The notes beneath the pieces are model-generated. The model saw nothing but the letters and a program-made list of their open reading frames with translations, was not told the origin of the DNA and did no database searches. From an uncultured Candidatus Cloacimonadota bacterium (GTDB lineage: Bacteria > Cloacimonadota > Cloacimonadia > Cloacimonadales > TCS61): a DNA stretch of 58,945 nt. Positions within the stretch are counted from its first letter, which is position 1, and every line of letters begins with the position of its first letter. Location of the stretch: the NCBI GenBank assembly GCA_964457455.1, contig CAYWJN010000004.1:1-58945 (forward strand), read 5' to 3'. A program made the translations under genes and the position numbers. Of this stretch, positions 1-58,945 are shown in pieces.

Positions 1-281
1 AATTAAAATGCCCTGTTTATGCATATTTGCTTCGGGTTAGGTGTCAAAGGTAGGAATAAAGATGAACAAAAGATTTTTCTGAAGAATTACGAACTGGATT
101 TTTCTGAAAAGCTATTAAATAAATTAATAAAATATCGAAATCAGCGAAGAAGATTTATCAAGGTTAAGAAAGGATATAAAAAACTTGTTAAGTTTTCAAA
201 ACTTCACAAGTTTTAAAATTTACAGGTTTGTACTCTTCCTGCAAAAAATATTCTTTTTTAGAAAAACTCTCCAAAAATTTC

Positions 282-335
282 AACCGTTGAAAAGGTTCAG
301 CAGGAAGAAAAAGCTCTTAAACCTTTTCAAGGTTT
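282..335. repeat. Pair of 16-17 bp imperfect palindromes (REP-like, RACC-N8-GGTY family)
   Basis: aaccgttgaaaaggtt (282-297) and aaaccttttcaaggttt (319-335). The same motif recurs at 28813, 43333-43485 and 47511-47575. Confidence 0.6.
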
Positions 336-353
336 GGAAAGAAACTTAATAAC

Positions 354-383
354 TTGACTTTAGATGTTTCAATCTTTTCCTTG
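354..383 (+). promoter_or_regulatory. Putative promoter of the SNF2 gene
   Basis: TTGACT at 354-359, then 20 nt, then CTTG; 38 nt upstream of the ATG; GGAG RBS at 410-413. Confidence 0.4.
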
Positions 384-420
384 CAGAAATTGGTTTTTAC
401 AGATTTTCCTGGAGTAAAAA

Positions 421-3400
421 ATGGCAAAACTTTTTGGTGGAGAATATCATGAACATTCAAATTCGTGGTATTTTAAGAGTACGATAATTAACCTGAAAAA
501 AGATGATTTAACTTATAAAAAATATCTTGATGAAAATGAAAATGTAGTTTTTGATTTCACCTCTGAAAATCGTAAAATATTTTCCGCAAAAGTCGAAATT
601 GTCTATGATAAAAATAACAAAATAATTCTGAACCAGAAATGCTCTGAATGTTCTGAAGAATTTTGCAAACATTTTCTTTCTGTAATAAACTATTCCTACA
701 AATATCTGACTACAGATATTCTGGAAAAAAGCGTAATTCAAACCTATCAAACCAAACTGCTGGATTATAATGAATACTGGCAGCGAGTGGTTTTGAATGC
801 TAAAATCGAAGTAGCAAATATTTTTAACCAGGAAACAGATAAAATCAGGTTTTCCCTGAAAAGTTATCTCCCGATGAACATTCGTTTAATCTCTATTTTA
901 TTGGCACAAAAAAATTGTAAAGAGGAAGATATTCCTGAAATTCCAAAAGCAAAAAAACAGTTAAAAGCTCTGTCTGATGAAGAGATCAACCTGCTGATAC
1001 TTTTACAAAATAAAAAATGTGCTTTCAGCAGGAAAGGAGTTTTTTTCTCGATTTACAAAAATGATTTTATCCATTTTTTTCAGGTGCTAAAATCTTTACA
1101 GAATAAAATATACATCAAAGAAACAGGTGACAGATTTCTTTTTTCCTCTGAGGAATTTCGCATAAATTTCCAGGTAATAAGAGCTGTGGAAAATGACTTC
1201 ATCCTGAAAATTTCCAGAGGTGAGCAAATCTCTGCATTTTTTGTTGGAAAAACAACATATATTTTTAAGAAAAATGAGATATTTTCTATTAATTTGCCAT
1301 TTTCAAAAGATGTAACAACTAAACTTTTCCAGGGAAATTTCAAAGTAAAAAAAGAAGACCTTGTCTATTTAGCGTCTGTTGTGGCTCGTCAACTTGGATT
1401 AATCAAATGCTATCTGGATTTTGCCAGTGATATCACAATTCCCAAAGTTTATCATAATACTCCGATAATCACATTTGAACTGAAAAAAGAGAACAAGCAA
1501 ATAATTATGGATGGCATTTTAGATTATGAAAATGGCATAGAAATTCCCATGTCTTTGATTCGCTTTCCTGCTGAACTGGTTCGTTTTGATCAGGATGGAG
1601 AAGTTGCCTGGTTCTACATTCCACCTCAAACTAAATACCAGATTTTCAATTTTGTGCAAAGATTACCAGAATCTCAAACAAACAGGTTGGAAGAAAATTC
1701 TCAACTTGTTTTTGAAGGAGATGAAAACATCACGATCCTCAAGGAAACAATTTTTGAATTTACAGATCCTTCCTGGAACATCATTCTTTCTGAAGATTTG
1801 AAAAAGGAATTTGTTTATAAAGTCCATTTGGAACCGATGATCAAAGCAAAAGCTTCAGGGAAAATCGATTGGTTCGAATATGAAGTGAAATATCAATATA
1901 AAGATGTGGATTTCACTCATGAAGAACTGAGGAAATTCTTCACATCCAAAAAGAAGTTCATGAAATTGGATGATGGTAGAATGCTGTTTTTTGAAAATAA
2001 AGAATCCTTTCTGGAAGTGGAAAAATTATTGCAGAAAAGCGAGAAACTACCCTCTGAAGCTTACAAACTATCCGTTTATAATCTACCCTACATTTACCAG
2101 CTTTCATCAATAAATAAAGCCATCAAAATATTTGGTGATGATTTTCTGGAAGAGATGTTTTATGCGATATTAAAGAGGAAACTCTCCAAAGAACCACAAC
2201 TTGCAAGTTTTTTAAAACCCATTATGAGAAGCTATCAAAAAGCCGGTTATCAATGGCTGAAAATGCTGCAAAACTATCATCTTTCCGGTATCTTAGCAGA
2301 TGATATGGGACTGGGAAAAACGATTCAGGCAATTTCAGTTTTATCCGATTTACCTCAAAATGCAAAGTCAATTGTAATTTGTCCGAAAACACTTTTATTC
2401 AATTGGGCAGCAGAAATAGAAAAATTCAATAAAAATCTTACTTTTATAATTTATGAGGGTAATCAAAAGGAAAGAAAAAAAATATTGGAAAATCTCAATG
2501 TGAACATTCTTTTTACCTCTTATTCCATTATTCAGAATGATATAAAACAACTTTCCGAAATTGAGTTTGAGTTCATTATTCTTGATGAAGCTCAACATAT
2601 AAAAAATGCATCTGCTCTCCGCACGAAGGCTGTGAAAAAACTCCGTTCAAGAAATAAAATGGCTCTTTCCGGTACACCAATAGAAAATAGTCCCACAGAA
2701 CTTTGGTCTATATTTGATTTTCTGATGCCCGGTTATTTACCTCCTTTAAGGAGATTCAAAAATGAATTTTTGAACCAGGATGATGAAAAAAGAGCAGTTC
2801 AGGATAAATTGAAAATGCTCATTTCTCCTTTTATTTTAAGAAGGAAAAAAAGAGACGTTCTTATTGAACTTCCGGATAAACAGGTACAGATTGCCTATTG
2901 CAAAATGACGGAAATTCAGGAAAAGATGTATCTTCAGATTTTAGAGAATGTGAAACAAGGCCTGCTGCAACCAACAAATAGAGGATATTTTATTCATATT
3001 TTAGCAGCTCTAACCAGACTTCGTCAGATTTGTAATCATCCCATCCTGATCGATAAAAACGTGAAACCGAAATCTGAGTTTTCAGGAAAAATCGAACTGC
3101 TGCAGGAAATCATTTCCGATGCTTTGGAAAGCGGTAAGAAATTGCTTATTTTCAGTCAATTTGTGCAGATGTTGAAAGTATTGAAAGATCTTACGGAAAA
3201 GATGAAAATTCCGTATGAATATATGGATGGCTCTACAATAAACAGGCAAAAGCGGATAGATAATTTCAATAATAATAACAATATCCGAATTTTTCTGATC
3301 AGCTTCAAAACCGGTGGTTTTGGTCTAAATCTGATTGCTGCTGATACTGTGATTATCGTTGATCCCTGGTGGAATCCAATGGGTGAAGATCAGGCAATAG

Positions 3401-3591
3401 ATAGAGCACATCGGATCGGTCAGACCAAAAAAGTAAATGTTTATAAGATTATCACAAAAGGAACTATTGAAGAAAAAATCCTAACTTTGCAGCAGAGCAA
3501 AAGAGAAATGTTCGAACATATTATTGAAGATGGTCAGAATATCATCAAAAATATGAACTCTGAACAACTGCGGAAATTGCTGGAATATTAA
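421..3591 (+). CDS. SNF2-family (DEXH) helicase/ATPase with N-terminal SWIM-like Zn finger
   Basis: CSECSEEFCKH near the N-terminus, Walker A LADDMGLGKT, DEAQHIK, SGTPIEN, and motif VI DRAHRIGQ; 1056 aa. Confidence 0.95.
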   Translation: MAKLFGGEYHEHSNSWYFKSTIINLKKDDLTYKKYLDENENVVFDFTSENRKIFSAKVEIVYDKNNKIILNQKCSECSEEFCKHFLSVINYSYKYLTTDILEKSVIQTYQTKLLDYNEYWQRVVLNAKIEVANIFNQETDKIRFSLKSYLPMNIRLISILLAQKNCKEEDIPEIPKAKKQLKALSDEEINLLILLQNKKCAFSRKGVFFSIYKNDFIHFFQVLKSLQNKIYIKETGDRFLFSSEEFRINFQVIRAVENDFILKISRGEQISAFFVGKTTYIFKKNEIFSINLPFSKDVTTKLFQGNFKVKKEDLVYLASVVARQLGLIKCYLDFASDITIPKVYHNTPIITFELKKENKQIIMDGILDYENGIEIPMSLIRFPAELVRFDQDGEVAWFYIPPQTKYQIFNFVQRLPESQTNRLEENSQLVFEGDENITILKETIFEFTDPSWNIILSEDLKKEFVYKVHLEPMIKAKASGKIDWFEYEVKYQYKDVDFTHEELRKFFTSKKKFMKLDDGRMLFFENKESFLEVEKLLQKSEKLPSEAYKLSVYNLPYIYQLSSINKAIKIFGDDFLEEMFYAILKRKLSKEPQLASFLKPIMRSYQKAGYQWLKMLQNYHLSGILADDMGLGKTIQAISVLSDLPQNAKSIVICPKTLLFNWAAEIEKFNKNLTFIIYEGNQKERKKILENLNVNILFTSYSIIQNDIKQLSEIEFEFIILDEAQHIKNASALRTKAVKKLRSRNKMALSGTPIENSPTELWSIFDFLMPGYLPPLRRFKNEFLNQDDEKRAVQDKLKMLISPFILRRKKRDVLIELPDKQVQIAYCKMTEIQEKMYLQILENVKQGLLQPTNRGYFIHILAALTRLRQICNHPILIDKNVKPKSEFSGKIELLQEIISDALESGKKLLIFSQFVQMLKVLKDLTEKMKIPYEYMDGSTINRQKRIDNFNNNNNIRIFLISFKTGGFGLNLIAADTVIIVDPWWNPMGEDQAIDRAHRIGQTKKVNVYKIITKGTIEEKILTLQQSKREMFEHIIEDGQNIIKNMNSEQLRKLLEY

Positions 3592-3613
3592 CTTTTTCGA
3601 CCTCCAAAAAGGA

Positions 3614-3646
3614 AACTTAACTTAAGACGGAGTCTTAAGTTAAGTT
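3614..3646. terminator. Perfect 15-bp stem hairpin (terminator or REP-like)
   Basis: aacttaacttaagac-gga-gtcttaagttaagtt, 23 nt after the SNF2 stop; no long U-tract. Confidence 0.55.
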
Positions 3647-3731
3647 GGAATGTATTAAATGGATTAGAAAACTTAAGTCTTCATAGTTTACGAACAGACA
3701 TTAAATAGGAAAAGTTAGAGGGTTGAGAATT

Positions 3732-4331
3732 ATGAATTATTTCTATTCAGTTGAAAAAGACAGAAAAGTTGAAACAAAAATAAAGCGTTCCATTTTCATT
3801 GCTCATCTGCATTATGCTCAAACAATGAAGGAAGCCAAAGAGTTTATTTCTCAAGTTTCAGCAGAGCATAAAACTGCAAATCACAATTGCTGGGCATATA
3901 TTATTGGTGAAAAAGGTGAAACTTCTCACAGCTCCGATGCAGGCGAACCTTCCGGTACAGCAGGCAAACCAATTCTCAATGCTTTAAAAAAGGATAAAAT
4001 GACAAACATTGTGGCTGTTGTTACTCGCTATTTTGGTGGAGTTACGCTTGGTATTCGCGGATTAATAGAAGCTTACGGGGTAAGTGTGGAAGCAGCAATA
4101 GAGCAGTCTCCTTTAAAAAAACTGCTGAACCTAATTGTTTTTCATCTCAGCACTTCTTATGATTTTGCAGATAAAATAAAGTATAATATTATGAATTTTA
4201 ACGCACAAATTTCTGATATTAATTACTCAGAAAAAGTTGAATTTCATATTACGATTGAAGAACATAAAAAGAAAGAATTGGGAAATTACCTGATTGAACT
4301 GGAAAAAGCAGGAAAAATTTCTATAAATTAA
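3732..4331 (+). CDS. yigZ: YigZ/IMPACT family protein
   Basis: IKRSIFIA, HKTANHNCWAY, SDAGEPSGTAGKP, VVTRYFGG.LGIRGL. ATG 3732 preferred over TTG 3723. Its stop overlaps the convergent queE stop. Confidence 0.92.
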   Translation: MNYFYSVEKDRKVETKIKRSIFIAHLHYAQTMKEAKEFISQVSAEHKTANHNCWAYIIGEKGETSHSSDAGEPSGTAGKPILNALKKDKMTNIVAVVTRYFGGVTLGIRGLIEAYGVSVEAAIEQSPLKKLLNLIVFHLSTSYDFADKIKYNIMNFNAQISDINYSEKVEFHITIEEHKKKELGNYLIELEKAGKISIN

Positions 4332-4969
4332 ACTCCTGTTTTATCTTTTCCCCAGATATATTTTTGCATTTGCAATTGCATTCGAACTTTGAGCTTATCT
4401 TCCAAAATCCATTCAGCAAGCATTTTAGAATCTAATTTTTCAAAAACAGCAGAAAAAATTATTTTGTAGTTTTCCAGTTTGAACTTTTTAATAAAATCTT
4501 TTGCCCAATCAAAATCATTTCTATCTGAAAGAACAAATTTTATTTCATCTTTTTTTGAATCTATGTACTTTAGATTTTCCTTCAGGAAACTATCTTCATA
4601 ACCACTTTCCGGACATTTAACATCTACAATTTTAATCACGTATTGTGGAATATGTTTCATTGAAATCGAACCATTTGTTTCCAATAAAATATTAAAATTA
4701 TCTTTATGAAGAGATTCAATTAAATCGTAAATTTCATTTTGAAGAAGCGGTTCACCACCAGTTATTTCAACTAACTTCACAGGATAATATTTTTTGATTT
4801 TCTGCAGAATTTCTTGGGTTTCTAAGGAAAATTTTGTATCATAACTGAATTTTGTATCGCAGTATATACAGCGCAGATTACAACCTGCAAGACGAATGAA
4901 AATGCAGGGCAATCCAGCAAAGGTAGATTCACCTTGAATACTGAAAAAAATCTCCGAAAGGTTTAACAT
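4328..4969 (-). CDS. queE: 7-carboxy-7-deazaguanine synthase (radical SAM)
   Basis: EIFFSIQGES, FIRLAGCNLRCIYCDT (CxxxCxxC), ITGGEPLLQ, LETNGS, C-terminal QLQMQKYIW. ATG 4969 preferred over 4996. Confidence 0.9.
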   Translation of the reverse strand: MLNLSEIFFSIQGESTFAGLPCIFIRLAGCNLRCIYCDTKFSYDTKFSLETQEILQKIKKYYPVKLVEITGGEPLLQNEIYDLIESLHKDNFNILLETNGSISMKHIPQYVIKIVDVKCPESGYEDSFLKENLKYIDSKKDEIKFVLSDRNDFDWAKDFIKKFKLENYKIIFSAVFEKLDSKMLAEWILEDKLKVRMQLQMQKYIWGKDKTGV

Positions 4970-5020
4970 TTTAATTTGTTTACCACTAAGACACAAAGCA
5001 ATTACAAATTTTTCTTTTTC

Positions 5021-5060
5021 TATCTGTGTTTATCTGCAATATCCGTGTTATCCGTGTTCT
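5021..5060. repeat. Short tandem (t)atccgtg-type intergenic repeats
   Basis: tatctgtgtttatctgcaatatccgtgttatccgtgttct; related arrays at 31241, 31407, 41964 and 43528. Confidence 0.55.
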
Positions 5061-5076
5061 ATTTTTAATCTCGAAG

Positions 5077-6285
5077 TTAAAACGGTAAATACGGAAAATC
5101 TTTATGATAACCCAACATTGCATCGATTTTTGCACAAATCTTTTCAGGATGACCGATCACGAATTTATCTTCATTTCCGATTTTAAAAAAGAAATAATTT
5201 TCAGGATTAACATCAAAATCATCTAAAAATTGGCGATTTCCATAAATGGGAATGCCGCGATGAATCAGAAGTTCGATGTCTTTTGTTTTCATATCCAAAA
5301 TGTTTTCAAATGGATCGTCTTGGATATTTTTAACAAGCATCAAATGAGAAATGTTTAATTCCAACTTCCCATAAGATTCCGGTAAAAAAAGTGCTTTTTG
5401 AGCATTTTCTGTAATCATTCTAAAGAGTTCTTTAGAAGAAAGAAAAGTATATTTATCAGCAGCGAATTTTATTTCAGCCAGCATATTTATGCTGCCGGAC
5501 ATAGTTGAATCTGTTCCCAGAACCAGGTTAACTCCATATTTTAAACAAGATTTAAGATCAATTGTTTTGCCAATAAGAAAAATATTCGAATCCGGGCAGC
5601 AGCAAATTGATACGCCTTTCTGAGCACATTTCTTAATTTCCTCTGGAGTTAAAGCAATTCCATGAATTATTAAGGTATTGGGTTGAAGCAGACCTAATTT
5701 TTCCAATTCACTAAAATCGGACTTCGCCAATTCATCCTTTCCTTCTGCCAGATGAAGAATAAAAGGCATTTTCCCTTTACTTTCTTTCCATTCTTCTTGA
5801 GCAGATTTTCCACCCCACCAATTGCCCATAGATATCGAGTGACATTGTTTATAATCTTTGATAACTTCGATTGGAAAATTTGCGTAATATTCATCCTTCT
5901 GATTGGGAGCGTGGTCCTGCACAACCGGGCAACCGGAAAAAATGTTTTTATAAATCCCTAATAAAGCAAGAAGCTCTCCATTCCCTTTGGTAAGATCAAA
6001 TGAGCCATTGTGAGTAAAAACCCTGTTTCTCTCTAAAAAAGATCCGGATTTTTTCATCTCTTCAACCCAGATATCAGTGGTTAGATATGGATGATTTTCA
6101 CCTGCTCTGGGTACCCAGTTTCCAATCAAATGTTCGTGGCTGTTTATAAAGGGTGGGTAAGCAATTTTATCGGAACAATCCCATTTTGTAGATTTTGCTT
6201 TTAAGATGGAACTATTAATTTTTACGGTAGTCTTCGAAGAAATTTTGTCTGCGTTATGAACGCAAGTTTTTACTGTTATTTCCAT
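5077..6285 (-). CDS. Metal-dependent amidohydrolase superfamily protein
   Basis: FINSHEHL (HxH), LHLAEG, IIHG and LGTDS metal-ligand motifs; substrate unknown. Confidence 0.85.
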   Translation of the reverse strand: MEITVKTCVHNADKISSKTTVKINSSILKAKSTKWDCSDKIAYPPFINSHEHLIGNWVPRAGENHPYLTTDIWVEEMKKSGSFLERNRVFTHNGSFDLTKGNGELLALLGIYKNIFSGCPVVQDHAPNQKDEYYANFPIEVIKDYKQCHSISMGNWWGGKSAQEEWKESKGKMPFILHLAEGKDELAKSDFSELEKLGLLQPNTLIIHGIALTPEEIKKCAQKGVSICCCPDSNIFLIGKTIDLKSCLKYGVNLVLGTDSTMSGSINMLAEIKFAADKYTFLSSKELFRMITENAQKALFLPESYGKLELNISHLMLVKNIQDDPFENILDMKTKDIELLIHRGIPIYGNRQFLDDFDVNPENYFFFKIGNEDKFVIGHPEKICAKIDAMLGYHKDFPYLPF

Positions 6286-6290
6286 ATTTC

Positions 6291-7472
6291 CTACTTTAAA
6301 AATTTTTTCTTTAATTGAGGAACGATTTCAAAAAGGTCACCTACAAGTCCGAGGTCTGCGATTTTAAAAATCGGAGCATCCGGATCTTTATTGATTGCAA
6401 TAATATAATCTGCAGACTGCATTCCAGCTAAATGCTGAATCGCACCGGAAATTCCAATGGCAATATAAACTTTTGGTTTGATCGTTTTTCCAGTTTGCCC
6501 AACCTGGTGAGAATAGGCAATCCACTCAGCATCTACAGCAGCTCTGGAAGCTCCAATTGCTGCATTAATAGTTTCTGCCAATTCCTTAATAAGTACAAAA
6601 TTTTCCTTCTTCTTTAAACCTCTTCCACCTGAAATCACAAAATCTGCTTCTGTTAAATTTACAGTTTGGGTTTCGTCTTTTACAAATCCAAGATATTTTG
6701 AATCGTCATTCAAGTTTGAAAAATCAATTTTTTCTTGGATTACTTCACCTTTCCTGGAATCATCTTTTTGTAGAGAATCCATAACCTTATGACGAACCGT
6801 AGACATCTGTGGACGATGATTCGGAGTAACAATTGTAGCCATAATGTTGCCACCGAAAGCCGGTCTTGTTTGAAGCAATCCTGCACTTTCTTTATCTATT
6901 TCCAAACCGGTACAATCAGCAGTAAGTCCGGTTTGCAGTTCGATGGCAACGCGAGGGATAAATGAGCGTCCCATTACGGAAGCACCGGAAAGGATAATTT
7001 CAGGTTTATATTTTTTGGCAAGTTCAGAGAGAGCTTTTGAATAGGGCAAATCGAGAAAATGCTCCAAAACAGGATCATCTACAAATATGACTTTGTCAGC
7101 CCCATAAGCGATTAAATCATTTGTAAGAATTGAAATTTTAGAGCCAAAAAGAACTGCAACTAATTCTGTTTTTCTCTGCTCTGCCAGTTCTCTTCCTTTG
7201 CCTAAAAGTTCAAAAACAACCGGAGCAATTTCTCCGTTTTTCTGTTCTGCAAATATCCAAACTCCATTATGCTGATCTTTATTCAAATTTTGCTGCTCAG
7301 ATTTTCTGATTATAATTGCATCAAAAGAACAGTCGCTTACACAAGCTCCGCAAAGAGTACATTTTTCCAAATCTATTTCTGCAATTCCATCCTTCATTAC
7401 AATTGCATCATAAGCACAAGATTTGATACACAATTCACAGCCAACACATTTATCGCGAATAACTTTAATCAT
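6291..7472 (-). CDS. etfA: Electron transfer flavoprotein alpha subunit with N-terminal 2x[4Fe-4S] ferredoxin domain
   Basis: CVGCELCIKSC and CTLCGACVSDC at the N-terminus; TGLTADCT, RPAFGGN, SGGRG, QVGQTGK, GISGAIQHLAGM. Confidence 0.93.
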   Translation of the reverse strand: MIKVIRDKCVGCELCIKSCAYDAIVMKDGIAEIDLEKCTLCGACVSDCSFDAIIIRKSEQQNLNKDQHNGVWIFAEQKNGEIAPVVFELLGKGRELAEQRKTELVAVLFGSKISILTNDLIAYGADKVIFVDDPVLEHFLDLPYSKALSELAKKYKPEIILSGASVMGRSFIPRVAIELQTGLTADCTGLEIDKESAGLLQTRPAFGGNIMATIVTPNHRPQMSTVRHKVMDSLQKDDSRKGEVIQEKIDFSNLNDDSKYLGFVKDETQTVNLTEADFVISGGRGLKKKENFVLIKELAETINAAIGASRAAVDAEWIAYSHQVGQTGKTIKPKVYIAIGISGAIQHLAGMQSADYIIAINKDPDAPIFKIADLGLVGDLFEIVPQLKKKFLK

Positions 7473-7666
7473 TCAATCTCTCCAAAATGGGATTAAATCA
7501 ATTTCGAAAATATCAATTTTGCGTCAAGAATAAAAATTTAAAAGAGAGTTCAAAATATGAGTTCACAATTTTGAAGTTCATTTTGAATCTCAATTAAAAA
7601 CTGCATATCAAATCATACTGATAAAAACTACTAATTCGTAGTTTTAACTGTTATTCCAAGAATAAG

Positions 7667-7696
7667 TTGACATTAAAAAGCGTGCTCTGGTTTTTG
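7667..7696 (+). promoter_or_regulatory. Putative lepA promoter
   Basis: TTGACA 7667-7672, then 20 nt, then TTTG; GGAGG RBS at 7707-7711. Confidence 0.45.
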
Positions 7697-7715
7697 ATTT
7701 TGCATTGGAGGTTTG

Positions 7716-9515
7716 ATGGATAAAGAATTGATCAGGAATTTCTGTATTATCGCTCATATAGATCATGGTAAATCTACACTTGCTGACAGGCTTTTGGAGG
7801 CAACTCATGTGATAGACAAGAATTCTCATGCCACACTTATCCTGGATGATATGGAACTGGAACGTGAACGTGGTATAACTATCAAATCTCATGCAATCAA
7901 AATGGAATACAATTATCAGAACAAAAAGTATATCTTAAACCTGATCGATACGCCGGGACATGTAGATTTTTCCTATGAAGTTTCGCGCAGTCTTGCTTCC
8001 TGTGATGGAGCGCTTCTTCTGGTAGATGCATCTCAGGGAATTGAAGCACAAACGATGAGTAACCTGTATCTCGCTATGGAAAATGATTTGGAAATAATTC
8101 CTGTGATTAATAAAATTGACCTGGAAAAAGCAGATGTAGAAGGAACCGAACACGACATAATTGAAAATATCGGTATTGGTTCCGAGAATATTTTTAAGAT
8201 CAGTGCAAAAGATGGAATCGGGATTGAAGAAATGCTGCAAGGTATTGTAAAAAATATTCCAGCTCCTACCGGCGATATCGATCTTCCTCCCAAAGCCCTG
8301 ATTTTTGATTCCTATTTTGATACGTATCGAGGTGTGATCGTTCTTATTCGGATGTTTGATGGAAGAATAAAAAAGGGTGAGACAATAAAATTCTTTTCGA
8401 CAAACAAAGAATTCTCAGTCGAAGAAATCGGTTATCTGGGTCTAAAAAAAGAGGAAACAAGCGAACTTACAGCAGGTGAAGTTGGATATATTATTGCCAA
8501 TATCAAGGAAGTTTCGAATGCCAGAGTTGGAGATACAATCACAATCCCCAAAAACGGATGTAAAGAAGCTTTACCCGGATTTGAAGAACCCAAACCAATG
8601 GTTTTCAGCGGGCTTTTTCCCTTGAATAAAGAAGACCATGAAAATCTGCGGGACAGTCTGGGAAAACTTAAGTTGAACGATGCTGCACTCACTTATGAAC
8701 CGGAAAGTTCATTAGCTTTAGGTTTCGGTTTTCGTTGTGGTTTCCTGGGAATGCTGCACCTGGAAATTGTGAAAGAAAGATTACTGCGTGAATATAATGT
8801 GCCCATTATCACCACTACTCCGAGTGTAAAATTTGTTATTAACCTCAATGATGGCAGTAAGAAAGTGATTTATAATCCTATTGATATGCCCAATCCGATA
8901 TATATCGAATCCATTGAAGAACCGGTGATGGATGTGGAGATCATAGTTCCTACTGCGTTTGTTGGTAATATTATGAAACTGGTTCAGGAACGGCGCGGAA
9001 TTCAGAAAGACATGCAGTACATAGACGAAAAACGTCTTTCCATTCATTATGAAATGCCGCTTATCGAAATCATCTTCGATTTTTATGATAAACTGAAATC
9101 CGTAAGCAAAGGTTATGCATCTCTGGATTATTCATTCAAAGAGAACCGGAAATCAAACGTAGTGAAAGTGGATATCCTAATAAACGGTGAAAGAGTGGAT
9201 GCAATGTCTTTTATCTGTCATGAGGATAAAGCATACCAGTGGGGAAAAAGTGTTTCGGAAAAATTGAAAGATGTAATCCCCAGACATCTTTTTAAAATAG
9301 CTCTTCAGGCAAGTATCGGTTCCAAGATAATTGCTCGAAGTACGATCAATGCTCTGCGAAAAAATGTGACTGCCAAATGCTACGGCGGTGATATTACCAG
9401 GAAAAAGAAACTCCTGGAAAGACAGAAAGAAGGCAAAAAACGCATGAAAGAGATCGGTTCTGTTTCTATTCCGCAGGAAGCTTTTCTGGAAGTGTTGAAA
9501 GCTGATAGAAGCTAA
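7716..9515 (+). CDS. lepA: Translation elongation factor 4 (LepA)
   Basis: IRNFCIIAHIDHGKSTLADR, ERERGITIK, DTPGHVDF, GFRCGFLGMLH, KCYGGDITRKKKLLERQKEGKKRMK. Confidence 0.99.
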   Translation: MDKELIRNFCIIAHIDHGKSTLADRLLEATHVIDKNSHATLILDDMELERERGITIKSHAIKMEYNYQNKKYILNLIDTPGHVDFSYEVSRSLASCDGALLLVDASQGIEAQTMSNLYLAMENDLEIIPVINKIDLEKADVEGTEHDIIENIGIGSENIFKISAKDGIGIEEMLQGIVKNIPAPTGDIDLPPKALIFDSYFDTYRGVIVLIRMFDGRIKKGETIKFFSTNKEFSVEEIGYLGLKKEETSELTAGEVGYIIANIKEVSNARVGDTITIPKNGCKEALPGFEEPKPMVFSGLFPLNKEDHENLRDSLGKLKLNDAALTYEPESSLALGFGFRCGFLGMLHLEIVKERLLREYNVPIITTTPSVKFVINLNDGSKKVIYNPIDMPNPIYIESIEEPVMDVEIIVPTAFVGNIMKLVQERRGIQKDMQYIDEKRLSIHYEMPLIEIIFDFYDKLKSVSKGYASLDYSFKENRKSNVVKVDILINGERVDAMSFICHEDKAYQWGKSVSEKLKDVIPRHLFKIALQASIGSKIIARSTINALRKNVTAKCYGGDITRKKKLLERQKEGKKRMKEIGSVSIPQEAFLEVLKADRS

Positions 9516-9553
9516 CGAAATTTAAAATTTAAAATGAAAAATTTAAAATGAAT

Positions 9554-9580
9554 TGTCATTCCCGCGAAAGCGGGAATCTA
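9554..9580 (+). repeat. GTCAT-tagged palindromic REP element
   Basis: tgtcattcccgcgaaagcgggaatcta (ttcccgc-gaaa-gcgggaa hairpin); reverse-strand relative at 22491-22515. Confidence 0.7.
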
Positions 9581-9592
9581 TTTAACTCGTTA

Positions 9593-9697
9593 CTAATTAT
9601 TTACTTCGGCTTTTTGATTGCCTTTGGTGATTTGATGGTTGTACATAAAAAAGCAATTGTTCTCTGATAAGCTTGTTAGCTTATTATTATTTCTCAT
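9593..9697 (-). CDS. Possible 34-aa small ORF or gene remnant
   Basis: MRNNNKLTSLSENNCFFMYNHQITKGNQKAEVNN*, preceded by a strong AGGAGG RBS; below the ORF-track cutoff. Confidence 0.3.
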   Translation of the reverse strand: MRNNNKLTSLSENNCFFMYNHQITKGNQKAEVNN

Positions 9698-9713
9698 CTT
9701 TTAACCTCCTGCG

Positions 9714-9766
9714 TGTCAACATATAGATTGACAGAAATAGTTGGATCGTCAATACATATATTGACA
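9714..9766. promoter_or_regulatory. Two tandem 20-bp palindromic operator-like sites (GTCAA-N8-TTGAC)
   Basis: tgtcaa-catataga-ttgaca (9714-9733) and cgtcaa-tacatata-ttgaca (9747-9766), 33 bp apart. Confidence 0.55.
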
Positions 9767-9830
9767 CATGGTGTCGTTCTTTCAGCATATATGTTTACGA
9801 AACAGCAATTAGGAACAAGTGGAAAAAAAA

Positions 9831-9900
9831 TTATATTGGTTTTGTTCATCTGCTTTTTGGAGCGAAGCGGAAAAAAGTCAGGTGGACTAATTTGTTAGCT
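9831..9900 (-). mobile_element. Degenerate integron attC site
   Basis: Minus strand reads AGCTAAC-N7-TCCACCTGAC-ttttttccgcttcgctccaaaaa-GCAGATGA-N8-aatataa. The upstream gene's TAA lies in the R'' box, L'' has two extrahelical bases, and R' GTT is mutated to AAT. Confidence 0.65.
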
Positions 9901-10467
9901 CTTTTTTCCCGTATAAGATGAAAATATCTTTTGTTTAATTTTTTGTTCCATTTTACTATCACCACATGCTGAATATGTAGCCATTTGACATAACCCTATC
10001 AATGTATATGCACCACCTTGAAATTGGATCAAAAATTCATTCTTTGGTTCAGGTGAGCCTATTACTTTATGTACATCAACGGACAATGTTCTTGAAAGAG
10101 CATCCATATCTCCATGGCAATCAGTATATCTTTCACGATATTTCCATGCTCTTGATCCTTCTTCTACCCTTAAATGGTTGCTTAACATGTAATCAAATGA
10201 TAGTTGATCTCTTATATCTTCAATGTAATTCCATGCAATTCCTATCATCGATGTAAGCTGAAATGCCTTTAATATGTCCTCCAATTCACTTTCCGATCTT
10301 ATTTCCTTTGATACTTTAGAGACATCAACTCCTTCTCTTTTTAATTGAGATAACGAACCGAATATATACTCTTCTCTTAAGGTTTCAAAAGATAAAATTA
10401 GTGCATTAATAATATCAGGAAAATTACCTTTACTAACGAAAATTCGTTTTCTACCAAATAAGCTCAT
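9895..10467 (-). CDS. Hypothetical protein (cassette-like cargo)
   Basis: 190-aa ORF with GGAGGG RBS; its stop is embedded in the attC R'' box; no family recognised. Confidence 0.75.
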   Translation of the reverse strand: MSLFGRKRIFVSKGNFPDIINALILSFETLREEYIFGSLSQLKREGVDVSKVSKEIRSESELEDILKAFQLTSMIGIAWNYIEDIRDQLSFDYMLSNHLRVEEGSRAWKYRERYTDCHGDMDALSRTLSVDVHKVIGSPEPKNEFLIQFQGGAYTLIGLCQMATYSACGDSKMEQKIKQKIFSSYTGKKS

Positions 10468-10492
10468 ACTTTATCCCTCCGCGTATTAACAA

Positions 10493-11014
10493 CTACTTAT
10501 TACAATACTCAACTTCCTCGGCAATAATTTTGTCAATAATTTCAAAATACATTCTTAATTCTTTAGCTTCTTCGTGAAGAATATCGAATTCACGATTATC
10601 ATAAAGGAAACAACATATATCGGAAATGTGCTTTTCAGACAATTTAAACCACTCACCTTTAAAATTTAGATGTTTATAATTTTCATGAAGAAATTTTTCT
10701 AAGTATGCAATTTCCCTCCCTAAAAAATCTTCCATATCAGCTTCTACAGCAACAATAAACTTCAAATCAAATGGACAACCGATTTGTAGTGTTTTAATAC
10801 GTTTTTCAATATTGTTTGTTATTCCTATTTCGTAGTAAATAAATGGGCAGCAACGAATAATGTATAAATATCTTGGAGCATCGTTACTCTCCAACAATTT
10901 TTTAAAATTATCTTGTGCCTTTTGTTCTTCTTCTTTATTTAAATTGCTATAATCAAAAAGATCAGCAATATTTTGATGATCTTGTTGTGTAAAATTTACA
11001 CTTTCATAATTCAT
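10493..11014 (-). CDS. T5orf172/MUG113-type GIY-YIG nuclease domain protein
   Basis: YLYII...EIGITNNIEKRIKTLQIGCP...LEKFLHENYKHLNFKGEWFKL matches the GIY-YIG-like T5orf172 pattern (KIG.T...RL..LQTG.P...E..LH......GEWF). Confidence 0.8.
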   Translation of the reverse strand: MNYESVNFTQQDHQNIADLFDYSNLNKEEEQKAQDNFKKLLESNDAPRYLYIIRCCPFIYYEIGITNNIEKRIKTLQIGCPFDLKFIVAVEADMEDFLGREIAYLEKFLHENYKHLNFKGEWFKLSEKHISDICCFLYDNREFDILHEEAKELRMYFEIIDKIIAEEVEYCNK

Positions 11015-11215
11015 TCAAAATCTCCAATTATTATCTTATAAGTTTGTATTAACCTGCTCAAATAATCAGTATATACCATTTCCATGTCCTTTAGCTTAAA
11101 ACTACGTCAATAACGATGAGTAAACTTTCAAAGTCAAATAAAAAAACTGAAGTGCGGATTTTTCAAACTTGCGTCAAGTTTAGGCTCAGTTTCAGTAAGC
11201 TGGAAGCTTGCTCTT

Positions 11216-11234
11216 CTCGACCTGGCAGGTCGAG
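11216..11234. repeat. GC-rich hairpin in a palindrome cluster upstream of hppA
   Basis: ctcgacct-ggc-aggtcgag; nearby aaacttg-cgt-caagttt (11165-11181) and aagctggaagctt. Confidence 0.45.
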
Positions 11235-11326
11235 TTACAGGTCGAACTACAATTCTTGACAAATACGTTGAGCTTAATTTGTTGTCTCATTCATATATAA
11301 CTAAAAAATGACTCAGGAGGGTTTAA

Positions 11327-13588
11327 ATGAACATTCCATTAATCTGGTATGTTGCACCGTTTGGCGCCGTAATGGCATTAATATTTGCGTTTATCTTATT
11401 TAAAGGTGTAAAAAAGGAAGATCCCGGTAATAAGCAGATGCAGAAAATTGCAAAATATGTTCGTGAAGGGTCTTTTGCTTACCTGAAACAGCAATACAAA
11501 GGTGTTACAATTTTCTTTATTATTGCATTTATTCTTTTTAATATTATGGCTCATATTCTGCATGTGCTTCACTGGCTCATTCCTTTTGCATTTCTCACCG
11601 GTGGATTTTTCAGTGGGCTTGCCGGCTGGATAGGAATGAATACCGCAACCCTTGCTTCCAATAGAACAGCCCAGGGAGCTTCTAAAAGTCTTGATAAAGG
11701 TTTGAAGGTTGCTTTCCGTGCCGGTGGAGTAATGGGACTTGTAGTTGTTGGATTGGCATTAGTAGATATTTCTGCCTGGTTTTTTATTATGAAAAATTTC
11801 ATGAAATTAGACCTTCATACGATAACTGTAGTTATGCTCAGCTTTGGAATGGGAGCTTCTACCCAGGCACTTTTTGCCCGCCTTGGTGGAGGAATCTATA
11901 CAAAAGCTGCAGACGTGGGTGCAGACCTGGTAGGAAAAGTCGAAGCTGGAATCCCGGAAGACGACCCGCGTAATCCTGCCACGATAGCAGATAACGTGGG
12001 AGATAACGTTGGTGATGTAGCAGGAATGGGTGCAGACCTCTATGAATCTTATTGCGGTTCGATATTGGCAACTGCTGCTTTGGGAATGGCAGCAGTAACT
12101 CAGATATTCGGTCATGGAACTGTAGATATGAATACCTGGGCTATCAAGTTCGTAACTGCTCCGATGGTTCTTGCAGGGGTAGGTGCATTCCTTTCCATTT
12201 TGGGAATTTATATGGTTTCCACCAAGGAAGGCGCAGATACCAAAGAACTGCTGTTCGCCTTGAACAAAGGTGTTTACGGAAGCTCAATCCTGATAGCGAT
12301 AGTTGCATTTTTTGTTACAAAGTTCATGCTTCCTGCAGAGTATTCGCTGGGTGTTTTCCTGGCAAGTATGATAGGACTTTTTGCAGGGATACTGATAGGA
12401 TTTTTTACTGAACGCTCAACTTCACACAGCTATGCTCCTACTCGTGGAATTGTAAAACAGGCAGAGTTCGGACCTGCCACAGTGATCATCGATGGACTTG
12501 CAGTGGGAATGAAATCCGTAGCAGCTCCGGTTATTATCATTGGAATTGCCATTCTGGCAGCTTTCGGTGTGAGTAAAGGATTCACAACTCCGGAAATGGG
12601 ACTTTACGGAATAGGCTTTGGAGCTGTGGGAATGCTTGCCACTCTGGGCGTAACTCTTGCTATGGATGCGTTTGGACCGATAGCAGATAATGCAGGCGGG
12701 AATGCAGAAATGAGCAAGCTTCCGGAAAAAGTGAGAAAAAGAACAGATGACCTTGATTCTGTAGGAAACACAACTGCTGCCACAGGAAAAGGCTTTGCAA
12801 TCGGTTCGGCTGCACTTACCGCTATGGCACTTCTGGCAGCTTATCTCGAAGAAGTGAGAGTAGGATTGATCTTTGCCGGTGAGAAAGCCGGATTGGAAGT
12901 CAGCAAGATAGTTATGGACATAAAGATGGCAAATGGTGAGATTTTTGCAGTGGAAACAGCAAAAGCTACAATTGCAGATTTTATAAATTACTATCAAATC
13001 AATTTAATGAATCCCAAATTCTTAATTGGTATTTTTATGGGAGCTATGGTTACATTCGTTTTTGCTGCACTCACGATGAAAGCTGTAGGACGGGCAGCCG
13101 GAGCAATGGTTGCAGAAGTACGACGTCAGTTCAAAGAAATCCCGGGTATTTTGGAAGGTACAGCAGAACCCGAATATGCAAAGTGTGTTCATATATCTAC
13201 AGTTGGAGCACAAAAGGAAATGGTTGCTCCTGCTCTGTTGGGAATTCTCACACCTATTGTTATTGGTATGATAACTGGCGTTGCAGGTGTGATGGGAGTT
13301 TTAACGGGCGGATTAACAACAGGTTTTGTGCTGGCAGTTATGATGAACAATGCTGGAGGTGCTTGGGATAATGCAAAAAAATATGTTGAAACAGGGCATT
13401 TTGGCGGCAAGGGTTCCGATTATCATAAGGCAACTGTGGTTGGAGATACTGTGGGTGATCCGTTCAAGGATACATCCGGTCCTTCCATAAATATCCTCAT
13501 AAAACTTATGAGTATGGTCAGCATTGTTTTCGCAGGTCTTATCGTTGCCTTTTCTCCCGCTATCCAAAAATTTCTCGGAATCATCTAA
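11327..13588 (+). CDS. hppA: Membrane-integral K+-dependent Na+ (probably Na+,H+)-translocating pyrophosphatase
   Basis: [35 protein letters not shown] (Ala, K+-dependent type), [14 protein letters not shown]; TTGACA at 11256 and AGGAGG RBS. Confidence 0.97.
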
Positions 13589-13610
13589 AAAAGATAAAAA
13601 TTCCTTTACA

Positions 13611-13637
13611 AAAGACGGGACTTTTTGTCCCGTCTTT
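13611..13637 (+). terminator. Intrinsic terminator-like hairpin after hppA
   Basis: aaagacgggac-ttttt-gtcccgtcttt, 11-bp stem. Confidence 0.7.
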
Positions 13638-13643
13638 CCTATT

Positions 13644-15773
13644 ATGAAAAAGAAAATAATTATCGGTTCACTTCTCATTTTCTCTCTCTTTTTGCATTCG
13701 CAGGATAAGATAGGACTTGCCCTCAGCGGTGGCGGTGCTCGCGGGTTGGCTCAAATTGGTGTTTTAAAGGTAATCGATGAATTAGGAATTCAGGTTGATT
13801 TCATTGCTGGAACAAGCACCGGAGCTCTCATTGGTGGATTATATGCTATGGGTTATTCCGGTGCAGAGATCGAAGAAATTTTTCTTAAAATGGATTGGAA
13901 AGAAATCCTTAATGACAAAATTTCCCGAAAAGATATTTACATCAGCCAGAAACGTTGGCAACCATATGAAAATTTCTCTTTCGACCTTGATGAAAACTAT
14001 TTACCAAAAATACCTCAAGCTTTTTTTGTAGGAAATAACCTGATAAATTTTTTATTTGATCTTACATATCCGGTTTCTGTAGTAGCAAATTTCAATGAAT
14101 TACCTATTCCATTTCGCTGTAATGCAACCAATATCTTAACTGGAGAACTTAAAGTTTTTTCTGATGGTCCTCTTCACGAAGCAATTCGCTCTTCCATTTC
14201 TTTCCCTTCTATTTTAAAGCCTTTTGAATTGGATGATGGGCTGTATGTTGATGGTGGATTGCTGGCAAATTTGCCTGCTGAGATTGTTGCAGAAATGGGT
14301 GCAGATTTTGTGATTGGTGTACAGACAAATTCCGGTTTAAAAGAAAAAGAGGAAATTGAAAGCTTGATCGATGTGCTGGATCAAACTGTGAACCTGAGCA
14401 TCACGAGTAATATCAACAAATCTACTGAATTTTGTGATTTGATCATCAAGCCAGAGTTGGATAATATTTCGGTTCTGGATTTTTCAAAGAAAAAAGAGAT
14501 CATTTTAGCAGGAGAAATTGCCGCCAGGAAACATCTTCAAAAAATAGAAAATTCAAAAAAGAAAACTATAAAACAAATAAATATACTTCCACCTGAAATA
14601 CAATTTTCAAAAATTATAATTCTGGGAAACAAACATTTAAGTAAATCCAAAGTAAAAGAATTTTTAGGTTTGAAAACAGATATATTTTATGTAAAATCCG
14701 ATATTATTCTGGCAGTGAAAAATGCTTATGACTCCCAACTATTCTCTCTGATTTATCCAATAATTGAAAAAATAGATGAAAAATATATCATCAAAATCAA
14801 GGTAAGAGAAAATGATAGGAAGCAGTTGGGAATAAACTTTGGTTACATCAATAATAAGGATATTATTCTGGGTGCTACTTTCAGTTTTGATAATATGATT
14901 CAGAGGAATTCCAAACTTTTATTCAATTTTCAAGTTGGTGATAAAAAAGAACTTAACCTCGATTATGTGAAAAATTTCGGTAAACACTGGGGAATCTATT
15001 TCAGGATCTTTCCATATCTAAAAGAACAAAGAATCTATTCTTATAATGAAGAGCATAAAAAAACCGGTAGTGTGAAATCATTGGAAACAGGCGGTACTAT
15101 TGGAATTGGAATTTATGCAAAAAAAGCTGTGATTCTCGAAGGTTACGGCTTTACATTTAATACCAGACTTTACCAGGATATTGCGGATTTTGAAGACAGA
15201 TATTATCATTCAACAGGAGTTGGTCTGAAATTGTATCATGAAAACCTGGATGATTTTGTGTTTCCCATGAAAGGGCTGCAATTCCTGATGAAATTTAATA
15301 CAGCCAGAAAGATTTTCTTCAGCGACAGCGGTTATAAAAAGTTATACTCAAAAGCACGGATTTTAATACCTTTCAAAGATAAGATTTCATTAAAATGTCA
15401 GTTTGAATATGGTACTTATTTCAAAAAATATGATTTAGATTTTGATCCGTTTTACATTGGTGGGATCGATAGTTTTCTGGGTTGTTACACCGGTGAACGC
15501 AGTGCTCCAATATACAAAATACACTCTCTCGCAATAAGATATAAAATTTTGAATAATCTTTTTGCGGATTTACAGTACAATTTATTAAATCTTGGAACTA
15601 AAGATGTCTGGCTTCCGGAAAAGAATCTTTATCCTGCTTATGGTATAAAAATCGGTTATAAATCTTTACTCGGACCGGTGAGAGTTGCCGCTGCCATCGA
15701 TGAGGAAAATAGAACTTACTATTATCTTTCCATTGGCTACGAATTCGACCCATTTGAATTCTCCAGAAGATAA
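13644..15773 (+). CDS. Patatin-like phospholipase with POTRA and C-terminal beta-barrel (PlpD-like)
   Basis: Signal peptide from ATG 13644 (MKKKIIIGSLLIFSLFLHS), GLALSGGGARG, GTSTG nucleophile, DGG motif, POTRA-like IIILGNKHL segment, barrel-like C-terminus. The ORF-track start 13524 overlaps hppA and is unlikely. Confidence 0.88.
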   Translation: MKKKIIIGSLLIFSLFLHSQDKIGLALSGGGARGLAQIGVLKVIDELGIQVDFIAGTSTGALIGGLYAMGYSGAEIEEIFLKMDWKEILNDKISRKDIYISQKRWQPYENFSFDLDENYLPKIPQAFFVGNNLINFLFDLTYPVSVVANFNELPIPFRCNATNILTGELKVFSDGPLHEAIRSSISFPSILKPFELDDGLYVDGGLLANLPAEIVAEMGADFVIGVQTNSGLKEKEEIESLIDVLDQTVNLSITSNINKSTEFCDLIIKPELDNISVLDFSKKKEIILAGEIAARKHLQKIENSKKKTIKQINILPPEIQFSKIIILGNKHLSKSKVKEFLGLKTDIFYVKSDIILAVKNAYDSQLFSLIYPIIEKIDEKYIIKIKVRENDRKQLGINFGYINNKDIILGATFSFDNMIQRNSKLLFNFQVGDKKELNLDYVKNFGKHWGIYFRIFPYLKEQRIYSYNEEHKKTGSVKSLETGGTIGIGIYAKKAVILEGYGFTFNTRLYQDIADFEDRYYHSTGVGLKLYHENLDDFVFPMKGLQFLMKFNTARKIFFSDSGYKKLYSKARILIPFKDKISLKCQFEYGTYFKKYDLDFDPFYIGGIDSFLGCYTGERSAPIYKIHSLAIRYKILNNLFADLQYNLLNLGTKDVWLPEKNLYPAYGIKIGYKSLLGPVRVAAAIDEENRTYYYLSIGYEFDPFEFSRR

Positions 15774-15849
15774 TCACCGATTAAATAACAAATATCATAT
15801 TTCAAATATCAAATAAAATTTCAAATATTTGAAAACCGATCCCAGTTAA

Positions 15850-16035
15850 ATGAATAACGGTTATGTTTTAAATAAAATAAATCTCAGTATTGCTTATCCG
15901 CTTATGACAAGCATCGGTTTTATAATAGTAGTTTCTTTTTCTATCTTTTTCTTAAGTGAAAAAGTAGTTCCTTTACAGGTTTTAGGTCTTTTTTTGATTC
16001 TTACCGGAGTCTGGTTAGTAGCCAGTTTTAGATAA
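15850..16035 (+). pseudogene. C-terminal half of an SMR/EamA (DMT) small transporter
   Basis: LNKINLSIAYPLMTSIGFIIVVSFSIFFLSEKVVPLQVLGLFLILTGVWLV has the LS.AYP...E......G..LI..GV pattern, but only two of four helices are present. Confidence 0.6.
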
Positions 16036-16224
16036 TTTTATATTTATGAATATGGGAGAAAATCAAACTCCAAAAGATATCCTGAAAAATGAAAATAAAA
16101 AAACTTGCCAAAGAAAATTGAATTTTAGTCCTATCATCATCGATGAGTTTATGAAAGATATTATGAATATTAAAATGAATGGATACTTTTACTGTTTACC
16201 GGTCAGAATGAAAGAATTTGGAAT

Positions 16225-16260
16225 TTGACAAAAATCTAATCGAAAAAACTTTTGCAAAAT
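16225..16260 (+). promoter_or_regulatory. Putative promoter of the Fe-S/FN3 operon
   Basis: TTGACA 16225-16230, then 20 nt, then TTTGCAAAAT; about 80 nt before ATG 16340. Confidence 0.45.
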
Positions 16261-16339
16261 GGAATAAATGATGCTTGAATAAATAAGTTAATTTTGATTT
16301 TCGGATAATAGAATTTAAAGGTTTCAGGACTTAAATATA

Positions 16340-19300
16340 ATGAGAAAGAATCTGGCTTGGATTATCGTTCTAATATTTGTTTTATTTCTTTTGATAAGCT
16401 GTACAGATAGTGTAAAAAAAATATTACACTTTGCTGAAGATATCCGTGTTGAATATTCCAAATGTTCAGCTTGTTATGAATGTATAAACAATTTCCAGTG
16501 CCCTGAAGATGCGATCAAAATCGATAACAGAACCTACACGGTTTATATCGATTCAGACAAATGTGTTGGATGCATGAAATGCATAAACCAGTTCCAATGC
16601 CCGGAAAATGCCATAACTATCAAAAGAGACCTTATCTCACCTGCAGAAATCAGCAATTTTAATGCTGTCTCAAATTCTATTGGAGAACTGAATATCCAAT
16701 TTATTGCAACAGGTGATGATTCCACTTTTGGTCGCGCTTTCAGATATGAATTTAGTCTAAAAAACCAAAATGGAATAGAAATTGAAACCGACTTTGAAGT
16801 TCCGTTGCCGCTTCAAGCCGGAGCTTTGGAAGCTTGGACAATTCAGGATCTGCCTGAAAATGAGATGCTCACAGTTCAGCTTCAGGCATTCGATGAAGTA
16901 GAACAAAGCTGTGAATCCACTTATCAGCAGGTCTTGATTCAAGGCATCATTCCAGATACAATTCCTCCAGCTCCAATCACAGACCTTTCAGTTGGCTCGG
17001 TTTCTCAAAATACAATTTTATTAAATTGGACAGCAGTCGGTGATGATAGTCTGGAAGGAACTGCTCAATCTTACATCATGAAAATATCTAATGAAGAAAT
17101 AACCATTCAAAACTGGGAAGATATTGACGAATATGAACAGAATTTAATTCCACAGGAATCCGGTTCATCCGAATCAATTGTAATATCAGATTTAGATGCA
17201 TCCACAAATTATTTTGCAGCTATAAAAGTTTTGGATGATGCTCAGAATCTATCTTTTTTATCAAATGTAATTTCCGAAACAACCTCAGATTTACCTGATG
17301 AAACTCCTCCTGCTGGCATCAATGATTTGCAGGTAGAATCCACTCAAACAGAAATTACTTTGTCCTGGACTTCTACTGGTGATGACGGGTTTGAAGGCAC
17401 CGCTTATGAATATATCATCAAAGTTCATGATGCTCCCATTAATGTCTCCAACTGGGATGAAGCGGAAACTTTGCCAAATCCTCCCACACCATTACCTTCC
17501 GGTTCCCTGCAATCCTATCTTTACACGGATGTAGAGTTTGGAATCGTTTATTATTTTGCCATAAAAGTTTATGATGATGTCCTCAATGAATCTGAAATTT
17601 CCAATGTTGTGAATTCAACTTTACTTGAAGATTCGATTCCTCCAGCAACAATAACCGATCTTTCTGTGGATTCTGTTTCTCAAAATACAATCCTCATAAA
17701 CTGGACAGCAGTTGGTGATGATGGTTTGGAAGGAACTGCTCAATCCTACATCATAAAAATAAATACTGAAGAAATCACCATAGAGAATTGGGACGATTTA
17801 CCAGCATATGAACAAAGCGTAATTCCTCAAGAATCAGGAGCTTTGGAATCATTTGTAATAGCTGGTTTAGAATCTTCTACAAATTATTACGCTGCTATCA
17901 AAGTTCTGGATGAAGTTCAAAATATCTCTTCCTTATCAAATGTTATCAATGCATATACTTCAGAAATTCCAGATACAATTCCTCCTGCAGCAATTGATGA
18001 CCTGCAGGCTGAATCTTCTGAAATAGAAATCATATTATCCTGGACTTCTACCGGAGATGATGGATTAGAAGGAATTGCCTTTGCTTATGAAATAAAAGTT
18101 CATGATGAACTGATAACCGAAGATAATTGGGAAATTGCTGATCTTCTCCCCAATCCCCCGACTCCGCTGCCTTCCGGTTCGCAACAAAATTATTCTTATC
18201 TTGAAGGTGAGCCGGGAACTGTTTACTTTTTTGCTATTAAAGTTTTGGATGATGTTCTCAATGTTTCTCCTCTTTCAAATGTTATTAATTCGACTTTGCT
18301 TGAAGATACAACTCCACCAGCTCAAATAACCGATCTGGAAGTTGGTTCGGTTTCTACAGAAACAATTCAATTGAACTGGACTGCTGTTGGTGATGATGGT
18401 TTGGATGGAACTGCTCAATCTTATATTATAAGAATAAGTACTGTAGAAATCTCTAATTTGAATTGGGAATTTTTACCTGAATTTCCCCAAAATATGATCC
18501 CTCAAGCTCCAGGAACTTTGGAATCTATTGTGATTACGGAATTAGAGCCTTCCACAAATTATTATGCGGCTGTAAAAGCAGTAGATGACGCACAAAATAT
18601 TTCACCTCTATCTAATGTGGTAAATGAAACAACTGCAAATTTGCCGGATTACATTCCTCCAGCTGCCATCGATGATCTTGATGCTGAACCCGATCAATCA
18701 GATATAATCCTCATCTGGACAGCTACCGGTGATGACGGATATGAAGGAACTGCCTACGAATATGAAATCCGATATGCTGAGATTCCAATTACAGAAGGGA
18801 ATTGGGATGAAGCTGAACTTTTACCAAATCCTCCTATTCCGCTTCCTTCAGGTTCCATTCAGAATTATACTTTTTCAGATGGGATTGTGGGTATAACCTA
18901 TTATTTTGCCATCAAAGTTTATGATGATGTTCTGAATGTCTCCCCTATATCAAACAATGCCACAGCTATCTTGGAAGAAGATTTAATCCCGCCTTCAGCA
19001 ATAACAGATTTATCTGTATTGGAGATTATTCCGGTAAATCTTTCAACTATAAAAATAAGCTGGACTGCACCCGGAGATGATGGTGATGAGGGAACTGCTT
19101 CCTTATATGAAATCCGATATCACAATACACCAATAACTGAATTAAACTGGCAAAATGCAACTCTGTATCCTGACCCGCCGGAACCGGAAATTGCCGGAAC
19201 TTATCAAACCTGTAATGTGACAAATTTGCAAGTAGGAACTATTTATTACTTTGCCATAAAAGCATTTGATGAGAATAACAATGCCGGTGATATTTCCAAT

Positions 19301-19501
19301 TCCCCAGGTGGAAAGATAGTATATCAGATCAATCACGCTGCCTGCCGTAACTGTAACAGTTGCATTAATACTTGCAGCTATGGAGCTATATCACAGGGAC
19401 CGGGTTATAAAACGATTGACCCGGATCTTTGCACTGCATGTGGAACTTGTGTTCCGTATTGTAATTGGAACTTAATTTATCGATTTGTAGTTGCTTACTG
19501 A
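16340..19501 (+). CDS. Lipoprotein: N-terminal 2x[4Fe-4S]-type domain, eight FN3-like repeats, C-terminal 2x[4Fe-4S]-type domain
   Basis: Lipobox LLISC (Cys21). CSACYECINNFQCP and CVGCMKCINQFQCP at the N-terminus; eight D..PP..I.DL...W(T)A.GDD..G.A..Y repeats; CRNCNSCINTC and CTACGTCVPYC at the C-terminus. Confidence 0.9.
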   Translation: MRKNLAWIIVLIFVLFLLISCTDSVKKILHFAEDIRVEYSKCSACYECINNFQCPEDAIKIDNRTYTVYIDSDKCVGCMKCINQFQCPENAITIKRDLISPAEISNFNAVSNSIGELNIQFIATGDDSTFGRAFRYEFSLKNQNGIEIETDFEVPLPLQAGALEAWTIQDLPENEMLTVQLQAFDEVEQSCESTYQQVLIQGIIPDTIPPAPITDLSVGSVSQNTILLNWTAVGDDSLEGTAQSYIMKISNEEITIQNWEDIDEYEQNLIPQESGSSESIVISDLDASTNYFAAIKVLDDAQNLSFLSNVISETTSDLPDETPPAGINDLQVESTQTEITLSWTSTGDDGFEGTAYEYIIKVHDAPINVSNWDEAETLPNPPTPLPSGSLQSYLYTDVEFGIVYYFAIKVYDDVLNESEISNVVNSTLLEDSIPPATITDLSVDSVSQNTILINWTAVGDDGLEGTAQSYIIKINTEEITIENWDDLPAYEQSVIPQESGALESFVIAGLESSTNYYAAIKVLDEVQNISSLSNVINAYTSEIPDTIPPAAIDDLQAESSEIEIILSWTSTGDDGLEGIAFAYEIKVHDELITEDNWEIADLLPNPPTPLPSGSQQNYSYLEGEPGTVYFFAIKVLDDVLNVSPLSNVINSTLLEDTTPPAQITDLEVGSVSTETIQLNWTAVGDDGLDGTAQSYIIRISTVEISNLNWEFLPEFPQNMIPQAPGTLESIVITELEPSTNYYAAVKAVDDAQNISPLSNVVNETTANLPDYIPPAAIDDLDAEPDQSDIILIWTATGDDGYEGTAYEYEIRYAEIPITEGNWDEAELLPNPPIPLPSGSIQNYTFSDGIVGITYYFAIKVYDDVLNVSPISNNATAILEEDLIPPSAITDLSVLEIIPVNLSTIKISWTAPGDDGDEGTASLYEIRYHNTPITELNWQNATLYPDPPEPEIAGTYQTCNVTNLQVGTIYYFAIKAFDENNNAGDISNSPGGKIVYQINHAACRNCNSCINTCSYGAISQGPGYKTIDPDLCTACGTCVPYCNWNLIYRFVVAY
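16964..19000 (+). repeat. Intragenic tandem repeat, 675-nt (225-aa) two-domain unit
   Basis: The PP codons of the A-type repeats start at 16964, 17639, 18314 and 18989, each exactly 675 nt apart. Confidence 0.85.
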
Positions 19502-19568
19502 TAAATCATAATCCAAAAGGAAAATAGATGAAAAATAATTACATATTACATTCGACACCACTTACTCC

Positions 19569-19697
19569 TTCCGAAGCTTCCGCTTCGGAAACTAATAGGA
19601 TTTGAAGTGTTTGATCCAGCGTTGAAAACTCCTAATTCGCTCTTGAGTGAAGCAGAAGCTTCTGAAGTTAGTGCCTTCCGAACTAAAAAGTTCGGAA
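19569..19697. repeat. Cluster of REP-like palindromes at the 5' end of the ferredoxin gene
   Basis: ttccgaagcttccgcttcggaa, gaagcagaagcttc, ttccgaactaaaaagttcggaa. Confidence 0.65.
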
Positions 19698-19969
19698 GGA
19701 GAAAATCAATATGTCGGAAATTTAATTCACTCATTAGTATATTTTTAATCCTGTTTTTTTTAACGATTTCGATTTTCGCACTTAAAATCAGCAAAATTTA
19801 TATTGAAGCAAATTCTTGTGTAGGTTGCGGAGATTGTGTATTGGTTTGCCCTATTGTAGATGCAATTGAGATCATAGATGGCAAAGCAGTTATCGATATA
19901 AAAGTTTGCATTGAATGTGATATTTGCGTGAAATCCTGTACATACAATGCCATCAGGAAATCCGAATGA
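19607..19969 (+). CDS. Exported or membrane-anchored 2x[4Fe-4S] ferredoxin (start uncertain)
   Basis: Hydrophobic signal-like segment SLISIFLILFFLTISIFA, then CVGCGDCVLVCP and CIECDICVKSC. GTG start has AGGA 6 nt upstream; the 5' region is occupied by palindromes. Confidence 0.8.
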   Translation: MFDPALKTPNSLLSEAEASEVSAFRTKKFGRRKSICRKFNSLISIFLILFFLTISIFALKISKIYIEANSCVGCGDCVLVCPIVDAIEIIDGKAVIDIKVCIECDICVKSCTYNAIRKSE

Positions 19970-20214
19970 AAAAAATTGTTCATTTCATTCTAATTGGATT
20001 ACTTGGATTTATTATCTTTTTAGGATGCGAGAAAATCAGTAACCTGGAATACAATATTGACAGCAGCTCATGTAATTCCTGTGGAAAATGTATGCAAATC
20101 TGTCCTGTGGATGCCATAGATTTTGGAGAAGATGGAAAAGCAATTATTGACCAGACAAAATGTAACCAGTGCGGACAATGCATCTATATCTGCCCAAAAG
20201 ATGCCATTTACTAA
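19966..20214 (+). CDS. Lipoprotein 2x[4Fe-4S] ferredoxin
   Basis: MKKIVHFILIGLLGFIIFLGC lipobox; CNSCGKCMQICP and CNQCGQCIYICP; ATGA overlap with the previous stop. Confidence 0.9.
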   Translation: MKKIVHFILIGLLGFIIFLGCEKISNLEYNIDSSSCNSCGKCMQICPVDAIDFGEDGKAIIDQTKCNQCGQCIYICPKDAIY

Positions 20215-21452
20215 TGAAGAAAATTGTAATTTTATTTATTTTATTTTTTATTTTCTCCTTCGGAAATTCCGAGATTCTTAATTGGAGTCAAATCAGTTAT
20301 CAAGCCTTTCTCACAGGTTCTTCGGACGATGTCGATGTTGTTACATCTTCCAGTCCAAATGCAGATAATTCTGTAAATACAAAATTAAAATCAGGCATAA
20401 GATGGAAGCATGAATTCAAAAGGAATTTCGATAATTTCAATATTTCCTTAAAGAACGATTTTTTCTATTCAGAAAAAAGTCATGAATCCAGAAACTCTTT
20501 TTTCTTTAATGATGCAAAACTGAAATTATCTTATTTTCCATACTCACATTATATCAAATTTCAATATAGAAATCGCTGGTTCGATAAGGACAATACCAGG
20601 ATCTTAACAATTCCGGGAACAGAAGAAATTACCAAACAGAAAATGATTCATAATACAGAATTGCAGTATAAATCAAATTGGAAAAAATTAAATTTTTCTT
20701 TCTATGGTAAACTCAGAAATCTTGATTATAATTATTTCATTTTTGATGAAGAAAATTCTAATGATGAGTTTGCCAAATTTACCGAATGGGAAAACGATAT
20801 TTGTACTTCAGCGAAGATTTCTTATGAAATAAACAATCTTTTTAATCTTTTTGTTTCAGGATATTATAAAGATGATTTGAATGAATATAACTGGTTTAAT
20901 CATACGAAATTAGGTGTAGGATTGAACTATTACAAAAAGTACAATTTCTTTAATTTCTTAAATGCGAATTTCACTTATTTTCATAATGATTCCGAGCAAA
21001 TCTCAGACGAGAAAATGCATTATTTCATTACACAGATGCGTTACACAAAAAGAATCGGAACTTCTTTAGCCGGATTTATCTCATACATAAACCGTTCCTG
21101 TTATGATTCTAAACAAGGCAAACTTTTACGAATTTCCAATATGTTGAAGCTTCACGCAAAATATAGTTATAGATTAGATACTTTTCTAGATTCTTATGTG
21201 ATTGCTGGAATCAAAATTAATCCTGAAAATAAGGGAAATCTGATTTTCTCTGAACTTAATCATAATCTTTACAAAAATATTTTTGGTTTGTTTTCGCTCA
21301 AATATGCTGATGAATTATTTTATGCTTTCAGCACCGGATTTGAATATTATCTCTCTCCTGTAAAATCTTTCTGGATCAATAACGAATTTACAGATTTCAA
21401 AAAAACGCCCATCCAAAATATTATTTTTATAGGTTCAACTATTTTGTTTTAA
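20214..21452 (+). CDS. Predicted outer-membrane beta-barrel protein (412 aa)
   Basis: Signal peptide MKKIVILFILFFIFSFGNS, many amphipathic Tyr/Phe-rich strands, terminal Phe (FIGSTILF); TAATG overlap with the upstream gene. Confidence 0.7.
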   Translation: MKKIVILFILFFIFSFGNSEILNWSQISYQAFLTGSSDDVDVVTSSSPNADNSVNTKLKSGIRWKHEFKRNFDNFNISLKNDFFYSEKSHESRNSFFFNDAKLKLSYFPYSHYIKFQYRNRWFDKDNTRILTIPGTEEITKQKMIHNTELQYKSNWKKLNFSFYGKLRNLDYNYFIFDEENSNDEFAKFTEWENDICTSAKISYEINNLFNLFVSGYYKDDLNEYNWFNHTKLGVGLNYYKKYNFFNFLNANFTYFHNDSEQISDEKMHYFITQMRYTKRIGTSLAGFISYINRSCYDSKQGKLLRISNMLKLHAKYSYRLDTFLDSYVIAGIKINPENKGNLIFSELNHNLYKNIFGLFSLKYADELFYAFSTGFEYYLSPVKSFWINNEFTDFKKTPIQNIIFIGSTILF

Positions 21453-21462
21453 AGGATATTGA

Positions 21463-22461
21463 ATGCTGCGCACATTAATTGAAGGTTTTGCTTTAGGTCT
21501 TTCCACCGGTTCGATTTGCCTGGCAACCTGTACTCCCATTTATCTGCCCTACCTGCTTACCGAAGAACGAAAACTGAGTAAAAGCCTGCTCAAAGTGGCA
21601 GAAATTTCTGCTGGCAGATTTTTTTCTTACATAGCTTTTGGAGCTGCTGCTGGTTATGCTGGAGCAAATATTACTTCCATCGATAGAGAAATTTTCACTT
21701 CGATTGCCTACATCCTGCTTTCTATTTATCTTATTTTGAGTGCTTATCGCGCCCATCAACACGATAAAAAATGTCATGTCCCAAAAATTGCTCGATTTAC
21801 AAGAAATGCATTTATCTTAGGAATTTTAACAGGTATTAATTTCTGTCCTGCCTTTCTGATTGCACTTTCCAAAGCAGTCAATCTGGGTGGGATGTTCAGC
21901 GGAATGTTTTTATTTTTAGGTTTCTTTTTTGGAACCACCCTTTTCCTGATTCCTCTGGCGTTTTTTGGATTATTATCCAAAATAAACGTGATGAAACTCA
22001 TCGCTCAAATAGCATCAGTTCTTATTGCAATCTGGTTTATTTTTACTGGAATTAAGGGAATAATACATTGGAACGAACACAGGATAATATCTGAAGAACC
22101 AGCCAGAATCGTTGAAGTTTTCGCTCCCAGACAGTCAATTTTAATTATCTCAAACGAAAATAACCTCGAGTATTTTTCAGCTTTAAAAGACTCCATTTCA
22201 TCATTTCATAATGCAAAGATAAAGCTTCATAAAACGCAAAAAGTTGTTCCGGATTCTTTTAAGTTCGATGCTGATTTGATAATTTTTGCAGATTCGGAAT
22301 TGTTTGAATTAAAATCTAATAATTTAATTTTAGAAAACTTTGATTATTTCCAGGTAGAAACAGATTATCCGATTCCCCAAATGTTGAATTTTTTGAGAAA
22401 ATTCACATTTAAAACCAGAGATAAATTACACTGGAAATTTTCTTTGGAAGATAGTTCTTAG
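21463..22461 (+). CDS. DsbD_2/CcdA-like (TauE/SafE-annotated) membrane protein with extra C-terminal soluble domain
   Basis: About 6 TM helices with GLSTGSICLATCTP and GINFCP cysteine motifs, followed by about 130 hydrophilic residues. Confidence 0.78.
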   Translation: MLRTLIEGFALGLSTGSICLATCTPIYLPYLLTEERKLSKSLLKVAEISAGRFFSYIAFGAAAGYAGANITSIDREIFTSIAYILLSIYLILSAYRAHQHDKKCHVPKIARFTRNAFILGILTGINFCPAFLIALSKAVNLGGMFSGMFLFLGFFFGTTLFLIPLAFFGLLSKINVMKLIAQIASVLIAIWFIFTGIKGIIHWNEHRIISEEPARIVEVFAPRQSILIISNENNLEYFSALKDSISSFHNAKIKLHKTQKVVPDSFKFDADLIIFADSELFELKSNNLILENFDYFQVETDYPIPQMLNFLRKFTFKTRDKLHWKFSLEDSS

Positions 22462-22470
22462 AATTATTAA

Positions 22471-22537
22471 CTTTCCGAAACTTATCTTTTAGATTCCCGC
22501 TTCTGCGGGATGACATTTCATAAGAAGTTTCGGAAAG
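22471..22537. terminator. Nested inverted repeat containing a GTCAT-type REP, between convergent genes
   Basis: ctttccgaaactt (22471-22483) and aagtttcggaaag (22525-22537) enclose agattcccgcttctgcgggatgaca. Confidence 0.65.
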
Positions 22538-22561
22538 GTCCACCTCACAACCCGCAACCCG

Positions 22562-23040
22562 CTAAACCTCAATCCTAAATCCTGCTCCGTCTTGTACGTT
22601 TAGCGCTGTCAGCTTACCTTTCATATTATCTTCGATGATGGTTTTGGACATATATAAACCAAGTCCGGTTCCCGTTTCATCATCTTTAGTAGTAAAATAC
22701 GGCTCAAAGATGCGTCCTATAATATCTTGGAGAATTCCTCCGCCAGTACCAGATATGGTTAAAACGCTCTTGCCATTCTCTTTATACAAATTAATGATTA
22801 TTTTTCTATTTTCAATTTTGATGTTTCGTTCTTTTAAAACGTCCTTTGCATTGTTCAAAATATTCAATATTACCGGGAATATTCATTGGGAAAACCATTG
22901 ATAAAGCAAGTTTCATCCAAATTGAGTTCTAACTTTATAGAGTTTAATCTGAAACTTGCTTTCACAAAACTAATAGTCTTCTCAATTATACTTTTTACGT
23001 TAAATTCTTGTATCAACTTATTGGGTTTGATAAGTTGAAA
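22562..23040 (-). pseudogene. Frameshifted sensor histidine kinase remnant (HATPase_c only)
   Basis: ...GFPNEYS | 1-nt deletion near 22874 | VILNILNNAKD...ISGTGGGI...IFEPYFTTK...GTGLGLYMSK. The G1-box Asp is lost, and there is no H-box or sensor domain. Confidence 0.8.
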
Positions 23041-23269
23041 TTACATTAAGTTATTTTATTCAGCTTCTTCCAGATGTTATTTCTTTGCTCTTATCAACTT
23101 TTTGAAAATTCGATATTAAAAAGAATCTGTCAAGAAATGTAAATATTTGAAAATTATTCTACAAATAAGAGACTCTTCTTGGATCAATTTGATAAATCCG
23201 GTTATTAAATTTTAACAACAACTTGTTAGTAGATCGTTTCCTAATTATCGTTGCAATAATTTGTTTATT

Positions 23270-23410
23270 AAATTCCAAATTTCAAGCATCAAATATCAAA
23301 TAAATTCCAATAACAAAAATTCAAAATTTTAAGCTTAGGATGGAAAGAATATTTAGAAATAAAATTATTTGTAATTTGGGATTTTCTTTAATTGCTAGAT
23401 TATTTTGGAA
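23270..23410. repeat. Heptamer (aaat(t/a)(t/c)c / caaat) repeat arrays in inverted orientation
   Basis: aaattccaaatttcaagcatcaaatatcaaataaattccaa ... atttgtaatttgggatttt. Confidence 0.5.
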
Positions 23411-23463
23411 ACTTTATATGAGTCAGTTTTGATTTGTAAGAACCTAATAATTTACTGTTTTAT

Positions 23464-23491
23464 AAAAAAGCCGTGAAAACTTTTCACGGCT
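23464..23491 (-). terminator. Intrinsic terminator of the tRNA operon
   Basis: On the minus strand agccgtgaaaa-g-ttttcacggct is followed by tttttt, immediately after tRNA-His. Confidence 0.8.
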
Positions 23492-23496
23492 GGAAC

Positions 23497-23572
23497 TGGG
23501 GTGGATGACGGGATTTGAACCCGCAACGCCTGGAACCACAATCCAGTGCTCTACCGTTGAACTACACCCACC
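23497..23572 (-). tRNA. tRNA-His (GUG)
   Basis: G(-1)GTGGGTG acceptor stem, anticodon loop TT-GTG-GT, GGTTCAAATCC T-arm, C73-CCA encoded. Confidence 0.95.
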
Positions 23573-23636
23573 ATATAAATTTAATATTTAATATTGACAA
23601 TTGAATAATTAAACAAATACAATCAGCAATTTAAAA

Positions 23637-23713
23637 TGGCACGCCAGAAGGGATTCGAACCCCTGACCTACGGATTAGAAATCCGTTGCTCTATCCTACT
23701 GAGCTACTGGCGC
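23637..23713 (-). tRNA. tRNA-Arg (UCU)
   Basis: GCGCCAG/CTGGCGT acceptor stem, ACGGA-TT-TCT-AA-TCCGT, GGTTCGAATCC, CCA. Confidence 0.95.
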
Positions 23714-23716
23714 AAA

Positions 23717-23793
23717 TGGTAGCGGCGCAGGGACTCGAACCCCGGACACTCGGATTATGATTCCGATGCTCTAACCGACTGAGCTACGCCGCC
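23717..23793 (-). tRNA. tRNA-Met elongator (CAU)
   Basis: GGCGGCG/CGCCGCT acceptor stem, TCGGA-AT-CAT-AA-TCCGA, CCA. The acceptor resembles elongator Met; Ile2 is not formally excluded. Confidence 0.88.
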
Positions 23794-23856
23794 ATCGAAA
23801 AAAAATGAGATAAACTGGTTATCTCAATCGTTAGCTTCATATGAAAAAGAACTTTT

Positions 23857-23930
23857 TGGTAGCGAAAAGAAATTTGAATCATTATTAGGATTTTGAAGCT
23901 AACAATTCATCAATTTTCTTTATTAACAAC
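23857..23930 (-). pseudogene. Heavily decayed tRNA-fMet-like copy
   Basis: Forward tggtagcgaaaagaaatttgaatc...gattttgaagctaacaattcatcaattttctttattaacaac is colinear with the neighbouring fMet (tggtagcgaggggaggatttgaacc...ggttatgagcccgacgagctaccagactgctccacctcgcaac). Differences are mostly G>A and C>T. Confidence 0.55.
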
Positions 23931-23944
23931 TACTACCTGAAAAA

Positions 23945-24021
<77 letters not shown>

Positions 24022-24131
24022 ACAGCAAGTTGTATATTTTTTTGCACCAGTTTGATGTCAAGAAAAAAGATGATAAGAAAAACCTTGACGATTTAAGGTA
24101 GTAATGTGTAAAAAAAACTAAAGGAAATATA

Positions 24132-25625
24132 ATGTTCAATGAAATAATTATTAATGTTCACCCTTATGAAAAGCGAATTGCTATTATTGAGGATAATAAT
24201 CTGGTCGAGTTATTTACCGAAAAAAAAGCTCAGGACCCTATTATAGGAAATATTTATAAAGGAATAATCCGAAATGTTCTTCCTGGTATGGGAGCTGCTT
24301 TCATCGATATTGGATTAGCAAGAACTGCTTTTTTGCATTATCGAGATATCGATCCGAAGCATTTAGAAAGTAGTCAATCAAAAATCACTTTAAAAAAAGA
24401 TTCCTCAAATATCAGTAAAATTCTTTCTGCAGGCCAGGAAATTGTTGTTCAGGTTAAGAAAAGTCCTGTAGGCAAAAAGGGAGCAAGAGTAACAGGTAAA
24501 CTTTCAATTCCGGGAAAATTCATGGTTTTCATGCCTAACAAAAAAAGCATCTCAGTATCAAGAAAAATATCTTCTTCAATAGAAAAAAAGAGAGTAAGAA
24601 AAATTCTGAATAAAATAAAAGATACTAATATCGGATTGATCGTGCGAACAGATACTGAAGGAATTGAAGAAGAAGATTTCTTTTCGGAATATAATGGACT
24701 TTCAAAAACCTGGAAATTGGTTGAAAAACAAATGAAACATGCAAAAGCTCCAACCTGCCTGTTTGATGAGAACGATCTTTCTTTCACGATCGTGAGAGAT
24801 TTATTCAGCACAAAAATCAACAGATTGGTAATTGATGATAAAAAACTGAAAAATCACATAACCTCCAGATTGAAAGATATCACACCTGAGCTTATAAATA
24901 GGATCGAACTCTATTCTGAAGATTCTCCAATTTTTGATGCATATGGAATTGAAAAAGAAATTGAGAGTATTTTCCATTCCAAAATAAAACTTCCGAGTGG
25001 TGGCAACATAAAAATCCAGCAAACTGAAGCACTTGTAGCAATAGATGTTAACACTGGTAGTTTTACAGGTAAAGATAATTACCTGGAAACCATTAAAAGA
25101 ACTAACCTGGAAGCTGCTTACGAAACCGCTCGTCAAATCAGATTGCGAGATTTAAGCGGAATTATGGTTATCGATTTCATTGATATGAATGATGAAATCT
25201 CGGAAGAAGAAGTATTTTCAGTACTAAAAAATTCACTCAAACAAGATCGAGCAACCAACCGAGTCTTCCCATTCAGTCCATTGGGTCTTGTAGAAATTTC
25301 CCGAAAAAGAACCCGCGCTAGTTTACTGTTAACTTATTCAGAACAATGTCCACACTGCAATGGAACCGGAAGACTTTTATCGCGAGATTCTGTGGCAGTG
25401 CAAATTTCACGCTGGTTAAAAAGAGCAGAATATTTCATAAAAAATCTTCCTTTGAGGGTTTATGTTCATAAAAATGTAAAATTATTTTTAGATAGCCATC
25501 CCGACCTTTTTAAAGATATTGAGAATCCTCTCGAAATAATTATTGATAATAATATCGAGTTGGATAAATTTAAGATATTTTCTGCTAAATCCAATAAAGA
25601 CATAACCTCCGAATATAATTCTTGA
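24132..25625 (+). CDS. rng: Rne/Rng family ribonuclease (RNase G-like)
   Basis: GNIYKGII..VLPGMGAAFIDIG (S1), IDVNTGSF, RQIRLRDLSGIMVIDFIDM, CPHCNGTG. Confidence 0.95.
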   Translation: MFNEIIINVHPYEKRIAIIEDNNLVELFTEKKAQDPIIGNIYKGIIRNVLPGMGAAFIDIGLARTAFLHYRDIDPKHLESSQSKITLKKDSSNISKILSAGQEIVVQVKKSPVGKKGARVTGKLSIPGKFMVFMPNKKSISVSRKISSSIEKKRVRKILNKIKDTNIGLIVRTDTEGIEEEDFFSEYNGLSKTWKLVEKQMKHAKAPTCLFDENDLSFTIVRDLFSTKINRLVIDDKKLKNHITSRLKDITPELINRIELYSEDSPIFDAYGIEKEIESIFHSKIKLPSGGNIKIQQTEALVAIDVNTGSFTGKDNYLETIKRTNLEAAYETARQIRLRDLSGIMVIDFIDMNDEISEEEVFSVLKNSLKQDRATNRVFPFSPLGLVEISRKRTRASLLLTYSEQCPHCNGTGRLLSRDSVAVQISRWLKRAEYFIKNLPLRVYVHKNVKLFLDSHPDLFKDIENPLEIIIDNNIELDKFKIFSAKSNKDITSEYNS

Positions 25626-25651
25626 CAAGCAAAACCCCTAAAAAGCTTTTG
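25622..25651 (+). promoter_or_regulatory. Putative rplU-rpmA promoter
   Basis: TTGACA 25622-25627 overlapping the rng stop, then 20 nt, then TTTG. Confidence 0.45.
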
Positions 25652-25690
25652 TTTTTTTGATTGATTTTTATGATTGTTTAGGAGAAAAAG

Positions 25691-26005
25691 ATGTATGCTG
25701 TTGTTGATTTTAAAGGTACTCAATTTAAGGTAGAAAAAGACCAAATTGTAAAAGTACCTTTTTTAAGTGACCTGGAAGTTGGAGCTGAAGTTGAAATTGA
25801 GAAAGTACTTTTAATTCAAAATGGAGATAAGACAGAAATTGGTCAACCAAACGTTAAAAAAGCAAAAGTTTTAGCTGAGATTATCTCTCATAAAAAAGAT
25901 AAAAAAATAATTGTCTTTAAGAAAAAAAGAAGAAAAGGCTACGAGAAAAAACAAGGTCACAGACAGAGTTATACTGAAATAAAAATTAAGGAAATTATTA
26001 CTTAG
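25691..26005 (+). CDS. rplU: 50S ribosomal protein L21
   Basis: [15 protein letters not shown]...[19 protein letters not shown]. Confidence 0.98.
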
Positions 26006-26013
26006 AGGTTATT

Positions 26014-26271
26014 ATGGCACATAAAAAAGGTGTTGGAAGTAGTAAAAACGGACGGGACAGCAATCCTCAATATCTGGGCGTAAAAAAATATGGCGGTGAA
26101 AAAGTTTTAGCGGGAAATATCATAGTCAGGCAAAGAGGAACTAAAATTCATAATGGTAACAATGTGGGACTTGGAAAAGATTATACGCTCTTTAGTTTAA
26201 TCGATGGTTTTGTGAAATATGAAACTAAGAAAGCAGGTAAAAAATTTGCCTGCGTCTATTCTGAAAGGTAA
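26014..26271 (+). CDS. rpmA: 50S ribosomal protein L27
   Basis: [24 protein letters not shown]. Confidence 0.99.
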
Positions 26272-26299
26272 TAAAAAGTATATTCATAAATTTTTACAA

Positions 26300-26327
26300 G
26301 CAGCTCAAAAAGGGCTGTTTTTTTTTT
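26300..26327 (+). terminator. Intrinsic terminator
   Basis: gcagctc-aaaaa-gggctgt followed by a long T run. Confidence 0.75.
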
Positions 26328-26398
26328 AACTTTAAAAAATTAATTGCCTTCCAAAACTTAAGTTTTTTATTTGTATTCAATAAATTTCTGGAGTTATA

Positions 26399-27760
26399 TT
26401 GCAAAAAAAGAATAATCTCATTTTAGCAGATGAAAATATCCTAAAACTTCTTTTTAAACTCTCCATGCCTGCAACCATCGGTATGATTGTAATGGCTCTG
26501 TACAATGTTGTAGATGCAATATTTATCGGACGTGGAGTTGGTACACTCGGTATCGCAGGAATTTCAATTGTTTTTCCAATCCAGATGTTTATCCTTGCTT
26601 TAGGTCAGATGGTTGGAATTGGTGGCGCTTCAATTATTTCTCGCAGCCTTGGTGCTACCAATTATGCAAAAGCAAATCTAACTCTTGGTAATGTATATTC
26701 AATAATTATAGTTCTCTCTTTTATTATAGCATTTCTGGGTTCACAATTTATTGATTTTTTCTTAGAAGCTTTTGGGGCAACTCCTGCCATTTTACCATTT
26801 GCCAGAGATTATATGCAGATTATAATTTTGGGAGCAGTTTTTTTTGCCTTCTTAGTTTCCAGCAATTCTTTGATTCGTTCTGAGGGAAGGGCAAAGATCG
26901 CCATGGGAACCATGATTGTTTCCGCTGGTATGAATATCATATTAGACCCAATTTTCATATTCGGATTTAAATTGGGAATTAAAGGAGCTGCTTATGCCAC
27001 AGTTATTTCGCAGGCTTTAGCAGTATTTTACATAATCTATTATTTCAGTTCGAAAAAAAGTATTTTAAAATTCTCGTTTAAGAATTTGAGAATCGATTTC
27101 TCAATTTTGAAAGAAATTTTTGCCATCGGAGTTTCATCTTTTGTGAGACTGGTTAGTCGCAGCATCATGGTAATAATTTTAAACAATATTTTATCCATCT
27201 ATGGGAGTGATGTATCAATCGCAGTTTTTGGAGTTTTGAATAGAATTTTACGATTTGCTATAATGCCAATTTTTGGAATTGCTCAAGGATTTCAACCTAT
27301 TGCCGGTTTCAATTTTGGTGCAAAATTATATCGTAAAACAAAAGAGGCAATAAAATTAGCAGTTATTGCAGCCACAGGAATTTCAATTTTAGGATTTCTT
27401 ATTTTGATTTTATTACCCAATTTTTTAATGAGAATTTTCACTCAAGATGAAAATTTGATTTCACAAGGAACATTTGCTTTGCGAATTATCATTATTACGC
27501 TGCCCACAATTGGCTTCCAAATTATTGGAGCAACAACATTTCAGGCGATTGGAAAACCATTACCTGCCTTACTTTTATCAATGTCCAGACAGATACTGTT
27601 CTTAATTCCATTGCTTTTGATTCTGCCAAAATTCTTTCAATTATCAGGAATCTGGATTGCATTTCCCATTGCAGATATCTTAGCTGCTTTTATCACTTTT
27701 GTTATGCTCAAAAAGCAGTTAAGAGAATTTAATGTTATTATCCAAAGAGGAAAAATTTAA
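26399..27760 (+). CDS. MATE family efflux transporter (MepA-like)
   Basis: YNVVDAIFIG, RSEGRAKIAM, NIILDPIFIF..GIKGAAYAT, QGFQPIAGFNFGA; about 12 TM helices. Confidence 0.93.
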   Translation: MQKKNNLILADENILKLLFKLSMPATIGMIVMALYNVVDAIFIGRGVGTLGIAGISIVFPIQMFILALGQMVGIGGASIISRSLGATNYAKANLTLGNVYSIIIVLSFIIAFLGSQFIDFFLEAFGATPAILPFARDYMQIIILGAVFFAFLVSSNSLIRSEGRAKIAMGTMIVSAGMNIILDPIFIFGFKLGIKGAAYATVISQALAVFYIIYYFSSKKSILKFSFKNLRIDFSILKEIFAIGVSSFVRLVSRSIMVIILNNILSIYGSDVSIAVFGVLNRILRFAIMPIFGIAQGFQPIAGFNFGAKLYRKTKEAIKLAVIAATGISILGFLILILLPNFLMRIFTQDENLISQGTFALRIIIITLPTIGFQIIGATTFQAIGKPLPALLLSMSRQILFLIPLLLILPKFFQLSGIWIAFPIADILAAFITFVMLKKQLREFNVIIQRGKI

Positions 27761-27778
27761 CAAAAGCGAGGTGAAAAA

Positions 27779-28741
27779 ATGAGGAAATTTTTATTTTATT
27801 TATTTTTGATTTTATTATTTATTGGAGGTTGCTCGATGAAAAAGGAATCAAACAAAGGAATCAATCCTTTTCCAAACTTTGATGCGATGTGGGATTATCA
27901 AAAACCGGATGTGACAGAAGCAAAATTTAAAGAGATCTTACCACTTTTAAAAAATTCTGCTGAGTTCACCTATGATGCAGGTTATCATGCTGAACTTCTC
28001 ACCCAGATCGCTCGTGCACAAGGTTTGCAGGGAAAATTTGATGAAGCACATAAAACCCTGGATGAAGCTGAAAAATTATTATCAGAAGATTCGAAAACAG
28101 CAAAAATTCGTTATCTTTTGGAACGTGGACGGGTTTATAATTCATCCGCTGTTTCTGAAAAAGCAAAACCATTATTTTTAGAAGCGTGGAAATTCGGTAA
28201 TGTAAACAACCTGGATTTGTATGCTATTGACGCTGCTCATATGATGGGCATTGTAGTTACTCCTGAGCAGCAACTTGAATGGTCTCTGAAAGCTCTTGAA
28301 CTTACTGAAAAAACGAAAGACAAAAGAGCTAAAGGTTGGTTGGGACCTCTTTACAATAATATCGGCTGGACTTATCATGATCTGCAGGAATATAAAAAAG
28401 CTTTGGAACTATTTGAAAACGCATTGAAATGGAGACAGGAAATTAATGATGAATACAGCATCAGAATTCAGAAATGGAACATTGCCAGAACTTTCAGGTC
28501 ATTGGGAAGAATTGATGAAGCTTTGGAAATACAACTTGCTTTGAAAAATGAGTTTGAAGAGAAGCAGCTTGAACAGGATGGATATGTTTTTGAAGAATTA
28601 GGTGAATTGTATCTAATCAAAGATAATCAAACAGAAGCAAAAAAATATTTCAAACTTGCTTATGAATATCTTTCCAAAGATAACTGGCTGCAACAAAATG
28701 AACCTGATAGATTGAAAAGATTGAAGGATTTGAGCGAATAA
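27779..28741 (+). CDS. TPR-repeat lipoprotein
   Basis: Lipobox FIGGC; TPR-like helices (LYNNIGWTYHDLQEYKKALELFENAL, VFEELGELYL). Confidence 0.8.
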   Translation: MRKFLFYLFLILLFIGGCSMKKESNKGINPFPNFDAMWDYQKPDVTEAKFKEILPLLKNSAEFTYDAGYHAELLTQIARAQGLQGKFDEAHKTLDEAEKLLSEDSKTAKIRYLLERGRVYNSSAVSEKAKPLFLEAWKFGNVNNLDLYAIDAAHMMGIVVTPEQQLEWSLKALELTEKTKDKRAKGWLGPLYNNIGWTYHDLQEYKKALELFENALKWRQEINDEYSIRIQKWNIARTFRSLGRIDEALEIQLALKNEFEEKQLEQDGYVFEELGELYLIKDNQTEAKKYFKLAYEYLSKDNWLQQNEPDRLKRLKDLSE

Positions 28742-28881
28742 TAATTCTATTGAAGTATTAAATTTATTGACATTTTTCATTTTGTTTTTAATTTCAATTA
28801 AGATGATATCAGGACCTTCTGAACGGTTTGGAAGCAAAGGTCAGCCATTGCATGCGAGATTTTAGTTTCAAAGGAATTATT

Positions 28882-29919
28882 ATGGTAAAATCAAGTTTCT
28901 TAAAAGTAGTTTTGGGAATAATTGCAGCAGCAATCATTGTTTATATTCTTAAAACATTAAAAACAATCTTTATCCCACTTACTTTCGCAATTTTCCTTTC
29001 GTTTATTTTTGCTCCTCTAAACAGGTTTTTAATTCAAAAGAAAGTCCCAATTTCTTTAATCCTTTTAATAATGGTAATCATCATCTTAATTTCTTTCACT
29101 TTAACAGGAACAATCGTTTATACAAGCGTTTCATCATTTGTAACAGAATTCCCGAAATATGAAGAAAAAATGACTATTCTTATCCAGGATTTTATTACAA
29201 AATTCGAAATTCCAGTGGAAGAAGTAAAAAATTATCTGAATAATAAAGTAAACTGGGTTGAAATCGCCAATAAATTATCTTTCACAAAAGTTATTTCCGC
29301 AACAATGGGTAACTTTATCGACTTCTTTATTAAGCTGCTTTTAACTGTTGTTTTCATGCTCTTTATTGTTTTGGAGCGAAACAAACTCTTCCATCGAGTG
29401 GAAAAAGTGATCACTGAAAAAGATGTGCTGCATTCCCTCAAGGTTATAGCCAAAATCGAAGGACAAGTGAGAAAATACCTTGTCAATAAAACCTTTATCA
29501 GCTTGGCAACTGCTTTGGTTTCCATGCTTTTTATTTATGCATATGGGATTGATTTTGTAATTATTGCTGGTTTGTTTATCTTTATTTTGAATTTCATCCC
29601 TAATATCGGTTCCATTATTGCATCAGCATTCCCCATGATAATCTGTTTCTTTCAATTCGGCTTGAGCTGGCAATTAATTGCAGTTGTGATTACTCTACCT
29701 TCAATTCAGATGACTTTTGGTAATGTGATCGAACCCAGACTTATGGGTACAGGACTCAATCTTTCTCCAATAATTATCCTAATTTCCTTGATCTTCTGGT
29801 ATTGGATTTGGGGACCCGTTGGCATGATTCTGGCAATTCCCATCACATCTGCTTTGAACCTTATTTTTAAAGAAATTGACTCAATGAAAATTGTCTCCGC
29901 TTTCATCAGCGGTGATTAA
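28882..29919 (+). CDS. AI-2E family (PerM-like) transporter
   Basis: IFIPLTFAIFLSFIFAPL, LNFIPNIGS, GNVIEPRLMG, WGPVGMILAIP. ATG 28882 preferred. Confidence 0.92.
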   Translation: MVKSSFLKVVLGIIAAAIIVYILKTLKTIFIPLTFAIFLSFIFAPLNRFLIQKKVPISLILLIMVIIILISFTLTGTIVYTSVSSFVTEFPKYEEKMTILIQDFITKFEIPVEEVKNYLNNKVNWVEIANKLSFTKVISATMGNFIDFFIKLLLTVVFMLFIVLERNKLFHRVEKVITEKDVLHSLKVIAKIEGQVRKYLVNKTFISLATALVSMLFIYAYGIDFVIIAGLFIFILNFIPNIGSIIASAFPMIICFFQFGLSWQLIAVVITLPSIQMTFGNVIEPRLMGTGLNLSPIIILISLIFWYWIWGPVGMILAIPITSALNLIFKEIDSMKIVSAFISGD

Positions 29920-29921
29920 GA

Positions 29922-31166
29922 ATGCCCTTAACAATTGATTCGATCCTTCGCGGAAGTCTCGCTGCTCAAGAAGGTTTACAAGCTAATGACATCATTATTT
30001 CGATTAATAAAAACCCGATAAATGATTTTTTGGACTTACAATTTTTTGGAGCTGAAGAATCTTTATTAATTGAATATCGAAATTCTGAAAAAGCAACAAA
30101 AAAAATCTTTATACATCAAGATTTTGAAAAGTCTTTAGGAATCATACCGATTCCTCATAAATGCAGAACCTGCATAAATGATTGCATCTTCTGCTTCATT
30201 GACCAGATGCCTTCATATCTACGAAAATCGCTTTATTTGAAAGATGATGATTATCGCTTGTCATTTATTTATGGAAACTTCATAACTTTAACAAATCTCG
30301 CTCAGAAAGATATCGAAAGAATAATAGCTCAAAAACTAAGTCCTCTCTATATTTCCGTTCACACTACAAATCCAAATTTACACAAAAAACTAATGAGATA
30401 TAAAATTGATTTCAACATTTTAGAACAATTGAAATTTCTTAGAAAAAACGGAATCGAATTGCATACTCAAATTGTAATTATTCCCGGTTGGAATGATGGC
30501 AACGAAATGATAAATACTTTGCAGGATTTAACTTCTTTGGATGTCCTTTCTATTGGAATTGTGCCTGTTGGTCTTACTAAATTCAGGAATTCTTTACAGA
30601 AAATTCAAACTGTGAATTCTAAACTAGCAAAACAAATTATAAAAATCTCTCGGATCTTTCCCAAAACATATTGCTCTGATGAGATCTATATTCTGGCAAA
30701 CCAGAAAATTCCTCCTGAAGATTTTTATGATGATTATCCTCAACTTGAAAATGGTATCGGAATGATTCGATTGCTTCTGGAAAATTGGAAAAAGAATAAG
30801 AAAAGGTTTATTAAAGAAATTCAAAAAATCAATAACAAACTTGTTTTTATCACTGGCAAATTAGCTTATGAATATTTTATTGGAATTGCTAAAGAAATAA
30901 ACTCAATCCTCCCAAATAAAACTCGAGTAAAATCCATCACAAATTTTTTCCTGGGAGAATCAGTTACAGTTACCGGACTGCTGAGTGCAAAGGATATTCT
31001 TGAGCAGATAGATTTGAGACAAAATGAGATAGCTGTTATCAGCAGTAATATTTTCAATACAGATGGTTTTACTTTAGATGATATTCATAAAAATGAACTT
31101 AAAACAAAACTGAATGGAAAGTTGCTGATCGTTGATGAAGAATTTGCTAATTGGAAATTAATCTGA
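29922..31166 (+). CDS. DUF512 protein (PDZ + radical-SAM-like Fe-S oxidoreductase)
   Basis: N-terminal PDZ-like segment; CRTCINDCIFCFIDQMP, DDDYRLSF.YGNFITLTN, SPLYISVH, QLENGIGM, VTVTGLL. Confidence 0.88.
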   Translation: MPLTIDSILRGSLAAQEGLQANDIIISINKNPINDFLDLQFFGAEESLLIEYRNSEKATKKIFIHQDFEKSLGIIPIPHKCRTCINDCIFCFIDQMPSYLRKSLYLKDDDYRLSFIYGNFITLTNLAQKDIERIIAQKLSPLYISVHTTNPNLHKKLMRYKIDFNILEQLKFLRKNGIELHTQIVIIPGWNDGNEMINTLQDLTSLDVLSIGIVPVGLTKFRNSLQKIQTVNSKLAKQIIKISRIFPKTYCSDEIYILANQKIPPEDFYDDYPQLENGIGMIRLLLENWKKNKKRFIKEIQKINNKLVFITGKLAYEYFIGIAKEINSILPNKTRVKSITNFFLGESVTVTGLLSAKDILEQIDLRQNEIAVISSNIFNTDGFTLDDIHKNELKTKLNGKLLIVDEEFANWKLI

Positions 31167-31240
31167 ATTGATTTGAAACCAGACAAGCAAGACTTAAATT
31201 GTAATGATTGAAAAAATATGACTTGATGATTGCGACATTT

Positions 31241-31447
31241 TATCCACGAATTACACGAATTTACACAAATTATTATTTAGTCTTATTTTTGGACGCTGAT
31301 TCTCCAAAAAGTCACACTGATACAGTCATTCCCTATTAAATATCACATCGTATTTTACAGGATAAACTTCCTTACGGAGCAGGCAAAGACATAAAGTTAT
31401 ATTTCTTATCTGTGACTATCCGTAACATCCGTGTCATCCGTGTGCTA
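31241..31447. repeat. Oppositely oriented cacgaat / atccgtg repeat arrays
   Basis: tatccacgaattacacgaatttacacaaat (31241-31270) and tatctgtgactatccgtaacatccgtgtcatccgtgtg (31407-31447). Confidence 0.55.
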
Positions 31448-31507
31448 AGTTGTTCTCGACTCACACTCCCGTTGGTCGTTGCAAGTCAAGTCCAACTGAG
31501 AAAAATA

Positions 31508-31942
31508 TTACCAATCTTTATTCATTGAATCGAATAAATTGTAATCGCCAAACTGACGAAATTCAAAAGTGATCTTTGTATTCTCCGAAGGTTTATAATT
31601 CAATTGAAAACTGGGCAGAACCTTGCTCGTATTATCGTTATTCCCTTCTATTGTAAAATCTTTCTGAAAAGTTGTTGAACCAAAATTCACAAAATTCAAA
31701 TCCAATTTAAAATCCAGTTTTGAATTGAACTGATATTTCAGATGATTTGTGTAAACAGACTGATAGAATCCCTGATTATTTGAGGAAAAGCCGCTCATAA
31801 ATGAAAACGAATGATTCATGGTTAATTTATTGGGATTGAATAACATGAATTTATAATCCGGTTTAAAATAATCTGCTGTTATTTCTGCAAACAAGAAAAA
31901 TGTCATTACACTCAATAATAGAATTAAAATGATCTTTTTCAT
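31508..31942 (-). CDS. Exported hypothetical protein
   Basis: Signal peptide MKKIILILLLSVMTFFLFA, AGGAG RBS, beta-strand-rich body; 144 aa. Confidence 0.8.
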   Translation of the reverse strand: MKKIILILLLSVMTFFLFAEITADYFKPDYKFMLFNPNKLTMNHSFSFMSGFSSNNQGFYQSVYTNHLKYQFNSKLDFKLDLNFVNFGSTTFQKDFTIEGNNDNTSKVLPSFQLNYKPSENTKITFEFRQFGDYNLFDSMNKDW

Positions 31943-31969
31943 TTTTCGCTCCTAAAGCGTTATAAAATA

Positions 31970-32134
31970 TCAATCTTTATTGATAATTTCTTTGAGCCTT
32001 CTATCCAATCGTCTTATACGACTCTTCTTGGAAATCCGCTTTCTCTTGTGTGTTTTAATCGCATTCATCAGACTAATAATTACAATATATCCAACTACTA
32101 AAATAACACCTGCATATATCGCTATCGTTTTCAT
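31970..32134 (-). CDS. Small single-TM protein (54 aa), not in the ORF track
   Basis: MKTIAIYAGVILVVGYIVIISLMNAIKTHKRKRISKKSRIRRLDRRLKEIINKD*; TTGACA upstream at 32170-32165. Confidence 0.55.
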   Translation of the reverse strand: MKTIAIYAGVILVVGYIVIISLMNAIKTHKRKRISKKSRIRRLDRRLKEIINKD

Positions 32135-32181
32135 AAACAGATAAAAATTTTACAGTTTAAAATATGTCAATAAAACTTTCA

Positions 32182-34824
32182 TTATTTTATCAGGATGCAT
32201 CTCTTTGATATTTCAAACTTATTATTAATTATTAATTTATATAAATAAGTTCCACTACCCACAAACCTGTTATTCATATCTGTTCCATCCCAAACTAAAG
32301 AATGTTCTCCTTTTTCCTTTTGTTCATCTGCTATCAATGTTTTGATTTTTTGACCTTTGATATTGAAGATTTCAAGTCTTACATTTGCAGGTTCTTTCAG
32401 AGAAAAACTTATGGTTGTAGAAGGGTTGCGTTGGGCACCTGACGGATTGAAAGGATTGGGATAATTCTGATATAATCTTGCTATAGATTCAATTGTAACA
32501 ACATTCTCCGAACTCACGTAAATATCATCGAGATTAATTTTATAAGCTGAACATCCATAAGTTCCAATAACCAGAGTTCTGGTCTCATTATGAATTTTCA
32601 TATCTGTAACCGGAACATTGGGAATTCCCTGGGAAATACTTACCCAGCTTCCTCCACCATTTTCAGAATAGAATACGCCAGCATCCGAACCCACAATAAT
32701 CCTATCAGAAATTTGCGGATCTAAAACTATACAATTGACAGGAATTTCCGGCAAATTGGAACTAATATCAATCCAAACAGAACCAAGAGTGGTAGATTTA
32801 AAAACATGTGGAGCAGGTTCATCCCACCTGAAACCGGACACTGTAGCATAAATAGTGAAGAAATCAAATGGATCTGCTGCCACGCGAGTTATCCATCGCT
32901 CTGGTAAACCTTCAGAGATTTCAGTCCAATTTACTCCATCATCAACTGAAATATGAACATGACTATCATCTGTTCCGGCAACAATGATTTCAGGATATGT
33001 GAGTGAAACTGCAATCGTGCTAACTGTGTGATAACTGCTGCCATCATCACCGTCAGTCAAATCTTCACTTACAGCAGTCCAGTCATTCCCACCATCAGTT
33101 GTTTTCCAGATACGATATGTACCAAAATAGAGAGTTTCAGGATCATCAGGATGCATTGCCAGAGGAGAAGACCAGTTTTTTCTGTCATTCTCCATCTCTC
33201 CTGCAATAAAAGAAAAATAATATCCGCCATCAGTAGATTTAAACAGATTTCCCCATTGATACTCTGCATAAATTATATTTGGATTTGAATGATCAACAAG
33301 AGTATAAAAGCCATCTCCTCCCAAAATAATATGCCAATCATCCAGATTTCCTGTTAAAGTTCGGATTGTACTGTTATCCTGAGTTCCGCCATAAATTCTA
33401 TCAGGATTTGTATTATCTATCTCGATTGCATAAAACTGTGTAAGAGGAATATTATCGATTTTTATCCAATCATTTCCAAGATTGTAACTTATATACAATC
33501 CGCCATCATTTCCTTCAATGATCCTACCTGTATCCTCATCGATATGCATGGCATGATGGTCAACGTGGATTTCCTCCATATTACCATAATCTGCCAGCAG
33601 AATCCAACTATTGCCGCCATTATCGGAACGATATAATTCCACTCCCATCACGTAAACCCGGTTTTCATCTGTAGGATCGATCTTGATTTGACCAAAATAC
33701 CAGCCAAAATAACTATTCATTCCCTGCAGATAAGAATCATTTGTTTGTATCCAGGCATCTCCCCCATTTGAAGTTCTATAAACTCTGACTTCAGAATTTG
33801 GCAGATCATAAAATGCATATAGAACTTCCGGATTGGTTTTGGAAATATCCAGTCCGATCCTGCCCACATTATTTCCTGTTGGTAATCCACTTGTTAATTC
33901 AAACCAGGTTTCTCCTGCATCGATTGTTTTCCAGATGCCGGATGTTTCCCCAAAAGAATGACGATAAGTTAAACCCCGCATTCTTTCCCACATGGCAGCA
34001 TAAAGAATATCTGGATTGGAGGGATGTTGAACCAGATCGATAGCTGATGTGGAATCTGTTATAAATAATTTCCTGTCCCAACTTATTCCACCATCATCGC
34101 TGCGATAGATTCCTCTTTCTTCATTTGCACTGAAAAGATTTCCACAAGCAGCAACAAAAATTCTTTGGGAATTTGAATGATCAATTATAATTCTCCCAAT
34201 GTAAGCAGAATTTTCCAATCCAATGTGTTCCCAAGTTTCTCCTGCATTAACTGTCTTGTAAATTCCATTTCCCAGAAAACTGTAACTGGATGCATTTGCT
34301 TCACCGGTTCCTGCAAAAAGGATATTCTCATTATTCGGATCGATGGCAATATCTCCAATGGAAATAACAGGAGCATCTGCAAAAACATTCTGCCAGTTTT
34401 CTCCATTATCTGTTGTTTTGAATATTCCTCCTGAAGCTGCACCCACATAAATCGTTTCCGGAGAATCAGGATGAATTGCCAGATCCGTGATCCTACCACC
34501 AATATTTGTTGGTCCGGCTAATTCCCAATCATACCTGGATTCTATCGAATTTTCATGCAGCTCCATTGCCTGTCTCATTCCCAACAGATAAGAATCGATT
34601 TTAATCTCATCATGCGGATAACAGCGTTGGTAAGCCATCCATTCATTAGTTACAGCATCTGGCTCCTTTTTTAAGGGAGGTCCAAAAGGTCGCTCTACAA
34701 ATTCTTTTTTGGGCTTTCGAATTCTTTCCCTACCCAAAGGTGATCTTTTTGATTCAAGAAAAAAATATGCTTCAGCGATGATGACTAAAACTAATACAAT
34801 TAATAAAATGTTTCTGATTTTCAT
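32182..34824 (-). CDS. BNR/Asp-box (VPS10/sortilin-like) beta-propeller protein with C-terminal FlgD-Ig/T9SS-like sorting domain
   Basis: GPTNIGGRITD, repeated KT.D.G..W Asp boxes, GGTQDN, GGDG, C-terminal LYQNYPNPFNP...IFNIKGQKIKTL. Confidence 0.88.
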   Translation of the reverse strand: MKIRNILLIVLVLVIIAEAYFFLESKRSPLGRERIRKPKKEFVERPFGPPLKKEPDAVTNEWMAYQRCYPHDEIKIDSYLLGMRQAMELHENSIESRYDWELAGPTNIGGRITDLAIHPDSPETIYVGAASGGIFKTTDNGENWQNVFADAPVISIGDIAIDPNNENILFAGTGEANASSYSFLGNGIYKTVNAGETWEHIGLENSAYIGRIIIDHSNSQRIFVAACGNLFSANEERGIYRSDDGGISWDRKLFITDSTSAIDLVQHPSNPDILYAAMWERMRGLTYRHSFGETSGIWKTIDAGETWFELTSGLPTGNNVGRIGLDISKTNPEVLYAFYDLPNSEVRVYRTSNGGDAWIQTNDSYLQGMNSYFGWYFGQIKIDPTDENRVYVMGVELYRSDNGGNSWILLADYGNMEEIHVDHHAMHIDEDTGRIIEGNDGGLYISYNLGNDWIKIDNIPLTQFYAIEIDNTNPDRIYGGTQDNSTIRTLTGNLDDWHIILGGDGFYTLVDHSNPNIIYAEYQWGNLFKSTDGGYYFSFIAGEMENDRKNWSSPLAMHPDDPETLYFGTYRIWKTTDGGNDWTAVSEDLTDGDDGSSYHTVSTIAVSLTYPEIIVAGTDDSHVHISVDDGVNWTEISEGLPERWITRVAADPFDFFTIYATVSGFRWDEPAPHVFKSTTLGSVWIDISSNLPEIPVNCIVLDPQISDRIIVGSDAGVFYSENGGGSWVSISQGIPNVPVTDMKIHNETRTLVIGTYGCSAYKINLDDIYVSSENVVTIESIARLYQNYPNPFNPSGAQRNPSTTISFSLKEPANVRLEIFNIKGQKIKTLIADEQKEKGEHSLVWDGTDMNNRFVGSGTYLYKLIINNKFEISKRCILIK

Positions 34825-34872
34825 TTTTCATCCAGTTTTTTACTTACCAAATTTTTGAAATTTATCAAGTTT

Positions 34873-35538
34873 TTATATTTCAATTAATCTCTTAATATTT
34901 CTGTGCTTCATTTTTTTTATGATTTGAAGCAGGTTCTCAAGTTTTTCATATAAATTTTCTAAGCTCGTATTATTCTCAATATTTACATCTGCTAATTTCT
35001 GTTTTTCAAAATCCGGCATCTGGGAATCGATTATCTGTTTTGCTCTTTTTTCTGAAATTTTCCTTTTTTTTATAATTCTTTTAATTTGAATCGATTTCTC
35101 CGAAGAAATATTTAAAACAAGATCAAAGGCTTTTTCCAATTTGTTTTCAAAAAGTAGCGGAATTTCAAAAATAAGTATTGGAAACCCGAGTCGAGTTTGC
35201 TCACTTGTGTTAATCTGCTCACACTCATCAATAATTTTCTGCATTTCTTTTCTTATTTTTGGATGGAGAAGCTGATTTAAAAAACTCAGTTTTTGCTTTG
35301 ATCCAAATACAATCTGACCGAGTTTTTTCCTATTAATCTTTTTTTTATCTACGATGTCTTCACCGAATTTTTCCGTAAGTTTATTAATAATATCTTCATC
35401 ATCCAGAAATTTATGACCAATCTTATCAGCATAAACAACTTTATAACCTTTTTCTTCAAACCATCTTGAAACCAGAGTTTTGCCGGAAGCAATTCCGCCA
35501 GTAACAGCAATCAGAAAAGGTCGATCAGATTGTTTCAT
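34873..35538 (-). CDS. coaE: Dephospho-CoA kinase
   Basis: IAVTGGIASGKT, INRKKLGQIVF, LHPKI, EIPLLFE, SQMPDFEK. Confidence 0.95.
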   Translation of the reverse strand: MKQSDRPFLIAVTGGIASGKTLVSRWFEEKGYKVVYADKIGHKFLDDEDIINKLTEKFGEDIVDKKKINRKKLGQIVFGSKQKLSFLNQLLHPKIRKEMQKIIDECEQINTSEQTRLGFPILIFEIPLLFENKLEKAFDLVLNISSEKSIQIKRIIKKRKISEKRAKQIIDSQMPDFEKQKLADVNIENNTSLENLYEKLENLLQIIKKMKHRNIKRLIEI

Positions 35539-36268
35539 CTTTTATTCTTTGAGATAGTTCATCGATTGTTAGATCAGTGGAAATAACGCCATTTTTAGCG
35601 ACAGAAATTCTCCCTGTTTCCTCAGAAACAACAATTGCAAATGCATCGGATTTTTCCGTGATTCCAATTGAAGCAAGATGACGTGTACCAAATTTCTGAG
35701 TATATTCGATATTTTCCGAAAGCGGCAAAACAACTTTTACAGCCAGAATTCTTTCTTTTCTTATGATAACGGCTCCATCGTGTAGAATTGTTTTACTATT
35801 AAAAATCGTGAGCAGTAATTTGGTGGAAATCTGTGCATCGATTGTTTCTCCGCTTTCAATGTAATCATCCAGTTTTCCATTATTTTCAATCACAATCAAG
35901 GCTCCGATTTTTCGGAAAGACATAATTGAAACTGCATTTAGAAGAAGTGTATAGATTTTCTTTTTTGTATCCTTAAAAACCGACATCAGATCGCGATTTC
36001 TGAGTAACCTGGAAAATATATTTCTAATTTCCGGATGAAATATGATGATAAAAGCTATTACCCAGTAATCTTTTAAAAGTTTTAAAAATGATGTCATCAT
36101 TGATAAATTCAAAACTGAAGCTGTAAAATATAAAAGTAAAACCAGTCCAAAACCAAGAATAACCTGAAAACCACCTGTTTTTTTAAGAAGAAATATCAGT
36201 CGATATAATAAAAATGAAACCATTAAAATATCGATCACATCGGTAATTTTGGGAATTAAAAAACTCAT
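35525..36268 (-). CDS. cdaA: Diadenylate cyclase (CdaA, DisA_N domain with 3 TM helices)
   Basis: IIIFHPEIR, KIGALIVIE, ILHDGAVII, FGTRHLASIGITE.SDA..IVVSEETG. Confidence 0.95.
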   Translation of the reverse strand: MSFLIPKITDVIDILMVSFLLYRLIFLLKKTGGFQVILGFGLVLLLYFTASVLNLSMMTSFLKLLKDYWVIAFIIIFHPEIRNIFSRLLRNRDLMSVFKDTKKKIYTLLLNAVSIMSFRKIGALIVIENNGKLDDYIESGETIDAQISTKLLLTIFNSKTILHDGAVIIRKERILAVKVVLPLSENIEYTQKFGTRHLASIGITEKSDAFAIVVSEETGRISVAKNGVISTDLTIDELSQRIKDETI

Positions 36269-37461
36269 ATTGCTTCACCTATTTTCTCTAAAGTTTGTAA
36301 AAGTTGTTTATGCTCTTTTACATCGTGAACTCTCACAAAATGGATATTATGCTGCATTGCAAGAGCAGTTGCAGCCAAACTTCCAGCCAATCTTTCTTTG
36401 GGAGTTGAATCATAAATTCTTCCGATAAAACTTTTTCTGGATGCACCTAACACAATTGGAACATCCAAACAATGAAATTCCCTTAGTTTCTTAAGAATGA
36501 TGAGATTATCAGAATGTCTTTTACCAAAACCAATTCCCGGATCGATCAGAATCCTTTCCTTTGAAATTCCATTTGAAATACAAAAATCTATCCTCTCTTC
36601 CAGGAAAGTTAAAATCTCGCTAATTGTATCTTTATAAAAAGGATTTTTCTGCATTGTTCGAGGAGTTCCCCGCATATGCATCAAAATTATTGGAATATGT
36701 TTATATCTTTTCAGAACATTAATCATAGAATTATCAAATCGTAATGCACTGATATCGTTCATAATAGAAGCTCCAGCCTTAATGGCAGCTTCAGCAACTT
36801 CTGCTTTATAAGTATCAATCGAGATAGGAACTTTCCCATGTAATTTTTCTATTATTGGAATCACCCGTTGAATTTCTGTTTGCACACAAATTTCTTCTGC
36901 TCCGGGTCGAGTTGATTCTCCACCAATATCGATGATATCTGCTCCTTCATCAATCATCTTTTGCGCGTGTTCAATTGCTTTTTCCGGATTTACAAATTCA
37001 TTCCCATCGGAAAAACTGTCGGGCGTAACATTTAGAACACCAATAATCCTTGTTTTATTTAACAAAATTTCTTTTCCGTTGCAGTTTAATGTTCGAGGAG
37101 ATTTTTCCAAAATCTGCTTTAACATTTTTTCCAGATCCGCTTTTATTTCACGAAGACCAAAGATTGTCTGAAATTCTAATTTTTTAATCAATTTCTTAAT
37201 TTTATCAGCATTTCCCAGAAGAATCACATCACTGATTTTTTCTTTTCCTTCCACAACTCCGCGTGCTACAGTAGCATCTCCCCCAATGGAAAGCATTTCC
37301 TGCTTCAAAATATTAGCTGCTCCCAATTTTACTTTTTCCAATTTGATATTAAGACCAATCGCTTTAGGAGCCATCACTTGCACACCTTGAGATGAAACAT
37401 TTATTTTGCTCAACTCTCGAGCAGCTTCTTCGACATTTCGGATGTATAAAACTCTGTTCAT
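36265..37461 (-). CDS. folP: Dihydropteroate synthase with about 130-aa N-terminal extension
   Basis: IGVLNVTPDSFSDG, GADIIDIGGESTRPG, SIDTYK, LIDPGIGFGK, GASRKSF, RVHDV. Confidence 0.95.
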   Translation of the reverse strand: MNRVLYIRNVEEAARELSKINVSSQGVQVMAPKAIGLNIKLEKVKLGAANILKQEMLSIGGDATVARGVVEGKEKISDVILLGNADKIKKLIKKLEFQTIFGLREIKADLEKMLKQILEKSPRTLNCNGKEILLNKTRIIGVLNVTPDSFSDGNEFVNPEKAIEHAQKMIDEGADIIDIGGESTRPGAEEICVQTEIQRVIPIIEKLHGKVPISIDTYKAEVAEAAIKAGASIMNDISALRFDNSMINVLKRYKHIPIILMHMRGTPRTMQKNPFYKDTISEILTFLEERIDFCISNGISKERILIDPGIGFGKRHSDNLIILKKLREFHCLDVPIVLGASRKSFIGRIYDSTPKERLAGSLAATALAMQHNIHFVRVHDVKEHKQLLQTLEKIGEAI

Positions 37462-37636
37462 GAATTTATCTTTACTCCTTTATTTGAACATGTGTCGAGG
37501 TGAAACTATGTCTTGGAATTGTCAAATAATCTTTTAAGAACAGAATCTGTCGCTAAATAAATTTTATCCGAAAATCATTGACATCGTAAATTTATCAGGA
37601 AAAGTAAACTTGAAAAAAAAATCCCAGGATATAAAG

Positions 37637-38938
37637 ATGAAATCGAATAGTTTTGGCAGATATTTTGGAATCACAACTTTTGGCGAAAGTCACGGACCAG
37701 CGATCGGAGTTGTTATCGAGGATGTTAAATCCGGAATTGAGTTTCCATTAGACGAAATCCAAGAAGCCCTCGATTCCAGGAAACCAGGAAAAAGACAATT
37801 CACATCCTCTCGCAAAGAAGAAGATAAAATCGTAGTTCTTTCCGGTGTTTTTGAAGGTAAAACCACCGGAATGCCAATCTGTTTGGTGGTTTATAATAAA
37901 GATGCTCGCTCGGAAGATTACGAACATTTGAAGAATCTTTTCCGTCCGGGACATGCAGATTACACATATTTCAGGAAATTCAAAATTTATGATTATCGTG
38001 GTGGAGGAAGAGCTTCTGGAAGGGAAACAATTTCCAGAGTTGCAGCATCCGGTTTAGTCGAAGATTTAATAAAAAATATTAATATCAATTGTTATCCAGT
38101 ACAAATTGGGAAATTTATCTTAAAAAACCATGACCTGAATTTTCAGAATGATCTTTATTGGCCTGATAAAACAAACTTCGAAGAACTGCAAAATTACTTA
38201 GATTCTATTCAAAAAAAAGGAAATTCTGTGGGAGGAATCGTGGAAGTTCAAATCGAAAATCTTCCTGCTGGTTTAGGAAATCCGATTTTTGAAAAGCTCG
38301 ATGCAAATCTTACCAAAGCAATACTTTCCATTGGCTCTGTAAAGGGAATCGAATTCGGAGATGGATTCAACCTGGCAAATCTTAAGGGCAGCGAAGCCAA
38401 CGATCAAATCAATAAAAATGGTTTTTTGAGCAATCATTCCGGTGGGATTTTAGGTGGAATCAGTACAGGACAAAATCTCATTTTTAGATTTGTTGTTAAG
38501 CCAACTTCTTCGATTAACATTCCGCAAAAAACCATCACAAAAAACGGAAAGGAAGTTTCTTTCATATCAAAAGGACGTCACGATACCTGCATAATTCCAA
38601 GGATAATTCCAGTGGCAAAAGCAATGGTGAAATTAGTGCTTGCTGATGCTATCAGTTATCAGAAGCTCATTGAAAATCAATATCTTAATTTGATGGATTA
38701 TCGCGAAGCAATCGATAAAATTGATGAGGATATTTTAATTGCTCTATGCAGAAGAAAAGAAATTTCCGAATTAATCGGGAAATTCAAAGAAGAAAAAAAT
38801 ATCGAAATTGAGGATTATGAACGAGAAAAAGAGCTTTTAAACAATCTTAAAGAAAAAGCCAAAATCTGGAATCTTAAGAAAGATTTTGTTGAAAAAATCT
38901 GGAAAATGATAATAACTGAAAGTAAGAAAAATCAATGA
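37637..38938 (+). CDS. aroC: Chorismate synthase fused to C-terminal AroQ-type chorismate mutase
   Basis: TTFGESHG, FRPGHAD, GGGRASGRET, NHSGGILGGISTG, GRHDTC, then LMDYREAIDKIDEDILIALCRRKEISELIGKFK...ES. ATG 37637 preferred. Confidence 0.93.
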   Translation: MKSNSFGRYFGITTFGESHGPAIGVVIEDVKSGIEFPLDEIQEALDSRKPGKRQFTSSRKEEDKIVVLSGVFEGKTTGMPICLVVYNKDARSEDYEHLKNLFRPGHADYTYFRKFKIYDYRGGGRASGRETISRVAASGLVEDLIKNININCYPVQIGKFILKNHDLNFQNDLYWPDKTNFEELQNYLDSIQKKGNSVGGIVEVQIENLPAGLGNPIFEKLDANLTKAILSIGSVKGIEFGDGFNLANLKGSEANDQINKNGFLSNHSGGILGGISTGQNLIFRFVVKPTSSINIPQKTITKNGKEVSFISKGRHDTCIIPRIIPVAKAMVKLVLADAISYQKLIENQYLNLMDYREAIDKIDEDILIALCRRKEISELIGKFKEEKNIEIEDYEREKELLNNLKEKAKIWNLKKDFVEKIWKMIITESKKNQ

Positions 38939-40317
38939 TTATTTTATCAATTCCTTTTTTAAACAAAGAATTTATTACAAAGCAAGTTGCTGAATACCGA
39001 GACGAATTTGAATGGCTGGAATTCAGGTTGGATTTTCATTCTGATTTTGAAAAATTTCCTCAAAATTTAATTAATCAAAAAACCATCATTACAATTCGAG
39101 ATGCTTCTGAAGGTGGAAAATGTCCATCAAGCTTTTCCAATAAAATCTCATTTTATAAGGAAATCATCTCAAAATATAATTGTCTTATAGATTGTGAAAT
39201 TGAACTCTACAAAAGGCAATTTTTACTGACATCAAATCTCATTCTCTCTTATCATGATTTTGCTGAAAAAATTAATTATAAAAAGTTGGAGTATTTCATT
39301 AGTCTCTCAAATTCTATCCCTTCTAAATTTCTTAAAATTGCTGTAAACATTAATAATTATTCAGATTTATTAAAATTAAAATTATTTATTTCTGGTTCAC
39401 ACAAACCGGTTCTATTGGTTGGTATGGAAAAGCTGGGAAAAATCTCGCGTTTGTTGTATCCATTTTCAGGTTCAATCGGAACTTATGTGGGTTTGCCTGA
39501 ATTCCCCACTGCAAAAGGACAAATAACAATCGCTGAATCTGAAAAATTCAGTTTGAAGAATACCAATAAAAACACAAAGGTCGGAGGAATAATCGGAGGA
39601 AAACAGGTTGAAAAATCTCTGGGTTTGGAATTTTATAATCAATATTTCAGAAAAAATAATCTCAATGCAGTTTATCTTCCTTTTGTTGTAGAAGATTTTA
39701 ATGACTTTTGGGACTGGTTTGAAAGTTCAAAAAAAGAATGCAAATTTTACGGACTTACATTTACAATGCCATTCAAAACAAAAATTGCAGAAAAATTACA
39801 ATCTCAACTCCCTACTGCAAATCTCTATCTTCCAACAAAAAATGAACTATTTAATACAGATGCGATTGCGTTTCAAAAATCCATCCAATATCTGAAAATA
39901 AAAAGTAAAGATAAAATCCTGATTTATGGAAGCGGTTCAACTGCAGAAACTGCTCTTTTCTCTATTAACAAATTTAATAATATCACGATTTCAGGTCGGA
40001 ATATGAAGGTTGGCAAATTGCTTGCTGCCAAATACAATAAACAATTCATTCCTTTGCAAGATGCTGTAAATCTTACTTTTGATTTGATAATTAACTGCAC
40101 TCCAATTGGAATGAATAACGAGAATTTCTTTGAATCTACAAATCTTCAATTTCCTGCGAAAATCATTGACTTGCCATACTCCGATAAAAAAACTCCTCTT
40201 ATTCAAAAATGTGAGCAAGAAAAAATTCCATTTGTAGATGGAAAAATGTTTTGGAAATGGCAGGCAAAAACTCAGTTAGAAAAATTTCTCGAGATTATTA
40301 AAAAGGAAGAATCATGA
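38935..40317 (+). CDS. Bifunctional type I 3-dehydroquinate dehydratase / shikimate dehydrogenase
   Basis: EWLEFRLD, ILSYHDF, FLKIAV, KLGKISRL (AroD); then TMPFK, NTDA, IYGSGSTA, INCTPIGM, DG...WQA (AroE). Confidence 0.88.
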   Translation: MIILSIPFLNKEFITKQVAEYRDEFEWLEFRLDFHSDFEKFPQNLINQKTIITIRDASEGGKCPSSFSNKISFYKEIISKYNCLIDCEIELYKRQFLLTSNLILSYHDFAEKINYKKLEYFISLSNSIPSKFLKIAVNINNYSDLLKLKLFISGSHKPVLLVGMEKLGKISRLLYPFSGSIGTYVGLPEFPTAKGQITIAESEKFSLKNTNKNTKVGGIIGGKQVEKSLGLEFYNQYFRKNNLNAVYLPFVVEDFNDFWDWFESSKKECKFYGLTFTMPFKTKIAEKLQSQLPTANLYLPTKNELFNTDAIAFQKSIQYLKIKSKDKILIYGSGSTAETALFSINKFNNITISGRNMKVGKLLAAKYNKQFIPLQDAVNLTFDLIINCTPIGMNNENFFESTNLQFPAKIIDLPYSDKKTPLIQKCEQEKIPFVDGKMFWKWQAKTQLEKFLEIIKKEES

Positions 40318-41867
40318 AAAAAATATTACTTTTTTTATGTATTACGCTAATAATATTCTCATGCATAAAAGCACCTTATTCCGATAGCGTTTCACAAACT
40401 TTAAAAGATGCAGGAAAAAACAAAAAAGAAATTAAAAAAGCGATCTCCTATTTTCAAGCAAAAGGCGATTCATTACAATTGGATGCACTCTATTTCATTT
40501 TAGAAAATCTGAAAAATCATTGTTACGTGGAATTCGCTCTTTACGATTCCAACAAAGTGGAAATTCCCTTTAATATTCTGGATTATAAAAATTATGATGA
40601 AATGATTCCTGCACTCGATAGTTTGGAAGAAAAAAATGGTGAATTGAATTGGAAACGAAAAAATAAATTCCAGGATATCGAAACTATCACAGCGGAATTT
40701 ATAATCGAGAATATTGAACTGGCATTCAAAGCCTGGCAGCAAAAACCCTGGGCAAAAGATTTTTCTTATGATGAATTTCGAGAATACATTTTGCCTTATC
40801 GGGGAAGCAGTGAACCGCTGGAAAGCTGGCGTCTGTTTTTCCTGGAAAGATATGAAAATCTATCTGAAGAAATGAACGATCCAACCGACCCGATCGAAGC
40901 AGCCAGATTGATAAATGAGGATGTGAAAAGTTTGTTCGGTTTCGATTCCAGATTTTATTGTCATCCTACAGATCAGGGATTATCTGAAATGCTGAAAAAT
41001 GAACTTGGTCGCTGCGAAGATATGACAAATTTCACGATTTATGCGCTGCGAGCAAATGCTCTTCCCATAACCAGTGATTACACTCCTCATTGGGCAGACA
41101 CGGGAAATAATCATGCCTGGAATACAATCATCATTCCAGGAGGAAAAGCTGTTCCATTTATGGGAGCAGAAGCAAATCCGGGTGATTACAATTTACATCA
41201 TAAACTTGCAAAAGCTTATCGAAAAACATTTTCCGAACAGATAGAGAATCTTGCTTTCAAACTTAATGAAGGAGAAAAAGCTCCTCCCTGGCTTGCCGGT
41301 AAAAATTATCGAGATGTGACTTTAACCTACACAGAAATTTCGGATGTAACTTTAAAGCTCACTTACGAAATTCCTGATAGTACAAGATTTGCTTATCTTT
41401 GCGTTTTCAATGCTGGTGAATGGAGAGCTATCCATTGGAGTGAAATTGATTCACAAAATAATGTTATATTTGATAAAATGGGTGTTGATATTGCATACCT
41501 TCCCATGTTTTATAAGAATAAAGAGCTCATTCCAGCAGGTTATGTTTTCATTCTGGAAAATGATGGAACTCTAAGAAAAATATATAAAAGTGAAACAACT
41601 CAAAATCTCAAATTAATCTCAGTTACAAAAAAGATTATCAAACAAGCGACTGAAAATAAAGAAATTATTTTCTTAGATGAAGATGCTGAATATGAACTTT
41701 TATATTGGAATGATGAATGGATATCTTTAGGAGAAAAAACCTGTACTGACGAACCATTAATATTTGAAGAGGTTCCTTCGAACTGTTTGTATTGGCTTGT
41801 TAAGAAAGATTCAAGAAAAGAAGAACGAATTTTTACTTATGAGAATGGAAAACAGGTTTGGTGGTAA
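40314..41867 (+). CDS. Transglutaminase-like lipoprotein
   Basis: Lipobox IIFSC; YILPYR, GRCEDMT (Cys) and GNNHAWN (His); ATGA overlap with the upstream gene. Confidence 0.8.
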   Translation: MKKILLFLCITLIIFSCIKAPYSDSVSQTLKDAGKNKKEIKKAISYFQAKGDSLQLDALYFILENLKNHCYVEFALYDSNKVEIPFNILDYKNYDEMIPALDSLEEKNGELNWKRKNKFQDIETITAEFIIENIELAFKAWQQKPWAKDFSYDEFREYILPYRGSSEPLESWRLFFLERYENLSEEMNDPTDPIEAARLINEDVKSLFGFDSRFYCHPTDQGLSEMLKNELGRCEDMTNFTIYALRANALPITSDYTPHWADTGNNHAWNTIIIPGGKAVPFMGAEANPGDYNLHHKLAKAYRKTFSEQIENLAFKLNEGEKAPPWLAGKNYRDVTLTYTEISDVTLKLTYEIPDSTRFAYLCVFNAGEWRAIHWSEIDSQNNVIFDKMGVDIAYLPMFYKNKELIPAGYVFILENDGTLRKIYKSETTQNLKLISVTKKIIKQATENKEIIFLDEDAEYELLYWNDEWISLGEKTCTDEPLIFEEVPSNCLYWLVKKDSRKEERIFTYENGKQVWW

Positions 41868-41872
41868 GTAGT

Positions 41873-41993
41873 TCGAGTCGTAAGGAATGAAAAGACGACG
41901 ACTCGAGATAGAAAAGAAACAACAAATTATTTTGACTCAATGTGCATTTCGAGTCGACAAATTTTCCGTGTAATTAGTGTAATTCGTGGATAG
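41873..41993. repeat. Intergenic hairpin plus tccgtg-type repeats
   Basis: tcgagtcgt (41873-41881) and acgactcga (41898-41906); ttccgtgtaattagtgtaattcgtggatag (41964-41993). Confidence 0.5.
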
Positions 41994-42012
41994 AAAAGAA
42001 AAAGGAGAAGTT

Positions 42013-43359
42013 ATGAATCCTGTTGAGATCATCATCAAAAAGAGGGAAGGTAAAGAGCTTGCCAAAGATGATATACGGTTTTTCATTGAATCATATTTGA
42101 AAAATGAAATTCCAGAATACCAGATGTCAGCATTATTGATGGCAATTTATTTCAGTAATATGAATCCTGAAGAGATTCAAACACTAACTGAGATTTATAT
42201 CGATTCCGGTAAAAGAATCTCATTTCCAGATGAGATGAAAACAGTAGATAAACATTCCACAGGTGGAGTTGGTGACAAAGTTAGTTTGGTTCTCGCTCCG
42301 ATTGTTGCAGCTTGTGGTTGTAAAGTTCCAATGATTTCCGGTAAAGGATTGGGACATACCGGTGGAACTTTAGATAAACTTGAATCAATTCCCGGATTTC
42401 GCATAAATCTATCTGAAAAAGAATTCAAAGAAATTGTGAAAGAAGTTGGTTTCAGCATAATTAGCCAATCGGATGAATTGGTTCCAGCAGATCGCAGAAT
42501 TTATGCGCTTCGTGATGTAACCGGAACAGTTGATAGTTTACCCCTCATTACTGCGAGCATTATGAGCAAGAAAATTGCTGAAGGAGCAAAAAATCTCGTT
42601 ATTGACCTAAAAGTTGGAACCGGAGCTTTCATCAAAAAAATGGAAAAAGCTGAGAAGCTTGGACAATTACTTATGCAAACAGGAAAAAATCTGGGTCAAA
42701 AGGTTTCTGTGGTTTTTTCTAATATGAATTCTCCTCTCGGAGAATATGTGGGAAATGCTCTTGAAATCAAAGAGTGTATTGAATATTTAAACGGAAAACA
42801 AATACACGATATCCATCTTATAACCAAGACTTTAGCAGTAGAAATGCTTTTACTTTCCAGGATAGCAAAAGATCGAAATAATGCAAATGAAATGATAAAA
42901 AATGTTCTCGAAAATGGTTCAGCCCTCGAATGTTTCAAGAGATTCATTCAAGCTCAAAAAGGTGATTCTAGGATTTGCGAAGATACTTCTTTGCTTCCGC
43001 AGGCAAAATTTCAAATCCCAATTATTTCCGATAAAAGAGGTTGGATAAAATCTATCAATACCCAAAAAATCGGGTATGCTTTGATCGATATCGGTGCAGG
43101 TCGAAAAACGATTGATTCTAAATTGAATTACGCAGCAGGTGCTTATCTTCCCAAGAAAATCGGAGACTTTGTTGAACAGAATTCTGAGATAGGAAAAGTA
43201 TTTTGTGATGATGAAAAAATTGGAAAATCAGTTGTTCAAAAAATACTTAAGAGTTATTCATTTTCTGCATCAAAATCTGAATTTGATGAGAAATATTTCA
43301 GAGAGATGGAACTGATTTATGGTTTATCCAAGAACCTTGAAAATGGTTTACCTACATAA
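42013..43359 (+). CDS. pdp: Pyrimidine-nucleoside (thymidine) phosphorylase
   Basis: YQMSALLMAIY, VDKHSTGGVGDK, SGKGLGHTGGTLDKLESIPG, SIMSKKIA, DLKVGTGAF; AGGAG RBS before ATG 42013. Confidence 0.95.
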   Translation: MNPVEIIIKKREGKELAKDDIRFFIESYLKNEIPEYQMSALLMAIYFSNMNPEEIQTLTEIYIDSGKRISFPDEMKTVDKHSTGGVGDKVSLVLAPIVAACGCKVPMISGKGLGHTGGTLDKLESIPGFRINLSEKEFKEIVKEVGFSIISQSDELVPADRRIYALRDVTGTVDSLPLITASIMSKKIAEGAKNLVIDLKVGTGAFIKKMEKAEKLGQLLMQTGKNLGQKVSVVFSNMNSPLGEYVGNALEIKECIEYLNGKQIHDIHLITKTLAVEMLLLSRIAKDRNNANEMIKNVLENGSALECFKRFIQAQKGDSRICEDTSLLPQAKFQIPIISDKRGWIKSINTQKIGYALIDIGAGRKTIDSKLNYAAGAYLPKKIGDFVEQNSEIGKVFCDDEKIGKSVVQKILKSYSFSASKSEFDEKYFREMELIYGLSKNLENGLPT

Positions 43360-43485
43360 GGAACTCTCTCTAGTAGACCTTTTCAATGGTTAGTTCAAAG
43401 AACACATTTTCACCGTTCCGAAGGTCTGAAAGAAATAATGAAAGAGTTGACCGTTCAGAATGTAGGATGGAACCTTTTCAAAGTG
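43333..43485. repeat. Array of five 16-bp REP-like palindromes
   Basis: aaccttgaaaatggtt (43333), gaccttttcaatggtt (43376), caccgttccgaaggtc (43411), gaccgttcagaatg (43449), aaccttttcaaagt (43471). Confidence 0.65.
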
Positions 43486-43661
43486 AATAAAACAGATATG
43501 ATTTGGTTATTTTGCTTCTTTTTTTTCTTCGTGTCCATTCGTGACCTCCGTGGCTGATCAGTTCCAAAAATCTTGACACATAAAACATTGAAAATAGATT
43601 GACTTTTGATTTAATAAAATAAAGTTAATTTATTCATTTAAAAGGAGTTAAGGGAAGCATT

Positions 43662-43841
43662 ATGGCAGTTCCAAAAAGAAAGGTCTCAAAATCTCGCAGA
43701 GATAAAAGAAGAACACATTATAAAGCTGAAATGCCTACAATAGCTGTTTGCTCAAATTGTGGTGAACCGGTTAAACCGCACAATATTTGTGCGAAATGCG
43801 GATATTATAACGGACGAAAAATTAAGGAAATTAACGAGTAG
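43662..43841 (+). CDS. rpmF: 50S ribosomal protein L32 (Zn-ribbon type), not in the ORF track
   Basis: MAVPKRKVSKSRRDKRRTH...CSNCG...CAKCGYY; 59 aa. Confidence 0.97.
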   Translation: MAVPKRKVSKSRRDKRRTHYKAEMPTIAVCSNCGEPVKPHNICAKCGYYNGRKIKEINE

Positions 43842-43867
43842 AATTCCTATATCAGGAATAATATTTT

Positions 43868-44863
43868 ATGCGTATTGCTTTAGATGGTTTTGGTAGTGAT
43901 AATGCACCTTTCCCGGAAGTGGAAGGTGCAATTCTTGCAATTAAGGAAAACCTTTGTGAAAAAGTTTTTCTGGTTGGCAAAGAAAATATCCTGAAAAAAG
44001 AACTGGAAAAATTCTTCTATGAAAAAAAACGCATCGAAATAGTTCACGCTCCTGAAGTTATCACAATGGAGGATCCTCCCTCCAGCGTTGCCAAACAAAA
44101 ACGTAGTTCTTCCATTGTAAAAGCAGTTGCTTTACAAAAAAATGGCTTAGCAGACGGATTGGTAAGTGCCGGCAATACAGGAGCTGTGATGGCAGCTTCT
44201 CTTTTGGGTTATGGAAGAATAAAAAATATTCTGAGACCGGCAATTGCAATGACTTTACCAACAAAAAAGAAACCAACCATCATTCTTGATGTAGGAGCAA
44301 ATGTAGATTGTTCATCAGAAAATCTTGTTCAATTTGCCAAACTCGGCAGCTTATATGCTCGGTTTTTTTTTAAGAATGAAAACCCCAGAGTCGCTTTGTT
44401 AAATATCGGTGAGGAAAGTGCAAAAGGTAACGAACTTGTAAAAAAAGCTTTTTCTAAATTATCAAAATATACTGATGTCAATTTTGTAGGTAATATCGAA
44501 GGCGAAGGGATATTGAGTGGCAAATTCGAAGTTATTGTATGCGATGGATTTGTGGGAAACGTAATGTTGAAAACTGTTGAGGGCGTTGCCTTTGCAATTT
44601 TTGATATGATGAAAGAACAGATGAAAAAAGACTGGGTGGCAAAAATTGGAGCTCTTCTTTCTTATCCTGTTTATTCCTATCTGAAGAAAAAAATGGATCA
44701 TACGGAATATGGTGGAGCTTTGCTTGTCGGCTTAAATGGAATTTCTGTTATTTCTCATGGCAGAGCAAATGCAAAAGCAATTAAGAATGCCATAAGATTT
44801 GCAGTAAATATTGCAGAATCAGGTTTTATTGAGCACACCAAAAAATATTATGAGAGGTTGTAA
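43868..44863 (+). CDS. plsX: Phosphate acyltransferase PlsX
   Basis: MRIALDGFGSDNAP, VSAGNTGA, LDVGANVD, LLNIGEE, CDGFVGNVMLK, YGGALLVGLNG..VISHG. Confidence 0.97.
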   Translation: MRIALDGFGSDNAPFPEVEGAILAIKENLCEKVFLVGKENILKKELEKFFYEKKRIEIVHAPEVITMEDPPSSVAKQKRSSSIVKAVALQKNGLADGLVSAGNTGAVMAASLLGYGRIKNILRPAIAMTLPTKKKPTIILDVGANVDCSSENLVQFAKLGSLYARFFFKNENPRVALLNIGEESAKGNELVKKAFSKLSKYTDVNFVGNIEGEGILSGKFEVIVCDGFVGNVMLKTVEGVAFAIFDMMKEQMKKDWVAKIGALLSYPVYSYLKKKMDHTEYGGALLVGLNGISVISHGRANAKAIKNAIRFAVNIAESGFIEHTKKYYERL

Positions 44864-44865
44864 TT

Positions 44866-45861
44866 ATGATAACAAAATATAATGCAAAGATTTCAGGTAC
44901 GGGTCATTTTGTTCCGAAAAAACTTCTTACAAATTTCGACCTTGCAAAAATGGTTGATACTTCCGATGAATGGATACGCACTCGAACCGGGATGTCTGTC
45001 AGGCATGTTGCCAGTAAAGATGAAGCAGCTTCAGATTTAGCACATAATGCCGCTTTAAAATCCCTGGAAGCTGCAGATTTGAAACCCAAAGACCTTGATA
45101 TGATAATCGTGGGCACAATTTCCGGTGATCATGCTTTTCCTTCTACAGCTTGCATACTACAAAAGAAATTAGGATTAAAAAACTTTCCTGCCTTTGATAT
45201 CTCTGCTGGTTGTCCGGGTTGGATTTATGCTGCCAATATTGCCAAACAGTTTGTGGAAAACGGAGTCGCTAAAAATATTCTGGTTATTGGAGTAGAAATC
45301 CTGACAAAAATCACCAATTACAACGATCGTAATACCTGCATTTTATTTGGAGATGGAGCTGGTGCAACTATTATTTCCCGGAAAGAACCTACAGATATTT
45401 CCAGAATTATTGATTCTGAAATTACTGCAGATGGAACTCATAATGAACTTCTCATTCAAGAAGCCGGTGGCTCCAGAATGCCTGCTTGCAAAGAATCTGT
45501 GAAAAAAAATCTGCATACTCTTTATATGGAAGGGAATAAAATATTTAAATTTGCTGTAAAATCAATGTATTCAATGTGTGATATCGTCATGAAAAGAAAC
45601 AACCTGGATGTTACATCCATCGACTGGTTAATTACTCATCAGGCAAATATGAGAATTATAGATGCTCTAGGAAAAAAGATGAAAATCGATACTAATAAGG
45701 TAATTGTTAACATTGAAAAATATGGCAACACATCTTCAGCAACGATACCAATTGCTCTTGATGAAGCGATTCGAGAAGGCAAAATCAGAAAAGGCGACCT
45801 GGTGCTAATGGCTTCTTTCGGTGCTGGATTAACTTCCGGAAGTTTATTAATCAGAATATAA
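44866..45861 (+). CDS. fabH: 3-oxoacyl-ACP synthase III
   Basis: DTSDEWIRTRTG, AFDISAGCPG, LFGDGAGA, HQANMRII, YGNTSSATIP. Confidence 0.97.
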   Translation: MITKYNAKISGTGHFVPKKLLTNFDLAKMVDTSDEWIRTRTGMSVRHVASKDEAASDLAHNAALKSLEAADLKPKDLDMIIVGTISGDHAFPSTACILQKKLGLKNFPAFDISAGCPGWIYAANIAKQFVENGVAKNILVIGVEILTKITNYNDRNTCILFGDGAGATIISRKEPTDISRIIDSEITADGTHNELLIQEAGGSRMPACKESVKKNLHTLYMEGNKIFKFAVKSMYSMCDIVMKRNNLDVTSIDWLITHQANMRIIDALGKKMKIDTNKVIVNIEKYGNTSSATIPIALDEAIREGKIRKGDLVLMASFGAGLTSGSLLIRI

Positions 45862-45874
45862 AAGAGAGGAATTT

Positions 45875-46810
45875 ATGACGAAAATTGCATTTATTTTTCC
45901 CGGTCAGGGTGCTCAGTATATTGGCATGGCAACGGATTTTATAGAACAAAATCCCGAATATGAAACAATTCTGAAAAATTTCGATGAAAAAAATAAAACC
46001 ACTCTTTTCAAAATTATGAAAGAAGGTCCTGAAGAAAAACTGAAAGAAACAAAATTCACACAACCTGCAATTTTATTTCATAGCATAGTTGCCATGAAAA
46101 CTCTTTTAGTAGAAAAAAAGATAAAACCGGATTTTGTAGCAGGTCATTCATTAGGTGAATTTTCCGCACTCGTTGCCAACGGTGTTCTTAGTTTGGAAGA
46201 TGCAATGTATCTTGTTCACAAGCGTGGTGAATTCATGATCAAAGCAAATGAAGGAAAACCTTTTGCTATGGCTGCAATCATCGGACCGAATTCAGAAAAA
46301 GTAAAAGAAGTTTGTCAGCAAGCTTCTAAAGAGGGAATTGTAATTGCTGCAAATTTTAATACTCCGATTCAAACCGTTATTTCAGGTTCAAAAGCAGGAG
46401 TAGAAAAAGCTTGTGAAATCTTAAGAGAAATCGGTGCAAAAAGAGTTGTACCTCTAATTGTGGGCGGTCCATTTCATTCACCTTTGATTGAAAAAGCAAA
46501 AACCTGGCTGGCAGAAGAAATGGAAAATATCAAATTCTATCCAGCTGAAATTCCTGTTATTGCAAATGTGAATGCCGAACCTACAGCCAATCTTCAAGAG
46601 ATAAAAGAAAATCTGGCAAAACAAGTTACTTCTGCTGTTTTATGGGTAGATTCCGTAAACTTTATGATTGAGAACGGAGTGGAACTATTCATTGAATTCG
46701 GTCCCAAAAAAGTTTTAGCTGGTATGATCAAGAAAATAAATCGTGAAGTAAAAGTTCTTAGTATCGATAAAATTGAAGATGTAAAGAAAGTAGCTGAAGA
46801 ATTAAAATAA
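45875..46810 (+). CDS. fabD: Malonyl-CoA:ACP transacylase
   Basis: FIFPGQGAQYIGM, TQPAI, AGHSLGEFSAL, GPFHS. Confidence 0.97.
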   Translation: MTKIAFIFPGQGAQYIGMATDFIEQNPEYETILKNFDEKNKTTLFKIMKEGPEEKLKETKFTQPAILFHSIVAMKTLLVEKKIKPDFVAGHSLGEFSALVANGVLSLEDAMYLVHKRGEFMIKANEGKPFAMAAIIGPNSEKVKEVCQQASKEGIVIAANFNTPIQTVISGSKAGVEKACEILREIGAKRVVPLIVGGPFHSPLIEKAKTWLAEEMENIKFYPAEIPVIANVNAEPTANLQEIKENLAKQVTSAVLWVDSVNFMIENGVELFIEFGPKKVLAGMIKKINREVKVLSIDKIEDVKKVAEELK

Positions 46811-46814
46811 TTTT

Positions 46815-47207
46815 ATGATAAAAGAAGAATTAATTTCATTTTGGATTGAAGGCTCGGATAGAGATTTTGAATCAATGCTTCATATGTTTGGAACAAAGGA
46901 CTATCATTGGGCTTTATATGTTGGTCATCTCGTTATTGAAAAATTACTCAAAGCTTATTATATTAAAAATATTGATACTAATCATCCGTTCATTCACAAT
47001 CTTCTGCGTTTAGCAGAAAAATCAAATTTAGAGATAACCGAAGAACAGAAGAAAATTTTAATTCGGATAACAACTTTTAATTTAAGAGTAAAATATCAAG
47101 ATTATAAAAGAAAATTTTACAAAACCTGTACTAAAGAATTCACAGAAAAGTGGATCGAGGAAATTAAAGGATTTCGACAATGGATAAAAAAGCAGCTATC
47201 GAATTAA
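46815..47207 (+). CDS. HEPN domain protein
   Basis: YHWALYVGHLVIEKLLKAYY...HPFIHNLLRL...RVKYQD. Confidence 0.88.
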   Translation: MIKEELISFWIEGSDRDFESMLHMFGTKDYHWALYVGHLVIEKLLKAYYIKNIDTNHPFIHNLLRLAEKSNLEITEEQKKILIRITTFNLRVKYQDYKRKFYKTCTKEFTEKWIEEIKGFRQWIKKQLSN

Positions 47208-47488
47208 CAAAAGAATATCTCTTATTTTTAAAATCCAAAAAATATCAGATAAAAAATGCTTATTTATTCGGTTCTTATGCACAAGATAGATTTAATGAAG
47301 ATAGCGATATCGACCTGGCAATTATTATGAAAGATTTAGAAAATGATTATGAAATGCAAGTCGAATTAATGATTTTAAGTAGTAGTTTTGATACCAGGAT
47401 AGAGCCACATCCAATCGATGAAAATGACTTTATTTATTCTTATCCTTTTGCCTATGAAATCATGAAAACAGGCATAAAAATTTTATGA
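47180..47488 (+). CDS. Minimal nucleotidyltransferase (MNT)
   Basis: AYLFGSYAQ...DSDIDLAI (GS..DxD) and C-terminal EIMKTGI. Confidence 0.9.
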   Translation: MDKKAAIELTKEYLLFLKSKKYQIKNAYLFGSYAQDRFNEDSDIDLAIIMKDLENDYEMQVELMILSSSFDTRIEPHPIDENDFIYSYPFAYEIMKTGIKIL

Positions 47489-47510
47489 TAATCAGAAAAT
47501 ATTATATTTA

Positions 47511-47575
47511 GACCTTCGGAACGGTCTTATAGTGTTAATCAACCATTGCGAAGGTTTTCAACCATTCGAAAGGTT
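47511..47575. repeat. Three 16-bp REP-like palindromes
   Basis: gaccttcggaacggtc, aaccattgcgaaggtt, aaccattcgaaaggtt, between the MNT gene and fabG. Confidence 0.65.
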
Positions 47576-47593
47576 TTAAAAAGTGGAGAAATT

Positions 47594-48337
47594 ATGAGTA
47601 ATTTTGAAAATAAAGTAGTTATTGTCACAGGTTCTGCCAGAGGTATCGGTTTTGCTATTGCAGAGACTTTTGCAGAAAACGGAGCCACGTCTATTATTCT
47701 CGATTTATTTCAGGATGCTGTTGATGAAGCAGTTAAAAAAATTACTGATAAAGGTTTGAAAGCTTTCGGATATGTAGCTGACATAACAGACTCAGAATTG
47801 ATAGGCAACCTTTTCAAAGAAATATTTCAAAAATTCGGTAAAATTGATATTCTTATAAACAATGCAGGCATCACCAAAGACGGACTTCTTATGAAAATGA
47901 AAGAAGCAGATTGGGATGCAGTCATCAATGTAAATTTGAAGGGAACTTTTATCTGTACACAAAAAGTTTGCAGATATATGATGAAACAGAGAAAAGGTGT
48001 TATTTTAAATATTTCTTCGGTTGTTGGCATTATGGGAAATGCAGGTCAGGCAAATTATGCTGCTTCAAAAGGTGGAATAATTACTCTCACAAAATCAGCA
48101 GCCAAGGAATTCGCATCCCGCAATATAAGAGTGAATGCAATCGCTCCCGGATTCATTGAAACAGAAATGACAGCCCAATTACCAAAAGAAATTGTTGACA
48201 AATATTTGGAAGCAATTCCTTTAAGACATATAGGGACATCAAAAGATGTTGCTAATCTTTGTTTATTTTTAGCTTCGAAAGAAGCTGATTATATAACCGG
48301 TCAGACTATTCAGGTCGACGGTGGTTTGATAATGTAA
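47594..48337 (+). CDS. fabG: 3-oxoacyl-ACP reductase
   Basis: VTGSARGIG, NNAGITKDG, NISSVVG..GNAGQANYAASKGG, APGFIETEMT. ATG 47594 with GGAG RBS. Confidence 0.97.
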   Translation: MSNFENKVVIVTGSARGIGFAIAETFAENGATSIILDLFQDAVDEAVKKITDKGLKAFGYVADITDSELIGNLFKEIFQKFGKIDILINNAGITKDGLLMKMKEADWDAVINVNLKGTFICTQKVCRYMMKQRKGVILNISSVVGIMGNAGQANYAASKGGIITLTKSAAKEFASRNIRVNAIAPGFIETEMTAQLPKEIVDKYLEAIPLRHIGTSKDVANLCLFLASKEADYITGQTIQVDGGLIM

Positions 48338-48356
48338 AAAAAATTAGGAGGAAATA

Positions 48357-48590
48357 ATGGACATCATTGCAAAAGTAAAAGAGATCATTGTGGAAGAACT
48401 TGGCGTAGAGGAAAGTGAAGTAACAATGGAAGCAAGTTTCATCGAAGACCTTGGAGCAGATTCTCTCGACACAGTTGAATTAATCATGAAATTTGAAGAG
48501 GAATTTGAAATTGATATCGCAGATGACGATGCTGAAAAATTGACCACAGTTGGAAAAGCTATCGATTATCTCAAATCCAAGATCAGCTAA
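48357..48590 (+). CDS. acpP: Acyl carrier protein
   Basis: [12 protein letters not shown] phosphopantetheine motif. Confidence 0.98.
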
Positions 48591-48606
48591 TTTCGAAATT
48601 TTGTAT

Positions 48607-48631
48607 GGTGGAGTTTTAAAACTCCACCTTT
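48607..48631 (+). terminator. Hairpin after acpP
   Basis: ggtggagttt-ta-aaactccacc-ttt. Confidence 0.6.
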
Positions 48632-48700
48632 GCTTTAATTTTACCTGAAAGAAAATTCTTTCAGTTTTATAAAAAATCTAACTTTGAGAGGTTATAAAAA

Positions 48701-49942
48701 ATGAATAAACGAAGAGTTGTTATCACAGGTTTAGGAACAATAAACGCAGTTGGAAACAATGTAGATGAAACCTGGAAAGGACTTGTTGCAGGTAAATCCG
48801 GTATTGGATTAATAACGAACTTTGAAATTACTGATGATTTCACCAGCAGAATTGCCGGTGAAGTGAAGAATTACAATCCAACCGATTATTTTGAAAAAAA
48901 AAGAGTTAAGAAACTCGACAGGTATACTCAATTTGCACTTATAGCTGCAAAAGAGGCTATAAATGATGCTGGTTTGAACGATTTTGATCACGACCGGGCT
49001 GGAGCAATAATTGCTTCTGGAATCGGAGGAATGGAAACCTTTGAAATTGAAGCAAGAAAAATGATAAATTCCGGACCTAAAAGAATAAGCCCTTTCTTTA
49101 TACCAAAAATGATTGCCAACATCGCCTCAGCAGAAGCTGCAATTGAGTTTAACTTAAGATCGATCAATTTCAATATTGCTTCAGCTTGTGCATCTGCAAA
49201 TCATGCAATGGGAACAGCTTTCCGCACAATTCAATATGGTGATGCTGATATTATTCTATCAGGTGGTTCAGAAGCTTCAGTAACTTCGCTTTCCGTCGCT
49301 GGTTTTTGTGCAATGAGGGCACTTAGCACAAGAAATGATGATCCTCAAAAAGCCTGTCGTCCGTTCGATAAAGAACGAGATGGTTTCATTATGGCAGAAG
49401 GAGCAGCAGTATTAGTTCTGGAAGAATTGGAACACGCTTTAAAACGAAATGCCAAAATCTATGCTGAAATTGTTGGTTATGGAGCAACCTGTGATGCTTT
49501 TCATATTACTGCTCCCGCTCCAAATGGTGAAGGTGGAGCACGAGCAATCAAAGCTGCCATAGCAGATGCAAATCTGAAACCGGAAGAAGTTGATTATATT
49601 AATGCTCACGGTACTTCCACTCCTCTCAATGACAAAAATGAAACTGCATCTCTGAAAACCGTTTTTGGTGATCACGCCTATAATCTTAAGATAAGTTCTA
49701 CGAAATCAATGGTTGGACACATGCTTGGAGCAGCAGCTGGAATTGAAGCTATTGCCTGCTTAAAATCAATTGAAAACGGAATCATCCATCCCACAATCAA
49801 CTATGAAAACCCTGATCCTGAATGTGATCTGGATTATGTTCCTAATAAAGCAATTGAAAAAGATGTAAAAGTTGCGCTCAGTAATTCGCTCGGTTTTGGT
49901 GGTCATAACGGAGTAGTAATCTTTAAAAAGTTTATTAAATAA
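48701..49942 (+). CDS. fabF: 3-oxoacyl-ACP synthase II
   Basis: RRVVITGLG, SACASANHAMG, RPFDKERDGF, YINAHGTST, GHMLGAAAG, SNSLGFGGHN. Confidence 0.98.
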   Translation: MNKRRVVITGLGTINAVGNNVDETWKGLVAGKSGIGLITNFEITDDFTSRIAGEVKNYNPTDYFEKKRVKKLDRYTQFALIAAKEAINDAGLNDFDHDRAGAIIASGIGGMETFEIEARKMINSGPKRISPFFIPKMIANIASAEAAIEFNLRSINFNIASACASANHAMGTAFRTIQYGDADIILSGGSEASVTSLSVAGFCAMRALSTRNDDPQKACRPFDKERDGFIMAEGAAVLVLEELEHALKRNAKIYAEIVGYGATCDAFHITAPAPNGEGGARAIKAAIADANLKPEEVDYINAHGTSTPLNDKNETASLKTVFGDHAYNLKISSTKSMVGHMLGAAAGIEAIACLKSIENGIIHPTINYENPDPECDLDYVPNKAIEKDVKVALSNSLGFGGHNGVVIFKKFIK

Positions 49943-49965
49943 GGGCGAATAATTCGCCCTTTTTG
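49941..49965 (+). terminator. Intrinsic terminator between fabF and rnc
   Basis: aagggcgaat-a-attcgccctt-ttt. Confidence 0.7.
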
Positions 49966-49969
49966 TATT

Positions 49970-50704
49970 TTGAAAAAAATCAAAAAACTTCTCTCTATCT
50001 TTCATAATAAAAGTACAAATAACCTTTTATTAAAAGAATTACAAGATAAAATCAATTATCATTTTAAGGATCAAACTCTATTAATTTCAGCCTTAACTCA
50101 CACTTCGGTCAGCTCTTCAACCCAGGGAATTTCTGCATTTGAACGAATGGAATTTCTGGGAGATTCGATTTTGGGTTTAATTGTGGCGGAAGAACTTTTT
50201 GTGAAATTCCCAAAATATTCCGAAGGAGAACTTTCCAAACTTAAATCCCAAATTGTTTCCAGAAAATTTTTAACAATGAAAGCCAAACAGATCGGGTTGG
50301 GAAATTATATTCATCTAAGTTCTGAAGCAAAGGAAAGCGGAGGTCAAAATTCTTCATCGATTCTATCCGACGCAATGGAATCATTGATTTGTTCCATTTA
50401 TTTGGATGGATATATTCAACAAGCTCGCAAATTTATAACAAAATTTATTCTGAAAAACTTTGAATCTTCAATCAAATCCAGCGAATTGATCAATTATAAA
50501 AGCATTTTGCAAGAATTCACTCAATCTAAGTATCAAAATATTCCAGTTTATAAGATCATCCAGGAAAAAGGTCCGGATCATGAGAAAGTTTTTACAATCG
50601 AAGTTTATATCAATAGGAAAAAAATCGGTGTGGGTAAAGGACTCAACAAAAAAGAAGCTCAGCAAAATGCTGCCAAAGAAGCATGTTCAGTATTGAAGTT
50701 ATAA
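49970..50704 (+). CDS. rnc: Ribonuclease III
   Basis: ERMEFLGDSILG, SDAMESLI, dsRBD NYKSILQE...GPDHEKVF...NKKEAQQNAA. Confidence 0.97.
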   Translation: MKKIKKLLSIFHNKSTNNLLLKELQDKINYHFKDQTLLISALTHTSVSSSTQGISAFERMEFLGDSILGLIVAEELFVKFPKYSEGELSKLKSQIVSRKFLTMKAKQIGLGNYIHLSSEAKESGGQNSSSILSDAMESLICSIYLDGYIQQARKFITKFILKNFESSIKSSELINYKSILQEFTQSKYQNIPVYKIIQEKGPDHEKVFTIEVYINRKKIGVGKGLNKKEAQQNAAKEACSVLKL

Positions 50705-50716
50705 TTCTCAACTATC

Positions 50717-51706
50717 ATGAAGATTCTTCCCATTTTCATTCCTCATCTTGGTTGCCCATTTAATTGCGTTTATTGCGACCAGCATCTGATAACAAAAACA
50801 ATTCAGATAAATCCAAAAGAAATAGTAAATAGAATAGAAAACTTTTGTCGGAAAAACGCAGCTTTGAAAGATAAAGAAATTGCCTTCTTTGGTGGTACTT
50901 TCACCAATCTTCCCATCGAAAAACAAAAAGAGCTTTTTGATCTGACAAAACCCTTTTTAGCTCAAATTTCCGGTATCAGAATCTCAACCCGACCGGATTT
51001 TATAGATGATAACATCCTGAAATTTTGCAAAGAAAACAATGTAAAAGTCATTGAACTTGGTATTCAAAGTTTTTTGGATGATGTCCTTACCGCAAGTAAA
51101 AGAGGATATGATTCTCAAACTGCAGTTTCAGTATGCAATTTGATTAAAAAACACAATTTCAAACTTGGGATTCAATTGATGCCCGGTCTACCGAATTCCT
51201 CTGAGAAAAGCATAAGAGAAACCGTAAAAACTACTATTCGTATTCAACCTGATTTCGTGCGGATCTATCCTACAATTGTACTAAATGAAACGGTTCTGGA
51301 AAAATGGTTTGATAATGGTAAATATCTCCCACTCACGATTGAAAAAGCAGTTGAAATCGTATCTGAAATGAAACTCGAATTTGATAAAAATAAGATAAAA
51401 ATAATTAAAATCGGTTTACATTCAGATATCGATATAAACTCCATTGTGGCAGGACCTTATCATCCTGCTTTCGGTGAACTTGTAAATTCAAATATCTTAT
51501 TAATAAAAATCATTAAAGAATATAAAAAATCATCAACTCTAATAATTTCTGCAAAAGATGTTTCGCTTTTCAAAGGTTTCGATTCCCGGATGTTATCAAA
51601 ATTAAAAGAAAATTTGAAATTGGACAAAATACCAATTATTATAAATTCGATTTTATCACAAAATAGGTTTTATTGGAGTAGAGTTTCTCCTGAAAAATTC
51701 TGGTAA
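50717..51706 (+). CDS. Radical SAM protein (Elp3/HemN-like, rnc-associated)
   Basis: IFIPHLGCPFNCVYCDQ, FFGGTFT, RISTRPD, IELGIQS, QLMPGLP, AGPYHPAFGELV. Confidence 0.88.
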   Translation: MKILPIFIPHLGCPFNCVYCDQHLITKTIQINPKEIVNRIENFCRKNAALKDKEIAFFGGTFTNLPIEKQKELFDLTKPFLAQISGIRISTRPDFIDDNILKFCKENNVKVIELGIQSFLDDVLTASKRGYDSQTAVSVCNLIKKHNFKLGIQLMPGLPNSSEKSIRETVKTTIRIQPDFVRIYPTIVLNETVLEKWFDNGKYLPLTIEKAVEIVSEMKLEFDKNKIKIIKIGLHSDIDINSIVAGPYHPAFGELVNSNILLIKIIKEYKKSSTLIISAKDVSLFKGFDSRMLSKLKENLKLDKIPIIINSILSQNRFYWSRVSPEKFW

Positions 51707-53695
51707 ATGATGATATTATTATTTATATTTATTGCTGTAATTTTAATTATTTTATTTTATAGAAAAACTATTCCTGAAATTGGAACGGGGAAGAGATACA
51801 TTCTGATTTTTCTCAGAAGTATTTCAATTATTGCGGTTTTAATACTTCTGTTAAACCCGATCCTTTACTTTTCACAAAAGATTTCCAAGAAATCAAAAAT
51901 CATTTTCCTCTCAGATATTTCTGAAAGCATGAATCAAAAAAAAGACGAAACCAACAAAATTGCAGCTTTAAAAGAATTTAAAGAAAAAATAAGAGAGAAA
52001 CTTGTATCACAAAATTATAAAGTTTCTGAAATCGAATTTGCCAATGGAATGAACGGTATAAAATTTTCTACAAATCTTTCCAAGACGTTTGAAGATATTT
52101 CCAAAAAGCATGGTCTAACTGATATTAAAAGTATTTTCCTCTTTTCTGATGGTTGGTTCAGAGATGATAATTTGAATATTTTAAATGATATCAATATTCC
52201 TGTTTTTACATTTAATCCTGATTTTGAAATCACAGATTTTGACCTTGAAATTTCCAGCCTGAACTTCAATAAAAATGCATATAAGAATGAAATAACTCCA
52301 ATTATTGCAAATGTTTCAGCCTTGAATTTTAATCAAAAAGCAAAGGTGAATTTGGTTATAAACGGAAAAATATCTCAAACAAAAAACATAGATTTCTCAA
52401 ATGATAATTTTCAGCAAATCATCTTTGAGCAAATTTTTGAGAGAACCGGTTTGCAGCCTTTTGAGGTTGTCATCGAATCTGAGATTGAAAATGAAATAAA
52501 TCTGGCAAACAATCGCTTTCCTGCTGCAATTCAGGTTTTGGATAATCGTGCTAAAATATTGATTATTTCCGACAATTTGAATTGGGATGTGAAATTCATT
52601 TTGGATTCTATAGAGAAAAATCAACGCTGGAATTCGGATTTTCTGCTCAAAGATAAAACCTTAAAAAAGAGTAGGAAAACCACAAGCCTTTCAGAAAATA
52701 TTAAAGAAACTGTTGTTCTGATTTTAATTAATCAAGGGTTTTTGAATCTCACTCACATCGAGACAGAAATCATAAATAATTTTGTGAAAAATGGTGGAGG
52801 TCTTCTTTTATTTGGAAAACCTGTAACTTCGCTTAATGACATCCTGCCGGCAAATCATTCCGGAATAACTTCACCTTTTATATCCACATTTTATTTTACT
52901 GATGAAAGTAAGAAATTTCAAACATTTGAATATCTTAAAAATACAGACGAAATTCCACCTGTTGATTATTATTATGTTAATGCTAAAGTGCAAGCAGAAA
53001 TTTTAGCAAAAATTGATAATGATGAGCAAAGTCCTGCAATTTTATTTAATGAATTTGAAAATGGGAAAGTGCTTTATTTCAGTTTTAATAATCTTTGGAA
53101 ATGGCAGCTTCGTAATTCCGATTATTCTGATTTTATGACAAATATTATTTTATGGTTGAGTGCATCAAATACAGAACGATTCGTCTCTTTCACAGATAAA
53201 AGCAGTTACTTTGAAGGAGAAAAAATCATGATCACCTTAACTGCGTTTGATGAAAAACTGGCACCCATAAAAAACCTTACAGCAAAACTGATAATAAAAC
53301 AAAATGAGAAAAAGTTTTTTGAAGAATACCTGCTTGAAAAAGAAAATGAATATTTCGCAGAAATTGAATCTTTGGAAAAAGGAAAATATAATTACACGAT
53401 CTTTGCGGAAAAAACCGGACAACAAACTTCCGGCAATTTCCTGGTTACAGATGATAACCCTGAAGCAAGAGACAGAGGATTCAACCAGCCTTTACTTGCT
53501 TATATTTCCAAACAAACCAATGGAAAAATAATAAGCTCGGAAACTCTTTCTGATTTTACATTTCCCAAAGCAATTTCTAAAATCGAAGAGCTTAAAACCG
53601 AATTACCAATTTACCGGAAATGGTATTTAATCGCTATATTTTTAGTTTGTTTCTGTATAGAATTGTTCCTCAGAAAAAGATGGGGACTGCTTTGA
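51707..53695 (+). CDS. Membrane-anchored protein with vWA-like and glutamine-amidotransferase-like domains
   Basis: Two N-terminal TM helices (FLRSISII..LLNP), DISESM MIDAS-like motif, LFSDG, GGGLLLFG, WKWQL, C-terminal TM helix ending ELFLRKRWGLL. Confidence 0.72.
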   Translation: MMILLFIFIAVILIILFYRKTIPEIGTGKRYILIFLRSISIIAVLILLLNPILYFSQKISKKSKIIFLSDISESMNQKKDETNKIAALKEFKEKIREKLVSQNYKVSEIEFANGMNGIKFSTNLSKTFEDISKKHGLTDIKSIFLFSDGWFRDDNLNILNDINIPVFTFNPDFEITDFDLEISSLNFNKNAYKNEITPIIANVSALNFNQKAKVNLVINGKISQTKNIDFSNDNFQQIIFEQIFERTGLQPFEVVIESEIENEINLANNRFPAAIQVLDNRAKILIISDNLNWDVKFILDSIEKNQRWNSDFLLKDKTLKKSRKTTSLSENIKETVVLILINQGFLNLTHIETEIINNFVKNGGGLLLFGKPVTSLNDILPANHSGITSPFISTFYFTDESKKFQTFEYLKNTDEIPPVDYYYVNAKVQAEILAKIDNDEQSPAILFNEFENGKVLYFSFNNLWKWQLRNSDYSDFMTNIILWLSASNTERFVSFTDKSSYFEGEKIMITLTAFDEKLAPIKNLTAKLIIKQNEKKFFEEYLLEKENEYFAEIESLEKGKYNYTIFAEKTGQQTSGNFLVTDDNPEARDRGFNQPLLAYISKQTNGKIISSETLSDFTFPKAISKIEELKTELPIYRKWYLIAIFLVCFCIELFLRKRWGLL

Positions 53696-53809
53696 GATTG
53701 AGAATTGAAAATTGAATATTGAAAATTAGAAATTAATCCTGAAGCTTGAACTATGTTGGCTAACATGACCTGCTTTGAGATTGAAATTGGGAAAATCCCA
53801 AAATACAAA

Positions 53810-53986
53810 TCAAGAAATATAGCCACCTTTTCTTTTAGAAAATTTCAATTCCCATCGATTTTTTTCAAACAACTTCTTTACATCTTCAATAATAAAATCA
53901 AAATAATCTTTACCTGATTTTTTTGCCATATCCGAAAGAATCTTTTGAGCTTTATATTTTTCTTCTAATAATTCGCTTTTATACAT
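53810..53986 (-). CDS. Small 58-aa protein, putative partner of the PIN gene (not in the ORF track)
   Basis: MYKSELLEEKYKAQKILSDMAKKSGKDYFDFIIEDVKKLFEKNRWELKFSKRKGGYIS*; GGAGG RBS; TAATG coupling to the PIN fragment. Confidence 0.65.
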   Translation of the reverse strand: MYKSELLEEKYKAQKILSDMAKKSGKDYFDFIIEDVKKLFEKNRWELKFSKRKGGYIS

Positions 53987-54200
53987 TATTCCTCCGTAAA
54001 TAATTCAAGTGGAGTAATTATCTCCGGTGTTGATAAACCCAGTCTTCCATTAATTATTTTGATATGCTTCCTTTTATTGGCATTTGCCAGATGATTACAA
54101 TTCCAGGTTAAAAGAAAATCTATTTTGTAATAAGAAGCATAAGCTAAATGCATTGCATCACCCTGAATGTCCATTGGCAGCTGTAAATATAAAACAGATT
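53986..54200 (-). pseudogene. C-terminal half of a PIN-domain (VapC-like) protein
   Basis: DAMHLAYASYYKIDFLLTWNCNHLANA...IITPLEL; in-frame stops just upstream and no N-terminal half. Confidence 0.78.
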
Positions 54201-54210
54201 ATATCTTTTC

Positions 54211-54609
54211 CTATAATTCGATATCTTTAATTTTATTGATTATCCAATCAAAGATCTTATTACTGATCTCTAAAATTTTTTTGAATTCTTCTTCAAAAAC
54301 AGGTTCATAATCTCCGGGATAACGAGTTTGAACAGCATAATCTGTAATAATTATTCCTTCTTTTACATAATCGGGAATAATAAAACCATTATCTTCTAAT
54401 ATCGATAACAGTTTACCTATTGAATGTATATGTGGAATACTTAAATCATGATATCTTAATAATCCTTTTAGAGCTTTTTCAACAGCCTGCTGACAATCAA
54501 AACACAGGTCTTCATATAAAATATCCGGATGTATATTTCTTTGATTTGCTCTTCGTAAATTACTACGTGCTCTATTAATCCATTCTTTTACTATATCATT
54601 TTTTTTCAT
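54211..54609 (-). CDS. HEPN domain protein
   Basis: EWINRARSNL...LCFDCQQAVEKALKGLL...HIHSI...YAVQTRYPGD. ATG 54609 preferred. Confidence 0.9.
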   Translation of the reverse strand: MKKNDIVKEWINRARSNLRRANQRNIHPDILYEDLCFDCQQAVEKALKGLLRYHDLSIPHIHSIGKLLSILEDNGFIIPDYVKEGIIITDYAVQTRYPGDYEPVFEEEFKKILEISNKIFDWIINKIKDIEL

Positions 54610-54904
54610 AAATAATTTTTCCTGTTCTATCAATTTCAGAATAAATAAATGATGGCTCGTTTTTTAATTCATTAAAATGTTCAGGTGTATCGATTATCAG
54701 ATCAACTGCTATTTTTGTATTATATAAAAGTTTATAAATATAATGTGCCAGTTTTCGTTTATGAGTAATATTGCTTTTTAAAATACATAGATCATAGTCG
54801 CTATCTTTATCCGGATTTCCAATTTTGGAACCAAATAAAATAATCTTATCAGGATCAATATTTTGGGTAATCTTTTGAATTGCTTTGGTTATAGCTGTAT
54901 CCAT
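54596..54904 (-). CDS. Minimal nucleotidyltransferase (MNT)
   Basis: PDKIILFGS...DSDYDLCI...VDLII...GKIIYE. Confidence 0.9.
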   Translation of the reverse strand: MDTAITKAIQKITQNIDPDKIILFGSKIGNPDKDSDYDLCILKSNITHKRKLAHYIYKLLYNTKIAVDLIIDTPEHFNELKNEPSFIYSEIDRTGKIIYEKK

Positions 54905-55019
54905 TGCTCTAATCCCTTTCGCTTTTCTATTTAAATTAAATTACTTATTGCATTAATTCTGTCAATTAAAATTTCCAGTGTTGGATAAATATATTTGTCT
55001 AAAATCCAAACATACTGGA

Positions 55020-55235
55020 AATTACATAATACAAATAACAAAATATTCACCCTGTTAAATAATGCTTTGCATTAAATCTGCGATTTATTTAACAGGGAAG
55101 GTAAATAACAATAATTCAAATACGAAATTCCAAACACATTTAGTTATTGAACATTGAGATTTGAGATTTGTTTGTAATTTGAAGATTGAGATTTGTGATT
55201 TATTTGTTATTTGAGTATTGAGATTTGGAATTTAA
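55020..55235. repeat. Inverted heptamer arrays enclosing a 13-bp inverted repeat
   Basis: caaat-rich left arm and tgagatt/ttgagatt right arm; ccctgttaaataa (55050-55062) and ttatttaacaggg (55085-55097). Confidence 0.6.
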
Positions 55236-55246
55236 AGATATGCTTA

Positions 55247-55271
55247 CGTTACGAAGAAAATTTTCGTAACG
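55247..55271 (-). terminator. Hairpin downstream of the RelE-like gene
   Basis: cgttacgaa-gaaaatt-ttcgtaacg. Confidence 0.5.
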
Positions 55272-55289
55272 AGATGAAATCCTTTTTTA

Positions 55290-55589
55290 TTATATCCTGC
55301 TTTTAATCCTTCTTTTCAGAATTTGATAAAAACTTTCTCTTTTTGAGATCGATAAAATATAAATCTGTTGTTCAATTTCATTAATAATATAAGCAATCCT
55401 ATAATGGATTCTATTGAATTTGAAATGATAAGAATAAATTCCAGATAAATCTCCGATTAATTGATCACAAACTGTTATTGGATTTTCTAAAATAATTTGA
55501 AGATGTTTATTTAATATTTCTTTGATTAGTGGTTTATCTAATTTTTTGATGTCTTTCTTAACCTGGGGATGATATTTCTCCTTATACAC
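55290..55589 (-). CDS. RelE/ParE family toxin
   Basis: YHPQVKKDIKKLD...LIGDLSGIYSYHF...YRIAY...SISKRESFY; GTG 55589 overlaps the antitoxin stop. Confidence 0.85.
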   Translation of the reverse strand: MYKEKYHPQVKKDIKKLDKPLIKEILNKHLQIILENPITVCDQLIGDLSGIYSYHFKFNRIHYRIAYIINEIEQQIYILSISKRESFYQILKRRIKSRI

Positions 55590-55767
55590 CAAAAACCTCA
55601 TTTCGTGTTAAAGGTTCGACTTTCCCCGATAAAATATCATCCTTTCTTTTTAATAGATCTTTATCAGAATCGGATAACAATATTAAAAGGTCTTCGGCTT
55701 CATTCTTTTTCAGATTTAGAATTGCTTTTGCTAAATCTTGAATTGTTAAATCCATCGTTTTCTGCAT
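55582..55767 (-). CDS. Small acidic antitoxin-like protein
   Basis: 61 aa, GGAG RBS, directly upstream of and overlapping the RelE-like gene; C-terminal KVEPLTRNEVFG. Confidence 0.7.
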   Translation of the reverse strand: MQKTMDLTIQDLAKAILNLKKNEAEDLLILLSDSDKDLLKRKDDILSGKVEPLTRNEVFGV

Positions 55768-55845
55768 AAGACTACTCCTTCATCTTTATCTAAAGTCAAT
55801 ATTATTTTATATTGTAAAAAAAGCAAACTTTTTTTTTGGATAAAA

Positions 55846-55881
55846 AAAACTTCGGAAATCTTGAAAGACTTCCGAAGTTTA
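55846..55881. terminator. Hairpin or REP after the secreted repeat protein
   Basis: aaaacttcggaa-atcttgaaagac-ttccgaagtttt. Confidence 0.6.
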
Positions 55882-55897
55882 ATTTTCCCTCTTGGCA

Positions 55898-58237
55898 CTA
55901 TTTTAACAAAAGCATCTTCCGAATTTGAGAAAATGAATTTGTTTTTAACCGGTAGAAATATAAACCTGAACTGACCGGCTTATTCTGGTTATCTGTACCA
56001 TTCCATATTACCTGATGATAACCTGCATTTTTGAAATCATCGATTAAGGTTTTTACTTTTTGACCCTTTGTATTGAAAATTTCAATTTGGACATTCGAAT
56101 TTTCGTTTAAGTTGTATTCAATTGTAGTTTCTGGATTGAAGGGGTTGGGATAATTTTCAGATAATGAACAATCCGATATGTTCTGTGACAGCAGATTATC
56201 ATTCACACTGGTGGAAATAATTTCCAGTTGATTGTTCCAATAAGAATATCCACCGTTTGGACATTGTGAGTCAAAGTAGACACCTACATAATATAATCCA
56301 GGAGTTAGATCAGACACATTTGAAAGATTTTGAGTAATGTATTCCCACCCGGACTGTCCTGGACTCAGTGTGACATAATCCGAACCGACATAGTAATCTG
56401 ATTGTGAAATGTAGGTGTTTTCAGACAGGTAATACTCTATCAGCACATTGTAGGCAGGGGCAGTTCCGTTGTTTGTGATTTCTGCGTCAATGGTTAAAAC
56501 TGCATCAATTGCGCAAGGATTAGGTGAAAAACTACCTCCTGTAAGATCTAAATCGATATAACCAGGTTGGATTACCTCAAGTTGTTGATTACTAAAAAAA
56601 CCATATCCACCATTTGGACCTTGTGCGTCAAAGTAGACACCGACATAATAGAACCCAGTAGTTAGCCCAGACACATTTGAAAGATTTTCAGTAATATATT
56701 CCCATCCATACTGTCCAGGATTCAGGGTGACATAATCCGAACCTACATAGTAATCTGATTGAGATATTATTGTATTTGTAGAAAGATAATACTCTATAAG
56801 AACATTGTTGGCAGGGGCAGTTCCGTTGTTGAAGATTTCTGCATCAATAGTAAAATCTGCATCAATTGCGCAGGGATTTGGCGAAAAACTTCCTCCTGTA
56901 AGGGCTAAATCGATATTACCGACTGGGGTAACTTCAAGCTGAGTTGTCCAATACCAATAGCCGCCATAAGAACCCTGTGCGTCCATATAAACACCTACAT
57001 AATATAATCCGGGAGTTAGATCAGACACATTTGAAAGATTTTGAGTAATGTATTCCCACCCGGACTGTCCAGGACTCAGGGTGACATAATCCGAACCGAC
57101 ATAGTAATCTGATTGAGATATTATAGTATTTGTAGAAAGATAATACTCTATAAGAATATTGTTTGCAGGGGCAGTTCCGTTGTTGGTGATTTCTGCATCA
57201 ATAGATAAATCTGCATCAATTGCGCAGGGATTTGGTGAAAAACTTCCTCCTGTAAGGTCTAAATTTACATTTCCAGGTGGGACATCTTTTTCAATTAAAA
57301 TATCATCAACATAAGCCCCCATATAATTATGAATAGAACCATCGCTTATAAATTTCCACTTCACCCAAACTTGTGGTTCTCCTGTAAGATTACCTATAGT
57401 AGGTACATTTGTTAAATCAAAATTATAAGATGTCCATCCACCACTATTTCCACTAACCTGATAACCATACCAATTGTTATTATTAACAGAAGCAAACCAT
57501 TGAAGATAATCGTAATTATATTCAGAATCAAGCCAATAATGAAACAACACTTGGGCATCACTCGCATCGCTAAGATCAAAAGGACCATATTTCATATTTG
57601 CATTCATATTATCAAGATATTGACTTCCTAAGGCAGGTAAGCCTTGTGATCCTCCATCTGCACACCACGCACTCCAATTTCCATTATGCGACAAATAACT
57701 TTGATCATCCCAATATGCATCCGGACCTGATGCTGCATAGCACTGCCAAAAAGTATTAGGAAATGACCCTTCAAAGTTTTCTGCACATATTGTTTCCCAG
57801 TCTCGTGTTCCACTAATCGGATCATTCTTGCTCTTCATATTTATTTTAGTTAGATCATTATCATTTGAAGGGAGATTTTTTTTTGTTGATACTCCAATCA
57901 AATTAACTGGTACAGGAGGTGAAAATAGATTTCTGGGATTTGTCTCCGACTTAGGATTTTTTTTTATCTCATATTGCATTCTATCCAGTGATGGGTCTTT
58001 TTTCGGTTCTAATAGATGTTCCTTTCTATTCCCCTGAATTATTTCACTACAAGGTGAAATTACTTCACCCTCTGTTGCATTTCCTTGAATTATTTCATTT
58101 GTAGTCAGTGTTGTATCCTCTGGGCATGTGAAATTCTGATTTACAATCTGATGGTTCTGACCTGTAGAATCTGTTTGTCCAATACAGATTGTAAAAACGA
58201 TGACATTTATAACTAAAATCAAAACTAACTTTTTCAT
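55898..58237 (-). CDS. Secreted protein: beta-sandwich (MAM/immune-inhibitor-like) domain, three CARDB-like repeats, FlgD-Ig/T9SS-like CTD
   Basis: Signal peptide; ENFEGSFP...SEYNYD...FISDG...GAYVDDI; three repeats of DL.LTGGSFSPNPC...NNGTAPA...YYLS...GLYYVGVY.D; LSENYPNPFNPETTIEY...KMLLLK. Confidence 0.85.
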   Translation of the reverse strand: MKKLVLILVINVIVFTICIGQTDSTGQNHQIVNQNFTCPEDTTLTTNEIIQGNATEGEVISPCSEIIQGNRKEHLLEPKKDPSLDRMQYEIKKNPKSETNPRNLFSPPVPVNLIGVSTKKNLPSNDNDLTKINMKSKNDPISGTRDWETICAENFEGSFPNTFWQCYAASGPDAYWDDQSYLSHNGNWSAWCADGGSQGLPALGSQYLDNMNANMKYGPFDLSDASDAQVLFHYWLDSEYNYDYLQWFASVNNNNWYGYQVSGNSGGWTSYNFDLTNVPTIGNLTGEPQVWVKWKFISDGSIHNYMGAYVDDILIEKDVPPGNVNLDLTGGSFSPNPCAIDADLSIDAEITNNGTAPANNILIEYYLSTNTIISQSDYYVGSDYVTLSPGQSGWEYITQNLSNVSDLTPGLYYVGVYMDAQGSYGGYWYWTTQLEVTPVGNIDLALTGGSFSPNPCAIDADFTIDAEIFNNGTAPANNVLIEYYLSTNTIISQSDYYVGSDYVTLNPGQYGWEYITENLSNVSGLTTGFYYVGVYFDAQGPNGGYGFFSNQQLEVIQPGYIDLDLTGGSFSPNPCAIDAVLTIDAEITNNGTAPAYNVLIEYYLSENTYISQSDYYVGSDYVTLSPGQSGWEYITQNLSNVSDLTPGLYYVGVYFDSQCPNGGYSYWNNQLEIISTSVNDNLLSQNISDCSLSENYPNPFNPETTIEYNLNENSNVQIEIFNTKGQKVKTLIDDFKNAGYHQVIWNGTDNQNKPVSSGLYFYRLKTNSFSQIRKMLLLK

Positions 58238-58306
58238 CTTTCCCTCCTTGTTATTTGAATGTTTTATATTTCATAATTATTTAACCAAAGCTGTTTTTTT
58301 TATTGA

Positions 58307-58522
58307 TTATTCATCCTTTGTGAATCTTAATTTTGACATTTCAAAGTTTCCATTAATATCAAAAAAGTCATGAACTTTAGTAGTTCCTAATTTATCTTCT
58401 TTTAACGGTGTAGTTATATGGAATTCATTTGAATCCGGTTTGTGAGAAATGTGAATCCCATTTTTCATACCTTTTATCCCCATTCCTTTTTTTGTGAAAC
58501 TGTTAAAGAAATTTTTATCCAT
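58307..58522 (-). CDS. Hypothetical 71-aa protein
   Basis: AGGAGG RBS 7 nt before the ATG, co-oriented with the downstream secreted protein; no family recognised. Confidence 0.55.
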   Translation of the reverse strand: MDKNFFNSFTKKGMGIKGMKNGIHISHKPDSNEFHITTPLKEDKLGTTKVHDFFDINGNFEMSKLRFTKDE

Positions 58523-58820
58523 TTTGTTTTCCTCCTTTTTTCCTTTTATTTTTTTTTTAACTCACAATTTACTATTCCTGCAAAACTTGTGCCAAAAAAG
58601 AAAATGCCCATTTTATGCAGGTTCACAGAAATTTGGGGATAATTTATTTAATTTTTGTCTCATTTCATCCACAATTTTGTGGCAGAAAATCCACAGAAAG
58701 AAAGGAAAAAGGAAAAAGGAGAAAGGAAAAATAACTTACTCTTCTGTTATATTACTCTAAGTAATTATTTAGGAATAAAGACTATTGCTTTTATTACACA
58801 ATTAATTATATTTATCTTTT

Positions 58821-58839
58821 GACTCCGCTCAGGATGACA
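58821..58839 (-). repeat. Partial GTCAT-tagged REP
   Basis: Minus strand tgtcatcctgagcggagtc. Confidence 0.45.
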
Positions 58840-58945
58840 AATTGGTTTTTGGAACTGAATTTGCAAAATATAATTGACAGATGAATTCGGGGAATATCAA
58901 ATAGGCTTGTAAAAATTTTAACCTTTAAATTTAGTAAAGCTTGAA

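Follow-up and report, generated by a model that had tools for sequence, protein, structure and literature searches.

Exported ferredoxins in Cloacimonadota: a ferredoxin-FN3-ferredoxin lipoprotein, its conserved operon and a putative Fe-S electron relay

In MtrCAB (Shewanella), PioAB and Geobacter Pcc, a single operon encodes a redox lipoprotein on the surface together with a large outer-membrane barrel and small redox proteins of the periplasm. In Gram-positive flavin-based extracellular electron transfer (PplA, FmnB), a lipid-anchored redox protein is exported by Sec and receives its cofactor after export via operon-encoded factors. Known periplasmic ferredoxins have twin-arginine signals and are exported folded. 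To our knowledge, no well-studied extracytoplasmic Fe-S protein lacks a Tat signal, and a pathway that assembles Fe-S after export is not known either, nor did we find one in the literature searched.

Here we describe an operon from Cloacimonadota with a comparable layout, i.e., a predicted surface redox lipoprotein (BIG), small exported ferredoxins and a large barrel, encoded in a 58,945-nucleotide stretch of DNA analysed as a whole (the window). Anaerobic digesters and anoxic sediments harbour abundant Cloacimonadota, and how these bacteria transfer electrons between species has not been resolved; they appear in PMC7382037 only among pili-based candidates. Our main reading, to which we assign a probability of roughly 0.45, is a cytochrome-free Fe-S relay that would carry electrons across the envelope, its distal ferredoxin being tethered and its cofactors loaded once the proteins have been exported; what cofactors it holds, where it sits and what it does are all inferred. 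Nothing comparable to such a relay appeared in the literature searched.

Architecture of the lipoprotein and variation of its stalk

The gene and its parts are as follows.
16340..19501, + strand: BIG gene, ferredoxin-FN3x8-ferredoxin lipoprotein of 1053 aa (ORF; Pfam Fer4 and fn3; ~70 orthologs with the same architecture)
16340..16402, + strand: signal peptide, Sec/SPII-type, lipobox L-I-S-C (Cys21) followed by T-D-S, without twin arginine (sequence; family statistics)
16442..16630, + strand: N-terminal (membrane-proximal) dicluster ferredoxin, residues 35-97, two CxxCxxCx5CP motifs (Pfam; invariant Cys)
16631..16954, + strand: FN3-like domain R1, residues 98-205, conserved in the family but diverged relative to R2-R8 (repeat comparison; family HMM)
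16955..18979, + strand: FN3 repeats R2-R7, an A/B pair of domains (225 aa, 675 nt) present three times (675-nt direct repeats; identity matrix; AF2 strands)
18980..19309, + strand: FN3 repeat R8, residues 881-990 (Pfam; repeat comparison; AF2)
19310..19498, + strand: C-terminal (distal) dicluster ferredoxin, residues 991-1053, two CxxCxxCx3C motifs, ending V-V-A-Y (Pfam; PDB matches; family alignment)

This architecture is far beyond chance, and ~70 orthologs have all of it. The ORF starts with ATG, and as read from the sequence its leader consists of MRKN, a 15-residue hydrophobic run and L-I-S-C21. It thereby meets the criterion for a lipoprotein (positive n-region, hydrophobic h-region and a lipobox of the form [LVI][ASTVI][GAS]C), a layout common to the family, whose alignment also shows a Cys closing the hydrophobic segment; lipidation itself is inferred from these features. 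Because the lipid Cys stands ~20 residues ahead of the first cluster ligand, the N-terminal ferredoxin would lie against a membrane.

Both end domains exceed curated Fer4-clan thresholds and thus belong to the Fer4 family by sequence. The N-terminal domain (Fer4_6, 45.5 bits, cutoff 25; Fer4_10, 30.5 bits, cutoff 25.5) carries the ligand motifs C42-x2-C45-x2-C48-x5-C54-P and C75-x2-C78-x2-C81-x5-C87-P. All eight of its Cys are invariant across 53 sequences, its x5 rather than x3 spacing occurs in both motifs in 55 of 56 members, and PDB ferredoxins align to it with a 2-residue insertion. The distal domain (Fer4_7, 41.5 bits, cutoff 27; Fer4_21, 36.8 bits, cutoff 35) matches MvhB, HdrA and clostridial ferredoxins in the PDB, and its ligands are C1002/1005/1008/1012, followed by S, and C1031/1034/1037/1041, followed by N; the spacing of its second motif varies within the family (x3, x2 or x1). 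Measured against the canonical CxxCxxCxxxCP, the first domain has x5, and the second has x3 but, in the window's protein, S or N after the fourth Cys; the eight Cys per domain are invariant, and most members of the family retain a Pro behind the fourth Cys as well as the strand residues typical of ferredoxins. The AF2 model gives the N-terminal ferredoxin a pLDDT of ~50 (pTM 0.36) and is uninformative on whether the protein is extended or folds back.

Between these ends, the stalk meets the definition of FN3 (PF00041 and a seven-strand beta-sandwich): it scores 97.7 bits with PF00041 (cutoff 25), resolves into eight domains with a custom family HMM, is modelled with strands at pLDDT ~85-95, and has FN3/Ig arrays as its best Foldseek matches. 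The motif W-T/S-A/S-x-GDD-x2-G-x-A-x2-Y is found in seven of the eight repeats; R1 instead reads F-I-A-T-GDD and has the invariant residues G125, D126, D127, G131, Y136, D185 and E186. At the DNA level the A/B unit recurs three times at exact 675-nt spacing with 71-78% nucleotide identity. The A-type repeats (R2, R4, R6; 114 aa) are 63-72% identical and the B-type repeats (R3, R5, R7; 111 aa) 62-67%, as opposed to 36-48% between the types. The stalk is also an outlier in acidity among the proteins encoded in the window (pI 4.05; 149 D+E versus 18 K+R), which might hold it off a negatively charged surface. Separately, we observed that the GDD motif marks a widespread FN3 subtype present in many unrelated surface proteins and is not specific to BIG.

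We compared 71 complete BIG orthologs, nearly every one of them with a Cloacimonadota label. None of the 71 has lost either terminal ferredoxin domain or any of the 16 Cys, and the number of FN3 domains is 4 (18 orthologs), 5 (16), 6 (27), 7 (2), 8 (7) or 14 (1). Stalk length was altered repeatedly through internal duplication: with repeats 62-72% identical, the A/B triplication in the window is recent, whereas the repeats of other eight-domain lineages are merely 43-51% alike. Such variable FN3 numbers and independent recent duplications support spacer behaviour. Outside these 71 we noted a 12-FN3 ORF with a truncated N-terminus and one 3-FN3 relative. Distant relatives are modular, some consisting of the N-terminal ferredoxin and one FN3 domain without the distal ferredoxin.

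These results bear on a first-pass annotation made from the sequence alone. Its description of a 1053-aa lipoprotein with a dicluster ferredoxin at each end of eight FN3-like units held exactly, as did the x5 spacing in both N-terminal motifs, the S or N in place of P in the C-terminal domain, and the exact 675-nt period of an A/B pair repeated three times over repeats 2-7. A motif said to be shared by all eight repeats held only in part, R1 being the deviating one. The homolog comparison it proposed, in which a spacer should vary in length and the ends stay, came out as predicted, and the finding it named as refuting, a common loss of one or both ferredoxin domains or unconserved Cys among homologs, did not appear among the orthologs. 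Its suggestions that the GDDG loops bind Ca2+ and that the protein folds back or oligomerises are neither supported nor refuted.

Operon partners, export and cofactor loading

Downstream of BIG we identified the following features.
19675..19698, + strand: 9-bp perfect hairpin between BIG and the FdA gene (sequence; comparison with locus L006)
19607..19969, + strand: FdA, small secreted 2x[4Fe-4S] ferredoxin, ~55 aa mature, start codon uncertain here (Pfam; orthologs)
19966..20214, + strand: FdB, lipoprotein ferredoxin of 82 aa, F-L-G-C followed by E-K (Pfam; lipobox)
20214..21452, + strand: outer-membrane beta-barrel of 412 aa, ~20 strands, signal peptide, C-terminal Phe (AF2; homologs)
21463..22461, + strand: DsbD_2 (PF13386) six-helix membrane protein with a ~130-aa C-terminal domain of unknown fold (Pfam; alignment)

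To survey the operon we combined BIG-centred neighbourhoods with 54 species-level loci located via DsbD_2. The order BIG, FdA, FdB, ~20-strand outer-membrane barrel, DsbD_2 membrane protein is conserved, occurring in ~26 of these loci, with a BIG-less variant in ~14. The genes of FdA and FdB overlap by ATGA, and the FdB stop and barrel start by TAATG; owing to these overlaps, FdA, FdB and the barrel are probably translationally coupled. BIG heads the operon and is co-transcribed with the four downstream genes. In the window FdA has no canonical start codon, and the hairpin stretch stands where the 94%-identical locus L006 has its ATG start. FdA orthologs (76-91 aa, 43 loci) have SPI-type signals, the FdB lipobox is present in 39 of 42 orthologs, and each of the two proteins consists of nothing more than a minimal ferredoxin domain with canonical CxxCxxCxxxCP motifs. 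In many related loci a NapH-like PF12801 protein and a secreted polyferredoxin are encoded upstream; the window's own operon contains neither gene. Under our main reading, these genes constitute a module of exported ferredoxins specific to Cloacimonadota, with BIG as its outermost part.

The barrel has no Pfam or NCBIfam match, and all of its 29 homologs that bear a source name are from Cloacimonadota. Its AF2 model (20 strands, pLDDT 87, pTM 0.77) retrieved only generic large barrels in Foldseek, with MtrB (6r2q_B) at rank 46 (TMq 0.41); this lack of specific likeness to MtrB counts against our main reading. By standard geometry its C-alpha diameter would be ~36 A, a borderline fit for a 55-aa ferredoxin. 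The DsbD_2 protein (PF13386, 70.1 bits, cutoff 24.9) has 219 homologs, nearly all of those with a source name from Cloacimonadota, and its gene adjoins exported ferredoxin genes in most species loci. Four Cys are invariant in the alignment, C19 and C23 (both in TM1), C104, and C128 (in TM4); no relative with a solved structure was found.

Almost all of the operon's signals are of the Sec type, SPII in BIG and FdB and SPI in FdA, the polyferredoxin and the barrel. The Tat criterion (S/T-R-R-x-F-L-K in the n-region) is unmet in BIG, which has no RR; RR is likewise found in none of the 43 family members with a recognised lipobox, and in only 0-2 sequences per class across the operon proteins. Without Tat signals, any clusters that the domains carry must enter them once Sec has exported the proteins. 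A possible maturation factor is the DsbD_2 protein, which may keep Cys reduced or supply metal, its activity being inferred. Further points weigh against our main reading: no experiment shows extracellular Fe-S binding by any of these domains; the N-terminal domain has non-canonical x5 spacing, and the x3/x2/x1 variation in the second motif of the distal domain is odd for a conserved cluster ligand; AF2 confidence is low for the N-terminal ferredoxin; and the window's operon has no NapH-like or polyferredoxin gene and an FdA without a canonical start codon.

One alternative is that BIG is a non-redox surface adhesin or spacer, whose Cys-rich ends are structural (disulfide or Zn) or bind FeS minerals and resemble ferredoxins by ancestry only. 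Sec delivery of an unfolded apo-protein with no known assembly system, the non-canonical Cys spacings, the low AF2 confidence of the N-terminal domain, and the fact that tandem FN3 stalks are typical of adhesins all speak for it. However, 16 of 16 Cys are invariant at ferredoxin positions along with most of the Pro and strand residues, the partners FdA and FdB are pure canonical ferredoxins, a NapH-like partner is frequently there, and purifying selection over the entire ferredoxin set is hard to account for without clusters. We regard this alternative as very unlikely.

Another, also unlikely, is Fe-S capture and import, in which stalked apo-ferredoxins would scavenge Fe(II)/sulfide or FeS clusters from a sulfidic environment and deliver them, via the barrel, to ferredoxin carriers in the periplasm, which would in turn pass them to DsbD_2 as permease. 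In its favour, the gene set (surface lipoprotein, barrel, soluble and lipid-anchored binders, membrane protein) is shaped like an uptake system; the source annotation of the DsbD_2 protein is 'sulfite exporter TauE/SafE family', and PF13386 is a member of a superfamily of transporters, metal permeases among them; no unknown periplasmic Fe-S assembly machine would be required; and the very acidic stalk could bind cations. Against it, the NapH-like redox proteins and polyferredoxins frequent in the operons point to electron transfer, the barrel (412 aa, 20 strands) has no TonB plug, and plain capture needs no two distinct conserved ferredoxin types at opposite ends. Moreover, ferredoxin folds grip clusters tightly, and ferredoxins are not known to act as cluster donors.

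Location and the proposed electron relay

The first-pass annotation had the rod place the distal ferredoxin across the periplasm or above the surface. This placement is supported, and by analogy with a paralogous operon the evidence favours the surface. In sister variant operons, BIG's slot is occupied by a lipoprotein-FN3-ferredoxin and by a fusion, 178 aa long, of a ferredoxin with a sorting domain for T9SS (PF18962, 58 and 30.5 bits, cutoff 27), and T9SS cargo is also present in the variant-operon genome. These 178-aa ferredoxins score 55-68 bits with the HMM of the BIG distal domain, 40-57 with that of FdB and 19-32 with the others. A T9SS-sorted ferredoxin of the distal type in BIG's slot therefore points to the cell surface. 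BIG itself has no T9SS sorting domain (PF18962 or TIGR04183) and does not qualify as T9SS cargo; its own surface location rests on the analogy.

The residues after the lipid Cys offer a second analogy. The BIG family reads C-[S/T/A]-D-[D/S/T], with one or two acidic residues (C-T-D-S in the window), and FdB reads C-[D/K/E]-K. The BIG motif resembles the Bacteroidota surface-export signals, such as SDDDD and SDDFE (PMC5080379), for which the rule is that positions +2 to +5 from the lipid Cys hold a polar residue or Lys and then at least two acidic residues (PMC5080379). That this rule was derived in Bacteroidota and not in Cloacimonadota limits its weight here.

The competing location is a periplasm-confined relay, in which the lipoprotein stays on the periplasmic side of either membrane and its stalk bridges the periplasm with a ferredoxin at each membrane, carrying electrons from inner-membrane donors to outer-membrane or periplasmic enzymes. 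Lipoproteins face the periplasm by default, the partners are all periplasmic or membrane proteins, NapH-like proteins and polyferredoxins are typical periplasmic redox partners, and the eight-domain stalk, if extended to ~28 nm, would come near the periplasmic width. Yet a ruler for the periplasm should be constrained in length, which a 3.5-fold range (4 to 14 FN3) appears to exceed; the ferredoxin most closely related to the distal one is cargo of T9SS and is sent past the outer membrane; the residues after the lipid Cys differ between BIG and FdB, suggesting separate destinations, and a rigid bridge of cofactor-free FN3 would still be non-conducting. We consider this relay unlikely.

Under our main reading, electrons would exit the inner membrane via a NapH-like protein and polyferredoxin or, in the window's genome, an unlinked donor; as the former genes are absent from the window's operon, the electron source here is unknown. 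Small periplasmic ferredoxins would then pass electrons to the barrel, which may enclose a small ferredoxin in the way that MtrB encloses MtrA, or may anchor the lipoprotein, and electrons would arrive at the membrane-proximal N-terminal ferredoxin on the cell surface. The stalk has no redox centres and, assuming extension, spans ~28 nm (8 x ~3.5 nm), which rules out electron tunnelling between the ends; the first-pass annotation's claim to this effect held on the same condition. The distal ferredoxin would instead be a tethered shuttle, the flexing stalk letting its tip meet alternately the base and an external partner, e.g., a mineral, a sulfur species, humics or a syntrophic partner cell, with a stalk length matched to how thick the outer layers of the cell are. 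A bolder reading, which we hold more tentatively and would not favour over its negation, is that Cloacimonadota perform ferredoxin-based, cytochrome-free extracellular electron transfer, with DsbD_2-dependent [4Fe-4S] loading outside the cytoplasm by an unknown route, a dedicated barrel relay, and low-potential ferredoxins displayed on adjustable FN3 stalks or T9SS anchors for minerals or syntrophic partners.

If the domains do carry clusters, three textbook expectations fail together: the need of extracytoplasmic Fe-S proteins for Tat, the confinement of Fe-S assembly to the cytoplasm, and the reliance of diderm outer-surface electron transfer on multiheme cytochromes. Ferredoxins operate near -400 mV, low enough for CO2 reduction in a methanogenic partner; the system, if real, could therefore explain electron exchange by cytochrome-less syntrophic fermenters. 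The variable-length stalk is a natural experiment on the reach of a tethered redox carrier, and even with the redox reading wrong, a large, conserved, unannotated operon family with a clear experimental handle remains.

Comparison with known systems

The role proposed here, electron transfer across the outer membrane, is that of the porin-cytochrome conduits. In contrast to these, BIG combines Fe-S ferredoxin folds with a long cofactor-free spacer, and a reading of its sequence found no CxxCH heme motifs, so that BIG falls short of an MtrCAB-like conduit, which requires multiheme c-type cytochromes and a barrel of the MtrB/PioB family. The operon's barrel has ~20 strands rather than 26 and shows only generic structural likeness without sequence similarity, and unlike in those conduits no machinery is known for cofactor loading outside the cytoplasm.

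NapGH and NrfCD resemble many related loci in pairing a NapH-like PF12801 protein with a secreted polyferredoxin, and their ferredoxins belong to the same Pfam clan. They differ in twin-arginine, folded export, as opposed to the Sec-type, essentially RR-free signals here, and in that the window's operon has no NapH-like gene.

The DsbD_2 protein, with C-x3-C-[T/S]-P in TM1 and N-F-C-P in TM4, has Cys placed like the paired Cys of CcdA in cytochrome c maturation. Transporters of the CcdA/DsbD type are defined by two pseudo-symmetric transmembrane helices that each bear a redox-active Cys, whereas the topology and activity of the DsbD_2 protein are inferred. By this analogy it could keep the Cys of exported apo-proteins reduced, or it could instead be a transporter. 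It differs from DsbD proper in its Pfam family, two additional invariant Cys and an additional Cys-free C-terminal domain.

The system resembles Bacteroidota surface lipoproteins in an acidic motif after the lipid Cys of BIG, with one or two acidic residues where the Bacteroidota rule has at least two, and shares PF18962 (in the paralogous ferredoxin) with T9SS cargo; here, unlike there, the cargo is a ferredoxin. Ferredoxins are not known to travel by either route, and the literature searched contained no such report. As in tandem Ig/FN3 stalk adhesins, BIG's stalk is built of tandem beta-sandwich domains in variable copy number. PplA/FmnB, lastly, is alike in having a lipid-anchored, Sec-exported redox protein whose cofactor is loaded after export, as would be the case for BIG, and differs in its covalent flavin in place of Fe-S, in lacking both a stalk and an outer membrane, and in being unrelated to BIG by sequence.

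The lipoprotein and its variable stalk

BIG, our name for the large lipoprotein under study, is encoded by the following reading frame.

16340-19501, + strand: BIG, 1053 aa

BIG begins with MRKN; a hydrophobic stretch then leads to the lipobox L-I-S-C (Cys21), and the sequence has no twin arginine. In Pfam, each end matches dicluster ferredoxin models and the region between them matches fibronectin type III (FN3) domains, all above the curated cut-offs. The N-terminal ferredoxin domain carries the motif CxxCxxCx5CP twice, and the C-terminal (distal) one carries CxxCxxCx3C twice, followed by S and N. Within the stalk, the DNA contains a direct repeat whose three copies (71-78% identity) are spaced exactly 675 nt apart; this period is longer than the 500-nt limit of Tandem Repeats Finder, which gave no output, and the copies come from a separate direct-repeat search. 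At the protein level, identity is 63-72% among the A-type repeats (R2, R4 and R6; 114 aa) and 62-67% among the B-type repeats (R3, R5 and R7; 111 aa) but only 36-48% between A and B, and therefore a two-domain unit was triplicated in BIG. R1 is divergent, and R8 is closest to the B type. The first-pass annotation had proposed the reading frame, lipobox, two terminal dicluster ferredoxins and eight-unit rod, which the ORF and Pfam check upheld, as well as the 675-nt period and two-domain duplication, which the direct repeats and protein identities upheld.

The stalk is highly acidic (pI 4.05, with 149 D+E vs 18 K+R), making it an outlier in the source genome; a halophile trait was rejected as the cause, as other proteins of the window are mostly basic. 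The motif W-x-A-x-GDD-x2-G-x-A-x2-Y is not specific to BIG, as this FN3 subtype is also found in many unrelated surface proteins and forms the C-terminus of CLCA channels. AlphaFold modeled the FN3 domains confidently but did poorly on the apo-ferredoxin ends (about 50 for the N-terminal and about 70-85 for the C-terminal one); with a pTM of 0.36 the model does not inform the overall shape. A Foldseek search with whole BIG matched solely tandem FN3/Ig arrays. That BIG resides in the cytoplasm, anchored to the membrane by its N-terminus, was considered and rejected, given the conserved lipobox and the cleavable signals of its partners.

A search of 5.8 billion proteins recovered about 70 that share the BIG layout, almost all labelled Cloacimonadota. 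All full-length members keep the lipobox Cys and both ferredoxin domains, with the x5 spacing of the N-terminal domain in 55/56, and in an alignment of 53 family sequences 16/16 ligand Cys are invariant; two members have a one-residue insertion within a motif, every Cys still being present. Stalk length, as counted in 71 complete proteins by means of a family HMM, is 4 (n=18), 5 (n=16), 6 (n=27), 7 (n=2), 8 (n=7) or 14 (n=1) FN3 domains, and outside this set we found a 12-FN3 ORF with a cut N-terminus and a 3-FN3 relative. These counts bear out the first-pass prediction that a spacer should vary in length while both ends are kept, and what would have refuted it, ferredoxin ends often missing or their Cys unconserved, was not seen among full-length members. 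Repeats within a protein are 40-51% alike in most members, 62-72% in the BIG of the window and 65-68% for pairs in the 14-domain protein; this high identity indicates that stalks were lengthened independently and recently in more than one lineage.

Several side observations concern the family's sequences. In the last Cys motif of the distal domain (window 19430-19498), the third and fourth Cys are separated by three (x3), two (x2) or one residue (x1, C-x-C-P). In most members the C-terminus is V-V-A-Y, whose final aromatic residue recalls the beta-signal of outer-membrane proteins. A 532-aa metagenomic lipoprotein (P0362) combines two N-terminal ferredoxin modules (one x5-spaced), Ig-like domains and a C-terminal ferredoxin, and may, judging from sequence alone, represent a further multi-ferredoxin exported architecture.

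The operon encoding BIG

We examined the neighborhoods of five BIG orthologs, together with 54 species-representative loci found via DsbD_2 (PF13386), a membrane protein gene of the operon. The latter set is biased by construction to operons containing DsbD_2, and the constancy of this gene is partly an artefact; in the BIG-centered lookups it was adjacent in 4/5. The conserved order is BIG, FdA, FdB, a 375-480-aa protein without a Pfam match and DsbD_2. FdA (about 80 aa) is a minimal 2x[4Fe-4S] ferredoxin with a cleavable Sec signal, and FdB, a small ferredoxin of about 82-97 aa, has a lipobox in 39/42 orthologs. The last two genes lie in the window as follows.

20214-21452: barrel protein, no Pfam match; signal peptide and C-terminal aromatic residue
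21463-22461: DsbD_2 protein, Pfam DsbD_2

FdA and FdB overlap by ATGA, and FdB and the barrel gene by TAATG, which argues, by inference, for coupled translation and a complex. Signals of the operon proteins are of the Sec type, RR occurring in 0-2 sequences per class. That BIG is a non-redox adhesin whose Cys domains are merely structural is very unlikely, as its ferredoxin ligands are invariant and FdA and FdB are minimal canonical ferredoxins.

The barrel is predicted by AlphaFold to have 20 strands (pLDDT 87, pTM 0.77). All its homologs with a source name are from Cloacimonadota, and Foldseek found no specific relative, returning only generic large barrels (TonB-dependent transporters, porins, ushers, LptD and MtrB). 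The invariant Cys of DsbD_2 are C19 and C23 (C-L-x-T-C-[T/S]-P, TM1), C104-H and C128 (N-F-C-P, TM4); its C-terminal domain of roughly 130 aa has no Cys and no Pfam match, and a PDB profile search with the protein gave nothing meaningful. Nearly every source-named member of its 219 homologs is from Cloacimonadota. A longer form of 454-458 aa, whose extra part has no Pfam match, was seen in L035, L037, L039 and L056 (DsbD_2 at 10001-11377), and in three of these genomes (L035, L037 and L056) its gene lies apart from the ferredoxin operon.

Upstream of the operon, many loci carry two further genes, one for a secreted polyferredoxin and one for a membrane Fe-S protein of the NapH-like type (PF12801), both absent from the operon of the window. 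An alternative, that the operon serves to capture and import FeS material, fits the shape of the gene set, but the NapH-like proteins and polyferredoxins speak for a redox function, rendering it unlikely. In databases the proteins go under generic names ('fibronectin type III domain-containing protein', '4Fe-4S binding protein', 'sulfite exporter TauE/SafE'), and promoter and terminator scans gave fewer matches than shuffles and no useful boundary.

The BIG-FdA spacer of the window (19530-19730) differs from that of L006, a 94%-identical locus. A perfect 9-bp hairpin (CTTCCGAAC-N6-GTTCGGAAG) lies at 19675-19698, within a stretch that takes the place of FdA's ATG start, so that only GTG, TTG or ATA remain as start candidates. 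The ATG was lost to a hairpin-bearing insertion, and it is uncertain whether FdA is expressed in the window. A similar hairpin occurs in L006 at another place in its 425-nt spacer, and the stretch is possibly a small mobile or regulatory element. The 94% identity of L006 (JAUWNO010000109.1) extends over the whole operon, on a contig labelled Armatimonadota, and two further relatives are labelled Delongbacteria; these labels likely reflect binning or labelling errors rather than transfer.

Two other genes of the window were noted.

13524-15773, + strand: 749 aa, patatin-like phospholipase domain fused with an Omp85-type barrel; PlpD-like type Vd autotransporter architecture
6291-7472, - strand: electron-transfer flavoprotein alpha subunit with a 2x[4Fe-4S] ferredoxin domain at its N-terminus

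We take the product of the latter to be a cytoplasmic Etf linked to ferredoxin, such as syntrophic fermenters use.

Variant operons and the location of the distal ferredoxin

In about 14 species loci the operon lacks BIG, and two genes fill its slot. The first product is a lipoprotein that pairs one ferredoxin with an FN3-like domain; the second has 178 aa, with a ferredoxin between its signal peptide and a type IX secretion (T9SS) sorting domain (PF18962, 58 and 30.5 bits vs a cutoff of 27).

Variant operons with a T9SS-tailed ferredoxin
L027, L028, L038, L042, L043, L046-L050, L054, L055, L057, L058: about 7.2-8.4 kb in fully flanked loci

For 13/13 T9SS-tailed ferredoxins the best HMM was that of the BIG distal ferredoxin (55-68 bits), vs 40-57 bits for FdB and 19-32 bits for FdA and the N-terminal domain. 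The T9SS delivers its cargo beyond the outer membrane; we found no earlier report of a ferredoxin as such cargo in the literature searched. The source genome carries other T9SS cargo, and two very acidic secreted proteins indicate that it uses this secretion route.

55898-58237, - strand: very acidic secreted protein
32182-34824, - strand: very acidic secreted protein

One of them combines CARDB with a T9SS sorting domain, and the other sortilin/Vps10 repeats with a FlgD_ig-like tail.

After the lipid Cys, BIG and the variant lipoprotein read C-[S/T/A/N]-D-[D/S/T], and FdB reads C-[D/K/E]-K. In Bacteroidota, lipoproteins are sent to the surface by a polar residue with acidic residues after it (PMC5080379). 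On account of the T9SS paralog, these post-Cys residues and the range of 4-14 FN3 domains, we favor a distal ferredoxin exposed above the cell surface; this is inferred from paralogs and a rule of another phylum, without localization data. That BIG instead forms a bridge confined to the periplasm is unlikely, as both the variability in stalk length and the T9SS paralog stand against it.

A third variant (L060:6548-10680) encodes a 209-aa lipoprotein with an N-type ferredoxin and one FN3 domain and no distal ferredoxin. Its other products are a polyferredoxin, small ferredoxins resembling FdA and FdB, an OMP-like protein of 423 aa and a T9SS-tailed DUF2271 protein, and no DsbD_2 gene adjoins it. 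Thus, the membrane-proximal module appears constant and the distal module variable.

A putative relay across the envelope and its relation to known systems

The data show the domain layout, conservation, operon and export signals, and the barrel fold is predicted by a model. What we infer from them, an electron relay across the envelope to the N-terminal ferredoxin at the surface, falls just short of an even chance (~0.45), with cluster binding, location and function all computational. Electrons would pass from the inner membrane to the small periplasmic ferredoxins, then to the barrel and on to the N-terminal ferredoxin. By standard barrel geometry, and not from model coordinates, a 20-strand barrel would have a C-alpha diameter of about 36 A, borderline for a 55-aa ferredoxin.

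An FN3 domain is about 3.5 nm long. If extended, the eight-domain stalk would measure about 28 nm, and those of the family about 14-49 nm, far beyond tunnelling distance, so that the distal ferredoxin would exchange with the base only by bending of the stalk, as a tethered shuttle. Alternatively, it may exchange with neighboring molecules or partners. In the variant operons, a ferredoxin anchored by the T9SS and tethered flexibly through a glycolipid would serve the same function. Since the proteins lack Tat signals and would be exported by Sec, clusters would need to be inserted after export, an inference from the signals alone. DsbD_2 is a candidate helper, being the sole conserved gene that is neither ferredoxin nor barrel; it may keep the Cys reduced or move metal.

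The literature searched held no account of exported or surface ferredoxins or of the BIG operon, nor is the operon described in the Cloacimonadota genomics literature searched. We propose that it represents a system of a new kind; whatever is said here on function is computational. Closest in working are the porin-cytochrome conduits, from which the Cloacimonadota system differs in having neither hemes nor an MtrB-family barrel, both defining features of those conduits. With the Nap/Nrf systems it has NapH-like and polyferredoxin parts in common, whereas its operon proteins lack Tat signals. Gram-positive flavin-based electron transfer resembles it through post-export loading of the cofactor, which for Cloacimonadota is inferred. 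Finally, CcdA keeps apocytochrome Cys reduced, and DsbD_2 could, by analogy, act likewise on ferredoxin Cys.
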